A stretch of 55,858 bases of DNA from IMG/VR virus record IMGVR_UViG_3300027601_000004; one strand, given 5' to 3'. A program made the position numbers and the translations under genes. A model generated the notes under the pieces. It worked only from the letters and a program-made list of their open reading frames with translations. It was not told the DNA's origin and made no database searches. Positions within the stretch are counted from its first letter, which is position 1. Each line of letters starts with the position of its first letter. This stretch comes from a virus. Taxonomy: Duplodnaviria > Heunggongvirae > Uroviricota > Caudoviricetes. Positions 1-55,858 of the stretch are shown piece by piece.

Positions 1-111
1 ATAGCAAAGGATTTGCGCACTCCCAAGTATCGTATGAGAAAGGTGGAGTCTAAGGTTCAGTACACACGTCAACCCAAGCACAAGAAAGGTAGCTATGAAT
101 ATCAATATTGA
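1..111 (+). CDS. 3' part of a small basic protein, weakly ArfA-like (truncated by window start)
   Basis: Frame-1 translation IAKDLRTPKYRMRKVESKVQYTRQPKHKKGSYEYQY*; pattern recalls ArfA (LHDPLFRQRVE...SYxRKGKH). Not in the ORF track. Confidence 0.4.
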   Translation: MAKDLRTPKYRMRKVESKVQYTRQPKHKKGSYEYQY

Positions 112-340
112 ACTTAACAAACCAGACTTACATAAGTCAGTTATTGTTAAGTCGCACGCATATGACCTTGTAGAATTTACAGTTAAACAAGTGTCCTTCG
201 ATAAAGATGGTAAGGAACTGACGAATAGTTATCATACTACCTTTTACAACACAAAAGAATTTAAAGATTTTTTCCAACCATTAGTTAATGAATTAAAAGT
301 GAGATTTGATAATGACGATGCAAACAGTATTCAAGAATGA
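95..340 (+). CDS. hypothetical protein
   Basis: 81 aa ORF, tightly packed with neighbours. Confidence 0.7.
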   Translation: MNINIELNKPDLHKSVIVKSHAYDLVEFTVKQVSFDKDGKELTNSYHTTFYNTKEFKDFFQPLVNELKVRFDNDDANSIQE

Positions 341-614
341 TAAAGAGTTCGAAACTTTCAAAGAGTGGACACATGGACTACTACGAGACGCAAACACAAA
401 AGATCTGTGCATTACTTTTACCAAAAAAGATGGTACAGAAAGAAAAATGTTATGTACTCTCTGCGAGGGAAGAATACCTGCAGACAAGATGCCCAAGGAA
501 GAAACTGCGAGTAGCCAGACTTCTGGATCCGCAGTACGAGTCTTCGATACAGAAAAACAAGAGTGGAGATCCTTCCGTTGGGACTCCGTAATTAAAGTGG
601 AGTTCTCGCTGTGA
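312..614 (+). CDS. WYL-like/SH3-fold phage protein (DUF2693-like)
   Basis: ITFTKKDGTERKMLCTL...VRVFDTEKQEWRSFRWDSV motif typical of T4-like WYL_2 proteins. Confidence 0.7.
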   Translation: MTMQTVFKNDKEFETFKEWTHGLLRDANTKDLCITFTKKDGTERKMLCTLCEGRIPADKMPKEETASSQTSGSAVRVFDTEKQEWRSFRWDSVIKVEFSL

Positions 615-817
615 AAACAATTATTGCTATGTTTGGTGTCACTGTTGGTGTCATCATTATTATTGGTTTGGCAGTTCTTCTGCCAATTTTATATCTCTGG
701 GCACTAAACACTTTATTCCCTATGCTCGCAATCCCCTATACATTAGAGACTTGGTCTGCAGCAGTTTTGTTGCACATCTTCTTCTCAAAATCAATTGAAA
801 TTAAAAAGGATAAATGA
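611..817 (+). CDS. small membrane protein
   Basis: two hydrophobic segments; GTGA/ATGA overlaps with neighbours. Confidence 0.65.
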   Translation: MKTIIAMFGVTVGVIIIIGLAVLLPILYLWALNTLFPMLAIPYTLETWSAAVLLHIFFSKSIEIKKDK

Positions 818-1098
818 TGAATTACGTATTGACACCTGAACAGAAAACTGATCTACAAAAAGCCATTCGTGAAATCAGCAACTCTATGATTCGAACTGAA
901 GCAGAACGTGATTTGATTAAAGAAATTGTCAAAGAACAATCTGACCAGTTGCAAATCCCAAAGAAAATTATCAACAAGATTGCTAAAACTTTTCATAAGC
1001 AGAGTTTGCACCAAGAAGTTGCAGACCATGAAGACTTCGTTGAATTGTATGAGAAAGTGACCAGTGCTGGTACACAGAAAAACACCACCCAACCATAA
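814..1098 (+). CDS. dsbA: T4 DsbA-like double-stranded DNA-binding protein
   Basis: helical protein with IPKKIINKIAKTFHKQ...FVELYEKV, matching the T4 DsbA pattern. Confidence 0.65.
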   Translation: MMNYVLTPEQKTDLQKAIREISNSMIRTEAERDLIKEIVKEQSDQLQIPKKIINKIAKTFHKQSLHQEVADHEDFVELYEKVTSAGTQKNTTQP

Positions 1099-1693
1099 GC
1101 ACAGTCTTTTATATCTCATGGGTGTCACATGGAAATATGACACCATGTTCAACTCCACATTCACAGAACAAAACCTACAAGATTTGTTGTATGATGCTGG
1201 AGTTGAAACTATCGCAGTAGATTATGAACCCAGCGATACATATGAGAGTTTAGTGGAAGATTTGAAAGAACTCGCTACTGATGTAGATTATATAATGGGT
1301 TATAGTTTTGGGTGTTTTCTTGCTATAGCATCATCAACAGAAAATACCAAAGGGATAATTTTACTTGATCCTAATGCAGAAATAAATCATAATCAGAAGA
1401 AGTATATTGAGGATATAGAAACTGCCAATAGGTTTTTTGAGAGGGATTTATCCACTAAAAATAAAAATATTGGAGTGGTCGATAGATTGATTATTTCACC
1501 AAACAAAACTAAAACATTATTGTTGTTTAGTGAGTGGGGTAATTCTAATAATTCTCTATGCACAAATGGAATGTATTTAAAATTTTTGGGTGAGAAGAAA
1601 AAGGTTGTTATAAAGAATTCTTCACATTACGTAATGTTAGAACCAGCTAGATATATTCTAGCCAAAGAAATAATGGAGTTTATTCGTGCTTGA
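1064..1693 (+). CDS. alpha/beta hydrolase fold protein (true start possibly 1118 or 1145)
   Basis: GYSFG nucleophile elbow, ILLDP strand, C-terminal SSHYVMLE His motif. Confidence 0.7.
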   Translation: MLVHRKTPPNHKHSLLYLMGVTWKYDTMFNSTFTEQNLQDLLYDAGVETIAVDYEPSDTYESLVEDLKELATDVDYIMGYSFGCFLAIASSTENTKGIILLDPNAEINHNQKKYIEDIETANRFFERDLSTKNKNIGVVDRLIISPNKTKTLLLFSEWGNSNNSLCTNGMYLKFLGEKKKVVIKNSSHYVMLEPARYILAKEIMEFIRA

Positions 1694-2504
1694 TTATCCT
1701 GCTTGGAAAAATGGTAAGTATTGTAAAGTCAAAGACCTAACAGTTTCTGTTTTAGATCTTGGCTTAATTCATTGTGATGCAACTTATGATGTGCTTGCAG
1801 TGAGGAATGGTGAAATTGAAAACCTAAATGCACACCTGAGTAGATTCATCCGCAGTTCTCAGGGATGGAGAATCCCTGTTGAGTACTCTGATAACGACAT
1901 CGAGATAGTTATTCAAACATTGGTAGCTATGGCACCGACTGACGATCTATTAGTTTGGATCGGTTTGACTAGAGGTATACCTACTTCTGGTAACCCAAGA
2001 GATTTAGCCAACTGTAAACCGAATCTCTTCATCTATACCAAACCCTACTATGGGTTCAATAAAGAAAATACAGCTACAGTTTGCTTAGCGAAGCAAAAAA
2101 GAAATACATCTATTGATCAAACGATGAAGAACTTTGCTTGGAATGATTTAAACCTTGCACAGTGGGAAGCAATCGATCGTGGATATGATACTGCTGTGTT
2201 ATTAGACCATGGTGGACTTATTACTGAGGGTCCAGGATTTAATGTTGGGTTTATTCGAGGTGGAAAGGTGTACGCACCTGCCACGAACTGTCTTAAGGGT
2301 ACTGTGATGGAATTAGTTAAATCCTTATGCGATAGAAATGGTATTTGGTTTGAGTATGGTAATATCCTACCATGGTTTGCTGAAACATCTGATGCAATGT
2401 TTCTGACATCAACAGCTGGAAATATAATTACAGTGAAGTGTTTTGAGGGTAAGTATTTTAATGATAATGATACCTTACAATATCTACAACAGAGGATTAC
2501 ATAA
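1686..2504 (+). CDS. PLP-dependent fold-IV aminotransferase, (R)-selective amine transaminase-like
   Basis: LDLGLIHCDATYDV, IDQTMKNFAWND (catalytic Lys), TEGPGFN, LKGTV motifs. Confidence 0.85.
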   Translation: MLDYPAWKNGKYCKVKDLTVSVLDLGLIHCDATYDVLAVRNGEIENLNAHLSRFIRSSQGWRIPVEYSDNDIEIVIQTLVAMAPTDDLLVWIGLTRGIPTSGNPRDLANCKPNLFIYTKPYYGFNKENTATVCLAKQKRNTSIDQTMKNFAWNDLNLAQWEAIDRGYDTAVLLDHGGLITEGPGFNVGFIRGGKVYAPATNCLKGTVMELVKSLCDRNGIWFEYGNILPWFAETSDAMFLTSTAGNIITVKCFEGKYFNDNDTLQYLQQRIT

Positions 2505-2507
2505 TTT

Positions 2508-3107
2508 ATGCTATTGTTTAAATATTTAGATAATTTACCTAAAGTTCCAGAGCATTTAATACCAACAGAAGTTGATATTAATGACAAGCGTAACTATACT
2601 GCAGAGATGAGAACAATGAAATCTTCTTCTGGAGATATACCAAACATTCTTTACACTAGAAATAATGCTAGTAAAGAATTAAACGACTGGATTGTTAATA
2701 ACATCTCTGATAAGTTATTTTTACCTAGTATTCAGATATCACATTATATTGGTGGCTCTAATACACATCTAGCCCATACAGATTCATTCCCAAGGAAATG
2801 GGTTTTAAATTATGTTTATGAGAGGGGAGGAGAAAATCCTTCAACTAATTTTTATAGAGAAAAATCAAACCCTCTAATTCGTCCACATCTAACTAAACCA
2901 GAAAATAAAGATAAACTTGATTTAGTGAAATCTGTTCATGTTGATACTCACAGATGGTGGATTCTTAATGCTCTAGTTATACATGATGTTGTTGGTATAA
3001 CAGGAAAGAGAAGTGCAATCACAGCTGGGATTGGTGCAATGAACCCATTCTCAGTTCTACGTGGTTATGAAAATTTAGACTTTAGTAAAATCCAAAACGA
3101 CAATTGA
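2508..3107 (+). CDS. cupin/2OG-Fe(II) oxygenase-like protein
   Basis: HTD...LNY...distal IHDV facial-triad pattern. Confidence 0.5.
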   Translation: MLLFKYLDNLPKVPEHLIPTEVDINDKRNYTAEMRTMKSSSGDIPNILYTRNNASKELNDWIVNNISDKLFLPSIQISHYIGGSNTHLAHTDSFPRKWVLNYVYERGGENPSTNFYREKSNPLIRPHLTKPENKDKLDLVKSVHVDTHRWWILNALVIHDVVGITGKRSAITAGIGAMNPFSVLRGYENLDFSKIQNDN

Positions 3108-3108
3108 T

Positions 3109-3906
3109 ATGGTTACAACAGAAATTAGTTTAGAACAAAATAAACATCTACTATTCCTTTTACCTGGACAGAGTTTATCGCCACGTGCTTTCTGGGACTT
3201 TAAACTTTCAGATGGTCACACGCACATAGACTATTTTCTTGGTGCTGGTATCGATGTAATCTTATTTGATCCATGTGGTTATGGTGAGAGTACTGACTAT
3301 TATCAGTATGACAGAGTTGGATATGCAGATCAGATTGAATCTGCTATTAAAGAACTTAAGAAAGAATACGTTTCCAAAACTATATTTGGTTTCTCAACAT
3401 CAACTGCTCCTGCGTTGATTGCTGGAGAAAGAGGTTTATTCGATAAGATTATCATTCACAGTCCATCTGTTCGCATGGATAAAAGATATTATGTTGAGTT
3501 TGACACAGAATATTTTGAAACTGGCATCGAGAAACTTAAAAAAGAAAGACTCGAAAAGATTAGTGACAAGTTGATTGGCAAACCAAATAGAATTGACGGA
3601 TGGGAACAAAAGATTCTTGATGTTGTTGGCTCTACAACATGGAAAGTTCCATCGCAACCTGTTTATGATATCAACAATTATTGGGTTGATACTGGTCAAC
3701 TTGGGTTCGATCCTGCAAAGGTTCCACCGATCCTAAGTATTATCGGTGAGTATGACTATGAGTCTACCACAGGTGGATATGATACCTTTAAGGGACTGTT
3801 TCCAGACTCCAAGGAAGTAATTATCCCTCAGTCTACCCATTTCTCTATGTGGGAGAATTCATCGGCTCTAACTCGCTTGGAAATGATCCAATGGGTCTTG
3901 AAATAA
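3109..3906 (+). CDS. alpha/beta hydrolase
   Basis: LPGQS oxyanion loop, DPCGYGES, GFSTS elbow, GEYD, STHFSMWE. Confidence 0.8.
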   Translation: MVTTEISLEQNKHLLFLLPGQSLSPRAFWDFKLSDGHTHIDYFLGAGIDVILFDPCGYGESTDYYQYDRVGYADQIESAIKELKKEYVSKTIFGFSTSTAPALIAGERGLFDKIIIHSPSVRMDKRYYVEFDTEYFETGIEKLKKERLEKISDKLIGKPNRIDGWEQKILDVVGSTTWKVPSQPVYDINNYWVDTGQLGFDPAKVPPILSIIGEYDYESTTGGYDTFKGLFPDSKEVIIPQSTHFSMWENSSALTRLEMIQWVLK

Positions 3907-3939
3907 CCCTACACTTTGCAGGGTTATTAAAAATAATGC

Positions 3940-3968
3940 TTTACAATAATTCAAAAGTAGGGTATAAT
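3940..3968 (+). promoter_or_regulatory. sigma70-type early promoter
   Basis: TTTACA-N17-TATAAT, preceded by inverted repeat at 3903-3927. Confidence 0.8.
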
Positions 3969-3996
3969 TGTTATTAGAAAGTGAGGAATTATTCCT

Positions 3997-5097
3997 ATGG
4001 CTATGAATACAGCGAAACGTAAAGAACTTATTGCAAAAGTTAATGGTAGTGAACCTGAGTTAAACTCTGCTAGGTATAACAGCAGTTTTCTTGAGATACT
4101 CAACTACTACAACTACAACAACGACGACAAAGATAAGAAGAAGTGGCTTATCAGTCATGTTGCAAAATCAAACAAGAAACTCGCAGCACAACTTCTGAAG
4201 ATTGACGAGAAACATTTTCGTTATGCTGGCATCCTTGCACGCATCAGCGATCGTGGTGGTCAACTAGCAGAAAATCATCTACTATTTCTTGAGAATCGCA
4301 TCAAAGAACTGACTGCGATGAAAGAAGTCAAGAAAGAAGTTATCGTTAAAAAAGAAGAAACCCCTACCAATGTAATTTCTATTCAGGAAAGAATGGATGA
4401 GAAAGCACACGATCTCGCTGGTGAGATCGAAGGTGCCATCGATGACTTCGTGTTGGGTGGTTGTAAGTCTGACTTCTCAGCTAAAAACTATCTACTTGCA
4501 CAACAGGTAGCAGCACCGATTGCTAAACGTATCGGGGAGTTGTTCGTGCCAACAGCAGATGAATTGCGTGAAGCAATCGCAGGTGATGACGAGCAACTTG
4601 TTGAAGGATACTCAAACTTTACCAAGCGTGAACTCAAGAAGTTCTTGGAGTTTGTTGATAATATTATTGCTGACTGTAACCAGATGGTTCAGACTGCTAA
4701 GGCTAATCGTGCTCCACGTAAACGTAAGGAAGTACCTGCAGGTAAGCAGGTAGCGAAGATGAAGTATCTCAAAGATTTTGCAGAACTTAATCTAAAGTCT
4801 GTGAACCCAGCAAGTATCATCGGCTCAACCGAAGTCTGGTACTACAACACCAAATACAAACATGTTGGTGTATACAAAGGTGAGAATGGTGGAACTCTAT
4901 CAGTTAAGGGAACTACCATCATCGGTTTCGATATTAAAGAATCAAAGCGTATGACTCTACGCAAACCCGAAGAATTCTTCAAAGGGTTGTCGTTGGGTAA
5001 ACGTGCATTGAACAGTGCAATCAAAACACTAAAGACCAAACCAGCAGTACCGAATGGTCGATTCAATGAAGACTGCATTTTACTTGGAGCATTTTAA
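3997..5097 (+). CDS. conserved hypothetical protein of T4-like phages
   Basis: 366 aa ORF with SD (GAGGA) after a strong promoter; no recognisable catalytic motif. Confidence 0.75.
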   Translation: MAMNTAKRKELIAKVNGSEPELNSARYNSSFLEILNYYNYNNDDKDKKKWLISHVAKSNKKLAAQLLKIDEKHFRYAGILARISDRGGQLAENHLLFLENRIKELTAMKEVKKEVIVKKEETPTNVISIQERMDEKAHDLAGEIEGAIDDFVLGGCKSDFSAKNYLLAQQVAAPIAKRIGELFVPTADELREAIAGDDEQLVEGYSNFTKRELKKFLEFVDNIIADCNQMVQTAKANRAPRKRKEVPAGKQVAKMKYLKDFAELNLKSVNPASIIGSTEVWYYNTKYKHVGVYKGENGGTLSVKGTTIIGFDIKESKRMTLRKPEEFFKGLSLGKRALNSAIKTLKTKPAVPNGRFNEDCILLGAF

Positions 5098-5987
5098 TGA
5101 TTTTAGTTGATTATTCTCAGGTAGCTCTGAGTAACATTTTATCATTCCAACGTGAGTTGAAAGGTAGCGAGTCTGAGATTAAAAATCTGATTCGCCACGT
5201 AACACTCTCAACACTCAAGTCATACAAAAAGAAATATGGCAAAGAGTATGGTGAGTTGGTTATCTGTTGTGATGGTCGCAAGTATTGGCGTAGGGAGTTC
5301 TTTCCCAACTACAAGTGTAATCGTAAGAAAGCACGTGACAATAGCGATCTGGATTGGACTTTAATCTTTGATACGCTGTCGCAAATTCGTGATGAGATCG
5401 CACAAAACTTCCCATACAAAGTTTTACATCTGGAACGTGCAGAAGCTGACGACATTATCGCAGTAATGGCTAAGTGGTGTCAAACTAACGCACTGGTTCA
5501 GCAAGGATTAGTGGAAGAACCACAGAAAATTTTGATTGTATCTTCAGATGGTGACTTTATCCAGCTGCAAAAATATGATAATGTAACTCAGTGGTCACCT
5601 ATCCAAAAGAAATATGTTAAAGCAACTAAGAAAGAGTTGCACGAGAAAACCATTACGCATATCGTTAAAGCAGGTGACGATGGTATTCCAAACATTCTGA
5701 GCAACGATGATGTATTCCTCAAAGGCGAAAGACAGAAACCTGTTTCTGCAAAACGTCTGCAGGAATTTATTGAAAATGGATTTGTTGCATGTAATACAGA
5801 TGAGGAACGTCGCAACTGGCATCGCAATCAAACACTGGTTGATTTTGAATTTATTCCTGACGATGTGTCAAAGCAAATTATAGATACCTATGCGGATTAT
5901 AAAACGACATCCGACAAGATGACGATAATGAATTATTTAATCGCCAATAAATGTCGTTTACTATTAGATGAATTGGAGGATTTTTAA
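5097..5987 (+). CDS. rnh: T4-type RNase H / 5'-3' flap exonuclease
   Basis: MILVDYSQ, CCDGRKYWRR..FPNYK..R, EADDIIA, SSDGDFIQL, GDDGIPN motifs. Confidence 0.93.
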   Translation: MILVDYSQVALSNILSFQRELKGSESEIKNLIRHVTLSTLKSYKKKYGKEYGELVICCDGRKYWRREFFPNYKCNRKKARDNSDLDWTLIFDTLSQIRDEIAQNFPYKVLHLERAEADDIIAVMAKWCQTNALVQQGLVEEPQKILIVSSDGDFIQLQKYDNVTQWSPIQKKYVKATKKELHEKTITHIVKAGDDGIPNILSNDDVFLKGERQKPVSAKRLQEFIENGFVACNTDEERRNWHRNQTLVDFEFIPDDVSKQIIDTYADYKTTSDKMTIMNYLIANKCRLLLDELEDF

Positions 5988-6451
5988 TGGCTACAAAATT
6001 AGTTACTGAGATGTTGACTGAGATCAATGATAATCCAGTTAATATTACAAAATATAAAGATAATGGTGCACTGCGTTTGATTTTTGAGCATGCGTTTGAC
6101 CCCAACAAGAAGTTCTTTCTACCTGAGGGAGATCCTCCTTTCAAAGAAGACGCTGCACCCATCGGCATGAGTCCAGCAAACTTGCATATGGAAGCTAAGA
6201 AGTTGTATGTATTCTGTCGTGCAGACTTAAATAAAGTGCGCAGAGAATCATTGTTCATTCAACTCCTTGAAGGATTGCATCCATTCGAATCTAAATTGAT
6301 TCTTGCAATTAAAGATCAGAAACTTACCAAGATGTATCCAAAGATTACACAGAAATTAGTTTCTGAATTTTTCCCCACTGTTCCTGCACCAGCTACGAAG
6401 GAAAAGAAAGCAAAAAACTCTCAGGCTCCAGCAAGTGGAGCCACAGCTTAA
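5987..6451 (+). CDS. conserved hypothetical protein (DUF6433-like)
   Basis: RRESLFIQLLEGLHP.E..L...IKD.KL motif common downstream of rnh in T4-like phages. Confidence 0.65.
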   Translation: MATKLVTEMLTEINDNPVNITKYKDNGALRLIFEHAFDPNKKFFLPEGDPPFKEDAAPIGMSPANLHMEAKKLYVFCRADLNKVRRESLFIQLLEGLHPFESKLILAIKDQKLTKMYPKITQKLVSEFFPTVPAPATKEKKAKNSQAPASGATA

Positions 6452-6481
6452 CTGCGAGGTTTGCAACTAAGAAAACTATAC

Positions 6482-6510
6482 TTGACAAAATTGTAGTTTT
6501 CCTGTATAAT
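6482..6510 (+). promoter_or_regulatory. sigma70-type early promoter
   Basis: TTGACA-N17-TATAAT perfect consensus. Confidence 0.85.
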
Positions 6511-6532
6511 TTTATTATGAAATTTTTGAAAG

Positions 6533-7282
6533 GTGACCAAAATGCCTAATTGGTGTGATAATGCTGCAACTCTAACTTCGAGTAAAGAGAACATTGATGC
6601 TCTTGTTGCTGTCTTGGAAGATAAAGACAATCAACAAGTTTTCCAACATCTACGTCCACGTCCAGAATCTGAAGAAGAAAATTGGTATGAGTGGAATGTA
6701 AACTACTGGGGAACCAAGTGGGATATTTCTGTTATTGACTGGGATCGTTATGATGATGAAACTGTTTGGATCTCATTTGAAACTGCATGGGCACCACCGA
6801 TTGCATTGTATGAATTCCTGTTTGAAAATAACTGGCACGTAGATGCTGTTTATCATGAAGGTGGTATGGGATACTGCGGTAAGTGGGAAGATGGTGAAGA
6901 CGATCAATATGAATATAACATGGACGATCTTGAATCTCTAGAAGCACTCCCTGAAGAAATTAAAGATTTTACTGGTCTAATTGACTACTATCATAGTCGC
7001 CAGGAAGAACTGCAGATGGAAGCAGAGAACGAAGCGTATGAGGAAACTGTTACTGAATGGTATCCTGTTGAGATTAATCCTGAGCAGGTCGGTTACTACG
7101 AAACAAAAGAAAACAACAATTGGCCATTCTACAAATTTGCAAAGTGGAATGGTAAGAAGTGGACAATCGATAACAAGAAACCCAAAGATCCTATTGCTTT
7201 CTGGAGAGGTTTGAAAGAACCTGCAGAGTTGAATATTATAGAAACTGCAATGAAAGCACACAATGAAACAAAAGTGGATTGA
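6533..7282 (+). CDS. YubB/DUF1281-like ferredoxin-fold protein
   Basis: MPNWC start, WYEWNVNYWGTKWD, FETAWAPP motifs. Confidence 0.8.
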   Translation: MTKMPNWCDNAATLTSSKENIDALVAVLEDKDNQQVFQHLRPRPESEEENWYEWNVNYWGTKWDISVIDWDRYDDETVWISFETAWAPPIALYEFLFENNWHVDAVYHEGGMGYCGKWEDGEDDQYEYNMDDLESLEALPEEIKDFTGLIDYYHSRQEELQMEAENEAYEETVTEWYPVEINPEQVGYYETKENNNWPFYKFAKWNGKKWTIDNKKPKDPIAFWRGLKEPAELNIIETAMKAHNETKVD

Positions 7283-7697
7283 TGCATTTATGGATACAGC
7301 TGAGAGATTTGCTCAGCTGTCCAGTGCAAAGCGATTGCAGGTCGGTGCGTGTGTTGTTAAAGATAATCGCATTATCTCAATCGGATATAATGGTATGCCA
7401 TCTGGTTGGACTAATGAATGCGAAGAGATCGTTGAGGTTCATGAGGATGGTGGTGTTGTAACTAAAACGAAAGACGAGGTAATTCATGCTGAAGCGAATG
7501 CTATTCTTAAATTGGCACGTGATGGCGAGAGCGGAAATGGCAGTAGTCTATTCTGTACTCATGCTCCTTGTATCCATTGCGCTAAGTTAGTTCATGGTGC
7601 AGGAATCAAAAAAGTCTACTACAGACATTCATATCGAGATACCATCGGTTTAGACTTTTTAGAAAAATGTGGTATCGAACTCGAAAAAGTTTCGTGA
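7263..7697 (+). CDS. cd: dCMP deaminase
   Basis: IISIGYNG, HAEANA, THAPCIHCAK zinc-deaminase motifs. Confidence 0.93.
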   Translation: MKQKWIDAFMDTAERFAQLSSAKRLQVGACVVKDNRIISIGYNGMPSGWTNECEEIVEVHEDGGVVTKTKDEVIHAEANAILKLARDGESGNGSSLFCTHAPCIHCAKLVHGAGIKKVYYRHSYRDTIGLDFLEKCGIELEKVS

Positions 7698-7812
7698 TCG
7701 GTTTTATAAATTATCGTCATTGAAAAATTTTATATAAAAAAGTTATATAATTGATATATTCAATGACTAAGTAATAGTGTATATTTTATTTTTTAACCTA
7801 TAAGGAGTTTTA

Positions 7813-8349
7813 ATGAAGACAGTTGGAGATAAATTGGAGCCATTCGTTGTCACTGGTGTTAATCCAGGCAGCGATCAGTTCTTTGATATTACAGAAAAAT
7901 CATTCGAAGGAAAGTGGAAAGTAATCGTTTACTATCCAAAAGACTTCACATTCGTATGCCCAACAGAGATCGTTGCATATGATAAGTTATTCCAAGATTT
8001 TGCAGATCGTGATGCAGTTCTATTAACTGGTTCTACAGATAACGAGTTCTGTAAACTGGCATGGCAGAAAGCACACCCAGATCTTTCTAAGATTAAACAT
8101 ATCCAGTTTGCTGATACTCAGCGTGAATGGGATAAATCTTTGATTGACCAACTCGGTGTATTCTATGCACCTGCTGGCGCAGCTTTACGTGCTACATTTA
8201 TTGTAGATCCAAACAATGAGATTCAACACATCACTGTAAACAACTTGAACGTAGGTCGTTCACCTGAAGAAACATTGCGTGTTCTTGACGCACTTCAGAC
8301 TGGCGAACTATGCGCATGTAATCGTACTGTGGGTGGGGAGACTCTGTAA
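7813..8349 (+). CDS. ahpC: peroxiredoxin (alkyl hydroperoxide reductase C)
   Basis: YPKDFTFVCPTE peroxidatic motif, RATFIVDP, GELCAC. Confidence 0.96.
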   Translation: MKTVGDKLEPFVVTGVNPGSDQFFDITEKSFEGKWKVIVYYPKDFTFVCPTEIVAYDKLFQDFADRDAVLLTGSTDNEFCKLAWQKAHPDLSKIKHIQFADTQREWDKSLIDQLGVFYAPAGAALRATFIVDPNNEIQHITVNNLNVGRSPEETLRVLDALQTGELCACNRTVGGETL

Positions 8350-8855
8350 TGGCTTTCATTGACACAGTCAAAGAAGCATTACCTGATTACGCAAAGGACA
8401 CCAAGTTAAACTTGGACGCAGTCCTTTTGCGTAGCACTCTACCTGTTGATGAAGCAATGGGCTGTGCTGTTGCTGCATTGGCTGCTACAGGTAATGGTAA
8501 ACTACTGGGTGTGTTGCTTGCCGATGCACCTGCTGATGCTAATGCAGCTATGACAGCTGCAAGTCTGATGGCTCAGAACAATGTATGGTATCCATATGTT
8601 GAGATGGCTGACGATCCTGCACTTGCTGGTCTACCTGCTCAACTACGCATGAACGCAATCGCTACACATGGTGGAACTACCAAAGCCAGATTCGAAGCAT
8701 ACTCACTTGCTGCTTCAATCGTTGGTAAGTGTCACTTCTGCGTTAAAGCACATTATGAGACATTGAAGAAGGAAGGTTATACAGTAGAACAACTTCGTGA
8801 TATCGGTCGTATTGCTGCTGTGATGAATTCTGCTGCTAAAGTTTTGAATAGTTAA
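8349..8855 (+). CDS. ahpD: alkyl hydroperoxide reductase D (CMD family)
   Basis: MAQNNVWYP, SIVGKCHFCVKAH CxxC; coupled to ahpC. Confidence 0.93.
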   Translation: MAFIDTVKEALPDYAKDTKLNLDAVLLRSTLPVDEAMGCAVAALAATGNGKLLGVLLADAPADANAAMTAASLMAQNNVWYPYVEMADDPALAGLPAQLRMNAIATHGGTTKARFEAYSLAASIVGKCHFCVKAHYETLKKEGYTVEQLRDIGRIAAVMNSAAKVLNS

Positions 8856-9415
8856 TGAGCGTAACAAAACATGAATGGTGGTCAACCCCAGTCTGGGAAG
8901 TAGAGACTGGGTTTGACGATCAATTTAATAATAAACTGTTACAAGAAATTGCAAATATACAGGTTGTTGGTTCGCCATACAATTTTAATATATGGGACAC
9001 GAAAACACAGAATATTTCTATATTGAGACAAAAGATTCTTAAAGTAGTTCAAGAATCAACTAAGAATATATTCAACCCATATTTTAAATTCAATCCGCAA
9101 TTAACAAGAGGATGGGTTAATCGTCAGAAACAGCACGAATATATACCATTACACGATCATGGAAACACAGTTATGGCAGTTGTATATTACATATACACTC
9201 CAGAAAACTGTGGCGACTTACTTTTAGTTGATCCAAGAAATGCTCCACTATGGGATAGAATTTCTGAACACAAAGTTGATGGAATTAAATATCAACGGAT
9301 AAAACCCAAAACTGGAAAACTGATATTGTTCCCAGGATATGTTGGTCACATGGTAGAGCAGAATAAATCGAATGAAACGAGGATTAGTTTAGCAACGAAC
9401 ATTATAAGTTGGTGA
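8855..9415 (+). CDS. 2OG-Fe(II) oxygenase (TIGR02466-like)
   Basis: HDH...AVVYY...GDLLLVDPR...LILFPGYVGH...RISLATN. Confidence 0.8.
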   Translation: MSVTKHEWWSTPVWEVETGFDDQFNNKLLQEIANIQVVGSPYNFNIWDTKTQNISILRQKILKVVQESTKNIFNPYFKFNPQLTRGWVNRQKQHEYIPLHDHGNTVMAVVYYIYTPENCGDLLLVDPRNAPLWDRISEHKVDGIKYQRIKPKTGKLILFPGYVGHMVEQNKSNETRISLATNIISW

Positions 9416-9419
9416 TAGT

Positions 9420-10586
9420 GTGATTAACAAAAACTTGGGTTATTATGTTTGCGGTGGTATTGAGTTTTCATCAAAGGTTGATGCTTGCCTTTATGGTAAG
9501 ACTGTAAACAAACCTGTTGAGTGGGTTTTTCATAATGATGAGTTTTCAAGATTCCCATGGAATATCGAGCCACTAGAAACACTTGACCAGTTGTATGATA
9601 GAAGAGCCAGAGAACTCAGAGAGAAGTATGATTATATTATCTTGAGTTTCTCTGGTGGTTCAGACACAAATAATATTCTTGAAAGTTTCATTCGTCAAGG
9701 ATTGCATATTGATGAAGTTGTAACTAACCATATCACGTCAGCAACAAAATCAACTACAGTATTAGATCCAAATGTTAAAGACAGTTGGAACTTTGCTGCA
9801 GAACACGATCTCCAAGCAGTTCCAAGATTAAAATACATTAGAGAAAAATGTCCAGGGACTAAGATAACAGTTCTCGATGTAAGTCAAGTAGTCCTCAATT
9901 CAATGAATGTGTTTGATGATGTTGATTGGGTTCTTCATAGAAACGATCACCTTTCTATTGGTCAACTATTCAGATACAACTATTTCCATTTTGGTGAAAT
10001 GAAGAATCAATTCGATAAAAACTTAAAGATTGGATTGATAGTTGGTCTTGATAAACCAAAGTTGGTAATCAAAGGTGACAACAATTTCTATATCTATTTC
10101 CCAGACTCAGTTGTAAACATTACAACTATCAATGACTTCAATCAAGACTACACCAATTTAACAACAGAGTTATTCTACTGGGGCAAAGAAACTCTACCGA
10201 TGTTAGCTAAACAAGCACATACGGTTAAACGCTGGTTAGAAACTAATCCAAAATTTCAGCAGTATTGGAAATCAAGCACATTCGCCACAGTCAGAACGCA
10301 TCAAGAACAGCTTCTTAGAAATTTAATATATACAACTTGGGATGATAATTGGTTCCAAGTAAATAAATCTACGAGTTGGTTTAATACTGAATTTGATATA
10401 TGGTTTAAAACTAACCCCAGTATGAAAAAAGAATTGAGCATGTGGAGTCGTGGTATAGATTATTTGGCTCAGCAACTACCAGAATACATAACTTATGATT
10501 CTAAAGGTAGACCTGATGCCATGAAACAATTTAAACACGAATACTTAATCGGAAGAATGAAACCAAATTTTATAGTTAAGATATGA
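9420..10586 (+). CDS. PP-loop (adenine nucleotide alpha-hydrolase superfamily) protein
   Basis: IILSFSGGSDT PP-loop motif. Confidence 0.65.
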   Translation: MINKNLGYYVCGGIEFSSKVDACLYGKTVNKPVEWVFHNDEFSRFPWNIEPLETLDQLYDRRARELREKYDYIILSFSGGSDTNNILESFIRQGLHIDEVVTNHITSATKSTTVLDPNVKDSWNFAAEHDLQAVPRLKYIREKCPGTKITVLDVSQVVLNSMNVFDDVDWVLHRNDHLSIGQLFRYNYFHFGEMKNQFDKNLKIGLIVGLDKPKLVIKGDNNFYIYFPDSVVNITTINDFNQDYTNLTTELFYWGKETLPMLAKQAHTVKRWLETNPKFQQYWKSSTFATVRTHQEQLLRNLIYTTWDDNWFQVNKSTSWFNTEFDIWFKTNPSMKKELSMWSRGIDYLAQQLPEYITYDSKGRPDAMKQFKHEYLIGRMKPNFIVKI

Positions 10587-11731
10587 ATATTGCACTTATT
10601 TCCAAATCTTCTAGTTATGACCATCTTGCTTCAAAATTTCAAAAGCAAGGACATAGTGTAGAAGTTTTCTACGACCAAGCACTTAAATTGACAACTATAC
10701 CAAAATTTGTGATGGCTTCTGGTATTCCTGTTTGTAGAGACAGTTATGTTCATACACTTTTAACAAATAATAAAATACCATATTTCTTTGTTAATAATAA
10801 ATGCACAGAGTATGAGAATGATAAATTTGTCACCAAAAAGATGTTGAGATCTTTAAATATCCCAACGCCAAATGGTGAACTTGTTAATGGTGCAGAACTA
10901 AAAACTAATTTTAGAAATTATAAAACACCATTCGTAGTTAAAGTCAACTACGCATATTTTTATGGTAGACAGACTGTAATTGTAACTGAAGAAAATAGAG
11001 AAGATGTTTATAACTCTTTGTTCGGTAAAAGTCTGTATCATATAAAAGATAATGCGAGTGTTGTTGTTGAAGAATTTGTTGAGTTGGAAAGAGAATACTC
11101 ATATCATGCGCTGTTCAATTATAATTCTTGGAGATTCTTTGGAGCAGCCAGAGATTATAAGAAAATTGATGATGGCGATGTGGGGTATAACTCCGTAAGT
11201 TGTGGCGCATATTCAACTCAAGACGTTGATAAGATTGTTCACGAATACGCTGATAAAATTTACAAACATTTCAAGAAATTGAATCTTATGTATCGTGGGT
11301 TTATATTCTTGGGAATTGGTGTTAGAAAAGATGGAACTCCGATGATTCTGGAGATTAATACCAGAAGTGGTGATCCAGAATTGCAGGTGATGGTTGAGTG
11401 TATAGAGAACGATCTAGCAAGATTATTTCTTGATGCTAGCTGTGATTATAGATTACCAGAAATTAAATTTAATGGTAAGCAAGCTGTAACTATTTCATTA
11501 ATTAATAAACACTATGACTGGACAATCCCAGCTTACGACTTACCAGATTTAAAAGATATCCCAAGTAATATAACATATAGTAAAGATCATTTTGCTGATG
11601 GATTAAAACATGGAGTATTGACTGCTGTATCAGAAACCAAAGAAAAAGCCAGTAAAATTATTTACGATTATCTTGATAATCAATATTTGGGGCAATATCG
11701 TTACAGGAAAGACATAGGGTTATTAAAATGA
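10583..11731 (+). CDS. ATP-grasp ligase, PurD/GARS-like
   Basis: PFVVKV, VVVEEFV..EREYS, RDYKK..DGD.G.N, YRGFIFLG, LEINTRSGDPELQ (PurD EFNxRFGDPE). Confidence 0.8.
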   Translation: MNIALISKSSSYDHLASKFQKQGHSVEVFYDQALKLTTIPKFVMASGIPVCRDSYVHTLLTNNKIPYFFVNNKCTEYENDKFVTKKMLRSLNIPTPNGELVNGAELKTNFRNYKTPFVVKVNYAYFYGRQTVIVTEENREDVYNSLFGKSLYHIKDNASVVVEEFVELEREYSYHALFNYNSWRFFGAARDYKKIDDGDVGYNSVSCGAYSTQDVDKIVHEYADKIYKHFKKLNLMYRGFIFLGIGVRKDGTPMILEINTRSGDPELQVMVECIENDLARLFLDASCDYRLPEIKFNGKQAVTISLINKHYDWTIPAYDLPDLKDIPSNITYSKDHFADGLKHGVLTAVSETKEKASKIIYDYLDNQYLGQYRYRKDIGLLK

Positions 11732-12144
11732 ACGAGAACTTCGTTGTGCACTCATCAGAAAAATTGGCAATGACTCCTGCTTTGCCATTAGTTCTAACTA
11801 CATATGCTGAGTTAATACAATCTAATTTGGCAGTTCCATTTATTACCTTTAACAATGATAGTAGAATTATTTGGGTTGAAAAACATGGGGTTGTTATAGG
11901 TGGTATTGTTTGGGAGTATAAACCTGACATAAACTGTGGTTGGATAATTCTAAGTTTCACACATAAAGATTATCGTAGACAGGGTGTGAATAAACTATGC
12001 TATAAAGTTTTAGAAGAATCCAGTAAAAAACTGGGTGCGTCTCATTTGTCTAGTTTTGTTTCTATCAATAATAAAAGTCGTGTTGATAGTATGAATTCCG
12101 TTGGAATGAAGCCAGTTGCATATAGAACACATAAGAAGTTATAA
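11728..12144 (+). CDS. GNAT family acetyltransferase
   Basis: HKDYRRQGVNK acetyl-CoA binding motif A. Confidence 0.8.
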   Translation: MNENFVVHSSEKLAMTPALPLVLTTYAELIQSNLAVPFITFNNDSRIIWVEKHGVVIGGIVWEYKPDINCGWIILSFTHKDYRRQGVNKLCYKVLEESSKKLGASHLSSFVSINNKSRVDSMNSVGMKPVAYRTHKKL

Positions 12145-12147
12145 ATA
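12140..12147 (+). promoter_or_regulatory. T4-type late promoter
   Basis: TATAAATA immediately upstream of iscU. Confidence 0.65.
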
Positions 12148-12153
12148 GTTCTT

Positions 12154-12540
12154 ATGGCATATTCAAACAAAGTTATCGATCACTACGAGAATCCACGCAA
12201 CGTGGGTTCTTTGGATAAAAACGACCCAACAGTTGGAACTGGAATGGTTGGTGCACCAGCATGCGGTGACGTAATGAAACTCCAAATTAAGGTTGACGAT
12301 AATGGTATTATTACTGATGCCAAGTTTAAAACATATGGTTGCGGAAGTGCAATTGCTTCGTCATCGCTGGTAACAGAAATGGTTAAGGGTATGTCTATCA
12401 AAGATGCATCCCAAATTAAAAATAGCCAGATAGCTGACGAACTTGCACTACCTCCTGTTAAAATTCACTGCTCGATTTTAGCAGAAGATGCAATTAAAGC
12501 AGCAGTTAAAGACTACGAACTAAAGTGTTCATGTAAATGA
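12154..12540 (+). CDS. iscU: Fe-S cluster scaffold protein IscU
   Basis: YSNKVIDHYENPRNVG, GAPACGDVM, FKTYGCGSAIASSS, LPPVKIHCS. Confidence 0.97.
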   Translation: MAYSNKVIDHYENPRNVGSLDKNDPTVGTGMVGAPACGDVMKLQIKVDDNGIITDAKFKTYGCGSAIASSSLVTEMVKGMSIKDASQIKNSQIADELALPPVKIHCSILAEDAIKAAVKDYELKCSCK

Positions 12541-12839
12541 TTACAGTTACAGAAAACGCAATAAACAAAATCACAGACTTACTTGCTGAAAATCAAGAAA
12601 GTTATCTTCGCATCGCTGTTAAAGGTGGTGGTTGTTCTGGATATTCATACACGTTTGAATTCTCAGACAAAGAAGAAGATGATTTTCTTATAGACAATGT
12701 AGTCGTAGACTATATGAGCATGCAATATTTGACTGGTGCAACAGTTGATTATGAAACCAAAGCATTTGAACAAGCGTTCAAAATCACAAATCCCAACGCA
12801 AAGCAAACTTGCGGATGCGGTTCTTCCTTCGCTGCATAA
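12537..12839 (+). CDS. iscA: A-type Fe-S carrier (IscA/ErpA, HesB family)
   Basis: GGGCSGYSY and NPNAKQTCGCGSSF motifs. Confidence 0.93.
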   Translation: MITVTENAINKITDLLAENQESYLRIAVKGGGCSGYSYTFEFSDKEEDDFLIDNVVVDYMSMQYLTGATVDYETKAFEQAFKITNPNAKQTCGCGSSFAA

Positions 12840-12842
12840 AAA

Positions 12843-12864
12843 TAGTGAGTCGTCACTACTTTTT
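12843..12864 (+). terminator. intrinsic terminator after iscA
   Basis: TAGTGA-GTCG-TCACTA hairpin followed by CTTTTT. Confidence 0.6.
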
Positions 12865-13016
12865 ATCCTGAAGTAAAACTTTCCACTTACATTTTATAAG
12901 TAGTTCTAGAGGGCGAGGTTCACGACCTTTCCCATTGAATGACGTCAATTCATCATGCTAGAACGTGGTATCCCTACCACTGTAGTAAAATCTCATAAAG
13001 TTTTAAAGGAAGTAAA

Positions 13017-13781
13017 ATGGCAGAAGTATTATCCCCAACAGGTATGTTAATGGGTGGCAGCAACGATGGTCTTTTCGGTGGAGGTGGTGGTTTAATCGGT
13101 GGTCTTATCCTCGGTTCTCTACTACGCAACAACGGAAATCTCTTCGGCGCAGATGGTGGAGCAGCAGGTGCAGCTCTTCGTTCACCACCAGAGCAAGTAA
13201 CGGCTAACATGTCATTGATGCAAGCAGTTGGTGCTGTTGATAAAGCAGTAGCAGTTGGTACAGCAGCAATGGAAGCGAGCCAAGCAACTCAAACTATCGG
13301 TATTACAAGTCAACTGAACAATGTGACTTCATCACTTGCGAATCGTATTGATGACACTAAAGCAGCAGTTAACTCTGGTACTATGGTTCTTGCTCAGCAG
13401 TTGAATGGTGTTCAGCAACAAGTAATGGAAAATCGTTACCAGTTGGCACAAGACATCAACAATGATGGCGACAAAACTCGTGCATTGATTACTGCTCAAT
13501 ACGAAGCAACATTGAATCGTCAGTTGTCTGATGCTAACGCAGCAGTAATTGCTTTACAAGCACGTTTCGATACAGCAGAACGCACTCGTGGTGTTGAAGT
13601 GACTACAACTAACAACATCAATCAGATGCAACAACAACAGCAGCAACAACAACAGTATGGCCACCTATACAATGCCATCTGGGGTCTTGCACAATCTATT
13701 CGTTCCAACAATGAAGCAATCAATGTAGGTTCTGGTACTCTAACTGCTAACCCAGTTAACACCAACACTAACATTAGATAA
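13017..13781 (+). CDS. Gly-rich, coiled-coil, poly-Gln hypothetical protein (probably late/structural)
   Basis: 254 aa, SD AAGGA; Gly-rich hydrophobic N-terminus, heptad region, QQQQQQQQ. Confidence 0.8.
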   Translation: MAEVLSPTGMLMGGSNDGLFGGGGGLIGGLILGSLLRNNGNLFGADGGAAGAALRSPPEQVTANMSLMQAVGAVDKAVAVGTAAMEASQATQTIGITSQLNNVTSSLANRIDDTKAAVNSGTMVLAQQLNGVQQQVMENRYQLAQDINNDGDKTRALITAQYEATLNRQLSDANAAVIALQARFDTAERTRGVEVTTTNNINQMQQQQQQQQQYGHLYNAIWGLAQSIRSNNEAINVGSGTLTANPVNTNTNIR

Positions 13782-13790
13782 TCTAACAAA

Positions 13791-13813
13791 CACCCACTTC
13801 GGTGGGTGTGTTT
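13791..13813 (+). terminator. UUCG hairpin/terminator-like element
   Basis: CACCCAC-TTCG-GTGGGTG followed by TGTTT. Confidence 0.55.
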
Positions 13814-13822
13814 GGAGCTTGT

Positions 13823-14236
13823 ATGGATCAAAGTCAATATCAGGGAATTAATCCATTGGTTTATTTTCCACCATTCCCACCATTCCCAGTTTTACCTACT
13901 ACAGCATGTGGTAATGATAACGATGTTATCAATGTCGTTAACTATGCAAAACCAAGTCCAGTTCCTGTAACTGAAGTCACCACACCAGAGTATACTGCTA
14001 CACTTGCAGATTATTTTTTATGTGTAACTCATGCAGGACAAGTAGTTATTACACTACCAACTGGAATTACGGGAACTGTGTATATCATTAAGGATTGTGA
14101 TGGTAATGCATCACCAACAACACCAATTATAGTTCAAGGAACAGGTGAAAATGTTGATATTGGCACTGCCACTATTAACACATCGTTTGGTAGCATCACC
14201 GTAATCTTTAATGGAGATGCGTGGAGTATTGTGTGA
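13823..14236 (+). CDS. small beta-rich protein, paralog A of a 4-member family (tail-fibre-module-like)
   Basis: ATG at 13823 with GGAG SD; ITLP.G..G...IKD...IT...I...FGS..V..NG..W.IV C-terminus. Confidence 0.75.
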   Translation: MDQSQYQGINPLVYFPPFPPFPVLPTTACGNDNDVINVVNYAKPSPVPVTEVTTPEYTATLADYFLCVTHAGQVVITLPTGITGTVYIIKDCDGNASPTTPIIVQGTGENVDIGTATINTSFGSITVIFNGDAWSIV

Positions 14237-14499
14237 TGTTAATCTTCACCAAAACTAAGGTTGAATCTCCAGAGAGCATCGAGGGCGAGAATCTTGCTGC
14301 CCATGTAATTCTTTCTCGTCAGAGACACGATTCCATTCAATCACGTATGGATGAAATTGAAGACAGACAGATTAAACTTGAAAGTAGAGAAAGCGATCTG
14401 CGATCTTATATTCTCAAGACTATTACAACAGCAGCATTTGCTTTGCTATCTTCTGCAGTTTCTCTCGGTATTATGATTTCTGATTTTGTTAAACATTAA
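14236..14499 (+). CDS. coiled-coil protein with C-terminal TM helix (XhlA/holin-like architecture)
   Basis: heptad segment followed by a hydrophobic helix. Confidence 0.6.
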   Translation: MLIFTKTKVESPESIEGENLAAHVILSRQRHDSIQSRMDEIEDRQIKLESRESDLRSYILKTITTAAFALLSSAVSLGIMISDFVKH

Positions 14500-14523
14500 G
14501 CTCTAAAAGATTAAGGAAACAAT

Positions 14524-14922
14524 ATGTCTTATTCAAATAATCCTACCTCGATTCTTGCGGGAACAGGTATTTCTGTTTCGCCGACATCGGGAACAGGTTC
14601 AAATCAAATTACCATATCAGCAACTGGCATACAAACTCTGGCAGTTCGTATTGCAACCACAACTCCAGTAGCAGTGACTAATGATGATGATGTAGTTTCA
14701 GTTGAAGTAACCCCACAAGTACCAGTTGCAGTGACACTACCAGCTGGAGTTACAGGTCGTGTATTTAATATTAAAGATGGGTTGGGTTTGGCAAATAATC
14801 CAAATCCAATCACCATTACTCCAGCAGCAGGAACTATTGATGGCGCAGCCACTGCAACTATCAACGTCCCATATGGTTCATTGGCACTAGTGTATTCTGG
14901 TGTTGAGTGGAAAATTTTATAA
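14524..14922 (+). CDS. small beta-rich protein, paralog B
   Basis: VTLPAGVTGRVFNIKDG...ITITP..GTIDG....INVPYGSL.LVYSG.EW.IL. Confidence 0.8.
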   Translation: MSYSNNPTSILAGTGISVSPTSGTGSNQITISATGIQTLAVRIATTTPVAVTNDDDVVSVEVTPQVPVAVTLPAGVTGRVFNIKDGLGLANNPNPITITPAAGTIDGAATATINVPYGSLALVYSGVEWKIL

Positions 14923-14931
14923 GGATAAAAT

Positions 14932-15456
14932 ATGTCATATCTAGTCCCAATAGGAACGACAACTGATCTTGGTCAACTTCAAGTTGGATCCAATATTAAC
15001 GTTGATTTAAATGGTATCATATCCATTCCACAAAGCATTGAAATTACATCTGATGTTACATTTGATGAGATTGATGCAACCACTGCCATAACCCTCAATG
15101 GAACACCAGTTGTTTACAAACTTCTAGCTGGAGATAACATTAGTTTATCTGCTGCAAGTGGTGTTGTAACAATATCTGCAGCAACTGAAGGTATTCTTAA
15201 AACAACTGGAACTGCTACAAACTACACAGCAACAGCCACTGATGAATATATTGGTGTTACTGCCACCCCTGCTTTAATTACATTACCTGCAGGTGTTGTT
15301 GGCAAAACATACATTATTAAAAATGAAGCTGCATCTGGTAACACAACTGTAAAGGGTACTGGTGCTGAATTTATTGATGGAACTGCGACAAAAACATTGA
15401 CTAGCTATGCAAGTCTCTCAGTTGTGTTCCGTAATGGTAAGTGGAATATTATTTAA
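14932..15456 (+). CDS. small beta-rich protein, paralog C
   Basis: LGQLQVGSNINV repeat; ITLPAGVVGKTYIIKN...IDG...Y.SLSVVF.NG.WNII. Confidence 0.8.
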   Translation: MSYLVPIGTTTDLGQLQVGSNINVDLNGIISIPQSIEITSDVTFDEIDATTAITLNGTPVVYKLLAGDNISLSAASGVVTISAATEGILKTTGTATNYTATATDEYIGVTATPALITLPAGVVGKTYIIKNEAASGNTTVKGTGAEFIDGTATKTLTSYASLSVVFRNGKWNII

Positions 15457-15468
15457 TTGGAGAAATAG

Positions 15469-15966
15469 ATGTCTTACACTAGACCGCCAAATGCAGTCCT
15501 TGCTGGAAGAGCATTAAAGCAGAATCCTGAGCCATCTCCCATACAACCAACTGGTGTATTGCCAGTATCTTTGGATGTTGAGATTGCTTCAAAGAATCAG
15601 TTAGGTGTTGTTCAAATCGGCAGCGGAATTGAAGTAACAGAGGATGGTCTTATTTCCGTCACAGGAGAAGACGATTCAAACTGTATTTTAAATGCTACAC
15701 TTGTAAGCGAATCTTACAACGTTGCTGAAGATGATTGTTATATTGGTGTTGATGCAGAAAAAGCTACTACAATAACATTACCAACAAATCCTGTAAAGGG
15801 TAAAGTTATTATTGTTAAAGCTGAAATGAAACCACCACTGGGTAATCGTAAAATTACAATTACTACAGATGATGGAACATTGATCGATGGATATCAAAAC
15901 TGCATCATACAAGTTTCCAATGAAACGGTAAGATTATTGTTTAGAGATGGTTGGCGTATAATTTAA
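15469..15966 (+). CDS. small beta-rich protein, paralog D
   Basis: LGVVQIGSGIEV repeat; ITLPTNPVKGK..IVK..ITITTDDG.LIDG...V.LLF.DGW.II. Confidence 0.8.
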   Translation: MSYTRPPNAVLAGRALKQNPEPSPIQPTGVLPVSLDVEIASKNQLGVVQIGSGIEVTEDGLISVTGEDDSNCILNATLVSESYNVAEDDCYIGVDAEKATTITLPTNPVKGKVIIVKAEMKPPLGNRKITITTDDGTLIDGYQNCIIQVSNETVRLLFRDGWRII

Positions 15967-15977
15967 GGAGAACGAAA

Positions 15978-16223
15978 ATGAAAAAAATGGTAAAAACCAT
16001 TGTTGTAGAAAAAATGGATGATGGAACTATTTGTATAGATCACAATTTGTTGCATCGTCTATTATCTTGGTCAATGGCATATGCAAAGAGTGACGATGAT
16101 ATCGTACACTTGGTAGATGCAGTTGTGCAAGAAAGTGATGATGGAGACACTCTCACAATGAAACACTACACATACATCGCAGATAGAATGGCGAAGCACG
16201 CAGCGAAAGCACAAGAAGCGTGA
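15978..16223 (+). CDS. hypothetical protein
   Basis: ATG at 15978 after AAGGAG SD; last gene of the late cluster. Confidence 0.65.
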   Translation: MKKMVKTIVVEKMDDGTICIDHNLLHRLLSWSMAYAKSDDDIVHLVDAVVQESDDGDTLTMKHYTYIADRMAKHAAKAQEA

Positions 16224-16434
16224 TAACCATTCTCGGTTTGATTGTTGTCCGAAAACAACAATAATTTAAGGTAAGCGTACTACCTAAACAGACGTCGGTT
16301 TTTCTGTTGTCCGATAACAACAGATTTTTTCACATTTATTTTACTTTTATTCAAAACACAGGTAAAATTTGACTAAATAGATTACTGGCTGAAAATAATA
16401 ACCCTGCAAGAAGTAGGGTTATTAAATTTAGTGC

Positions 16435-16463
16435 TTTACTTTAATTCAGAAAAGGTGTATAAT
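16435..16463 (+). promoter_or_regulatory. sigma70-type early promoter of the tRNA array
   Basis: TTTACT-N17-TATAAT, inverted repeat at 16398-16422. Confidence 0.85.
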
Positions 16464-16469
16464 TCTTAC

Positions 16470-16589
16470 ATGAACTCGAAAATGATATCCTTAGGCAGAA
16501 AGCATCTACCACTTAATAGTGGATGGTCATGCTCACGCCCACAGTATACATTTGCGATTGAGTTAGACACTGGGGGTTTTGTAAAGTAA
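16470..16589 (+). CDS. putative leaderless attenuator leader peptide (39 aa, all 20 amino acids)
   Basis: MNSKMISLGRKHLPLNSGWSCSRPQYTFAIELDTGGFVK*; ATG 7 nt after the -10 box; 3' end overlaps antiterminator strand. Confidence 0.6.
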   Translation: MNSKMISLGRKHLPLNSGWSCSRPQYTFAIELDTGGFVK

Positions 16590-16611
16590 ACTAATACAAA
16601 GTTTGTTTTCC

Positions 16612-16650
16612 AAAACCCCTGCGATGAAAATCCAGGGGTTTTTTGTTTTT
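16612..16650 (+). terminator. attenuator terminator upstream of tRNA array
   Basis: AAAACCCCTG-C-GAT-GAAA-ATC-CAGGGGTTTT followed by TTGTTTTT. Confidence 0.85.
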
Positions 16651-16695
16651 AGGGCATCGTCCCATCTGTTCTTTAAAAATTTGCGTACCAAATGT

Positions 16696-16769
16696 TCCCG
16701 AATGGTGTAGTGGTAGCACAGCAGACTTTGACTCTGTTAGTATAAGTTCGATTCTTATTTCGGGTGCCA
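16696..16769 (+). tRNA. tRNA-Gln(TTG)
   Basis: cloverleaf, loop CT-TTG-AC, encoded CCA. Confidence 0.93.
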
Positions 16770-16852
16770 TATTAAAACATATTGCAGTGGGTCTGTAAGT
16801 ATGAGTCGCATTCGCAAGAGTGTCCGTGGACTGGATGTAGTGTGTTTTAATA
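16770..16852 (+). ncRNA. unknown structured RNA between tRNA-Gln and tRNA-Lys
   Basis: ~17-bp closing stem with G:U pairs; inner GCAA tetraloop hairpin. Confidence 0.55.
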
Positions 16853-16853
16853 T

Positions 16854-16927
16854 GGGAGTATAACTTAATGGTAAAGTAGCTGGCTTTTAACCAGCAAATC
16901 AGAGTTCAATTCTCTGTGCTCCTACCA
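16854..16927 (+). tRNA. tRNA-Lys(TTT)
   Basis: cloverleaf, GCTGG-CT-TTT-AA-CCAGC, CCA. Confidence 0.95.
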
Positions 16928-16937
16928 AAGTTACTAT

Positions 16938-17013
16938 GGTGTTTATAGTGTAGTGGTCTGCACATCTCGCTGTGACCGAGATAGTATGAGTTCAATCCTC
17001 ATTAAACACCCCA
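16938..17013 (+). tRNA. tRNA-His(GTG)
   Basis: G-1 present, TCTCG-CT-GTG-AC-CGAGA, C73+CCA. Confidence 0.93.
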
Positions 17014-17015
17014 AT

Positions 17016-17091
17016 GCTGCTTTAGCTGATGTGGTCATAGCAGGGGTCTGAAGAACCTCGGAAAGTAGTTCGATTCTACTAGGCAGCACCA
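17016..17091 (+). tRNA. tRNA-Phe(GAA)
   Basis: cloverleaf, loop CT-GAA-GA, CCA. Confidence 0.92.
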
Positions 17092-17092
17092 T

Positions 17093-17167
17093 ACCCGATT
17101 AGCTCAGTGGTAGAGCAATCGCTTGATAAGCGATAGGTGAGTGGATCGTTACCACTATCGGGTACCA
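17093..17167 (+). tRNA. tRNA-Ile(GAT)
   Basis: ATCGC-TT-GAT-AA-GCGAT, CCA. Confidence 0.93.
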
Positions 17168-17174
17168 AGTTTAT

Positions 17175-17249
17175 GCAGGATTAATTCAGTGGTAGAATGT
17201 TTCGTTGCCAACGAAAATGTCATCGGTTCGAACCCGATATCCTGCTCCA
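17175..17249 (+). tRNA. tRNA-Gly(GCC)
   Basis: TTTCG-TT-GCC-AA-CGAAA, U73+CCA. Confidence 0.95.
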
Positions 17250-17257
17250 GTTATTAT

Positions 17258-17333
17258 GGGACGTTAACTCAGTTGGTAGAGTTCCTGCCTTACACGCAGG
17301 CTGTCGGGAGTTCGAGTCTCTCACGTCCCACCA
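17258..17333 (+). tRNA. tRNA-Val(TAC)
   Basis: CCTGC-CT-TAC-AC-GCAGG, CCA. Confidence 0.95.
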
Positions 17334-17338
17334 AATAT

Positions 17339-17428
17339 GGAAGTGTGGCAGAGTCTGGTTTATTGCACCTGTCTTGAAAACAGACGATCAGAAATGGTCC
17401 GTGAGTTCGAATCTCACCGCTTCCGCCA
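17339..17428 (+). tRNA. tRNA-Ser(TGA)
   Basis: long variable arm, loop CT-TGA-AA, G73+CCA. Confidence 0.94.
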
Positions 17429-17433
17429 AATTT

Positions 17434-17509
17434 ACCCGATTGGTGAAATGGATGATCACGCTGTGCTACGAACGCAGAAGTGGAGGTTCGATTCCTTCAT
17501 TGGGTGCCA
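17434..17509 (+). tRNA. tRNA-Arg(ACG)
   Basis: CTGTG-CT-ACG-AA-CGCAG, CCA. Confidence 0.93.
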
Positions 17510-17516
17510 AAGTTTT

Positions 17517-17606
17517 GGAAGATGGGCAGGATGGTAATGCAGCGGATTGCTAATCCGTACAGTTGTGAAAGCAGCTGAGTGAGTTCGACTCTCACATCTT
17601 CCGCCA
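17517..17606 (+). tRNA. tRNA-Ser(GCT)
   Basis: long variable arm, loop TT-GCT-AA, CCA. Confidence 0.94.
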
Positions 17607-17614
17607 AAGTTTTT

Positions 17615-17697
17615 GCGAGTGTGGTGAAATTGGTAAACACAGGAGACTTAAAATCTCCCGCTTCGGCTTGTCGGTTCGAGTCCGACCATTCGCACCA
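17615..17697 (+). tRNA. tRNA-Leu(TAA)
   Basis: GGAGA-CT-TAA-AA-TCTCC, UUCG variable arm, CCA. Confidence 0.95.
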
Positions 17698-17702
17698 AGT
17701 TT

Positions 17703-17777
17703 ATCCCCATAGTATAATGGATAATGCAGCAGTCTTCTAAACTGCGAATCGAGGTTCGATTCCTCGTGGGGGTGCCA
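17703..17777 (+). tRNA. tRNA-Arg(TCT)
   Basis: GCAGT-CT-TCT-AA-ACTGC, CCA. Confidence 0.93.
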
Positions 17778-17783
17778 GTTGTT

Positions 17784-17858
17784 GGGCTGATAGCTTAATG
17801 GTAAAGCAGTCGACTCATAATCGATTGAGTGAGAGTTCAATTCTCTCTCAGCCCACCA
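17784..17858 (+). tRNA. tRNA(CAT), probably Ile2 (lysidine type)
   Basis: GTCGA-CT-CAT-AA-TCGAT anticodon arm resembles bacterial ileX rather than elongator Met. Confidence 0.85.
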
Positions 17859-17860
17859 AT

Positions 17861-17939
17861 GCCCTTGTGGACAAATTGGTAAAGTCGTCTCTCTCAAAAG
17901 GAGAAGTTGTTCTCAGTTCGAATCTGAGCAGGGGTACCA
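17861..17939 (+). tRNA. tRNA-Leu(CAA) with short variable region
   Basis: TCTCT-CT-CAA-AA-GGAGA; Leu-type D arm; CCA. Confidence 0.85.
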
Positions 17940-17945
17940 GAATAT

Positions 17946-18022
17946 GTGAGTGTGCTGCTGAATGGTTAGGCGACGGATTGCAAATCCGTTTCATGCAGGT
18001 TCGAGTCCTGTCACTCACTCCA
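17946..18022 (+). tRNA. tRNA-Cys(GCA)
   Basis: ACGGA-TT-GCA-AA-TCCGT, U73+CCA. Confidence 0.93.
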
Positions 18023-18044
18023 AGATGTTGCAATAAAATATTGC

Positions 18045-18073
18045 TTTACTTTAATTCAAGTATCATGTATAAT
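18045..18073 (+). promoter_or_regulatory. internal sigma70-type promoter in tRNA array
   Basis: TTTACT-TTAATTC..-TATAAT, 17-bp spacer. Confidence 0.8.
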
Positions 18074-18092
18074 TAATGTTCTTGATTGAAAT

Positions 18093-18167
18093 GCACGATT
18101 CGTCTATCGGTTAGGACACTGCCCTTTCACGGCAGGAAGAGGAGTTCGATTCTCCTATCGTGTACCA
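18093..18167 (+). tRNA. tRNA-Glu(TTC)
   Basis: CTGCC-CT-TTC-AC-GGCAG, CCA. Confidence 0.94.
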
Positions 18168-18168
18168 G

Positions 18169-18395
18169 ATTTAATTGCATTGGGTTACCAAACCAGTAGG
18201 ATGCATGAGCATTGGCTGTCTCGACGGAGATGGGTGCGTCATGTATCAGGAAAGATGGAAACGAAGTCTATGGACGGATACGGTGGTCACGCTGGAGTTA
18301 GTTGGAACGTAATGTGGATGGGAACCAATCGTCAGACGATGACGTGGTTAGCTACCGAGTGGTAGTTGTTGCCAAACATCCCAGTGCAATTAAAT
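18169..18395 (+). ncRNA. unknown ~227-nt structured RNA
   Basis: ATTTAATTGCATTGGG (18169-84) pairs with CCCAGTGCAATTAAAT (18380-95). Confidence 0.6.
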
Positions 18396-18523
18396 GTGGT
18401 ATTAGTTTTGCTGATGTAAGCCATGGGCTTGATCATGCCTGAGTAACTATGTACATAAACGGTAAATGCTGCAGCTAATTCCGTTGAGCATAGCAAATAG
18501 TGCGTCAGCAAAACTAATATCAT
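18396..18523 (+). ncRNA. unknown ~128-nt structured RNA
   Basis: 23-bp terminal stem 18396-18418 / 18501-18523 with G:U pairs, abutting tRNA-Tyr. Confidence 0.6.
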
Positions 18524-18611
18524 GGGTGCTTAGTCCCGTAATGGTATCGGGGGGAGACTGTAAATCTCTTGTCTTAGTGCCTTCTCTGTTCGAATCGGAG
18601 AGCACCCACCA
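18524..18611 (+). tRNA. tRNA-Tyr(GTA)
   Basis: GGAGA-CT-GTA-AA-TCTCT, long variable arm, CCA. Confidence 0.9.
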
Positions 18612-18619
18612 AATTATTT

Positions 18620-18694
18620 GGCTCGTTCGTATAATGGTCATTACGTCGGATTGTCTATCCGATCATGGGAGTTCGATTCTCCCACGAGTCGCCA
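18620..18694 (+). tRNA. tRNA-Asp(GTC)
   Basis: TCGGA-TT-GTC-TA-TCCGA, G73+CCA. Confidence 0.93.
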
Positions 18695-18712
18695 AGTTAG
18701 TGAAAGGAAAAT

Positions 18713-19072
18713 ATGTATTGGGGTTATCACTTAATGCTTGATTGTTCTGAATGTGATGTTGATTCGATCAAAGATAAGCAAAACATTTATAATTTTGTCA
18801 AGACATTGGTGAAGGAAATTGATATGGTTGCTCATGGTGAGCCAATTATTGAATTTCTTTGTCCAGGAGATCCTGATAAAGAAGGGTATAGTTTGATGCA
18901 GTTGATTACTACATCATCTATCACTGGACATTTTATTGATCACGATAGACATATATACCTAGATGTGTTTAGTTGTAAAGAGTTTGATCCAAGTGTGGTC
19001 AAACGTGTAGTAGAAAAGTTTTTTGATTCTCGTAAGATGCGAATGAATTTTATTACGAGAAATGCAGGTTAA
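18713..19072 (+). CDS. speD: S-adenosylmethionine decarboxylase proenzyme-like protein
   Basis: GYHLMLDC, GYS..QLITTSSITGHF (self-cleavage region), YLDVFSCKEFD. Confidence 0.85.
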   Translation: MYWGYHLMLDCSECDVDSIKDKQNIYNFVKTLVKEIDMVAHGEPIIEFLCPGDPDKEGYSLMQLITTSSITGHFIDHDRHIYLDVFSCKEFDPSVVKRVVEKFFDSRKMRMNFITRNAG

Positions 19073-19073
19073 T

Positions 19074-19147
19074 AGCGGATTAGAGAAAAGGTATCTCAGC
19101 AGTCTCATACGCTGCAGTTGGTGGTTCGAGTCCATCATCCGCAACCA
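19074..19147 (+). tRNA. tRNA-Met(CAT), probably initiator type
   Basis: loop CT-CAT-AC, 1:72 mismatch (A:A), CCA. Confidence 0.82.
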
Positions 19148-19332
19148 GAAATTAGTCCCGCAATGGCTATGACAGATAATCCCTATTCTGTTATCCACAC
19201 TTCTGCGAGGTGGGTGTAAGTCCCATCATTAAAAATATGCGAGTGATGGTGGACTTCGCATACGGATGTCAAGACCTGAGGATCGTCGTCCAACATTAGC
19301 AAGACACAAGGTTCTCTGTGTAGGGACAGAGG
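19148..19332 (+). ncRNA. possible structured RNA (several hairpins, T-loop-like arm)
   Basis: GGTGGG-TGTAAGT-CCCATC, TATGCGA/TCGCATA stem, GTCCC/GGGAC ends; no + strand ORF. Confidence 0.35.
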
Positions 19333-19511
19333 GCATTGTTGAAAGTGTGTGCGAAAGAATAAGCAATCCAAACTGTTATGGAAGATCACCATCCTAATCA
19401 AGTCAGCCCGATATCTAGGAAATAGTAGCTTGCTGACGCTACGTGAACGATGCGATTAGGAGAGTCTTTATTATCCGACTCTTAAACATACAACAGTACT
19501 TTCAACAATGT
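19333..19511 (+). ncRNA. unknown ~180-nt structured RNA
   Basis: GCATTGTTGAAAGTG pairs with TACTTTCAACAATGT; inner TCCTAATC/GATTAGGA, TCAGC/GCTGA, AGAGTC/GACTCT stems. Confidence 0.6.
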
Positions 19512-19513
19512 TA

Positions 19514-19596
19514 GCCCCGATGGTGGAATTGGTAGACACGCTGGTCTTAGAAGCCAGTACTTCGGTGTGCGAGTTCGAGTCTCGCTTGGGGCACCA
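19514..19596 (+). tRNA. tRNA-Leu(TAG)
   Basis: CTGGT-CT-TAG-AA-GCCAG, variable arm, CCA. Confidence 0.95.
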
Positions 19597-19602
19597 AATT
19601 TC

Positions 19603-19677
19603 GGTGATGTAGCACAGTGGTAGTGCAACTGCTTCATACGCAGTAGGTCGTTGGCTCGAATCCAACCATCACCACCA
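19603..19677 (+). tRNA. tRNA-Met(CAT), elongator type
   Basis: ACTGC-TT-CAT-AC-GCAGT, paired acceptor, CCA. Confidence 0.88.
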
Positions 19678-19684
19678 GTTTTAT

Positions 19685-19761
<77 letters not shown>

Positions 19762-19771
19762 ATATATAATA

Positions 19772-19845
19772 GCCCTATTAGTTAAATGGTAGAACATCGG
19801 TTTTGTAATCCGAGGACGGGAGTTCGATTCTCTCATGGGGCACCA
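19772..19845 (+). tRNA. tRNA-Thr(TGT)
   Basis: loop TT-TGT-AA, CCA. Confidence 0.92.
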
Positions 19846-19853
19846 AAGTTTAT

Positions 19854-19928
19854 TCCGAAGTAGCACAGCGGTAGTGCAGTTGACTGTTAATCAATTGGTC
19901 GGTGGTTCGATCCCACCCTTCGGAGCCA
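19854..19928 (+). tRNA. tRNA-Asn(GTT)
   Basis: GTTGA-CT-GTT-AA-TCAAT, G73+CCA. Confidence 0.95.
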
Positions 19929-19947
19929 ATATATAAAAGGAGATAAC

Positions 19948-20076
19948 ATGGCAGGTAAAGGCAGTGTTAGTAAGCATCAAAGAGTTGTTAAGAAAACTTC
20001 CCAGAATGGAAGTAAAACAAGCACCTTAAATAAATCTAAAAAGACTCACAAGAAATATAGGGGACAAGGAAGATGA
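19948..20076 (+). CDS. small basic protein ending in KKYRGQGR
   Basis: SD AAGGAG; MAGKGSVSKHQRVVKKTSQNGSKTSTLNKSKKTHKKYRGQGR*; below the ORF-track cutoff. Confidence 0.7.
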   Translation: MAGKGSVSKHQRVVKKTSQNGSKTSTLNKSKKTHKKYRGQGR

Positions 20077-20291
20077 CTGATGGTGGCAAAGGAAGTAAAC
20101 CAAGACCATTTAGTGTAACACAAGATGAATATGATAATCGTTGGAATGCAATCTTTCAACGAGATGATGTTGTGAGTAAGTCAGAAGCAAAAAGATTAGC
20201 TACTATGCAAATGGCTGATGAATTAGAAGAATATAAGAAACAAGCACAAGATCTTTGGAGTGATAGTTGTACTACTCCAAGATCAAAATAA
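20073..20291 (+). CDS. hypothetical protein (GGKGSKPRP N-terminal motif)
   Basis: ATGA overlap with the previous ORF. Confidence 0.7.
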   Translation: MTDGGKGSKPRPFSVTQDEYDNRWNAIFQRDDVVSKSEAKRLATMQMADELEEYKKQAQDLWSDSCTTPRSK

Positions 20292-20293
20292 TT

Positions 20294-20367
20294 GGGGGAT
20301 TAGTTAAATGGGATAACATCGGCTTTGCAAGCCGAGATTGAGAGTTCGATTCTCTCATCCTCCACCA
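20294..20367 (+). tRNA. tRNA-Ala(TGC)
   Basis: G3:U70, TCGGC-TT-TGC-AA-GCCGA, CCA. Confidence 0.95.
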
Positions 20368-20371
20368 AATC

Positions 20372-20447
20372 GCCCACGTAGCTCAGTTGGTAGAGCATCT
20401 GATTAGTAATCAGGAGGTCGGGAGTTCGAGTCTCTCCGTGGGCACCA
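20372..20447 (+). tRNA. tRNA-Thr(AGT), unusual A34 anticodon
   Basis: TCTGA-TT-AGT-AA-TCAGG; Thr-type GCCCACG acceptor; CCA. Confidence 0.9.
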
Positions 20448-20450
20448 AAT

Positions 20451-20524
20451 GTCTCGATGGTGTAATGGCAGCATAGCAGTCTCCAAAACTGTTGGTTGGG
20501 GTTCGAGTCCCTATCGGGATGCCA
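20451..20524 (+). tRNA. tRNA-Trp(CCA)
   Basis: GCAGT-CT-CCA-AA-ACTGT, G73+CCA. Confidence 0.92.
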
Positions 20525-20606
20525 GAAAAGTCCACTGAATATAAAGAGGTGGCAGATTAATCACCGAAAGGTTTGATTAGCAGCAGGTGAAAACCCTGCA
20601 CCCAAT
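20525..20606 (+). ncRNA. possible small RNA with GAAA hairpin and T-arm-like element
   Basis: TAATCA-CCGAAAGG-TT-TGATTA and GCAGG-TGAAAAC-CCTGC. Confidence 0.35.
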
Positions 20607-20680
20607 GCGGGGTTAGTTTAATGGTAAAACAGCAGATTTCCAATCTTCGGTTGAGAGTTCGATTCTCTCACTCCGCTCCA
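20607..20680 (+). tRNA. tRNA-Gly(TCC)
   Basis: loop TT-TCC-AA, U73+CCA. Confidence 0.93.
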
Positions 20681-20701
20681 TTCTAATAATAGAGGTGTAA
20701 T

Positions 20702-21178
20702 ATGCGTAAAGCAATTGACATTGATGAAGTTAGAGATTTCATCATGGCACAGACTCCAGAAACAAAAGTTTATATCGGTGGAGATTCTGAACGATTTTTA
20801 ATTGGAAAAGATTGGTACGCAGATTACATTATGGTTGTTGTTGTCCATATCAATGGAAACAATGGCTGTAAGATTTTTGGTGAAGTGCAACGTGAACGTG
20901 ACTGGGATCAGAAACGTGATAGACCACGTATGCGTCTTATGAATGAAGTTTATAAGATTGCAGATCTATACACCAAAATTCATGACGTACTAGAAGATAG
21001 AGAAGTGCAAGTTCATTTGGATATTAACCCAGATGAAATGTATGGATCATCTTGTGTGATAAACGAAGCAGTTGGTTACATCAAAGGAATGTGTAACGTA
21101 GTTCCTATGGTGAAACCAAAAGCATTTGCTGCATCATATGCTGCTGACAGATATAAGTCGTTCATGCAAGCTGCATAA
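20702..21178 (+). CDS. RNase H-like YkuK (DUF458) family protein
   Basis: VYIGGDS, RLMNEV, VHLDINPD...S, VKPKAFAASYAAD. Confidence 0.85.
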   Translation: MRKAIDIDEVRDFIMAQTPETKVYIGGDSERFLIGKDWYADYIMVVVVHINGNNGCKIFGEVQRERDWDQKRDRPRMRLMNEVYKIADLYTKIHDVLEDREVQVHLDINPDEMYGSSCVINEAVGYIKGMCNVVPMVKPKAFAASYAADRYKSFMQAA

Positions 21179-21207
21179 ATAGTAGTATACTACTATGTGA
21201 GGATATT

Positions 21208-21951
21208 ATGGAAAAACAATTTAAGTACGAAGTACACGATGATGTGATATCAAAACAGCAGCAAGAAGAAGTTTGGAAATATATCCGTGGACTTGAGCAC
21301 TATGCCATGATGAAGGATGCCAACTATCCAAAAGTTGGCACTGTTGTAACATATTTCCCAGAAGAAAACAAAAAAGAATACAACAATAAAGACCTTCCAT
21401 CATGGAATAGTCAGTTCATGCACAGGGTTACGTTTGGCAACTCTGAGAATGATTTAGAGTTTCGTCATCGACCAATCTACAAACTCTGGAAAGAAATAAA
21501 CAAGCATCTCGGTAATAGATTCATCATTGATGGCGATAAAGAAGGATGCTGGTCTAAAAATAATCCAAATTTCTTGCAGCGTGTTTATGTGAACGTGCAA
21601 GGTAACGAAGAGATTAAAAGATCTCATGGTGTTCATCGTGACACCATCGATATGAATGAAACCAGAAACTACACGTTACTATACCTAGCCAATCCAGTTT
21701 GGCATCCAACGTGGTTCGGTGAAAATATATTCTATGAGAACGATGATCCAACAGGCGATCATCAGCAGTTCCAAAAAGGATGGGGACAATCCAGAGGTTT
21801 CTCTGTTGGCTTCCCATACGCAACAATCCCAACACTTCCAGGTCGAATCATCCTTTATGATGGTAGGACATTACACACAACCAGACCTGTAGCTGAATGG
21901 GCAGAATGTTTTAGATACTCATTAGCATTTAGAGTTCGATTAAAGGAGTAG
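21208..21951 (+). CDS. 2OG-Fe(II) oxygenase (prolyl hydroxylase-like)
   Basis: HRD...YTLLYLAN..W...W.GE...PGRIILYDG..LH...RYSLAFR. Confidence 0.85.
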   Translation: MEKQFKYEVHDDVISKQQQEEVWKYIRGLEHYAMMKDANYPKVGTVVTYFPEENKKEYNNKDLPSWNSQFMHRVTFGNSENDLEFRHRPIYKLWKEINKHLGNRFIIDGDKEGCWSKNNPNFLQRVYVNVQGNEEIKRSHGVHRDTIDMNETRNYTLLYLANPVWHPTWFGENIFYENDDPTGDHQQFQKGWGQSRGFSVGFPYATIPTLPGRIILYDGRTLHTTRPVAEWAECFRYSLAFRVRLKE

Positions 21952-21952
21952 T

Positions 21953-22582
21953 ATGTTTACTATATTGGAGGACTGTAGTCCTTATTATATTAGATTCACT
22001 TATCCAGCAGCACAGAAAGTAATTGACTTATGCAATTACCATTTGGAAAACTATAAATTCGATCATGATAGATTTCTGACATTTGATGACGAAACAGGAC
22101 AACAGATATTGGAAGAAACACAATTACTTCCATATCTTGATTTAATGAAACGTCGTGTATCAATATTTTATACAAATGGTGGATATAAATCACCTGTGCA
22201 TAAAGATGGTAGAGATCACAGAATCAGTATTAACTTTGCTGTTAAAGTTCTTGATGATAAGTGCACTACAAGTTGGTATCCAGATGTTATCTCTCCAGGT
22301 TATTCCCCAGATCTAGTTGACCTTACCGAGAAACATAAAGTTGGTGGTGTGAAAGCTGCGAAAAAAATCGACTCACGAGAGTTTGATGATTTCGATGAAA
22401 CTAAACACAAACCAGTTAAACATATGTGCGCTAAACAAAATGATGTTATATTGTTCAACACAGATATATGGCATCGTTGGGTAAACAAATCGAATCAGCA
22501 TCGTGCGATGTTAACACTTAGAGTTAATAATCCTGGAACTTTTTATTTTAAAGACGCACGGAAAGCATTGTTTGGAAAATAA
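21953..22582 (+). CDS. cupin/2OG-Fe(II) oxygenase-like protein
   Basis: HKDG...SINF...LFNTDIWH...R. Confidence 0.6.
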   Translation: MFTILEDCSPYYIRFTYPAAQKVIDLCNYHLENYKFDHDRFLTFDDETGQQILEETQLLPYLDLMKRRVSIFYTNGGYKSPVHKDGRDHRISINFAVKVLDDKCTTSWYPDVISPGYSPDLVDLTEKHKVGGVKAAKKIDSREFDDFDETKHKPVKHMCAKQNDVILFNTDIWHRWVNKSNQHRAMLTLRVNNPGTFYFKDARKALFGK

Positions 22583-22583
22583 C

Positions 22584-23483
22584 ATGAAATTTCGTTATGG
22601 TAGTGACGACTGGGTACATTATGATTACAGCATAGTCAATCAGCGTGCTACATTCTCAGTAAAGCTGAAACCAACATCATTAGCCAAAGAAGATATAAAT
22701 TTTACGCAAGCATCAGATAATGTTGCAAAAGAATTATATCAAACTTACGGTAAAATATACGTAGCAATGAGCGGAGGAATAGACTCCGAGTATGTGGCAA
22801 ATACATTCCTACGAAACAAGATTCACTTTCAACCAATTATATTCAAAGCAGAAGATCTAAACGAACTAGATGTTTGGTGGGCTATTGAATGGTGTAAGGC
22901 GAATAACAGAGAACCAATAATAATTAAACAATCAATCAAACAATTCTGTGATGGATTGATTAAACAGTCACGCATGTTTGGTGTGCGTTGGTTTCCAGGT
23001 GTATATGCGATAAACCAGTGTGCTGAATATGCTAAGAAAAATGGTGGTGTTTTGACAACAGGTTCGGGTAATTATACACATTACCCAGATCTGGTCTTAT
23101 CGCAGATGAAGAAAACTAGCCAGGATGTTTATAAGTATGACGACTACAGGATCGTTGAGGATGGTTATTACACCCACCTACCTTTTTTAGTTAGTCACCA
23201 ACTCAATCCAGAAATGCCGATAAACTTTCTGGAATGGAATCCGCAGATTGTTTATAGCTACATAAAAGAATATGATTTAAATTTCGACAGTGCAGTTAAT
23301 AAAGCAAGAATAATGGGGTGCGACAGGAGACCAAAAAATGTAGGATATCCAGAATATTTTTGGAGAACAGAACCACTGTTGCAAGAAGAAAATAGAAAGC
23401 GAAGATTTATTACTACACCGCAAACTGAAGTAGATTATCTTGGCAGTAGAGATCGAGTAATGAACCTATTGAGAGGAATATAA
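22584..23483 (+). CDS. PP-loop (ANH superfamily) protein
   Basis: YVAMSGGIDSE motif; paralogous in type to 9420-10586. Confidence 0.65.
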   Translation: MKFRYGSDDWVHYDYSIVNQRATFSVKLKPTSLAKEDINFTQASDNVAKELYQTYGKIYVAMSGGIDSEYVANTFLRNKIHFQPIIFKAEDLNELDVWWAIEWCKANNREPIIIKQSIKQFCDGLIKQSRMFGVRWFPGVYAINQCAEYAKKNGGVLTTGSGNYTHYPDLVLSQMKKTSQDVYKYDDYRIVEDGYYTHLPFLVSHQLNPEMPINFLEWNPQIVYSYIKEYDLNFDSAVNKARIMGCDRRPKNVGYPEYFWRTEPLLQEENRKRRFITTPQTEVDYLGSRDRVMNLLRGI

Positions 23484-24175
23484 TGGAATCAATGGAACAG
23501 AAACCAATCACTTATGTAAGACATAACGATGAAGTTGTTGATGAGGTACATAATCTTTGGCAGACACCAGTCGTCACAGCCAGACCATTCACTGAAGAAT
23601 TTATTCAACAACTGGAAGCTGATACGAAATATTTGTTGAAGCCAGGATCACCTGCTACATTTAACAAAACTAATATATGGGAACTACCAGATCTACCTGA
23701 TAGTTTTAGAGAAGTAGAGAAAAAGTTTGTTGAGTTAACAGACAAATACTATCGCCCACTAACTGAGATGCCATTGCCACCATTGTTCTGCTCGAAGGGT
23801 TACTTCAGAGATATCAAACAGAACAGTGTGTATCGCATTTCACCACACAAGCATGCCCAGACTTTGGGTGTAGGTATTATCTATCTCACAGTACCTAAAC
23901 GCAACGCAGGTAATTTGGTGTTACTTGATCCACGTGGTGGTGTTATGTGGCACAATCAATTTACACCATTCAAACGCATTGCTGTTGAACGTGGACTGAT
24001 GGTTATTCATCCAGGTTATCTGGTTCACTTCGTTGAGCCGACTGATTATGATAACGCACGTTATGATTATAGAAACGCAGTTGTATCCAATATTCATTGG
24101 AAGCACTCAGACTTCATTAAAGAACTTGAGAAGAATGAACAACAAGTATATAAAATGGGGAGTATCGAGGTATGA
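23483..24175 (+). CDS. 2OG-Fe(II) oxygenase (TIGR02466-like)
   Basis: HKH...GIIYL...GNLVLLDPRG...HPGYLVHFV...R. Confidence 0.75.
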   Translation: MESMEQKPITYVRHNDEVVDEVHNLWQTPVVTARPFTEEFIQQLEADTKYLLKPGSPATFNKTNIWELPDLPDSFREVEKKFVELTDKYYRPLTEMPLPPLFCSKGYFRDIKQNSVYRISPHKHAQTLGVGIIYLTVPKRNAGNLVLLDPRGGVMWHNQFTPFKRIAVERGLMVIHPGYLVHFVEPTDYDNARYDYRNAVVSNIHWKHSDFIKELEKNEQQVYKMGSIEV

Positions 24176-25608
24176 TGTTCTTCGAGAAGTATAAAGAATT
24201 TGTTGATGCCGATCCAAGAAAAGATCGTTCCATGGTTCAGGTTAATTATGAAACTATGACTAAACGATGTGAGGTGAGTTTACCTAAATGGTTAATCGAA
24301 GGTAAAACCATTTTAGATCTTGGTAGTTGTTATGGTGCATATGGTCAATGGGCATTAATGAATGGTGCTAAAAATTACACTGGTGTTGAATTACAAAAAG
24401 AGTTCGCACGTTCATCTAGTCAGATGTTATCGAAATATCATACAAATTTTTCTATAATTGAAAAGGATGCTTTACAATTTTTAAGAGACGCATCTTATTT
24501 GAATGACAAATACGATATAATTATAGCTGCAGGAGTGATTCATGGATTCACTGATGTAATTGAACTTATTAGACATATGAGTCTTGTAGCAAATGAATAT
24601 ATCATTATTGAATCTATGGAAGTAGAAGAACCAGTATACCCAAGAATTGAGTTTAAGCCATACAGAATGGTTGTTCCAAAAGAAACACCAGAAAGTAATT
24701 ACAGATATTCTGAAGGATTTACTGCTATTGCTGGATTTAAAGCAGTATCATTTATCTTACATGAAAATGGATTCGTTAACGATGGTGGTAAACTTGAACC
24801 AGAAAAAATAAATTCAAGTTTAGATGCATACAATACACCGATTTATGATTATAAAACTGATAGCTCCAAAGATGCGTCCACGATTACAGTTGAGAGATAC
24901 ATCGGTAGATTTAAAAAACAGGAAACTAAAAAAGTTTCTTTACAATCCAATACCACATCCTCACAGTTTAAAGAACTTCCTGGAACACCCCAGTGGTCTT
25001 TTGATGATTCTGTAGCAAAACGATTCCAGCAAGAAGCAATGACCAATATACCAGATTACGAGAGAGTTCTTGGTATGTGTCTTGGAGTCGCCAACAAAAA
25101 GTTTGATAAAAACATCTCTATTATTGATGTGGGTTCTGCTCTGGGGCACACTATGGATATTTTTGTAAAAGACGGATTCAAAAATATATCTGGTGTTGAT
25201 AACTCAGCAGAAATGATTACAAACAGTTTATACAAACATAAAGTAGTTATGTCAAGTAAGCTGCCAAAAGGAAATTATGATATGGTGTTGGCAAACTGGA
25301 CATTACATTTTGTCGATGAGCGTAAACAATACATTCAAGATATATACGATAATATGAAACACAATGGTGTGTTTATTTTATCAGACAAGACACCGCAGGA
25401 TCAAATTATTAAAGAAATGTATTATGACTTCAAACGCAACAATGGTGTGACCAACGAATACATATATGGGAAAGAAGAAAAATTAAAAGGATATATGAAT
25501 TTGATGCCAGTTGAATGGTATATGCAAACTCTTAAAGATATAGGATTCAAGTCAATTCAAATAATTAATAGTAGATTTAGTTTTGTTACATTTTATTGCG
25601 AGAAATAA
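24172..25608 (+). CDS. two-domain class I SAM methyltransferase (CmoB-like N-domain, CmoA-like C-domain)
   Basis: ILDLGSCYG and IIDVGSALG motif I twice; WSFDDSVA..F, NWTLHFV, LSDK as in CmoA family. Confidence 0.8.
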   Translation: MMFFEKYKEFVDADPRKDRSMVQVNYETMTKRCEVSLPKWLIEGKTILDLGSCYGAYGQWALMNGAKNYTGVELQKEFARSSSQMLSKYHTNFSIIEKDALQFLRDASYLNDKYDIIIAAGVIHGFTDVIELIRHMSLVANEYIIIESMEVEEPVYPRIEFKPYRMVVPKETPESNYRYSEGFTAIAGFKAVSFILHENGFVNDGGKLEPEKINSSLDAYNTPIYDYKTDSSKDASTITVERYIGRFKKQETKKVSLQSNTTSSQFKELPGTPQWSFDDSVAKRFQQEAMTNIPDYERVLGMCLGVANKKFDKNISIIDVGSALGHTMDIFVKDGFKNISGVDNSAEMITNSLYKHKVVMSSKLPKGNYDMVLANWTLHFVDERKQYIQDIYDNMKHNGVFILSDKTPQDQIIKEMYYDFKRNNGVTNEYIYGKEEKLKGYMNLMPVEWYMQTLKDIGFKSIQIINSRFSFVTFYCEK

Positions 25609-26120
25609 TGGAAGATCTTTATTACTGTTTCGAAAATTATCCCACATTATCGTCAGCTTTGTTCGCAGATGCTTTATATGCTACCTACAAAGAACATTTT
25701 CATCCACATGATTTTCGTGGAACTAAGTGTTCGTTTAACGATAGCAAGTTTATGCAAATACTCAAGCAAAACATAGGAGAAGTTACTGCTCTCTGGATTA
25801 AGAATCCACCAAACACATTCTATAATTGGCATATCGACAAAGACATTAGGAAATGCTCCATTAACTTTGTAATCAAACAAGGTGATAATGCAGTTGCATT
25901 ATACAGAAAACCAATGTATGATGTTAAAGAAATCATATATTATAAGACACATACAGTTAAATACATCATCGGTAAACCTACAATTTTAAATGTTAAGAAA
26001 GAACATTGCGTAGTCAATCCATGTAATGAAGAAAGAATTATATTAAGTTTGTGTGTTAGAGAATCTTCCTACGAGGATACTTTAAGTTTTATGAAAACCC
26101 TAAACATAACTGAATACTAA
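25608..26120 (+). CDS. cupin/2OG-Fe(II) oxygenase-like protein
   Basis: WHID...SINF...ILNV...H.V.N...RIILS. Confidence 0.6.
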   Translation: MEDLYYCFENYPTLSSALFADALYATYKEHFHPHDFRGTKCSFNDSKFMQILKQNIGEVTALWIKNPPNTFYNWHIDKDIRKCSINFVIKQGDNAVALYRKPMYDVKEIIYYKTHTVKYIIGKPTILNVKKEHCVVNPCNEERIILSLCVRESSYEDTLSFMKTLNITEY

Positions 26121-26121
26121 T

Positions 26122-26382
26122 ATGTGGTTTGAAAATCATTTAAAAGAAGCAGCCAAATATTCCAGAACAACGACAGGATTGTTGTTCTATTTTAAACACA
26201 TGTTCTGGGCATTGCACATGGCACTGGTGTTTATTATTTGGGCATTGGCAATGTTATTGCATGCATTTATACCACAGTTGTTTGGGTTTATCGTGCTGCA
26301 AAAGGTAGTTGATTTTATCAAGAGAATGAAGGAAGAACATCCAGACGATCCAATCTTGAATAAGATTAAATTCGATGAGTAG
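26122..26382 (+). CDS. small membrane protein (DUF6356-like)
   Basis: HL..A...Y..HM..AL...HAFIP pattern. Confidence 0.55.
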   Translation: MWFENHLKEAAKYSRTTTGLLFYFKHMFWALHMALVFIIWALAMLLHAFIPQLFGFIVLQKVVDFIKRMKEEHPDDPILNKIKFDE

Positions 26383-27079
26383 ATATGATATAAGCAGAGT
26401 TGGTTTACCAATTACCAACGCAACTGTAACGCAAGAGTTTCGTGATATAGTAACCAGTCTGAAGCAGAACAAAAATTGGATCGGCATTATGGTTAGTAAT
26501 GACGAAAAGAATGCACCTGCAGGATATAAGATAATACATAATATGGGTGTTGATTATACAGTTCTTAATATATGGGATTCAGATAGAGATCCTGCCAAAG
26601 CAACCATAAACTTATTGAGCCAGTTAAAGAAACTGCACTCTGAATTATTGTTTGAACGTGCAGTGTTATTTACTCCTGGCAGTCCATATTTGGATGATGC
26701 AATAAGTAAAGTGTTATTATCTGCTTATGATGATATTGAAGTTATTGACACCAAAGGTGCACCACAAATAGCAGCTGAACTTATTGGCGAGATGACTGGT
26801 TTGCAGACAGAAATTAGAAATTATTATGACGACTTCGTTCTCATGCATAACCAAAGTATAGATAGAAATAAGGTCACCATATTCTCGTGTCTACAAAATA
26901 TATACAATGTAAGTTTATGTGATGTTGTGAGCCAATTAAAACCAGACAGAGTTATAGCAGTGAACGTGGGAGAAAGTATTATTGCAAAAGAATACACTTA
27001 CTATGGTATTATGGAATCTTGCAATGAACTTGCAAAATCTGAAACCAGCTATACGTTTGGTTTTGTATTTGACAAATAA
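26375..27079 (+). CDS. hypothetical protein
   Basis: 234 aa ORF coupled to upstream gene. Confidence 0.65.
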   Translation: MSRYDISRVGLPITNATVTQEFRDIVTSLKQNKNWIGIMVSNDEKNAPAGYKIIHNMGVDYTVLNIWDSDRDPAKATINLLSQLKKLHSELLFERAVLFTPGSPYLDDAISKVLLSAYDDIEVIDTKGAPQIAAELIGEMTGLQTEIRNYYDDFVLMHNQSIDRNKVTIFSCLQNIYNVSLCDVVSQLKPDRVIAVNVGESIIAKEYTYYGIMESCNELAKSETSYTFGFVFDK

Positions 27080-27097
27080 ACGAGGTTGTAGTATAAT
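27069..27097 (+). promoter_or_regulatory. sigma70-type early promoter
   Basis: TTGACA-N17-TATAAT. Confidence 0.85.
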
Positions 27098-27116
27098 TGT
27101 TACAGGAGATTAAAAT

Positions 27117-27302
27117 ATGAGTACATTTAAAGAGCAGTGGGAAGCAAAGAAATTGCTTAAGAAAGCCAAAAAGAAAGCACGTAATAATGCTATGAAGGAA
27201 TATGGCATGAGTAAGAAAGAAGCCAGCAGTGCAGTCAAGAAAGCAGTTGGACGTATTGCTTCAAATAAACCAGTTACACGAGCAGCAGGGAGAGGTGGTT
27301 GA
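27117..27302 (+). CDS. small basic hypothetical protein
   Basis: SD AGGAG, Lys/Ala-rich. Confidence 0.7.
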   Translation: MSTFKEQWEAKKLLKKAKKKARNNAMKEYGMSKKEASSAVKKAVGRIASNKPVTRAAGRGG

Positions 27303-28183
27303 TGAAGTTAGCCAGTTTAATTATCGGTGCGTTGTTTAGTCTGAACGTATACGCACAAGAGACAGTTAGAATTTACTCACCATACAGTCCATCGCATTCT
27401 GGAACTCCAGGAATGCTACGTATCGTGGATGAAGCCAACAAGTCACAGAACATTTACAAGTTTATCCTTGAATTCAAACCTGGAGGTAATCAGGTTATTG
27501 CACTGAAATCCATGGACGAGAACAGTCTGGCTATTATTGCACCAGCATTCGTTGAGAACGTAAACAAAGGTGCAGTAAAGGAAGAAGATTATATCCCTAT
27601 CCACGCACAGGGCGATGCATGTTGGGTAGTGATTACCAATGGACCAGTCAAAGGTATCAAAGAGATGACTATTGGTGGTGTAGGTTTCGGTAATGCAGCA
27701 CACCTGACTGGACTGGCAATGGGCGAGAAATATAAGTTTCCAGTTCGCTATATCGTTTTCAAGTCCAACAACGATGCATTGATTAACATGGCTGGAAATA
27801 ATGGTGTGACCATGGTCGTGGATCGCTATGAAGCGTATGAGTCCATGAAGACCAAGAATCCAAAACTGGAAGCATTTGCAGCATCCTGCCCATCCAGACT
27901 GCCACAAGCACCCAAGCTGAAGACACTAGGAGAAAACGGAATTAAAGCACCATACGTATTCAATATTACTGTGGCTCACAAAGACATGAACCCTGCCAAG
28001 CGTAAAGTTATCTCAATTATTCTGAACGATGCTCAGAATAAGATTGGAGCGGATGAACTCTTTAAGTTGTCAGGTATGAAAGTCCCAACTGAATCAGCAG
28101 AAGAGTTTTACAAAGCATCTGTCAGCGTGGTACGTATACAACAAAACAGATATCGCAAAGAAATCGAGGAAGCCAGTAAATGA
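27299..28183 (+). CDS. Bug/TctC-like periplasmic substrate-binding protein
   Basis: signal peptide; EFKPGGNQVIA, G..HL.G, IVFK...AL..M.G, LA..C.SRLP..P..KTLGE.GI match the tripartite tricarboxylate receptor pattern. Confidence 0.7.
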   Translation: MMKLASLIIGALFSLNVYAQETVRIYSPYSPSHSGTPGMLRIVDEANKSQNIYKFILEFKPGGNQVIALKSMDENSLAIIAPAFVENVNKGAVKEEDYIPIHAQGDACWVVITNGPVKGIKEMTIGGVGFGNAAHLTGLAMGEKYKFPVRYIVFKSNNDALINMAGNNGVTMVVDRYEAYESMKTKNPKLEAFAASCPSRLPQAPKLKTLGENGIKAPYVFNITVAHKDMNPAKRKVISIILNDAQNKIGADELFKLSGMKVPTESAEEFYKASVSVVRIQQNRYRKEIEEASK

Positions 28184-28345
28184 AACCTTTTCCAACTGAC
28201 GGAATGGATCGATGCAAAGTCTGCGGACGATACTACCAGTCAGATTGCGACTGGAGACAGGGTAGATGTCCGCACCATCCACCCCATTGGTCTCGATTCT
28301 ATAATTTACTACAAGCCATAAATAATTTTTTTAGGAGAAAATGAA

Positions 28346-28528
28346 ATGTCAATCGGAAACCCAACATTCAACGAAGGCGACAAAGTCACCATCAAAGGTA
28401 TCAAAGCAACAGTGAAGACACAGGTAATGGAATATCAAGGTAACGAAGCAGTCTGGGGACAAGTCTACGCCATCGATGAAAATGGTGGTTTGATTATTGC
28501 AAATCCAACTGATGTTATGACTGAGTAA
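28346..28528 (+). CDS. hypothetical protein (SH3/KOW-like)
   Basis: SD AGGAG; FNEGDKVTIKG. Confidence 0.65.
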   Translation: MSIGNPTFNEGDKVTIKGIKATVKTQVMEYQGNEAVWGQVYAIDENGGLIIANPTDVMTE

Positions 28529-28642
28529 TGAAAACCCTACAGCAACAAGAAACCGAAGCCATCCTAGCGATGGCTCAACGCATTAAAGAGTTGGAACAAT
28601 TATTGGCACAAGCCAATGAACGAGTGAGACAGCTAGAATCCA

Positions 28643-28828
28643 ATGTCTATGGCGGATCTACTCAATAATCCACCTCCACTCTGCAAACATAAAGGATGCG
28701 ATCGGTTTGCACAAGCATTTGGAGCCAAAGGTAAGACAGGTAAGCCAATCTATCTGAAAACGTGTAGGAAACATTTGAACGAAAGGATGTATTATGTGGA
28801 AAGTAAAGTACGTGCCAGACACCAATGA
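28643..28828 (+). CDS. small Cys/His hypothetical protein
   Basis: CKHKGC...CRKH possible Zn site. Confidence 0.55.
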   Translation: MSMADLLNNPPPLCKHKGCDRFAQAFGAKGKTGKPIYLKTCRKHLNERMYYVESKVRARHQ

Positions 28829-28924
28829 ACGACACACTGTAGCTCTGGTTAAGTTATTCAAAGACGAAGCAACTGCAACAAAGTTCGCCAACGACCTTGG
28901 TAAACGACTAATTTCAATCACTCC

Positions 28925-29143
28925 ATGCTGACCAATATCATTGCAGAGGTCGGTTCATTATGGTCATGGATCACTGGTGTAATCGCTGGACTGGGTGTTA
29001 CAGCCACTGTTCTTATCCTTGGTTTCGTCATGGTCTATATCAAACTCAAGCGTATTCATGACAGACTACAAATGATACACAATCAATCTATATCAGAGAC
29101 CAGAGATTTATCCCTGAGAATCAACAAACTGGAGCAAAAATGA
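28925..29143 (+). CDS. small membrane protein
   Basis: one TM helix then coiled coil. Confidence 0.6.
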   Translation: MLTNIIAEVGSLWSWITGVIAGLGVTATVLILGFVMVYIKLKRIHDRLQMIHNQSISETRDLSLRINKLEQK

Positions 29144-29334
29144 TCGCACTGACAGCACTTATGGTTGCACTGCTGGGTTATCAAGTATCCATGCCAGCAG
29201 TGGACAACGCAAAGTTTTCCTATACAATCCACGAGAATAAGGTTTATCGTTTCAATACACAAAATGGTAGCATGGAACGCTGTGAACTCACGGATCATCT
29301 GACCTGCACAAAGATCGAAAACAAATCCAACTAA
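29140..29334 (+). CDS. small exported protein
   Basis: N-terminal hydrophobic signal, ATGA overlap. Confidence 0.6.
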   Translation: MIALTALMVALLGYQVSMPAVDNAKFSYTIHENKVYRFNTQNGSMERCELTDHLTCTKIENKSN

Positions 29335-29351
29335 GCGAAGCGAGGTGAATC

Positions 29352-29630
29352 ATGGACGAAGAATCCAAAATCAAACATTCCAAGCGACTCCAACAAAAAG
29401 AAAATCATATTCGAAAAGAAACTCGAATAGCCAAACAAAACCACGTACCAGTGGACGATCCCCATAGACTTGCAAAGAAATCACCAATGAACTGTGGTAA
29501 TCCAAAGTGCCACATGTGTGCCAATCCAAGAAAAACCTTTAAAGAACTCACTATTCAAGAACAGAAATTATTCCAAAATATCGATGAACAGAGAGACAGA
29601 CACTCAAATGGAACACAAAGAACAGATTAA
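29352..29630 (+). CDS. conserved phage hypothetical protein
   Basis: CGNPKCHMCANPRK motif, SD GAGGTG. Confidence 0.7.
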   Translation: MDEESKIKHSKRLQQKENHIRKETRIAKQNHVPVDDPHRLAKKSPMNCGNPKCHMCANPRKTFKELTIQEQKLFQNIDEQRDRHSNGTQRTD

Positions 29631-29880
29631 TATTCTACGTAAAGAATGGTATCGCCTCAATGCATTATCAACTGAAGGAATGAGCCCACGAGATCTGGGT
29701 TTCCACGTTGGTGTAAAGTCAGGTATTATGAAGTCAATTGCACTGCTCAATCTCCATGCTGGCGCACAACAAAACACGGAAGAAACCATTCAATATTCAT
29801 TATCCACTCATGAGAAGCAACAAGAGTTTGCAAAGAAACGAAACTACGACTGGGATAGCTGGAAGCCAAATGAATTATGA
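29608..29880 (+). CDS. hypothetical protein
   Basis: ATG at 29608 in frame with track ORF 29494-29880. Confidence 0.55.
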   Translation: MEHKEQINILRKEWYRLNALSTEGMSPRDLGFHVGVKSGIMKSIALLNLHAGAQQNTEETIQYSLSTHEKQQEFAKKRNYDWDSWKPNEL

Positions 29881-30049
29881 TATACTATTCTCTAAGCGAA
29901 GCGAGGTTTGCCCATGACTGACGAAGAAGTAACCAATTATTACAATAAACTCCAAGAACACTACGGAGATAAGCTGGCTAACCCAGAGCAAGAACCAAGA
30001 AGATTCGAGTGGCAAGTAAGAATATATCGATATTACCAAGAGAGAAACA

Positions 30050-30271
30050 ATGCAACATATAACCCTACATCATAGAGAACTGAAAGAACTACTGGAACTG
30101 GTGGAAACACTGAACCCACCCGATACTCTATTACTTGCAAGTGGTACAGTTACAATTACCATGGATAACTCAAGTGGTATCGGTTCAATACTTAAAGCAA
30201 CTTTCCCTGTAAAGCAAGCAGATCGCTGGGGAGAGTGGACTACCAATATAACTGATGAAAGCCATTGGTAA
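30050..30271 (+). CDS. hypothetical protein
   Basis: 73 aa ORF in packed gene run. Confidence 0.6.
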   Translation: MQHITLHHRELKELLELVETLNPPDTLLLASGTVTITMDNSSGIGSILKATFPVKQADRWGEWTTNITDESHW

Positions 30272-30469
30272 TGAAAGCCATTAAATCTTATCTATCCTTG
30301 CAATGGAAATGTAATCTATTCAGAGACAGCGTATCAGGTAAAATGGTATCGCTCTATGTGGATTGCTACGGAGATGAATACATGAAGGAATCTCGCTGGG
30401 GATTATTTAAGGTGAGGAGAAAATGAAAAAGAGTAAAAGTGAGGATTGTGTTCTACTACCGCAATTATT

Positions 30470-30808
30470 ATGACTTATCGCCAAAAGACCTGCCCATACT
30501 GTTCTACTCAGCATAAAAAGCGTGGACCGTACTGCTCAAAGTCCTGCTCTAATCGTGGTCGTACTATTACCGAGACACAGAAAGCCAATATGTCTCATGC
30601 TCAAGCAAAATCACATGCCAATCGAGAGAAAACCCCTGGAGAATGGGAAGTACTTACTCGAAATCAACTGGCTGCACGTAATAAAACCCTACCCAAACAC
30701 GAAGAATTACTCACTGATCCCAATGATATCTACCTTGAACCCATGAAACCTGCTCTCCCTGTGAATCAGTTCGTGGCTTCAGGCGACCTTTGGACCGAAA
30801 AAGACTGA
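30470..30808 (+). CDS. Zn-finger / NUMOD3-like hypothetical protein
   Basis: CPYC...YCSKSCSN and TETQKANMSHAQ. Confidence 0.55.
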   Translation: MTYRQKTCPYCSTQHKKRGPYCSKSCSNRGRTITETQKANMSHAQAKSHANREKTPGEWEVLTRNQLAARNKTLPKHEELLTDPNDIYLEPMKPALPVNQFVASGDLWTEKD

Positions 30809-31006
30809 TTGCAAGACTTTTTGTGAAATAAATTTGATTTTTATTTGACTTTAGGGTAAACTTACGGTGTTAGGGTTGATAAAAAGAGTAGAAATCCTGA
30901 TTTTGAGATGTTTTTAGACCAGAAAAGCGATAACCCTGTAGTCTGTAGGGTTATTTTCGAGTCTAAGTCGTTGATTTTAAACGAGTTTTTGCTGTGAAAA
31001 AAGTCC

Positions 31007-31035
31007 TTTACAACAATTCAGATCTGCCGTATAAT
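31007..31035 (+). promoter_or_regulatory. sigma70-type early promoter
   Basis: TTTACA-N17-TATAAT, inverted repeat at 30930-30954. Confidence 0.85.
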
Positions 31036-31065
31036 AGTCTTATGATGAAATGTGAAAGGAACTCT

Positions 31066-31998
31066 GTGAATACTCTAAAAATCTCCATTAAGACCCTCCG
31101 TGATGGTAAATCTATCATTATGCTCGGTGATAAGAAAGTCACCACTGGCAAAACTGGTCGTGGTCTTGAGGAAGTTGTCGAGTTTCACTACAAGAAAATC
31201 ACTGGTGTGAAAGCTCCTTTCAATCTTATCGTTGGTAGCACTCCTATCGAAGAGTCCAAGTCTACCAAATTTGACATCAATCAGCGTTTCTCGTTTGTTG
31301 AGAAGTTGGTCGGTATGGTTGCTGACTCTGTTCAGCCCTCTGCCATTATCACTGGCGAAGGTGGTCTCGGTAAGACCTACACTGTGACCAAGACTCTTGA
31401 AAACAAGGGTTACAAAGACATTAGCGATCTGGCTGACTTCCAAGTGGGCTCTGTGATTAACACTCGCAAGTGCTTCACCATGGTTAAGGGTTACTCGACT
31501 CCTAAAGGTCTCTACCGTACTCTGTTCGAAAACAACAAGTCCATTATCGTGTTCGATGACTGTGACTCTGTTCTGAAAGACCCAGTTGCGTTGAACCTGT
31601 TGAAATCAGCCCTTGATTCTTACGGTAAGCGTATCATCTCCTGGAATGCCGATATGAAAGACGAAGATCTGCCACGTAGCTTCAATTTCGAAGGTCGTGT
31701 AATTTTCATCTCTAACATGGACGATGGTAAGATTGACCAAGCCATTCGTAGTCGTTCCATGATGATCGATCTGTCCATGACCACTGAGCAGAAAATCGAG
31801 CGTATGGAAACGATCGCTCTGTCTGACGAGTTTCTCCCTGAGTACGACAAGCAGATCGTTCGTGATGCGTTGGGTCTGATTCGTGAAATCAGTGCCGAGT
31901 GCAAGGAAATCAGTCTCCGTACACTGATCTCGGTTTCCAAGGTTCGTGCTTCCAACACTGACTGGAAAGATCTGGCTACTTACATGTTGACTGCTTAA
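31066..31998 (+). CDS. AAA+/P-loop ATPase
   Basis: GEGGLGKT Walker A, IIVFDDCD Walker B, VIFISN sensor; GTG start after AAAGGA SD. Confidence 0.85.
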   Translation: MNTLKISIKTLRDGKSIIMLGDKKVTTGKTGRGLEEVVEFHYKKITGVKAPFNLIVGSTPIEESKSTKFDINQRFSFVEKLVGMVADSVQPSAIITGEGGLGKTYTVTKTLENKGYKDISDLADFQVGSVINTRKCFTMVKGYSTPKGLYRTLFENNKSIIVFDDCDSVLKDPVALNLLKSALDSYGKRIISWNADMKDEDLPRSFNFEGRVIFISNMDDGKIDQAIRSRSMMIDLSMTTEQKIERMETIALSDEFLPEYDKQIVRDALGLIREISAECKEISLRTLISVSKVRASNTDWKDLATYMLTA

Positions 31999-32114
31999 TG
32001 GGGGTGGGGTACTCCACTATGACCCTACACTGTACAGGGTCTTTTGCGAAAGTGCTTTACAGAAAATTGCAATTGGAGTATACTCCCTCTGTAGTCGAAA
32101 GAAAGGACACAAAA

Positions 32115-32222
32115 ATGTTGAAATTGATCGGTCTGGTTACTGTTGTTTATTTCGCTTGGTCTTGGGGTGTGATCTCTGCAGTGGCTTACGTTGCAGCGAG
32201 CATTTTGCGTGTTCTGGTTTAA
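32115..32222 (+). CDS. very small membrane protein
   Basis: SD GAAAGGA; 35 hydrophobic residues. Confidence 0.5.
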   Translation: MLKLIGLVTVVYFAWSWGVISAVAYVAASILRVLV

Positions 32223-32293
32223 CGACTCCTCCATAGGGGGGTCTCCATAGAGGGGGGTCTCTATACACTACCCCTCTGTATAGAAAGGATATT

Positions 32294-32437
32294 ATGGCTG
32301 CAGTGAAACACTTGATACATGACATACTATACATGCTACGTATGCATGCATATGACTATGATTATGTAGCATACAAATTGAACATGAGTGTTAGTGATGT
32401 ACGTGCAATTGCAAAGGACTATAGAGATATACTATGA
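32294..32437 (+). CDS. small HTH-like hypothetical protein
   Basis: SD AAAGGA; ..VAYKLNMSVSDVRAIAK.. Confidence 0.5.
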   Translation: MAAVKHLIHDILYMLRMHAYDYDYVAYKLNMSVSDVRAIAKDYRDIL

Positions 32438-32658
32438 TTACTATTAGTGGACTGACTAAGCGACAAGTAGAGCTATTGGACACCATGTGGGATCTAAAGG
32501 ACATGGAGGACTATGAGCAGTGGAGAGATAGTCTTGATGAAGAAACTATGAATATGGTGGATACATTGGAGCAAATGGTCTTACTTGCGCAATCAGATGA
32601 AATTGCAGATTGCGATTGTGACAAAGCGTTGGCGTACTTGGATAAATTTATGCTATAG
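32434..32658 (+). CDS. hypothetical protein
   Basis: ITISGLTKRQVELLDTMW motif, ATGA overlap. Confidence 0.7.
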   Translation: MITISGLTKRQVELLDTMWDLKDMEDYEQWRDSLDEETMNMVDTLEQMVLLAQSDEIADCDCDKALAYLDKFML

Positions 32659-32761
32659 GGGGTAGGGGTAAAAATGAGTCGAAGGGATTAAAGGGACTCC
32701 TGGGTCTTTTCCCTATGCTCGGTGAAACCCCGACCCCTAATTTTAAACGAAGGGACTCCTT

Positions 32762-33196
32762 ATGGGACTAAGAGTTAGAGTAGTGAAGAAGATTGGTGGC
32801 ACTAAAATGTTATTCGGTAAGAATGGCGTCACTGGCTATAAGAGATTTGGCGATGTTGTGCTTTCTTATCATAGACCATATAAGAGTAAGGGGACTCCTG
32901 AAGAAACTTACTCTAACTATGATAGTGAGGATACGCCATGGATGACAGGGGTTTTCTGGAATATGGGGGTAATGGCTCTAGGATTCCTTGGGTTTAGTTA
33001 TCTTTCGGGATCTATTCTTGCGGGACTCCTTTCCGCTTACATAGTGTATATTGGCATTCATACCTTCATTGTTGCATCTTATTGGAACGTGAATAAAGCT
33101 GATGTTATGCTGCAGTATTTTACTCCAGTATTTGGTGCATTTGTTCTTTGGTGGGCATATTTGATTTTGTTTATTGTTGCATTATTTTTAGTTTAA
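32762..33196 (+). CDS. membrane protein
   Basis: three C-terminal TM segments. Confidence 0.55.
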   Translation: MGLRVRVVKKIGGTKMLFGKNGVTGYKRFGDVVLSYHRPYKSKGTPEETYSNYDSEDTPWMTGVFWNMGVMALGFLGFSYLSGSILAGLLSAYIVYIGIHTFIVASYWNVNKADVMLQYFTPVFGAFVLWWAYLILFIVALFLV

Positions 33197-33213
33197 GGGA
33201 CTCAGGCTATATT

Positions 33214-33477
33214 ATGAAATCTATTCGTGTATTTAAAACTGTTAATTATTGGATGGACGTACCACTGGAAGACGGACAGGATCCTGAGGAAGTAGTGGGG
33301 AATCTTAGGGACTCCGACTATACATCTTGGGACTCCGAGGAGATTGACTCTGGGTATTTCGAGGAAGAGGTAGACGACGATTATTACAATGATTCAATGG
33401 ATGGAGACCATGATTCTGCAATGGCTTCCGCTGGATTTGGAACTGACGAAGATTATGGTTATTACGGAGAAGACTAA
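33214..33477 (+). CDS. acidic hypothetical protein
   Basis: DGDHDSAMASAGFGTDEDYG motif. Confidence 0.7.
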   Translation: MKSIRVFKTVNYWMDVPLEDGQDPEEVVGNLRDSDYTSWDSEEIDSGYFEEEVDDDYYNDSMDGDHDSAMASAGFGTDEDYGYYGED

Positions 33478-33583
33478 TGTTGGATACTAATTTGCATATT
33501 GTAATTCTATACGTTTTGGGGCTAGGATTCCTTGCGGGACTCCTTGGCTGTGCACTTAATGCTTTTGTAAAGAGTATATTTAA

Positions 33584-33817
33584 ATGAATACCTTATTTGC
33601 GTTGATGATTGTAACAGGGGTAGGGGTATCAGAGGGTTATACTTTCGCTTCGCTTAAAGATTGTCAAGAAGCATCCAATAGAGTGCGGGACTCCTTTTGT
33701 GTTGCCAAGATTCCAGTTCGAGTGGATGTAGATATGGGTGTTGCAGGAACTATGTCTGTGGATCGTATGTTTGATCTATTGCAACACATGAAAACAAGAA
33801 TGGAGAAATTGCAGTAA
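33584..33817 (+). CDS. small exported hypothetical protein
   Basis: signal-like N-terminus, F.SL.DC..A....C motif. Confidence 0.6.
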   Translation: MNTLFALMIVTGVGVSEGYTFASLKDCQEASNRVRDSFCVAKIPVRVDVDMGVAGTMSVDRMFDLLQHMKTRMEKLQ

Positions 33818-33825
33818 CGATATCC

Positions 33826-33854
33826 TTTACTTTAATAAGGTTTTTCAGTAGAAT
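33826..33854 (+). promoter_or_regulatory. sigma70-type early promoter
   Basis: TTTACT-N17-TAGAAT. Confidence 0.65.
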
Positions 33855-33906
33855 TTCCTTACAGTCGATTTTGGCTGGGTTTTAGAAAGTATCAAAGGTG
33901 TGGATT

Positions 33907-34128
33907 ATGGCTATGTGTGGATTTAATTTAAAGTCAGTGAATGTTAAGTTATCGATTAAACAGGAAGAGCAAGTCGTGGTCGCTTCGCTTAGGAAGCATT
34001 GTTCTAATTTAGAACGTGAGTTGCTGAATCATGCCATGGGGTATGACAGTATGACTCCTCAAGAGGTATCCGATAGCTTAGGATTTATTGAAAGTGCAAC
34101 GTTGGTTATGAGACATTACGGAGATTAA
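33907..34128 (+). CDS. hypothetical protein
   Basis: ORF after promoter. Confidence 0.55.
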   Translation: MAMCGFNLKSVNVKLSIKQEEQVVVASLRKHCSNLERELLNHAMGYDSMTPQEVSDSLGFIESATLVMRHYGD

Positions 34129-34129
34129 G

Positions 34130-34315
34130 ATGGGATTGATTGGACGCTGGGAACCGAAGGATATGTACCAAGAAATTTGGAAACTCTGGGACGAGGGACT
34201 CCGTCCAGTCACAATCGCTGCGCTCTTAAATATTACACTCCAGGAAGTATACGATACCCTGGACGATGGGGACTCCTACGAGGAGATGGAAGTTTATGAT
34301 GAGGATTTGATGTAA
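34130..34315 (+). CDS. small HTH-like hypothetical protein
   Basis: GLRPVTIAALLNITLQEVY. Confidence 0.6.
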   Translation: MGLIGRWEPKDMYQEIWKLWDEGLRPVTIAALLNITLQEVYDTLDDGDSYEEMEVYDEDLM

Positions 34316-34596
34316 TGAGTTACGCACGTTGGAGTAATAGTGCTTGGTATGCGTTTTATAACGTAAATGGTAAACTGTCTTTGTGGTATGATATGGATCA
34401 CACGATCGATATTGACTATGAGGATTGTAAGACCATCACTGCAGAAGAGATTCAAGCTGTCTATGGCTGTACCGAAGAAGAAGCAGCTGAAGCCATGCGA
34501 TATGTGGAATATTTCATGGAAGATTATGACCCCAAGGATGGGGAGCAGTATCAAAAAGAGTTGGCAGAATTTATGGAGAAATTAAATGATAAGTGA
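34315..34596 (+). CDS. hypothetical protein
   Basis: MSYARWS..WY.F motif, coupled. Confidence 0.7.
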   Translation: MSYARWSNSAWYAFYNVNGKLSLWYDMDHTIDIDYEDCKTITAEEIQAVYGCTEEEAAEAMRYVEYFMEDYDPKDGEQYQKELAEFMEKLNDK

Positions 34597-34804
34597 TGAA
34601 AACCTAGAGAAGTTATCCCATGAGATCGATGATATGCTTGGCGATCTTGGGATTCGTTATGAGATTAATATGCTAAGTTTGTCCAGCGTAGTTCTGGCAA
34701 GACTTGCACTGATGAATATGTTTGTTGGTAATAGAGAAGACTTCAATCGTCTGATCCATGAAGCAGTTCTCCCTGTAACTGAAAAAGAAGTTTCGGTGCA
34801 CTGA
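34586..34804 (+). CDS. hypothetical protein
   Basis: packed ORF. Confidence 0.6.
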   Translation: MISDENLEKLSHEIDDMLGDLGIRYEINMLSLSSVVLARLALMNMFVGNREDFNRLIHEAVLPVTEKEVSVH

Positions 34805-34806
34805 TT

Positions 34807-35511
34807 ATGGTTGAGATTAAAGAGTCTTTCATTTCTGACGCTGACTGCGACTTGATTGTAGCAGAAGTCAAAGAACGTGAGAATAGTTGGAAATTCTACA
34901 AGGACATTCACGTACTTGGTAATAGTTTCTATCGTCATTTAATCTCAACGAACTTCGATCGTGACGCTGCATGGAAAAACTATTCAGAAACATTTGACAC
35001 GGATAGTTTTGGGCAATCAATCTTACATACAAAACTACAGGATCTTTATGGTGTATATGCTGTTCGATACATGAAGGGTTTTAGTAGACCTGGATATCAA
35101 ATCGTCACACAGGAAACTCCACGCATCTGGCACTATGATGATGAGAAGTTGCGTTACCCATATGAGCATGCGTTTCCCGATTACATGAGATTTGACTACT
35201 TTGATGAAGTGTTTACGTATACGCTAATGCTCACTGAGGGGAATTTTACCTATGAATATTATCCTCAGACATATTCCAAGTATAAAGAAGAACCTGAGTT
35301 TTATTGCAAAAAACATCATGGACTTCTTGGCGATGACTGCGACTGCGATCTCAAAGACCCAGTTACATTGTCATACAAAAAGGGCGATTTAATTATTGCA
35401 AAAGATCGTTACCTACATCGTGTAGGTGCTTCTACCTTTGCAAAAGACCAAAGAATAACTTTGCAAGGACATGGCGTGAGGAAAAATAAAGTTCTTTACA
35501 TTTATTGGTAA
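34807..35511 (+). CDS. 2OG-Fe(II) oxygenase-like protein
   Basis: WHYD...YTLML...GDLII...HRVG...RITLQG. Confidence 0.6.
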   Translation: MVEIKESFISDADCDLIVAEVKERENSWKFYKDIHVLGNSFYRHLISTNFDRDAAWKNYSETFDTDSFGQSILHTKLQDLYGVYAVRYMKGFSRPGYQIVTQETPRIWHYDDEKLRYPYEHAFPDYMRFDYFDEVFTYTLMLTEGNFTYEYYPQTYSKYKEEPEFYCKKHHGLLGDDCDCDLKDPVTLSYKKGDLIIAKDRYLHRVGASTFAKDQRITLQGHGVRKNKVLYIYW

Positions 35512-35529
35512 TTAAGGTATAATTATATT

Positions 35530-35739
35530 ATGAACAAAGGTTTAACTATTCCCTTCGAAGTCGCCGATGGCATTACTCTTGCAACATTGCAAGATCAGTA
35601 TGCTTATCTAAAAGAAGAACTGCGTGCTCACGTTGAGGAAGGTAAGTATCTTCATAAAGATGATGCGTATAACTCACAGTTTAAGTTGCTTCCTTCATTG
35701 GAAGTTTTAATTGAATATTTTGGTGGTAATTGTAAATGA
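35530..35739 (+). CDS. hypothetical protein
   Basis: 69 aa ORF. Confidence 0.65.
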   Translation: MNKGLTIPFEVADGITLATLQDQYAYLKEELRAHVEEGKYLHKDDAYNSQFKLLPSLEVLIEYFGGNCK

Positions 35740-35902
35740 CATACAAGCCAGGAATGATGTTGAAAGCCAAGACATCAGGAATCGTTATCAAGTTAATCTC
35801 TAAAAAGAATGGTAATGGTCACTGGAACTCCATGAAAATTGGTCGTAAGAAAGCACATATGATCCACGAGGGAACTCTGGATAAATTTTATGAGGAAGTG
35901 AA

Positions 35903-36835
35903 ATGAAAGTAGCAATCTGTAGCGATCTGCATCTTGAGTTCGGAGATATCAATCTGAAGAACGATCAGAATGCTGACGTATTAATTTTAAGTGGTGACAT
36001 TTGTGTTGCCAGAGACATCGGTCGCCCAGATCCTAACAATTTTATGGAAGGTTCACGGAGCAGTCGCATCGTTGACTTCTTTAAGCGTTGCAGTTTTCAG
36101 TTTCCTCATGTGGTTTATGTAATGGGTAACCATGAGCATTATCATGGCGACGTTGCTGAGAGTGCCAACAAAATTCGCTCGATGCTGGCATCAAACATGC
36201 TAAGTAATGTCCATTTTCTTGATAAAGAAACTGTTGACATTGATGGTGTTCGTTTCATCGGTGGCACTTTGTGGACTGATATGAATAACGAAGATCCTGT
36301 AACTCTTGCACATATCCGTGGCATGATGAATGACTTCCGTATTTGTGCAAACAGTAATCGTATACTTACACGTAAAGTTCCCGTTTACAAGAAAGATGAG
36401 AATGGTAACTACGTCACTGAGAAAGTTGGAGACATCAATCGCACTGTTCAAGATGGATTCAAATTCAAAGAAGAACCTGCGACATGGTGTCCTGAAGATG
36501 CAGTTGAAGACCACAAGAAGATGATTAAGTTTGTTGAGCATGTGTATTTGGATACGCCACTATCAATGAAAATTGTTGTGGTTGGTCACCATGCTCCAAG
36601 TAAATCTTCTACCCATCCTCGTTACAAAGATGAGACACTGATGAATGGTGGATATAGCAGCAATCTAAACGAATTTATTTTGCAGCGTCCAGGAATTAAG
36701 TTGTGGACTCATGGTCATACTCATGAAGACTTTGACTACATGATTGGTTCCACTCGTGTTGTGTGCAATCCTCGTGGTTATATCAACTACGAAGATCGTG
36801 CAGATCGTTTTGAATTGAAAGTGGTTGAAGTATGA
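35903..36835 (+). CDS. calcineurin-like metallophosphoesterase
   Basis: SDLHLE, LSGDI, GNHEHY, GHHAP, HGHTH. Confidence 0.92.
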   Translation: MKVAICSDLHLEFGDINLKNDQNADVLILSGDICVARDIGRPDPNNFMEGSRSSRIVDFFKRCSFQFPHVVYVMGNHEHYHGDVAESANKIRSMLASNMLSNVHFLDKETVDIDGVRFIGGTLWTDMNNEDPVTLAHIRGMMNDFRICANSNRILTRKVPVYKKDENGNYVTEKVGDINRTVQDGFKFKEEPATWCPEDAVEDHKKMIKFVEHVYLDTPLSMKIVVVGHHAPSKSSTHPRYKDETLMNGGYSSNLNEFILQRPGIKLWTHGHTHEDFDYMIGSTRVVCNPRGYINYEDRADRFELKVVEV

Positions 36836-37167
36836 GTGATTATACACCAGACAAATGGGTAGTCGTTAAGATTACTGGCAAGGATGTTCCACCTATTCAT
36901 AAAGTTTTTGCTTGTTGGTATGGTGGATATGCTGGGTCTGACTCTTGGAAACTAAACAGTGGTATTACTAGAGCTACTCTTGAGGGGAACATGTATTCCT
37001 TTGAGGGTAGTTCTGGTTCAATCTATGATTGTCATAAAGGTTGTTATGGAACGAATGCGTATGGTGGTTCTGTACTCAATGGTATGATTGATCGAGCTGA
37101 AAAGAATGGAGTCTCCATGGAGATTCTACCAGAAGAAACTAATTGGTTGGAGATACATTATGAGTAA
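36832..37167 (+). CDS. conserved phage hypothetical protein
   Basis: YTPDKWVVV...WYGGY.G.DSWKLNSGI...GSSGS.Y.C. Confidence 0.75.
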   Translation: MSDYTPDKWVVVKITGKDVPPIHKVFACWYGGYAGSDSWKLNSGITRATLEGNMYSFEGSSGSIYDCHKGCYGTNAYGGSVLNGMIDRAEKNGVSMEILPEETNWLEIHYE

Positions 37168-37345
37168 GACACGATGGACCATAGAAGTACAGGAAGACCC
37201 TGCAACTGGCGAGCAAATTTTGGAATTCCCTGACGACCTGATGGAATCTGCAGGATGGAAAGAGGGAGATGTCCTCGAATGGATTGACAATAAAGATGGA
37301 AGTTGGACTTTGAGGAAGAAAGATGAAAACACAAAAACAGATTGA
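37160..37345 (+). CDS. AbrB/MazE-like swapped-hairpin DNA-binding protein
   Basis: LEFPDDLMESAGWKEGDVLEW. Confidence 0.7.
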   Translation: MSKTRWTIEVQEDPATGEQILEFPDDLMESAGWKEGDVLEWIDNKDGSWTLRKKDENTKTD

Positions 37346-37485
37346 GAATCATATTGAAGATATCAATAACAAAATTTGTCCCAATGAGATCGAGGAAGCT
37401 GTAGCATATCTTTATGCTCAAGTTTTGAGACTTACAGACGAAAACCAAGAACTTAAAGATAAAATTAAATTTATGGAGCAGGACT

Positions 37486-37776
37486 ATGCCTAAGTTTACA
37501 CTAATTGCAGAACATACAGATCTTTATGGTAAGCCAGATGGCACCAAAGTAAATTATGAATTTTACGTTGATAGTCTAGACAATGTTCTAGAACATTTTG
37601 ATTTGTTTATTCGTGGTTGTGGATATTATCCGCAAGGAGTTTTAGATTACATCGTAGATGAACCTTCAGACCAAGAATGGTACAATGAAGAATTCCAAAC
37701 ACCTACTGAAACTAAATACAACCCCGATGAAATAAACCATTCAGGATTTTATTTTGATACGGAGAGAAACAAATGA
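37486..37776 (+). CDS. hypothetical protein
   Basis: SD GGAG; EF....L..VLE.F..F.RG.GY motif. Confidence 0.7.
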   Translation: MPKFTLIAEHTDLYGKPDGTKVNYEFYVDSLDNVLEHFDLFIRGCGYYPQGVLDYIVDEPSDQEWYNEEFQTPTETKYNPDEINHSGFYFDTERNK

Positions 37777-38147
37777 GTAAAGTATTTACCGATGTTCATG
37801 TTTTCATGCGTTCAGCTGGACAAAAAGTTGGAGAAGATAATTATGACCAAGCAGATCTTTACTCTAGTTTAATTGACGAAGAGTATCGTGAATATATTGA
37901 TGCACTTCGTGCTAAAGATGACGCAGAAACAATTGATGCATGTTTTGATATGATTTGGGTTATCGTAGGCTACATGCATTCACGTGGCTGGGATTGTGAA
38001 AAAATCTGGGACGAGGGTGCAGAATCCAATCTTGCCAAAATTGATAAGGTGACTGGAAAAGTTATTCGCAGAGAAGATGGTAAGATCTTAAAACCAGAAG
38101 GATGGAAACCACCAAATTTCCACAAATTTGTAAAAGTAAAAAAATAA
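37773..38147 (+). CDS. MazG-like all-alpha NTP pyrophosphohydrolase
   Basis: LIDEEYRE...DACFD..WV...SNLAK...GKILKPEGWKPP. Confidence 0.85.
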   Translation: MSKVFTDVHVFMRSAGQKVGEDNYDQADLYSSLIDEEYREYIDALRAKDDAETIDACFDMIWVIVGYMHSRGWDCEKIWDEGAESNLAKIDKVTGKVIRREDGKILKPEGWKPPNFHKFVKVKK

Positions 38148-38159
38148 AAAGGTATTACC

Positions 38160-38681
38160 ATGAGAATTAAACTTTATTTAGATATGGATGGCGTATTGTC
38201 AGATTTTAACACAGCATACCAAGAAATTGGTGGCACAATCGACAATGGAAGAAAATTTAGAAAAGCTGTAATGGAATATAAAATTTTTAGAGATTTAAAT
38301 TTTATGCCAGACGCAGAACAACTGTTGACGCATGTAAAAACAATTGATGATATTGATATTGAAATTCTAACATCAGTTGGAACATTCGATCCATTTGTTG
38401 GCGATGAAGTTAAAAAGCAAAAGAAAAACTGGCTCAAAGAAAAGAACATTAATTACAAACCAAATTTTGTTCGTTCTAAGTCAGAGAAATCAAAATATGC
38501 ATTACATCCATACGGAAGCATGTTCCCAAACATTTTAGTGGACGATTCAGCAGGATGTATTGACCCATTCAATAGAGCAGGTGGTCGTGGAATTTTGCAC
38601 ACCAGTGCAGCAGCAACAATCCCTCTGCTTGACACAACTATTACACAACTTCGTGCAATTGACGGATTAAGGCTAGGATGA
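38160..38681 (+). CDS. HAD-family 5'(3')-deoxyribonucleotidase
   Basis: YLDMDGVLSDF, ILTS, K..W, ILVDD. Confidence 0.88.
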   Translation: MRIKLYLDMDGVLSDFNTAYQEIGGTIDNGRKFRKAVMEYKIFRDLNFMPDAEQLLTHVKTIDDIDIEILTSVGTFDPFVGDEVKKQKKNWLKEKNINYKPNFVRSKSEKSKYALHPYGSMFPNILVDDSAGCIDPFNRAGGRGILHTSAAATIPLLDTTITQLRAIDGLRLG

Positions 38682-38965
38682 ATGATTTACTCACAACAAC
38701 ATTTAAATGGATAAAGGATGATTGGTACTCTCACCCAGTTCGTTTCATCATTGAATTACTTGCTTGGGCTATTAGTATTGGGTGCAGTATCACTATGGCT
38801 CTTACTGTTCCCACTCCGCCATTACTTATTCTTTATCCTATTTGGATTAGTGGTTGTGCTATGTATGCTTGGGCTGCTTATACTAGGAAATCATTTGGGA
38901 TGCTGGCTAACTACATGCTCTTGGTGACGATTGACTTTATTGGCTTAATAAGGATGCTAACATGA
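38678..38965 (+). CDS. membrane protein
   Basis: three hydrophobic helices. Confidence 0.7.
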   Translation: MNDLLTTTFKWIKDDWYSHPVRFIIELLAWAISIGCSITMALTVPTPPLLILYPIWISGCAMYAWAAYTRKSFGMLANYMLLVTIDFIGLIRMLT

Positions 38966-39260
38966 CATTTAGATTTTGGATTCAAGAAATGTGGATGCAA
39001 CATAAAGATGAATATATGGAGTTAGGAATGGCTATCCCAGAAGCATCTGCGCAAGAATATTTTAGTAAATATAAGTATTGGTTGAAACGTGAATACAAAC
39101 ATCAAAAATCTTTGGAGAATTTGGGCTAAAGCGATTGGTGAGAAGAGCGGTAGAACAGACCAAGAGTCAGATCAGATTGCATACGTTCGAACTTTCATTT
39201 TAGCTGTTTACATTATTACAAACTTGTTTATTATTGCAGGTGTTGTACGACATTGGTAGC

Positions 39261-39289
39261 TTTACTTTAATTCAATATTGGAGTATAAT
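39261..39289 (+). promoter_or_regulatory. sigma70-type early promoter
   Basis: TTTACT-TTAATTC..-TATAAT. Confidence 0.85.
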
Positions 39290-39295
39290 TATATT

Positions 39296-39832
39296 ATGAA
39301 TATATTTTATCTACACCACGATACAAAAATTTGTGCAGAAATGCACGTTGACAAACATTGCGTAAAGATGATTCTGGAATATGCTCAACTATTATCTACT
39401 GCTCATCGTGTCCTTGATGGTCACGAGTCCATTACTACTTCGGTTTCTGGGCGTAAGAAAAAAACTTGGACTATTAGCGATCATCGCAACGATGTCCTTT
39501 ACAGTGCTACCCATATTAATCATCCTTCGGCTATTTGGGTGAGACAGTCTCTTGAAAATTATCAATGGCTATACAATATGTTCCGTGATTTGATTAAGGA
39601 ATATAATTATCGCTACGGTAAAGTGCATAAGTGTTCTATGTTGCTTGGTGAGTTGCAGTATCCACCCAACAATATCCCCAAAGATAAACCATTTACTGAA
39701 CCGACTCCTGCCATGCCAGACCACTATAAAGTAGCAGGAGATTCTATCACATCATACAAAAATTATTATCTCGGCGATAAGACGAGAATGTTTTCTTGGA
39801 AAAATCGTCCAACTCCGTCTTGGATTTGCTAA
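39296..39832 (+). CDS. denV: pyrimidine dimer DNA glycosylase / endonuclease V-like
   Basis: MNIFYL...HVDKHCVKMILEYAQLLSTAH...THINHPS.IW...EY.YRYGKVH. Confidence 0.85.
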   Translation: MNIFYLHHDTKICAEMHVDKHCVKMILEYAQLLSTAHRVLDGHESITTSVSGRKKKTWTISDHRNDVLYSATHINHPSAIWVRQSLENYQWLYNMFRDLIKEYNYRYGKVHKCSMLLGELQYPPNNIPKDKPFTEPTPAMPDHYKVAGDSITSYKNYYLGDKTRMFSWKNRPTPSWIC

Positions 39833-39840
39833 ATACAATT

Positions 39841-40080
39841 ATGCCTACATACACTTTTATCGATACAAACACTGGCGAGAAGTTTGACAAATTTCTGAAA
39901 ATTGCGGATCGTGAGCAATTTCTCAACGACAACCCTCATATTCAATCTGTTATAACTGCGCCAGCAATTACAGGCGATCACGTTTCTGTTAAAAAGGATA
40001 CAGGATTCAAGGAGGTGCTGCAAAAAATTAACGAAAGAAATCCACATAACGATTTAAGTAAAACTTCCTCACAATTATAA
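39841..40080 (+). CDS. FmdB-like small protein (MPTY family)
   Basis: MPTYTF....TGE..D..L; CTAAATA late-type box just upstream. Confidence 0.7.
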   Translation: MPTYTFIDTNTGEKFDKFLKIADREQFLNDNPHIQSVITAPAITGDHVSVKKDTGFKEVLQKINERNPHNDLSKTSSQL

Positions 40081-40094
40081 CTCAAGGATTTTTA

Positions 40095-40865
40095 ATGGCT
40101 CGCACATCAGCTGCAAAGAAAGTAGTAGACATTCATAATGACGAGCGTGAAACAAAACCTGTTACCAGTAATCAGTTAAAATTACGTTTAGATAATTTAA
40201 AAACATTTCAGCCACTCACCGATAATCAGAAATTATTTTTTGACGCATATAAAACAGGTGATTATTTTATAGCATTACATGGAGTAGCAGGTACTGGTAA
40301 AACTTTTATTGCACTCTATAAAGCAATAGAAGAAGTTCTCGATAAATCAAACCCATTCAATAAAATCATTGTAGTTCGCTCTGCTGTTCAATCTAGAGAG
40401 ATTGGTCATCTTCCTGGCGACGTTGGTGAAAAGATGGAAATCTATGAACAACCATATCGTCAGATCTGTCATCAGTTATTTGATCGTAAAGACGCATGGG
40501 ATCGTTTAGAAGAACAGGGTTATGTAACCTTTATTTCAACTTCTTTTATTCGTGGTATGTCTTTCGATAATGCAATTATTATCGTTGACGAAATGCAAAA
40601 CTTGACATATGAAGAGATCGATACAGTTATGACACGTGTCGGGCATATGTCTAAAATTATTTGGTGTGGCGATTATCGTCAAACCGATCTAAATAAAAGA
40701 AAGAACGATGTTACAGGTATTTTGAAATTCTTTGATATTGCTCAACACATGAAAGCGTTTACTCGCATCGAGTTTACTGTAGATGATATCGTTCGTTCAT
40801 CGTTAGTTAAAGATTATATCTTGGCTAAGTTAAAGTACGAAGATTACGAGGATAACAAGAAATGA
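40095..40865 (+). CDS. phoH: PhoH-like ATPase
   Basis: GVAGTGKTF, IGHLPG, FIRGMSF, DEMQN, GDYRQTD, DIVRS. Confidence 0.95.
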   Translation: MARTSAAKKVVDIHNDERETKPVTSNQLKLRLDNLKTFQPLTDNQKLFFDAYKTGDYFIALHGVAGTGKTFIALYKAIEEVLDKSNPFNKIIVVRSAVQSREIGHLPGDVGEKMEIYEQPYRQICHQLFDRKDAWDRLEEQGYVTFISTSFIRGMSFDNAIIIVDEMQNLTYEEIDTVMTRVGHMSKIIWCGDYRQTDLNKRKNDVTGILKFFDIAQHMKAFTRIEFTVDDIVRSSLVKDYILAKLKYEDYEDNKK

Positions 40866-41482
40866 TAACAGCAGAACAATTCAAACATTTATTCCCAAGA
40901 GCACAAGATCCAGCATCTTGGGCTACATCAATGAATAATGTGTTTCCAACATATGAGATTAATACACCACATCGTGTTGCAGCTTTCCTCGCACAGTGTG
41001 GTCACGAGTCTGGTGGTTGGACAGTATTTGAAGAAAACTTAAATTACTCCGCACAAGGTTTATGTAGTATTTTCAAGAAGTATTTCCCTACTCTTGAATC
41101 AGCGACACCTTATGCACGCAAACCTGAAATGATTGCTAACAAAGTTTATGCTAATCGTATGGGTAATGGTCCAGAAGAATCAGGCGATGGATGGAAATAT
41201 CGTGGACGTGGTCCGATTCAATTAACTGGTAAAAACAATTACATGCAGTTTGCCAAAGATATGTTTGACGACTGGCAGAACTTATTTGATAACCCAGATT
41301 GGGTTACTGCTGATAGAGACTTCGCATTGATGTCAGCTATTTGGTTCTGGAATAAAAATGCATTAAACAGAGAAGCAGACGCAGGCGATATCAAGACAAT
41401 GACACGTAAAATCAATGGTGGATACATTGGTCTTGACGATCGCATTAAACACTACAATGAGGCTATACATTTACTTACATAA
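40862..41482 (+). CDS. glycoside hydrolase family 19 endolysin
   Basis: AAFLAQCGHESGG, EENLNYS, YRGRGPIQLTGKNNY, INGG..GL.DR. Confidence 0.93.
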   Translation: MITAEQFKHLFPRAQDPASWATSMNNVFPTYEINTPHRVAAFLAQCGHESGGWTVFEENLNYSAQGLCSIFKKYFPTLESATPYARKPEMIANKVYANRMGNGPEESGDGWKYRGRGPIQLTGKNNYMQFAKDMFDDWQNLFDNPDWVTADRDFALMSAIWFWNKNALNREADAGDIKTMTRKINGGYIGLDDRIKHYNEAIHLLT

Positions 41483-42135
41483 TGAAAAATTTTATACATC
41501 ATGATTTACCCAAACTTGAACGTGACACAAAACCCGATGGTACGAGGGTATATAAAACGCCATCGGGTCGAGCCTATCCAAGCATCACCACAGTTACAGG
41601 ATTGCACTCAAAAGCAGCAATCATCGCTTGGCGAAAAAAAGTCGGAGAAGCAGAAGCCAACCGAATCTCAAATCGAGCAGCAACACGTGGAACAAGAATT
41701 CACACCCTCTGCGAATCCTATTTGCGTGGAGAGTCTGCTGAACCAGATATATTCGATCAAGAAGTTTACAGGTCGTTAATTCCACATCTAGACAAGATAA
41801 ATAACATACATGCGTTAGAAGATCCGCTTTATTCAGATCATCTGGAAGTTGCAGGAACAGTTGATTGTATTGCAGAGTATGATGGGAAACTTGCAGTTAT
41901 TGACTTTAAAACTTCTGCAAGAGTTAAGACTCGTGATAATATTTACGGATACTTTATGCAAACATCTGCTTATGCAGTTGCTTTCGAAGAACGAACAGGA
42001 ATTCCTGTTGGTAAGTTAGTTATTATTATGGGTGTTGATGACAACGAACCATTAATCTTTGAAGAGAAGAGAGATGACTGGATCGGAGAATTTAAAAAGT
42101 TGCGACAAGATTATAAACGAATAAAGAATATTTGA
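41482..42135 (+). CDS. PD-(D/E)XK exonuclease (RecB/Cas4-like phage exonuclease)
   Basis: YPSITTV, RGTRIH, AGTVDCI...IDFKTS, Q.SAYA. Confidence 0.88.
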   Translation: MKNFIHHDLPKLERDTKPDGTRVYKTPSGRAYPSITTVTGLHSKAAIIAWRKKVGEAEANRISNRAATRGTRIHTLCESYLRGESAEPDIFDQEVYRSLIPHLDKINNIHALEDPLYSDHLEVAGTVDCIAEYDGKLAVIDFKTSARVKTRDNIYGYFMQTSAYAVAFEERTGIPVGKLVIIMGVDDNEPLIFEEKRDDWIGEFKKLRQDYKRIKNI

Positions 42136-42160
42136 CATTAATGAGAAAGCAGGGTATAAT
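42132..42160 (+). promoter_or_regulatory. sigma70-type promoter upstream of tmRNA
   Basis: TTGACA-N17-TATAAT. Confidence 0.8.
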
Positions 42161-42310
42161 GGTATTAAATGCTGAGATTGCACCAAATATAATTATATTT
42201 GAACAGAAAGAACTTCCTGAAGGATGGAAAGAGGGAGATATGTTTAAAGTTGTTATTGGTGCGAACGGACAAGTTACGCTAATCAAGTCAACAAAAGATG
42301 GCGTAATGTA

Positions 42311-42600
42311 AGAATTGCTGTATGAAGCAATGAGAAAGGTGTTCTGGACGTGGGTTCGACTCCCACCACCTCCACCTGAACATATTCCGAACCGAGTTAT
42401 CGGTAGCAAAGCGAAACGCTGAGTATGTTCAGTTGGGGGTGCCATGGTTTCGACAGGGCAATAAGTAACAGAGTGGACAGCACGACACAGAGAGTCGTAA
42501 AAAGTAAACAACGTAAACGCAAACGACGCACAGTTCGCATTAGCAGCCTAAACACTGCTTAGGGTTTCGGTAGGTTTCCTCGTAACAGAATAACCTACCA
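42311..42600 (+). ncRNA. ssrA: circularly permuted (two-piece) tmRNA, tag ANDAQFALAA
   Basis: T-arm and 3' acceptor strand (42350-42376) precede 5' strand GGGGGTG (42435); G3:U70; tag ORF 42519-42551. Confidence 0.92.
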
Positions 42601-42717
42601 CGAATTAGTGAAGTCTTTGCTCGATGTTAGCAACCGATGCCCAATTGGCTCTTGTACTAACTAAAGTGGCGACATTAATTATGCAGTGGATCATATTAAC
42701 TTTTACAAGGAACTATC

Positions 42718-42918
42718 ATGAAATCGATTATCGCATTAGTAATGTTGTCATTCGCAACTGTTTCTTTCGCAGCAGAACCTGCAAAGAAGCCAGAAGCAAA
42801 GAAAGAAGAAACAAACTGCGTAACTAAGGACAAACAAGGTAAATGTCCTCCTGCACCTAAGTCTGAGAAACCTACTCCTAAGAAAGTAGAGCCAAAAGCT
42901 GACGCAGCGAAAAAGTAA
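42718..42918 (+). CDS. small exported Lys/Pro-rich protein
   Basis: signal peptide ending SFA-A, SD AAGGA, two Cys. Confidence 0.7.
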   Translation: MKSIIALVMLSFATVSFAAEPAKKPEAKKEETNCVTKDKQGKCPPAPKSEKPTPKKVEPKADAAKK

Positions 42919-42996
42919 TACCTAAATAATAGACAGTGGGTTGGTGGAACCCAATAAAACCACCTTTTTACACACAACACAGAAAGGTAGTAAAAT

Positions 42997-43266
42997 ATGA
43001 GTAACATGACTCCGTTCGAGATTCGCCTTGAACTATTAAAAATGGCGAAAGACATGCTTAACGATGAATATTACGGTAAGCGTGAACAAATTAGCAACGA
43101 CTGGCATATGAAAGTCGAATCTGCTAAACTCAATGGTGGCACGATTCCTGATCATCCAGGTTTTCCTGCTATCCCAACAGAAACTGAAATTATTGCTAAG
43201 GCTACTGCCCTGAATGGTTTCGTTTCCAACATCCCACTAGATACAAAGACTAAGAAGTCCACCTGA
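42997..43266 (+). CDS. conserved phage hypothetical protein
   Basis: TPFEIRLELLKMAKDML...EII.KA..L..FVS; late-type box CTAAATA at 42922. Confidence 0.8.
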   Translation: MSNMTPFEIRLELLKMAKDMLNDEYYGKREQISNDWHMKVESAKLNGGTIPDHPGFPAIPTETEIIAKATALNGFVSNIPLDTKTKKST

Positions 43267-43275
43267 TAGGGATCG

Positions 43276-43302
43276 GAGTGTGCAGTCACATGCACACTCT
43301 TT
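43276..43302 (+). terminator. intrinsic terminator
   Basis: GAGTGTGCA-GTCACA-TGCACACTC-TTT. Confidence 0.6.
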
Positions 43303-43320
43303 AACTTACTAAGGAGATTT

Positions 43321-43848
43321 ATGAATTTAATCCGAGTTACATTTATTTCGATAGCAGTAATGGTAGCACTAACAGCTGCTGCTACATTTTATAGTAAAGG
43401 ATACACTATACTTAACATTAAGTATGGACAGTTAACCACTGACGCTAGACAACAAGTTGATTGTTTGGCTGAAAACATTTATTATGAAGCAGGGCATGAA
43501 CCCCGAGATGGTCAAGTCGCTGTTGCTATGGTAACGATGAATAGAGTATTAGATCCAAGGTTTCCGAAAGATATTTGTAGCGTAGTTAAACAAAAAACTA
43601 AGGTAGAATCAATCGGCGACACAAGAATTGCTTGTCAATTTTCTTGGTTTTGTGAGCCAAGAAAATCTATAAATCAAGAAGTATATAACAAAAATTTAGA
43701 AGTTGCGTTATATGTTTATGCTAATTATGAGGTACTAGAAGATAATACATATGGCGCAAAATTTTATCATGCGGATTATGTACGACCAAATTGGAAGAAT
43801 TTACAGAAGACTACAGTAATTGGTAGACACATTTTTTACAAGGATTAA
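43321..43848 (+). CDS. SleB-like cell wall hydrolase (Hydrolase_2)
   Basis: CLAENIYYEAG.E...GQ.AVA.V..NRV, CQFSW, FYHADYV.P.W, IGRHIFY; N-terminal TM. Confidence 0.92.
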   Translation: MNLIRVTFISIAVMVALTAAATFYSKGYTILNIKYGQLTTDARQQVDCLAENIYYEAGHEPRDGQVAVAMVTMNRVLDPRFPKDICSVVKQKTKVESIGDTRIACQFSWFCEPRKSINQEVYNKNLEVALYVYANYEVLEDNTYGAKFYHADYVRPNWKNLQKTTVIGRHIFYKD

Positions 43849-43850
43849 AG

Positions 43851-44417
43851 GTGCAAAATATGATGCAAAAATTGAATTTACAGGTAAAAGAAGAACACTC
43901 ACGTCATTCGTTCTTCTTGTTAATGGAAGAAGTTACATTAGCAACTTGTAAACAAGCAGTAGAATGGATCTTTGAAAACAATTTCCAAGAAGATCGTGCT
44001 GACTTACTTAACATGGTAATCACTTCTCCAGGCGGAGATTTAAATGCAGCATTTGCATTAGTTGATACTATGCGTGGTTCAGCCATTCCAATTAGAACAA
44101 TTGGTCTTGGTCAAATCGCTTCAGCTGGTCTTATGATTTTTATTGCTGGCGAAAAGGGAAATCGTATTCTTACACCGAATACTTCTATTCTGTCACACCA
44201 GTATTCATGGGGTGCGTTCGGCAAAGAACATGAGTTGTTCGCAACAGTCAAAGAGTTTGACTTGACGACCAAACGTATGATTAGTCATTATAAAAAATGC
44301 ACAGGATTATCTGAGAAGAAAATTCGTGAAGTGCTTTTACCTCCACAAGATATGTGGTTATCAGCAACCGAAGCAAAAGATTTGGGGTTATGTGATGCAG
44401 TTAAAGACATTAATTAA
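43851..44417 (+). CDS. clpP: ClpP-like protease
   Basis: ITSPGG, GQIASAG (catalytic Ser), R...PN..I..HQ, D.WLSA.EA...GLCD. Confidence 0.88.
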   Translation: MQNMMQKLNLQVKEEHSRHSFFLLMEEVTLATCKQAVEWIFENNFQEDRADLLNMVITSPGGDLNAAFALVDTMRGSAIPIRTIGLGQIASAGLMIFIAGEKGNRILTPNTSILSHQYSWGAFGKEHELFATVKEFDLTTKRMISHYKKCTGLSEKKIREVLLPPQDMWLSATEAKDLGLCDAVKDIN

Positions 44418-44586
44418 ATACGCAAGATATTCAGGAATGTGGTTTGGTGTAGTTGTTAACCCATGTCATTGGGAACTGCGTTTTGATTTTTTACATCCAG
44501 ATGATTTAAATCCTGCAATGCGTGGGATTTTTATTAGTCTCGGTCCAGTTTGGATTCGAGGTATTATAGATGATGGAACATGGTAA
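44326..44586 (+). CDS. hypothetical protein (start uncertain)
   Basis: fills the gap between clpP and next gene. Confidence 0.4.
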   Translation: MKCFYLHKICGYQQPKQKIWGYVMQLKTLIKYARYSGMWFGVVVNPCHWELRFDFLHPDDLNPAMRGIFISLGPVWIRGIIDDGTW

Positions 44587-44597
44587 GGAGAACTAAA

Positions 44598-44852
44598 ATG
44601 CCAGAATTAACTAACAACAGTAAAGATAAACTTGGGTTTATCATTGGTATAACATTAATCGTTATGACAGCATTAGTATGTTTTACGTTTTATAGTTATC
44701 ATCAAACCAACGCTATTAAGTCAAATATTGAATCAGCAATCGTTAAAGGTATTGACCCAGTGGCAGTAAAATGTGCATATTCCAGTGGTGATGTTATGTG
44801 CGTAGCCTACGCAGTGGCTCATGGACAAGGAAATACCCCTACTAAAAAATAA
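44598..44852 (+). CDS. single-TM hypothetical protein
   Basis: SD AAGGAG; TM then GIDPVAVKCAY. Confidence 0.7.
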   Translation: MPELTNNSKDKLGFIIGITLIVMTALVCFTFYSYHQTNAIKSNIESAIVKGIDPVAVKCAYSSGDVMCVAYAVAHGQGNTPTKK

Positions 44853-44907
44853 CCCTACAGATCGTAGGGTATCTAAGTCGTTGATTTTATAGGGGTTTTT
44901 TGGGGGG

Positions 44908-44936
44908 TTTACAATAATTCAGATCCAGTGTATAAT
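44908..44936 (+). promoter_or_regulatory. sigma70-type early promoter
   Basis: TTTACA-N17-TATAAT, inverted repeat at 44849-44872. Confidence 0.85.
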
Positions 44937-44965
44937 AGTCTTATGATGATTGAAAAGGAACTGTT

Positions 44966-45178
44966 ATGAAATATCGTGTTATTGTGAATGGCGTATCTTT
45001 TTATACTACAGGTGCTGCTATCAAACGTGGCGTTGGCGATTTTGTTGCTGTCAATACAGTTGTGCGTCAACTGTTCGAAAATATGTTTAATGCTGTTGGC
45101 ATTTCTTCCAGAATGCACGTTTATGATCACAAAATGGAAAGAGTGACGTATGATGTTTCGATTAGTAAAATCGTTTAA
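44966..45178 (+). CDS. hypothetical protein
   Basis: SD AAGGA after promoter. Confidence 0.65.
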   Translation: MKYRVIVNGVSFYTTGAAIKRGVGDFVAVNTVVRQLFENMFNAVGISSRMHVYDHKMERVTYDVSISKIV

Positions 45179-45187
45179 GGATATATT

Positions 45188-45742
45188 ATGTCAACTAACC
45201 ATAGTGAAAATACAACCATTTCAGATCAAGCAGCAATAGAATTTTTGTGGAAAAAATTAAGTAAATCTAGTACTGCTGGTATCAGTCTTGAACAAGCAAA
45301 AACACTGGCGATATGGGGTGGTGTTTCTGTAAGTAATCTTCTAGAACAAGCTATTCTCGACAACAATAAAAAATTGAAAAAATCTAATAAAGATGGCGAA
45401 GATTATACAGATGGTTCTGATGCAAAATATATGACTGCTCGTGCCAGAAAACATAACAAATATAAAGATAAGCATCAGTATACAAACAACGCTGCAGTAT
45501 TATCCCCAGCAGCATTAAAAAATAAACATGGTCATTTACGTATATTCATAACACACTTAGACGACCGACGTAATAAAACAAATTATAGAATGTTTCTTAT
45601 TCCACTTCATGATTGGAAAACCAGAATGATGAAAGGTGGAGTTGACTTTGCATTCTCATCTAAGACTGGAGATTTGGCACCCAGATCCTATAAAAGATGG
45701 GGTGAATTCGAGGTCAAAACCTTTAAAGAACTTTGCAAATAA
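45188..45742 (+). CDS. hypothetical protein, possibly PD-(D/E)XK nuclease-like
   Basis: SD AAGGA; EDYTDGSDAK could be a D..D-x-K site. Confidence 0.5.
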   Translation: MSTNHSENTTISDQAAIEFLWKKLSKSSTAGISLEQAKTLAIWGGVSVSNLLEQAILDNNKKLKKSNKDGEDYTDGSDAKYMTARARKHNKYKDKHQYTNNAAVLSPAALKNKHGHLRIFITHLDDRRNKTNYRMFLIPLHDWKTRMMKGGVDFAFSSKTGDLAPRSYKRWGEFEVKTFKELCK

Positions 45743-45746
45743 CTGC

Positions 45747-45775
45747 TTTACTTTAATTCAATATTGAGGTATAAT
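45747..45775 (+). promoter_or_regulatory. sigma70-type early promoter
   Basis: TTTACT-TTAATTC..-TATAAT. Confidence 0.85.
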
Positions 45776-45781
45776 TATATT

Positions 45782-46132
45782 ATGATTCTTATTCACACCA
45801 GTCTTGGTCGATCCAAGAAACGTAAACAAAATGCAAAGCAACGTGAGTTGCAAGCATCATGGGAAGCCATGTTGAAGAAGTATGCCACAAAGAAGGTTGC
45901 TCCTAGGAAAGAACAATCACTCAGTGATGTATACTCACTCGGTACACCTGCTTGTCGTGAGACACCTAAGATTCCGAGTCTCCCCTTTACTGGTGGTCCA
46001 TGTACTAAAGCACCTGATAAAGTGTATACTGGTACTGCGATCAAAGGTATTGGCACCATGCATAAGTCGAATGCTGTTCCTATTTTTTCTGATGAACAAG
46101 CAGTTGACATTGCTAGAATGAGGAGAGGTTGA
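45782..46132 (+). CDS. conserved phage hypothetical protein
   Basis: YTGT.IKGIGTMHKSNAVP motif. Confidence 0.75.
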   Translation: MILIHTSLGRSKKRKQNAKQRELQASWEAMLKKYATKKVAPRKEQSLSDVYSLGTPACRETPKIPSLPFTGGPCTKAPDKVYTGTAIKGIGTMHKSNAVPIFSDEQAVDIARMRRG

Positions 46133-46368
46133 TGGAAAAGAAAATCCTGATGAAGATTCGCTTGAAGCAAGATGGCACTTGGGAACATGTTTATAACGAT
46201 GGTTCTACGGATCAAGAGTTTTATGAACTGAACATTGTTGAACTTGCTAAAATGCAACGTGCCAAATACATTGAGCAGTCCCAAGATTATCTGGAACAAG
46301 CAGTAGAGTTGTCTGGATATAAAGACGCAATAGAAGTTATTGATTATATACAACGAAAGACTAAATAA
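46129..46368 (+). CDS. hypothetical protein
   Basis: packed ORF. Confidence 0.6.
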   Translation: MMEKKILMKIRLKQDGTWEHVYNDGSTDQEFYELNIVELAKMQRAKYIEQSQDYLEQAVELSGYKDAIEVIDYIQRKTK

Positions 46369-46640
46369 TGAACGCTAAATTGAATAAAATTGTATCTGCA
46401 AGTCATATGGGCGACGTAAAGGAAGTGCAAGATCTTTACATTAGCCTATTGAATGACAAGATGAAACTTGACAAATTTTTCAGTTTGTATCTTGATAAAT
46501 TCGGTAACAAAATGGATCCCGAAAAAACAGATACTAACATCTGGAAACTTTATAATATTAAATCGAAAGAATATTCTGAACTTAATCATGCTATTAGAAC
46601 AGCCAATTACTACCTCAATAAACACACTACGAATGTTTAA
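46368..46640 (+). CDS. hypothetical protein
   Basis: packed ORF. Confidence 0.65.
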   Translation: MNAKLNKIVSASHMGDVKEVQDLYISLLNDKMKLDKFFSLYLDKFGNKMDPEKTDTNIWKLYNIKSKEYSELNHAIRTANYYLNKHTTNV

Positions 46641-46848
46641 AACATCAAACGAATTTTCTCTTTACATTGAACAGGTTGTCAATGAAAAGCGTATCACTCA
46701 TATGGACGCTATTCTTGAATACTGTAAAGAAAACTATCTTGAACCACAAGACATTGCTAAGTTAGTCAACAAGTCTTTGAAGGAAAAGGTAGCACTCAAT
46801 ATGCAAGAACTTAATTATCTCCCTAAGAAAGCACAACTGGATGTCTAA
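46633..46848 (+). CDS. 33: late promoter transcription accessory protein gp33
   Basis: FSLYIE......HMDAIL.YC.EN.LE...IAKLV.KSLKEKV...N.L; precedes gp59. Confidence 0.85.
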   Translation: MFKTSNEFSLYIEQVVNEKRITHMDAILEYCKENYLEPQDIAKLVNKSLKEKVALNMQELNYLPKKAQLDV

Positions 46849-47462
46849 TGGACGGATTCAAAGCGTATAAGTATTACATAGCTGTCAGACTCCATTTCAC
46901 TAAAGACAATTTCGATGTATTTAAAAATCGTGGTAACCTAAAGGGAACACGTGATGCATTTAATGCTAGGAATGATCGTCTTATGTTTGAGAAACTTGCA
47001 AGAAAATATCCAGTAGACAAAGAACTAATACAATACTATGTTGCAAACTTTGCTTACGGTAGCGATACTGCGGTTTATTCAATGGAAGAAGCAGATAGTA
47101 ATTTAATTGAGTGGAATCGAAGAAAGCAGAGTATTACTAAAATCTTTTCTGATGATTGCAATAGAATTTTATTGGATGCTTGCAAGAACAAATTTAAAGA
47201 AGATTCTATTTTTAACTTGACAAATAAAGGTTATTGTAGTATACTTAAATTATTCCTTGGTAATCAGATAACACTTGAAACTGTCAGAATTATTGACGAC
47301 TTTCATCCTATGATTGATTCTTGGAAAACTAACTCATCAATGATATTACTTTGGGAAAATGAAATACGTAGAATAGAAAAATCTAAAGGTTTCGTGAAAT
47401 ACGAAAATGTTAAAATTAAAAAGGTTTTTGATAATTTCTTGGAAGAAGTAAAAGAGTTATAA
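46848..47462 (+). CDS. 59: helicase loader gp59
   Basis: YK.Y.A..LHFT...FD.FK..G, F.ARND...FEKL; between gp33 and gp32. Confidence 0.88.
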   Translation: MDGFKAYKYYIAVRLHFTKDNFDVFKNRGNLKGTRDAFNARNDRLMFEKLARKYPVDKELIQYYVANFAYGSDTAVYSMEEADSNLIEWNRRKQSITKIFSDDCNRILLDACKNKFKEDSIFNLTNKGYCSILKLFLGNQITLETVRIIDDFHPMIDSWKTNSSMILLWENEIRRIEKSKGFVKYENVKIKKVFDNFLEEVKEL

Positions 47463-47463
47463 A

Positions 47464-47688
47464 ATGGGTAAGACTTGGAATAATCATTCGAAGAAATTCG
47501 ATGATGAGCAAACCAGTAAGCGATCTGGTAAACATGCCAAACATTCTAACAACAAAAAGAGTGGAGGTATGAAAACGCTAAATAGTTATGTTGAAGAAGA
47601 TTATGATGATCCTTTCGAGGATGAACTTGAAATTCATGATGAGATTTTTATACAACATAATACTAATACAAACGACGATACTCCGTAA
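47464..47688 (+). CDS. hypothetical protein
   Basis: basic N-half, acidic C-half. Confidence 0.6.
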   Translation: MGKTWNNHSKKFDDEQTSKRSGKHAKHSNNKKSGGMKTLNSYVEEDYDDPFEDELEIHDEIFIQHNTNTNDDTP

Positions 47689-47705
47689 ATACGAAAGGTA
47701 ATAAA

Positions 47706-48611
47706 ATGGACATTCAAACACTTCGCAAGATGCGCAATTCTGACTTCGGCAAAATCGCTGGAGAGTTCGAGAAAATCGCAAATCCCCAAACCCAAACTAA
47801 GTCATACGCTGACGATCGCTTCTGGAAACTAGAAGGTGATAAAGCAGGTAATGGCACAGCCACACTTCGCTTCCTACCACGTGTAGAAGGTGATGAGCTA
47901 CCTTGGGTACGTATCTTTTCTCATGGATTCCAAGGTCCAACTGGGAAATGGTATATCGAAAATTCCCTCACTACTCTTGGTGAGAACGACCCTGTTGGTG
48001 AATTGAACACTCAACTGTGGAACTCTGGTTCTGATGCGAACAAGAAAATTGCTCAAGCACAAAAGCGTAAACTAAGTTTTATCGCTAACGTGTTGGTTGT
48101 TTCTGATCCTAAGCATCCAGAGAACGAAGGTAAAGTATTCCTATTTAAATTTGGTAAGAAAATCTTTGATAAGATTATGGACAAAGCACGTCCAACCTTT
48201 GAAGATGAGAAGCCAGTAAACGTGTTTGACTTCTGGGAAGGTGCCAACTTCAAACTGCGTATGCGTAAGAAAGATGGTTACACTAACTATGACGAATCTG
48301 CGTTTGCTGATCCTACCGCAATTTCAAATGATGATGAAGCTATCCTCAAGATTGCAAACCAGCAACACAAATTGGCAGAGTTCCTCGATCGTAAGAACTT
48401 CAAGTCTTATGATGAGTTGAAGAAGAAACTTGAGGAAGTTCTTTCTGGTGATTCTTTTGCTAGCAAATCTGCTGCAGAACTTTCTGAAGAAGAACGTCCA
48501 GTTGCTGCTGCACCAAAGATCGCAAGTAAACCTGCACCATCTATTGCGTCAGCAAGTGACGATGATGAAGATGTAATGTCTTATTTTGAGAAGATTGCTA
48601 AAGAAGATTAA
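47706..48611 (+). CDS. 32: single-stranded DNA-binding protein gp32
   Basis: DDRFWK..DK.GNG.A..RFLP, HGFQGP.GKWYIENS, FKFGKKIFDK, acidic tail. Confidence 0.97.
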   Translation: MDIQTLRKMRNSDFGKIAGEFEKIANPQTQTKSYADDRFWKLEGDKAGNGTATLRFLPRVEGDELPWVRIFSHGFQGPTGKWYIENSLTTLGENDPVGELNTQLWNSGSDANKKIAQAQKRKLSFIANVLVVSDPKHPENEGKVFLFKFGKKIFDKIMDKARPTFEDEKPVNVFDFWEGANFKLRMRKKDGYTNYDESAFADPTAISNDDEAILKIANQQHKLAEFLDRKNFKSYDELKKKLEEVLSGDSFASKSAAELSEEERPVAAAPKIASKPAPSIASASDDDEDVMSYFEKIAKED

Positions 48612-48628
48612 TCTTTAGAGTAGAAAAG

Positions 48629-48654
48629 AAAAGGGAGCTTCGGCTCCCTTTTTT
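48629..48654. terminator. bidirectional intrinsic terminator between convergent blocks
   Basis: AAAAGGGAGC-TTCG-GCTCCCTTTTTT. Confidence 0.9.
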
Positions 48655-48655
48655 G

Positions 48656-50449
48656 TTATGCAAATCGTGTTCTTATATAACGATTCATTGTCTGTTCTTG
48701 ATTACGAACAGGTAATTGAACTATTGAATTTTGAGTGGTTTGATTATTTGTAACTGGTGCTACAACTGTATTTCCACCACCACTTGCGCTGGCACCCATC
48801 GCTGCAGTTCTAGCTCCGTCATTGGCAGCTGATTGATTAGAAACAAAGTTCGCTTGTCCCATCGCTGCACCCATAGCAGCAATTTTTTCAACAGGTAAAG
48901 CAGCAATTGCTTTAATGTTTTCTGGTTTAATGTCAGAGAATACTCTTAGACCAGCACCGAGTTTCTCAACACCAATACCTGCTTTCTCAATATTTTGTCC
49001 TTGTTCACCAAGAGCAATAATTTGATCGACAGGAGTTTTTTGCCCACCTGCCCATGATAGGAAACCAGTAACCAAGTTACTTAAACCACTAGCAACGTTG
49101 GCTGCAGCAAAAGCAGCCATACCAAACGATACTGATAGAAGACCAGCACCGACCTGCATAAGATTCATACCATCAATAGCAGCTAGTCTTTCGATTGAAC
49201 TTGTGATCGCATCAATAGTTCCAATGATTGCTTCAGAAATCGTACCAATAACACCCATAACTACATCACCGACTGCTGTAATTACACTTGGAATTTGTTG
49301 AATAGCAGCTACGAATACGTTTTGAACTACATCTGCTACCTTGATTAGAACTGGTGCGAATGCTTCCATAAATGGTGCAGCATACTCAAGTGCTTTACCA
49401 ATACCCATAAACGCTAAAACTGCAGCAGCAAGACCTAACATTACCTTTGGATTCGCCAAAGCAGAAACACCTTGTGCAATACCAATTAGTATCCCCTTGA
49501 TTGCGCCACCAATACCTTTACCTAATGAAGAAAGACCTGCACCTAATGCTTTAAATCCTGCTCCAAGACCACCTAACAAACCAGCACCCATTCCTCCACC
49601 ATCACTAGGAGCAGCTGCTTTTGATTTATCTCCGCCAAGAGCAGATGTGTTCTTTGATATTTCTTGCAGTAGTTTAGTTTGGGCTTCTTCTCTGCGAGAA
49701 GATTCCATTTCTTCTTCAGAAACATTTACCGCATCATTCTGTTCTTTATTGCTCTTCTCAGTTCCAGCTGGTTGTGGTTTTGCTATAAGATTAGCACGTA
49801 AATCTGTTTTAGCAAATGCATCAGATAAGGATTCACGTTTAGACAATAAACGCTGTCCTTCTTTAGTACCAGCTATCTGTTTATCATTTAATCCAGTATC
49901 TTTTTTAAACTTCTCCAACTCAGCTTCATTGGACTTAATACTCTTTGCTGTTTTGTTTCGTTCTTCGAAATCTTGTCCAAGTTCTTTATAAGACTTTTCA
50001 CTTCCAAGTTTCTTTTGTTGATCAGCGAATTCTCTTGAAGCAATTTTCTTATCGAAGATACCACCAACATTAATTGCTTTAAGTGCGGTTGTTCCTGTTG
50101 CTCTAACTGATCCGAATTTATCAGCTAATCCCTTTCCGAAGTTCGCAAATTTATCTTTAATTGAGTCGAATGTTTTAACAGTCTGTGCAATATTTGCAAT
50201 CGCTTCTGACTCTTCGCCTTTGATGCGTTTCAATTCTTCTGCAGAAACTTTACTTACTTCAACAAGTTCTTGTTGTTGTTCAAGTTGTTTCTTTTGAACT
50301 TTAAGCATGTCTTCTTCACGTTTAGCTGGAGACCCAGTTTCAACGAGTGTTCTAATTGTTTGAACGTGCTCCAGCGATAACTGTTGAACTTCCAACAGTT
50401 TCTTAAAGTCGCTCGATTGAACGTGGACCATCATCGGTGGTTTAGCCAT
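48656..50449 (-). CDS. tail tape measure / baseplate hub (gp29-like)
   Basis: 597 aa helical, Ala/Gly-rich repeats; directly downstream of gp26/gp51. Confidence 0.65.
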   Translation of the reverse strand: MAKPPMMVHVQSSDFKKLLEVQQLSLEHVQTIRTLVETGSPAKREEDMLKVQKKQLEQQQELVEVSKVSAEELKRIKGEESEAIANIAQTVKTFDSIKDKFANFGKGLADKFGSVRATGTTALKAINVGGIFDKKIASREFADQQKKLGSEKSYKELGQDFEERNKTAKSIKSNEAELEKFKKDTGLNDKQIAGTKEGQRLLSKRESLSDAFAKTDLRANLIAKPQPAGTEKSNKEQNDAVNVSEEEMESSRREEAQTKLLQEISKNTSALGGDKSKAAAPSDGGGMGAGLLGGLGAGFKALGAGLSSLGKGIGGAIKGILIGIAQGVSALANPKVMLGLAAAVLAFMGIGKALEYAAPFMEAFAPVLIKVADVVQNVFVAAIQQIPSVITAVGDVVMGVIGTISEAIIGTIDAITSSIERLAAIDGMNLMQVGAGLLSVSFGMAAFAAANVASGLSNLVTGFLSWAGGQKTPVDQIIALGEQGQNIEKAGIGVEKLGAGLRVFSDIKPENIKAIAALPVEKIAAMGAAMGQANFVSNQSAANDGARTAAMGASASGGGNTVVAPVTNNQTTQNSIVQLPVRNQEQTMNRYIRTRFA

Positions 50450-50452
50450 ACT

Positions 50453-50599
50453 TTACCTTTTTTTCTGTGCTTCTAATCTTTGTTTTTCTTCTTCCAAATG
50501 CTTAATTAACATGGCAACATACACTTCTCTTTCAAACGGAATCATATTCTCAAGTTCCGTTAGCGAGTATTTGTGGTACTGCATCAAAGCGAAATTCAT
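50453..50599 (-). CDS. 51: gp51-like baseplate hub assembly protein (probably reached by -1 frameshift from gp26)
   Basis: MNFALMQYHKYSLTELENMIPFEREVYV; not in ORF track; no SD. Confidence 0.85.
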   Translation of the reverse strand: MNFALMQYHKYSLTELENMIPFEREVYVAMLIKHLEEEKQRLEAQKKR

Positions 50600-50637
50600 T
50601 TTATAATAATTGAACAAACTATCATGACAAAGGTTTA

Positions 50638-51357
50638 TTAAAAAAAACTTTGGAGTCCCTCCAAAACTTTATGATGCGCACGATTACAAACAGGACAATT
50701 ATAATTAACTTCTTGTTTTAATCTCGGCATAGTCTCAAAGAATTTTTGAACTTTAGCAAACTGCTCAGACGTTAAATTATTAATAAAGTCTAATAGTTCT
50801 TCTTGACTTTGTTCTTTTCCATAAAATAGTTCGTTACCTTGATAAATGTAATCAATACACTCAGCAACAATTTTAAATAAATCATCAAGGTTGTTTACAT
50901 CAAGATTCTGTAATTTCTTTAGCACTTGCATCGTAGGGTATTTCATCACAACACCAACATCGCCAAATAAGTGAATTTTATTGTTATGTTCTGGCGATTT
51001 CTCTACCTGCAGCTTTGTAATATCAAAAGAGATTTGAACTCTGGCTTTCTCATCCTCACATACATCGCATGGGAAAATTAAATCTACAGTTTCACCAACA
51101 GACTTTGCACGTAATTGAGTGAAAATATATTCCATATCAAATGTTGCAATGTCATCGACATTAAAATCTCCAACGACACAAGTTTTAATAACATCTTTAA
51201 GCGTATTGACCATAACCAGTGGGTCTTCGCTTTGTTGTGCCATCATTAATGCTTTTTCTTCACGAACCAGAAATGGTCTATATTTTACTTCTTTCCCAGT
51301 AGATGGGATCGACAACGTATACGTTGGCGTACTACTCATCGGCAATGCCATGGTCAC
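50638..51357 (-). CDS. 26: baseplate hub subunit/chaperone gp26
   Basis: P.Y.L.IPSTGKEVKYRPFLVREEKAL, FD.EYIF..LRAKSVGE, LEGLQSFF. Confidence 0.9.
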   Translation of the reverse strand: MTMALPMSSTPTYTLSIPSTGKEVKYRPFLVREEKALMMAQQSEDPLVMVNTLKDVIKTCVVGDFNVDDIATFDMEYIFTQLRAKSVGETVDLIFPCDVCEDEKARVQISFDITKLQVEKSPEHNNKIHLFGDVGVVMKYPTMQVLKKLQNLDVNNLDDLFKIVAECIDYIYQGNELFYGKEQSQEELLDFINNLTSEQFAKVQKFFETMPRLKQEVNYNCPVCNRAHHKVLEGLQSFF

Positions 51358-51779
51358 TCTCCTTTAGTCATATTCTTAATAAGTTTATTCAACTCAGCGG
51401 TGCTACCAACAAAGATAGCGTTATTATTAGTCACCTGTTTAGCTGCTTCAGCTTTACTAGGTGCATCAAGTTTTTGTTTCTGTTGATGTAAATCCATTAA
51501 TTGTTGATTTACGTCAGCTAATTGTTTCATTAAATTACCCACAACTTCAAACGCACGTGGATGTTCAGATTGTTTAGCAACTTCCAGAGCATCTGTTAAA
51601 GCTACCTGTCCTTGCTGCAATAACACACGAAGATTGTTTCTGGCAACTGTATAGTCATCCTCAATCTTTTCGTTTACTGGAGTTATAGTATTACCAGATG
51701 AATCTAATACTTCAACTTCAGTTTTCTTTTCAATCTTAACTGTGTCAAAAACTTCTGACAACTTATCATCAATTTTCAT
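51354..51779 (-). CDS. 16: terminase small subunit gp16-like
   Basis: DY..AR.NL...LE.A..SEHPRAFEV..L...D, NNAIFVGSTAEL. Confidence 0.8.
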   Translation of the reverse strand: MKIDDKLSEVFDTVKIEKKTEVEVLDSSGNTITPVNEKIEDDYTVARNNLRVLLQQGQVALTDALEVAKQSEHPRAFEVVGNLMKQLADVNQQLMDLHQQKQKLDAPSKAEAAKQVTNNNAIFVGSTAELNKLIKNMTKGE

Positions 51780-51792
51780 AATAATCCTTTAT

Positions 51793-52494
51793 TTATGATC
51801 TACCATCAAAAGTCATAGTGTTATAATCTTGCTGAAATCCGCTAAAATTAGAACTGTACTGTTCTGGAACACTTGGTAGGCTAGTTAATTCTCTGTTATT
51901 AATTGTTGGCATCTTTAAGAAACGATCCCAAGGAGATTCTTTAGTTTCTTTTGGAGCTGAGAATGATCTAGAATTCCAATATTTGTAATTCATACTAACT
52001 TGCAATTTCATAACTTCTTTCTGATCGTATCCAACTTGGATCTGCCCAACATTTTTCGGATAACACTCTTCCATAGTTATTTCATAGCGTTTTCTATCTT
52101 TAGTATCTTCTACTTCAATTTTAATTTCGCTAATATAATCATCATAATAATTAAAATTTCTTGTGAATGGGTTTTGAATTGACTCTATCCATTGATCGAA
52201 GAACTTTTTAACTTCCATGTTATTGTCTACATAGAATGACATACTCGCATTGTCAAACATCTTTTCATTTGGTGCTTCACGAACTTCACCATGTATTCTA
52301 ATCTGGTTGGTTGCAATAGTTACTCCAGGAATGGTTATATCTGAACAAAACAAAAGAATTTTTCTCATGTTTGGAGAATATGACATACTCTTTGGAATTC
52401 TTAAAGATACATTATATCTCGAAGTCCTCATCAACCCTTCGGTTTTAACTAATGCGACGAAATTCTTTAAGTTACCGTTCTTTGGTTCAGCCAT
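51793..52494 (-). CDS. 54: baseplate tail tube initiator gp54-like
   Basis: gp19/gp54-type pattern: G..R..RY.V, C....IPG, FF..W...I, F.Y.YW. Confidence 0.7.
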   Translation of the reverse strand: MAEPKNGNLKNFVALVKTEGLMRTSRYNVSLRIPKSMSYSPNMRKILLFCSDITIPGVTIATNQIRIHGEVREAPNEKMFDNASMSFYVDNNMEVKKFFDQWIESIQNPFTRNFNYYDDYISEIKIEVEDTKDRKRYEITMEECYPKNVGQIQVGYDQKEVMKLQVSMNYKYWNSRSFSAPKETKESPWDRFLKMPTINNRELTSLPSVPEQYSSNFSGFQQDYNTMTFDGRS

Positions 52495-52496
52495 GT

Positions 52497-53096
52497 TTAG
52501 CCCATTTTTCTAAGTGAATCTGCCCAGACTGCATCTTTAGACGATCCCATAAATCTCTCAACTGGGAGCAACATTGCAGTAGCCCAATCATTTGCAGGAA
52601 TTTCTCTAAATGGAGATCTTACATGATTTAGCAGATAATGTTTAACGCAAGGAATCGCTCCATTATAACGAGAGACTCCATCTATAAGTGCCCAAGAATA
52701 TTTGATTCTTGTAGTTTCGTTCATTTTATCGTTACTCTTAAAAATCATTAAACGATCCAACAAACGAACACGAAGCTGATATGGTAAATAATGCATATTT
52801 AAACCTAAGAACCCACCTTCTACCTTTCTGAAGGGAAATACCAAAGGAAATCTGTCATAGTATGGTAGGGTGTCTTTTAGTTTTGGGTCATAAAAATACA
52901 TGTAAAGTTTACCTGGAGTGATACTCGTTTTTAATTGCGATGTATCACCCTGTAACACTTTAGGTGGTGTTATTCTCTGTTTATTTAACAGTAAAACCTG
53001 TTGTTCAAACCAACCACGAGACTTTTTAGCTGCAGTCTTTAGATCGTATTGGTTTTTCTCAAACACGTCTAGTAATGTTGATGGATTTTTGGCCAT
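52497..53096 (-). CDS. 2: DNA end protector protein gp2
   Basis: PGKLYMYFYDPK.K..LPYYDRFPLV..GLNMHYLP..R. Confidence 0.92.
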   Translation of the reverse strand: MAKNPSTLLDVFEKNQYDLKTAAKKSRGWFEQQVLLLNKQRITPPKVLQGDTSQLKTSITPGKLYMYFYDPKLKDTLPYYDRFPLVFPFRKVEGGFLGLNMHYLPYQLRVRLLDRLMIFKSNDKMNETTRIKYSWALIDGVSRYNGAIPCVKHYLLNHVRSPFREIPANDWATAMLLPVERFMGSSKDAVWADSLRKMG

Positions 53097-53111
53097 ATTA
53101 TTATTTAGGCA

Positions 53112-53546
53112 TTATAAGCCAAGTTCGTTTTCTGTAATGATTTTAAATTCCCATCCACGATCTTTGGCGTATTCAGTAGCTGCTTTCCATTTAGCCTGAT
53201 TTTTGATAAACGTCATAGATTCAGTTAAATACCTTTGAGTCTGGCGTCCTGGGTACTCGGGTGGTTGGGTTTGCTTAAATGGCTTAACTTCAATAAGATA
53301 CGTTTTTAATATACCATCTTTTTGTTTAACCTGTATCTGAAAATCAACGAAATACCGATGTATTTTGTTATCTGTGGGACATCTATAGGGAACTATAGTT
53401 TCCTCTGATCTCCATTTAATAACTGAGGGATTTTTATCGCACCAAGACGCAAATCTGGTCTCCCATGAACTTCTCATAATTATGTTTGTTGGATCCCCAG
53501 CATATTTTTCTGGAAATACTGGTTTGAATAATCTTTTGTGAAACAT
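53112..53546 (-). CDS. 4: head completion nuclease gp4
   Basis: P..P.KY.GD...I..RSSWE, W.SEE..VPY, HRYFVDF, EVKP, N.AKW.AA. Confidence 0.93.
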   Translation of the reverse strand: MFHKRLFKPVFPEKYAGDPTNIIMRSSWETRFASWCDKNPSVIKWRSEETIVPYRCPTDNKIHRYFVDFQIQVKQKDGILKTYLIEVKPFKQTQPPEYPGRQTQRYLTESMTFIKNQAKWKAATEYAKDRGWEFKIITENELGL

Positions 53547-53548
53547 GC

Positions 53549-53580
53549 CTAAATAATATGATAATCGATCAACTATTTAG
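53549..53580. promoter_or_regulatory. face-to-face late promoters for gp48 (+) and gp4 (-)
   Basis: CTAAATA at 53549-55 (+) and TATTTAG at 53574-80 (- strand CTAAATA). Confidence 0.6.
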
Positions 53581-53595
53581 CTCCAGGATACAAAT

Positions 53596-54795
53596 ATGTC
53601 ATACACAGACGAGATGGGTGTTAACTATGGCGAAGTTGCCACGGAAATGAATGGCACAGCTCCATCTAAAGAAACGTCAAAAACGTCAAAATCACAACCA
53701 GCTGTTCCACCAAAAAAATTATCTGGTCCTCTATATACTTCCAGAGAAAGAACTACGTTCAGTGACAAAACATATAATATAGAACAACATTCATATCCTG
53801 AAGATATTATGAGTTTCCAATATGGCGGAAATTATGTAATTTTTTATATTAACGTAGCTGAAGATTCTAAATTGTTTAATGATAAAACTGTTCAAACTGT
53901 AGCTGATGTACCAGCCAGAGATAGAGGTCCTACTATCGCGATGAACGAAAAATTATATGATGATCCTAGAAGTGGAAAAGCAAAAATGGCTTTCACTGGG
54001 ATAAATGCTGCTGGTCAGGCTATTGAAGGTGCTATGGCTGGTGGGCTACTTGCTGGAAAGGGTGGTGCATTAGTTGGTTCTGCACTAAATGCTGCGCCAG
54101 CTGCGATTGGAATTGGTGCTGCAGCAACTCAAGCAGCATCTGTAACTCGTGCACAGAAAAGATTAAAAACAGCAATCGCTTTACATATTCCAAATCAATT
54201 AAATATTCGTTATGGCGTTTCTTGGGGTGAAGAAGATACATTTTCTTATGCAGCTGCAGCTGCTGGAGCAGAAGCAATTCTTAAAGCACTAGAAGGTGGT
54301 GGAGCCAAAAACCTTGGTAATGATGCTGCAGCAATTGTTGGAGCCATGGGTTTAAAGAGTGATAAACAAGGTGCAGCTGCCAGCGCAGCTTTTGGTCTTG
54401 CAGCAAACCCAAAGAAAGAACAAGTATTTAAGAATGTTGATTTTAGAACATTCCAGTTTGACTATCAATTCTTTCCTAGAAATAGTGATGAAGCCAAAAA
54501 TGTAATGAATATTATCTATGAATTTAAGTATCATATGCACCCAGAGTTTAAAGATGATAATGAATTTTTGTATGTTTATCCATCTGAATTTGATATAGCA
54601 TATTATCAAAATGGACAAGAAAATCCAAATTTACATCGTCACACTTCTTGCGTACTAACAGAAATGAACGTAAACTATACACCGAATGGACAGTTTAATA
54701 GTTTTGATGATGGTATGCCGACACAAATTAATATAACATTAAGTTTCCGTGAACTTTCACTTCTTACTAAAGATAAGATTAAGGATGGACTATAA
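53596..54795 (+). CDS. 48: baseplate tail tube cap gp48
   Basis: I.L.IP, NP..EQ.F..V.FRTF.F.Y.F.PR...E, YP.EF.I.Y, CVLT...VNYTP, F.EL. Confidence 0.9.
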   Translation: MSYTDEMGVNYGEVATEMNGTAPSKETSKTSKSQPAVPPKKLSGPLYTSRERTTFSDKTYNIEQHSYPEDIMSFQYGGNYVIFYINVAEDSKLFNDKTVQTVADVPARDRGPTIAMNEKLYDDPRSGKAKMAFTGINAAGQAIEGAMAGGLLAGKGGALVGSALNAAPAAIGIGAAATQAASVTRAQKRLKTAIALHIPNQLNIRYGVSWGEEDTFSYAAAAAGAEAILKALEGGGAKNLGNDAAAIVGAMGLKSDKQGAAASAAFGLAANPKKEQVFKNVDFRTFQFDYQFFPRNSDEAKNVMNIIYEFKYHMHPEFKDDNEFLYVYPSEFDIAYYQNGQENPNLHRHTSCVLTEMNVNYTPNGQFNSFDDGMPTQINITLSFRELSLLTKDKIKDGL

Positions 54796-55286
54796 TGTAC
54801 TTCGAAGATTTTCCAAAATTTTTATACGACTTCGAAATAAAAGGTAAACGCAGAGCATTTGTTGTTACTGATATAACAAGAAATATTCGTTTCCGTAGAG
54901 ATGTTCTAGCAAACATAACTGTATATGATGAATATGATGTTATAGATGGTGAAACTCCAGAAATCGTAGCAGAGAAAATTTACGGCGATGCTCAATATCA
55001 TTGGGTAGTTATGCTGGCCAACGAAAGATTTGATTATAGATCTGATTGGGTAATGGATTATCCAAGATTGTCATCTTACATCGAGGACAAATATGGCAGT
55101 GAAGCAGATGAACCGCATCACTATGAAGATGATAAAGGTAACATTGTTCATTCTTCATATCCAGGTGCTGCTTCTGTTTCTAATCGTCAATACGAAGAAG
55201 ATGTAAATGAGAAAAAGAGAAGAATTAAAATAGTTTCTCCTCAAATATTAAATACAATATTACTTAATTACGATGAATTATTATAA
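54795..55286 (+). CDS. 53: baseplate wedge protein gp53
   Basis: MYF..FP...Y, Y....GETPEIVAEKIYG....HWVV.LAN, N..YE..NE.KR.I. Confidence 0.92.
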   Translation: MYFEDFPKFLYDFEIKGKRRAFVVTDITRNIRFRRDVLANITVYDEYDVIDGETPEIVAEKIYGDAQYHWVVMLANERFDYRSDWVMDYPRLSSYIEDKYGSEADEPHHYEDDKGNIVHSSYPGAASVSNRQYEEDVNEKKRRIKIVSPQILNTILLNYDELL

Positions 55287-55858
55287 TGCAAGCGAAACAA
55301 ACATTAAAATTTGCTGGTGATGTATCAGTAGGTAGAATCAGGGTAATATCTCAAAGCGGATTTTATCAGGATATCGCCAATCAAGTTGCAGGTATTCAAA
55401 TTTTTGAAGATCTGTTATCTCCGTTTATTACGGGTACATTAATCGTCAAAGATTCTCTAGATCTAATCAACCTATTTCCGTTTGTTGGTGAAGAATATGT
55501 TGAACTTGATATTAAAACACCAACATTAAAAACAGGAAATATCTCTGGAAAGTTTTACATCTATAAGATGACAGACCGAGAGATGCTTAAAGATAAACAG
55601 ATGGTTTATCAGTTGCATTTCACCTCCCAAGATGCATTAATTGATTTGAATAAAAGTATTAGTAAAACTTTTACTGGAAAAATATCAGATATTGCAAACA
55701 CACTATTAACAGATAAAATTAATGGTATACAATCAAAAAGAAAAAATGTTGTTGAAGAAACTTCTAATGAAACAAAGTATACTTCAAATTTTTGGTCGCC
55801 TATTAAAAACTTAATATATTTGACGGAGCACGCAAGCAATAAAAACTATTCTCCAAGT
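55286..55858 (+). CDS. baseplate hub protein (gp27-like), truncated by window end
   Basis: MQAKQTLKFAGDV...IQIFEDLLSPFITG.LIV.DS.DL..FPFVGEEY; follows gp53. Confidence 0.65.
   Translation, partial: MQAKQTLKFAGDVSVGRIRVISQSGFYQDIANQVAGIQIFEDLLSPFITGTLIVKDSLDLINLFPFVGEEYVELDIKTPTLKTGNISGKFYIYKMTDREMLKDKQMVYQLHFTSQDALIDLNKSISKTFTGKISDIANTLLTDKINGIQSKRKNVVEETSNETKYTSNFWSPIKNLIYLTEHASNKNYSPS

Follow-up and report, generated by a model that had tools for sequence, protein, structure and literature searches.

For fifty years it has been asked why phages have tRNA genes of their own; the answers now given are that these provide codon compensation, replace a host pool that decays, or allow escape from defences that cleave tRNA (PMC10264068, PMC11555353). 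In an uncultured freshwater T4-like phage, of which a DNA stretch of 55,858 nt (the window) was analysed, a short leader element sits at the head of the tRNA array. A preliminary description of this DNA had proposed that a leaderless leader peptide containing all 20 amino acids gates the array. Our analysis indicates that the element is probably a ribosome-mediated (trp-type) transcription attenuator controlling read-through from an early promoter into the tRNA array, with a probability of roughly 0.7. The features are listed in Table 1.

Table 1. Predicted features of the leader element and tRNA array, with positions in the window
Feature	Position	Strand	Basis or detail
Intrinsic terminator of upstream operon	16303..16330	+	TCTGTTGT-CCGATA-ACAACAGA + T6; terminator scan and sequence
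P1 promoter-like site with conserved initial sequence GACTAAATAGAT	16340..16387	+	TTTACT-17-TAAAAT at 16340-16368
Conserved hairpin AACCCTGC-AAGAA-GTAGGGTT, P1-P2 interval	16400..16420	+	Alignment of relatives, arm changes compensatory
Promoter P2	16435..16463	+	-35 TTTACT, 17-nt spacer, -10 TATAAT; 10/12 consensus matches
Leaderless leader ORF	16470..16589	+	39 codons + TAA; 20 different amino acids, 33 different codons
Small conserved hairpin within ORF	16509..16522	+	CCAC-TTAATA-GTGG; RNAalifold consensus of 28 leaders
Antiterminator hairpin (2:3)	16572..16620	+	5' arm 16572-16592, loop 16593-16599, 3' arm 16600-16620
Intrinsic terminator (3:4)	16612..16650	+	Stem 16612-16621 with 16633-16642, then T6-G-T5 tract
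Spacer	16651..16695	+	Small hairpin with conserved CATCGT loop (16652-16663); motif TGTTCTTTAAAAATTTGCG (16667-16685)
First tRNA block, 15 genes	16696..18022	+	ARAGORN and Rfam; directly behind switch
Internal promoter, same family as P2	18045..18073	+	TTTACT-17-TATAAT, 20 nt before tRNA-Glu
Array remainder, 13 tRNAs interspersed with other RNAs and ORFs	18093..20680	+

The upstream unit has its 3' end at an intrinsic terminator, so the leader module constitutes a separate transcription unit. The promoter named in the preliminary description, with a consensus -10 hexamer ending at 16463, was recovered and is of a type, TTKAC-N18-TAnAAT, that forms a family of 14 copies in the window, compared to 0.72 expected. 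P2 has the appearance of a consensus early promoter, and its predicted +1 is A16470, the A of the ATG, because six bases separate the -10 hexamer from that A. A distance of 6-7 nt between the -10 hexamer and the ATG was kept throughout the relatives, and inspection of the sequence ahead of the leader ATG detected no Shine-Dalgarno sequence. The claim of an ATG shortly after the -10 hexamer that opens a 39-codon ORF without a Shine-Dalgarno sequence was confirmed at the same coordinates, and the translation agreed with the 20 amino acids and 33 codons described. Contigs from four river metatranscriptome RNA runs extended from 16396 or 16402 to 16557 or 16656, and further contigs covered the tRNAs. 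These are assembled contigs, given without strand or level, that begin about 70 nt 5' of the predicted +1 (16396-16402). One river contig ended at 16656, directly past the T tract, assembled contigs being prone to break at strain polymorphisms. We infer both the transcription start site and termination in vivo.

The comparative set consisted of 87 related phage loci, representing 47 unique sequences and 43 unique peptides. No close relatives were found among cultured phages, in which DNA matches, all weak, came from tRNA-Gln only, and a neighbouring methyltransferase gave distant protein matches. When bacterial and archaeal genomes were scanned for the pattern of the conserved core DNA, the 16 matches were all chance matches in GC-rich genomes in which the ORF was absent. 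The leader ORF was open and in frame in all 47 unique homologues, while the other two frames were closed in 47/47. Homologous ORFs fell into seven lengths from 114 to 138 nt, every one a multiple of three (37-45 codons), with the start fixed relative to the promoter and the stop fixed relative to the helix. Frame, start and stop, as compared across the relatives, support translation of the ORF. Alignment of related upstream regions, which had been suggested as a check, yielded covarying 2:3 and 3:4 stems in addition to the in-frame ORF.

The 5' arm of the antiterminator is formed by codons 35-39 and the stop codon. The hairpin has an energy of -20.8 kcal/mol here (-17.5 to -28 in relatives) and represents both the minimum-free-energy fold of the whole leader and the RNAalifold consensus of 28 leaders. 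Its alignment cells were 91.4% paired compared to at most 67% in slid controls, a level reached by 0 of 500 shuffles, and six pairs changed on both sides. The change of the stop codon from TAA to TAG covaried with a T-to-C change on the 3' arm, and pairing was retained in the variants TTCTGT/ACAGAA, TTTAAG/CTTAAA and GGGAT/ATCC. For the terminator (-18.0 kcal/mol here, about -14 to -22 in relatives), 94.2% of cells were paired compared to at most 69% in slid controls, and four pairs changed on both sides. Two further claims, that the end of the leader pairs with the 5' arm of the terminator and that a strong terminator with a T-tract lies at 16612-16642, were thereby substantiated by energy and covariation. 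Positions 16612-16620 are common to both helices, with an overlap of 8-12 nt in most sequences, and comparative analysis shows the two predicted helices to be mutually exclusive. The antiterminator was usually the more stable of the two, by the ranges given above, so it would be the default fold, and the terminator would need something to hold the 5' arm, a terminating ribosome for example, before it could act.

[quoted passage not shown] It lies 15-18 nt inside the antiterminator arm and 20-27 nt ahead of the terminator stem; in the window the terminator begins 22 nt past the stop codon. Judged by published ribosome footprint figures (PMC4824070), a ribosome at the stop codon would block the antiterminator and not the terminator. 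This geometry is compatible with a terminating ribosome that masks the antiterminator yet spares the terminator.

The whole leader folded better than shuffles (z = -3.1), and conserved structure was confined to the antiterminator and the 4-bp hairpin at 16509-16522. Pairs in this small hairpin were maintained through A-to-G changes (G-U pairs) and one double change, and it might conceivably act as an RNA polymerase pause hairpin. The preliminary description had also included a 1:2 pairing of GCCCACAG (16537-44) with CTGGGGGT. Seven of its 8 positions pair in this sequence, but relatives do not conserve the pairing: 16537-44 and 16570-77 were paired in 72.7% compared to 71.8% in shuffles, and covariation was absent. 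The three-helix 1:2/2:3/3:4 layout was abandoned for this reason, and the switch is, on the predicted folds, a two-state one whose untranslated default is the antiterminator. A search of Rfam at E-values up to 1 over 15900-21200 detected no T-box or other leader family. The only match was a 31-nt chance match at the terminator hairpin.

The genes directly behind the switch are, in order, tRNA-Gln, Lys, His, Phe, Ile, Gly, Val, Ser, Arg, Ser, Leu, Arg, Met, Leu and Cys. This first block covers 12 amino acids; the leader covers nearly all. A sigma-70 scan of the 45-nt spacer before tRNA-Gln found no promoter. In every related locus with enough sequence, the next gene after the leader was tRNA-Gln(ttg), located 88-375 nt past the leader stop, and no tRNAs were found 5' of the leader. 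A total of 28 tRNAs, as originally counted, was obtained from the 27 detected by ARAGORN and a tRNA-Tyr(GTA) at 18524-18611, which was confirmed by aligning the tRNA-Tyr of relatives. Gating of all 28 was not upheld: direct gating is confined to the first 15, since the internal promoter at 18045 provides the part of the array at 18093-20680 with at least one promoter of its own. Some relatives carry an extra promoter between the terminator and tRNA-Gln. Given these two kinds of promoter, the switch is only one input into expression of the array. By inspection, the 28 phage tRNAs can read every leader codon but TCC and CTT, which is not discriminating because a set of 28 tRNAs reads most codons anyway.

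The amino-acid content of the leader was compared with several expectations. Only one of the 111 ORFs of 34-50 codons in the window contains all 20 amino acids, and it is this leader. Each of the 43 unique peptides contained 19 or 20 different amino acids; in 39-residue segments taken from the phage's real proteins, the probability of 20 was 0.001-0.005 and that of 19 or more about 0.04. A tree-aware simulation with independent columns gave 18.28 +/- 0.46 different amino acids compared to the 19.51 observed, and about 55 absences other than Val compared to the one observed; to this within-family statistic, Tyr alignment shifts in the variable segment could contribute, and its tree was built from about 120 nt. 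Cys, His, Glu and Tyr were relocated in homologues rather than lost. One homologue (L080) lost most of the core motif, including its His and Cys, and had both residues back near the N-terminus, with all 20 amino acids kept, while in a further leader (L162) the only Arg had moved.

Four further leader families with the same architecture contained 20 different amino acids in 42, 20 in 48-49, 20 in 49 and 18 in 34 residues (null probabilities 0.011, 0.03, 0.03 and 0.076, respectively). No peptide similarity or common peptide motif was detectable among the five families. Scans for further members added three new variants to family F2 and returned only known or identical loci for F3 and F4. Judged by these comparisons, maintenance of near-complete coverage by selection is strongly supported, both within the family and across the four unrelated ones. 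Coverage has its exceptions. Val was missing in about half of the homologues although their arrays carry tRNA-Val, and when present it lies here within the antiterminator arm, while Asp was always at most about 6 codons from the stop. Both are too near the hairpin for a simple stall model to sense these codons. The claim that the leader samples nearly every tRNA can be retained for completeness, which appears to be under selection, and has to be given up for Asp and Val. No cluster of regulatory codons was found: tandem runs were absent, and the 19-20 amino acids are spread over 37-45 codons.

The proposed mechanism is as follows. RNA polymerase would start at A16470, which puts AUG at the very 5' end of the transcript and would let a ribosome load immediately. 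With fast decoding, the ribosome would reach the stop codon (16587-89) and cover the 5' arm of the antiterminator; the shared strand would then pair downstream to form the terminator, and transcription would end near 16645-16650. If the ribosome is delayed within roughly the first 30 codons, or does not load, the more stable antiterminator would form first, no terminator would follow, and the polymerase would enter tRNA-Gln and the 14 tRNAs behind it. With one or a few codons per amino acid and almost all amino acids covered, the leader would report slow decoding for almost any of them, and this report would act as negative feedback on the phage's own tRNA supply. Loss of the ATG is expected to give constitutive read-through, since the default fold is the antiterminator. 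The response would presumably run in this direction, and the physiological trigger may be codon-usage mismatch, tRNA decay or host anticodon nucleases, the last being pure conjecture.

Three other explanations were weighed against this mechanism. The ORF might be a stand-alone gene for a small functional protein that lies before the array incidentally, with the 2:3 hairpin serving as an mRNA 3' stabiliser or being incidental. In favour of such a gene are the conservation of the ORF and of its core motif, a promoter of its own, a strong terminator, a separate tRNA promoter downstream in some relatives, and an intact-looking copy that persists in L039 without the terminator. That copy, however, has a GTG start, altered core residues and no Arg. 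The leader also diverged in a manner opposite to purifying selection on peptide sequence, which was tested for and not found: for the same genome pairs, amino-acid differences were 0.45-0.55 in the leader and 0.06-0.25 in a flanking 158-aa gene, a 2- to 8-fold excess, whereas synonymous differences at conserved residues were less than half those of that gene (0.20 and 0.47). No PHROGs or Pfam-like match was found for the peptide, the same architecture is occupied by sequence-unrelated peptides, and a stop codon inside a covarying and more stable helix would disable the gene's own terminator unless translation were involved. We consider a small-protein gene improbable. A non-coding small RNA of about 180 nt from promoter to terminator, in which the ORF is fortuitous, would agree with a unit bracketed in this way and with a leader that folds better than its shuffles; T4 tRNA clusters do carry stable RNAs of unknown function. 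Seven ORF lengths that are all multiples of three, two closed frames in every sequence, and a start and stop anchored to promoter and helix are not what a fortuitous ORF would give, nor was structure conserved outside the antiterminator and the 4-bp hairpin or a family matched in Rfam. The chance that the element is such an RNA appears very slight.

The element could also be an attenuator with another input. Its core HLPLLSGWTCSRP could be a nascent arrest or pause peptide for a specific factor or small molecule, or the switch could report leaderless initiation and with it global ribosome or initiation-factor availability. The core HLPL(L/N)SGW(T)CSR was conserved as amino acids, with Leu14, Pro15, Leu16 and Gly21 changing synonymously, many other leader codons were invariant, and the small hairpin and a nucleotide-conserved stretch follow directly after the core. 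Such a core is unexpected for a pure sensor in which codons may stand in any order, and may reflect constraints from pausing, arrest or RNA structure. Conservation extends to the leaderless design, the ribosome-free default is the antiterminator, so that initiation frequency alone would modulate read-through, and Asp and Val lie outside the zone in which stalling could be sensed. Against a fixed motif, the four other families have no peptide motif in common and yet near-complete amino-acid coverage, composition is what the within-family relocation of Cys, His, Glu, Tyr and Arg suggests, and L080 keeps all 20 amino acids after losing most of the core. An input of this kind is in our judgement unlikely, and the attenuator that senses slow decoding is retained as the main reading.

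The proposed attenuator resembles those of trpL, hisL, leuL, thrL, pheL, ilvL/ivbL (multivalent) and pheST in its basic parts: a short ORF close to the promoter, followed by an intrinsic terminator, one strand of which also serves an antiterminator. Among these leaders, thrL and ilvL already respond to more than a single amino acid. As in amino-acid-operon attenuators, the position of the ribosome on the leader would decide which helix forms, with fast decoding leading to termination and slow decoding to read-through, and a ribosome terminating at the stop codon would mask the 5' arm of the antiterminator. The present element differs from them in that it is phage-encoded and leaderless, has no run of regulatory codons but one to a few codons for each of 19-20 amino acids, and precedes tRNAs instead of genes for biosynthetic enzymes or synthetases. 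It also lacks a conserved 1:2 (anti-antiterminator) helix, so an untranslated leader should read through and not super-attenuate. The pheL families have been described (PMC3082878).

T-box riboswitches likewise couple tRNA charging to a choice between antiterminator and terminator upstream of translation-related genes, which is the kind of decision proposed here. They bind one specific uncharged tRNA directly, without translation, and are long structured RNAs that occur chiefly in Firmicutes; no Rfam T-box match, with its stem I, specifier loop and T-box sequence, was obtained at this locus. Also comparable is toiL, a short uORF that precedes topAI-yjhQ in E. coli. It is a generalist translation-stress sensor, with stalling at various positions and from various causes, and it controls premature transcription termination downstream, as is proposed for the present leader (PMC12121999). 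Unlike the present leader, toiL acts through Rho-dependent termination in response to ribosome-targeting antibiotics; it lacks both a terminator/antiterminator pair of the intrinsic kind and a complete amino-acid set, and has no tRNA genes under its control (PMC12121999).

In the literature, leader-peptide attenuation was found described for amino-acid operons, and no published case for tRNA genes was found. If the mechanism is true, phage tRNA supply would be regulated by demand, and the leader would give a direct read-out of which shortage the phage experiences. Classical attenuation would be extended from amino-acid metabolism to tRNA genes, and from the sensing of single amino acids to an almost complete codon sampler. 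The selection would be of an unusual kind, acting on peptide composition and not on sequence, as seen in the relocation of single residues and in unrelated peptides with the same property. On a wider reading, to which we would give even odds, T4-like freshwater phages carry a general decoding sensor, amino-acid complete in at least five sequence-unrelated families, that turns on their own tRNA genes when almost any aminoacyl-tRNA becomes limiting, including through tRNA destruction by anticodon nucleases; tRNA supply would then be a counter-defence that is induced on demand and corrects itself, not a constitutive supplement. Because the parts of the element are all generic, with a leaderless ORF between a sigma-70 promoter and an intrinsic terminator, it could be tested in laboratory bacteria and serve there as a translation-stress reporter.

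Sequences on either side of the switch are conserved as well. A P1-type promoter with the 'TGACTAAATAGAT' arrangement was found 5' of the leader in most relatives. P1, as predicted, could yield leader transcripts that carry a 5' UTR, in which the ORF would not be leaderless, and the hairpin between P1 and P2 is a candidate weak terminator for P1 or a candidate 5' stem-loop. Downstream, the conserved spacer motif TGTTCTTTAAAAATTTGCG occurs once in the window and is possibly a processing signal; in other leader families, too, the first tRNA of transcription units has a related TCTTTAAAAAT motif ahead of it.

The phage behind the window is uncultured, about 160-175 kb in size, and has T4-like genes (a gp32-type SSB, baseplate hub, tube and PhoH). 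No close relative was found among cultured phages, and many relatives occurred in freshwater viral contigs. When the promoter, ORF, helices and tRNAs were re-examined in the window, the sequence observations of the preliminary description were all correct (see the table). ARAGORN counted 27 tRNAs in the array; the tRNA-Tyr(GTA), which comes on top of these, received no ARAGORN call and just a weak tRNA-Sec-like match in Rfam.

Features of the leader module and of related sites (positions in the window unless a related locus is named)
Feature	Position	Remarks
Tail-fibre-like operon	end at 16223	upstream of leader module
Terminator	16303-16330	3' of tail-fibre-like operon
P1, promoter-like site, TTTACT-17-TAAAAT	16340-16368	then conserved TGACTAAATAGAT stretch
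Hairpin AACCCTGC...GTAGGGTT	16400-16420	conserved, covarying; just 5' of P2
P2, leader's own promoter, near-consensus, TTTACT-17-TATAAT	16435-16463	one of a 14-copy promoter family
Leader ORF, 39 codons, ATG start	16470-16589	six bases between -10 and ATG
Antiterminator (2:3 helix)	16572-16592 with 16600-16620	-20.8 kcal/mol; 5' arm = last five codons and stop
Terminator (3:4 helix)	16612-16621 with 16633-16642, then T6-G-T5	-18.0 kcal/mol
Strand common to both helices	16612-16620	
tRNA-Gln	start 16696	first tRNA of array
tRNA-Tyr(GTA)	18524-18611	enlarged D-arm; confirmed by alignment to relatives' tRNA-Tyr
Promoter-family sites, examples	3940, 6482, 16435, 18045, 27069, 39261, 42132, 45747	
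Unusual ARAGORN tRNA calls in relatives	L010 4253-4329; L116 second tRNA after Gln; L067 2622-2713	

Covariation of the two helices was assessed on a MAFFT alignment that had received no tuning and comprised 41 distinct sequences. The antiterminator was paired in 91.4% of cells compared to at most 67% with the partner slid, six pairs had changed on both sides, and none of 500 shuffles matched its pairing. The terminator was paired in 94.2% of cells (at most 69% when slid), with four pairs altered on both sides. Arm variants that preserved pairing included GGGGTTCTGTAAA/TTTACAGAACCCC, TTTAAG/CTTAAA and GGGGTGGGAT/ATCCTACCCT; a stop codon change from TAA to TAG was accompanied by T to C on the opposite arm, and an A to G change in the shared strand yielded G-U in both helices alike. 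The data indicate that antiterminator and terminator are both supported by covariation. The additional 1:2 helix proposed in the preliminary description was not conserved (72.7% paired vs 71.8% in shuffles).

Of the two helices, the antiterminator usually had the lower energy (about -17.5 to -28 vs about -14 to -22 kcal/mol); RNAalifold gave it as the consensus, and folding of the complete leader gave it as the minimum-free-energy structure. Conservation of a terminator that loses to an upstream helix is understandable only if the upstream arm is taken away by some agent. With the stop codon 15-18 nt into the antiterminator arm and 20-27 nt ahead of the terminator stem, a terminating ribosome would mask the antiterminator and leave the terminator free; this geometry agrees with measurements of how ribosome interference with terminators depends on distance (PMC4824070). 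The element is predicted to be a two-state switch whose default without translation is read-through.

Homologous loci were retrieved via the flanking gene (20702-21178), followed by peptide alignment. The 87 module-bearing loci yielded 47 unique ORF sequences and 43 unique peptides, with seven ORF lengths (114-138 nt including the stop) and the frame kept in all; in 47/47 the conserved core was in phase with the ATG and the two alternative frames were closed. Within the same genome pairs, amino-acid differences were 0.45-0.55 in the leader compared to 0.06-0.25 in the flanking 158-aa gene, while synonymous differences at conserved residues were 0.20 and 0.47, respectively. With its high amino-acid and low synonymous divergence relative to the flanking gene, the leader was rejected as an ordinary protein, and it had no match in PHROG or Rfam. 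The pattern is instead the signature of a regulatory leader, in which translation is important, as are particular codons or nucleotides, and the peptide sequence for the most part is not. River metatranscriptome contigs spanned the leader, although such contigs are not reliable for ends or levels.

The window leader contained 20/20 amino acids and 33 different codons. The probability of 20 different residues in 39 was 0.001-0.005 given this phage's proteins, and among 111 ORFs of similar size in the window only the leader had all 20. The window by itself would not make this composition convincing; with the comparative data it becomes so. All 43 unique peptides had 19 or 20 different amino acids, and the only residues ever missing were Val (about half of the peptides) and Cys (once). 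Exactly one His and one Tyr were present in 43/43, a single Cys in 42/43, and one Trp in every peptide except one that has two. The positions of these four residues varied in some lineages: Tyr occupied four different alignment columns, His was shifted by two positions in one locus (L015), and the core WTCSR lacked Cys in three lineages, two of which had gained a Cys near the N-terminus. Glu at AIE was missing in nine sequences, exactly those with Glu at RPE. A divergent main-family member (L080) had lost the core His, Gly and Cys, carried His and Cys near the N-terminus, and still showed 20/20. In a simulation in which columns evolved independently on the family tree, each with its own composition and rate, 18.28 +/- 0.46 different residues were obtained vs 19.51 observed; 19 or more were expected at 20/47 tips and observed at all, and about 55 non-Val absences were expected vs one observed. 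The tree rested on only some 120 nt of sequence, and shifts in the alignment may account for part of the Tyr 'moves'.

A stronger test of completeness was the comparison across families. In more remote relatives, with leaders that BLAST did not detect, the architecture of promoter, short ORF ending in the antiterminator arm, overlapping terminator and tRNAs recurred. Four such families (F2-F5) had no detectable peptide similarity to the main family or among themselves. Twenty different amino acids were found in F2 (L048 type; leaderless, TATACT-6 nt-ATG, 42 aa), F3 (L037/L038; 48-49 aa, start less certain) and F4 (L068; 49 or 45 aa), and 18 in the leaderless F5 (L060; 34 aa), with null probabilities of 0.011, 0.03, 0.03 and 0.076, respectively. 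In one F2 locus (L162) the sole original Arg was gone and a new Arg was present 12 residues upstream. Together, the within-family and cross-family comparisons identify near-complete amino-acid coverage as a selected property of these leaders.

The sequences are best read as a trp-type attenuator that monitors how nearly all amino acids are decoded. Fast decoding of the leader would lead to termination; read-through into the tRNAs would follow if the ribosome were delayed within about the first 30 codons or were absent, giving negative feedback on tRNA supply. Two features of the main family do not sit easily with a plain sampler of amino acids, the amino-acid conservation of the core HLPL(L/N)SGW(T)CSR and the many invariant codons (ATA, TCC, AGT, TGC and CGC). 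The ORF also contained a small hairpin (16509-16522), itself conserved, with a nucleotide-conserved stretch behind it; by inference, the two may form a polymerase pause signal. The positions of Asp and Val are a further imperfect fit: Asp always lay about six codons before the stop and the window's Val lay within the antiterminator arm, and ribosomes stalled at either residue should leave the arm covered. The zone upstream of the arm contained 16-20 amino acids per family. Candidate physiological triggers are codon-usage mismatch, host tRNA decay and anticodon nucleases, the last made attractive by published work on counter-defence by phage tRNAs (PMC10264068, PMC11555353).

As in leader-peptide attenuators, the ORF, terminator, overlapping antiterminator and ORF-end geometry were all present. 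Unlike them, the phage element had neither a run of regulatory codons nor a 1:2 helix, and it is phage-borne, with tRNA genes as target and a generalist input. The nearest generalist sensor, toiL, differs in acting via Rho and antibiotics (PMC12121999). Full-text literature searches returned no account of phage tRNA genes being controlled by a leader peptide.

The P2-type promoter family, with the extended consensus GCTTTACTTTAATTCA-N7-GTATAAT, had 14 copies in the window compared to 0.72 expected, nearly all on the + strand; these are probably early promoters used by host sigma-70. No Shine-Dalgarno sequence preceded the leader ATG, whose A is the predicted canonical +1 from P2, and the -10-to-ATG distance was 6-7 nt in all main-family loci. 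The arrangement of P1, TGACTAAATAGAT and hairpin was found in most relatives and may represent a tandem promoter carrying a 5' stem-loop, or else a short RNA or binding site. P1 may also yield leader transcripts that include a 5' UTR, another imperfect fit with the attenuator reading.

In every related locus with sufficient downstream sequence, the next gene was tRNA-Gln(ttg), 88-375 nt past the stop, and no tRNAs were located upstream of the leader. No sigma-70-like promoter was found in the window's 45-nt spacer before tRNA-Gln; several relatives had an additional promoter between terminator and tRNA-Gln. The proposed gating of 28 tRNAs had to be narrowed, since a same-family promoter at 18045-18073, 20 nt 5' of tRNA-Glu, leaves the first 15 tRNAs alone directly gated. 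L039 is a deletion variant (3830-4160) that lacks the terminator together with the start of the array (first ~12 tRNAs) and retains 10 tRNAs; its leader ORF had a GTG start and altered core residues and was fused to a 15-codon SD-led ORF, followed by tRNA-Leu.

In the window spacer, a small hairpin whose CATCGT loop is conserved and the conserved motif TGTTCTTTAAAAATTTGCG were located at 16651-16685. A hairpin with this invariant loop and TCTTTAAAAAT(T/C)TG were located directly 5' of the unit's first tRNA in the window, L048, L053, L037, L080 and L047, independent of the preceding leader family or promoter, and may serve in 5' processing or stabilisation. Relatives also carried ARAGORN tRNAs with anticodon CTA ('Pyl', amber-reading), 'Stop' and Ile(TAT), which are possible suppressors or unusual decoders. 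Right behind the F3 terminator, a tRNA-like sequence (L037 2640-2745, L038 1710-1815) with a long variable arm and a CCA-like GCCA end received no ARAGORN call, and L060 and L068 had 200-250 nt of GC-rich structured sequence between terminator and first called tRNA.

Elsewhere in the window (42132-42642), a tmRNA gene (tag ANDAQFALAA, with a beta-proteobacterial style ending) was located behind a same-family promoter (42132-42160). The tmRNA, the 28 tRNAs and the leader switch together suggest a translation-maintenance theme and a beta-proteobacterial host. Just 3' of the array, 21208-25608 encoded two 2OG-Fe(II) oxygenase-like proteins plus a protein of 478 aa that has two methyltransferase domains. 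Erwinia and Staphylococcus phages have distant relatives of the 478-aa protein, and these carry the annotation tRNA (cmo5U34-type) methyltransferase; the region may be a tRNA-modification module. An ORF within the array (18713-19072) matched S-adenosylmethionine decarboxylase (phrog_3125, E = 6.5e-24).
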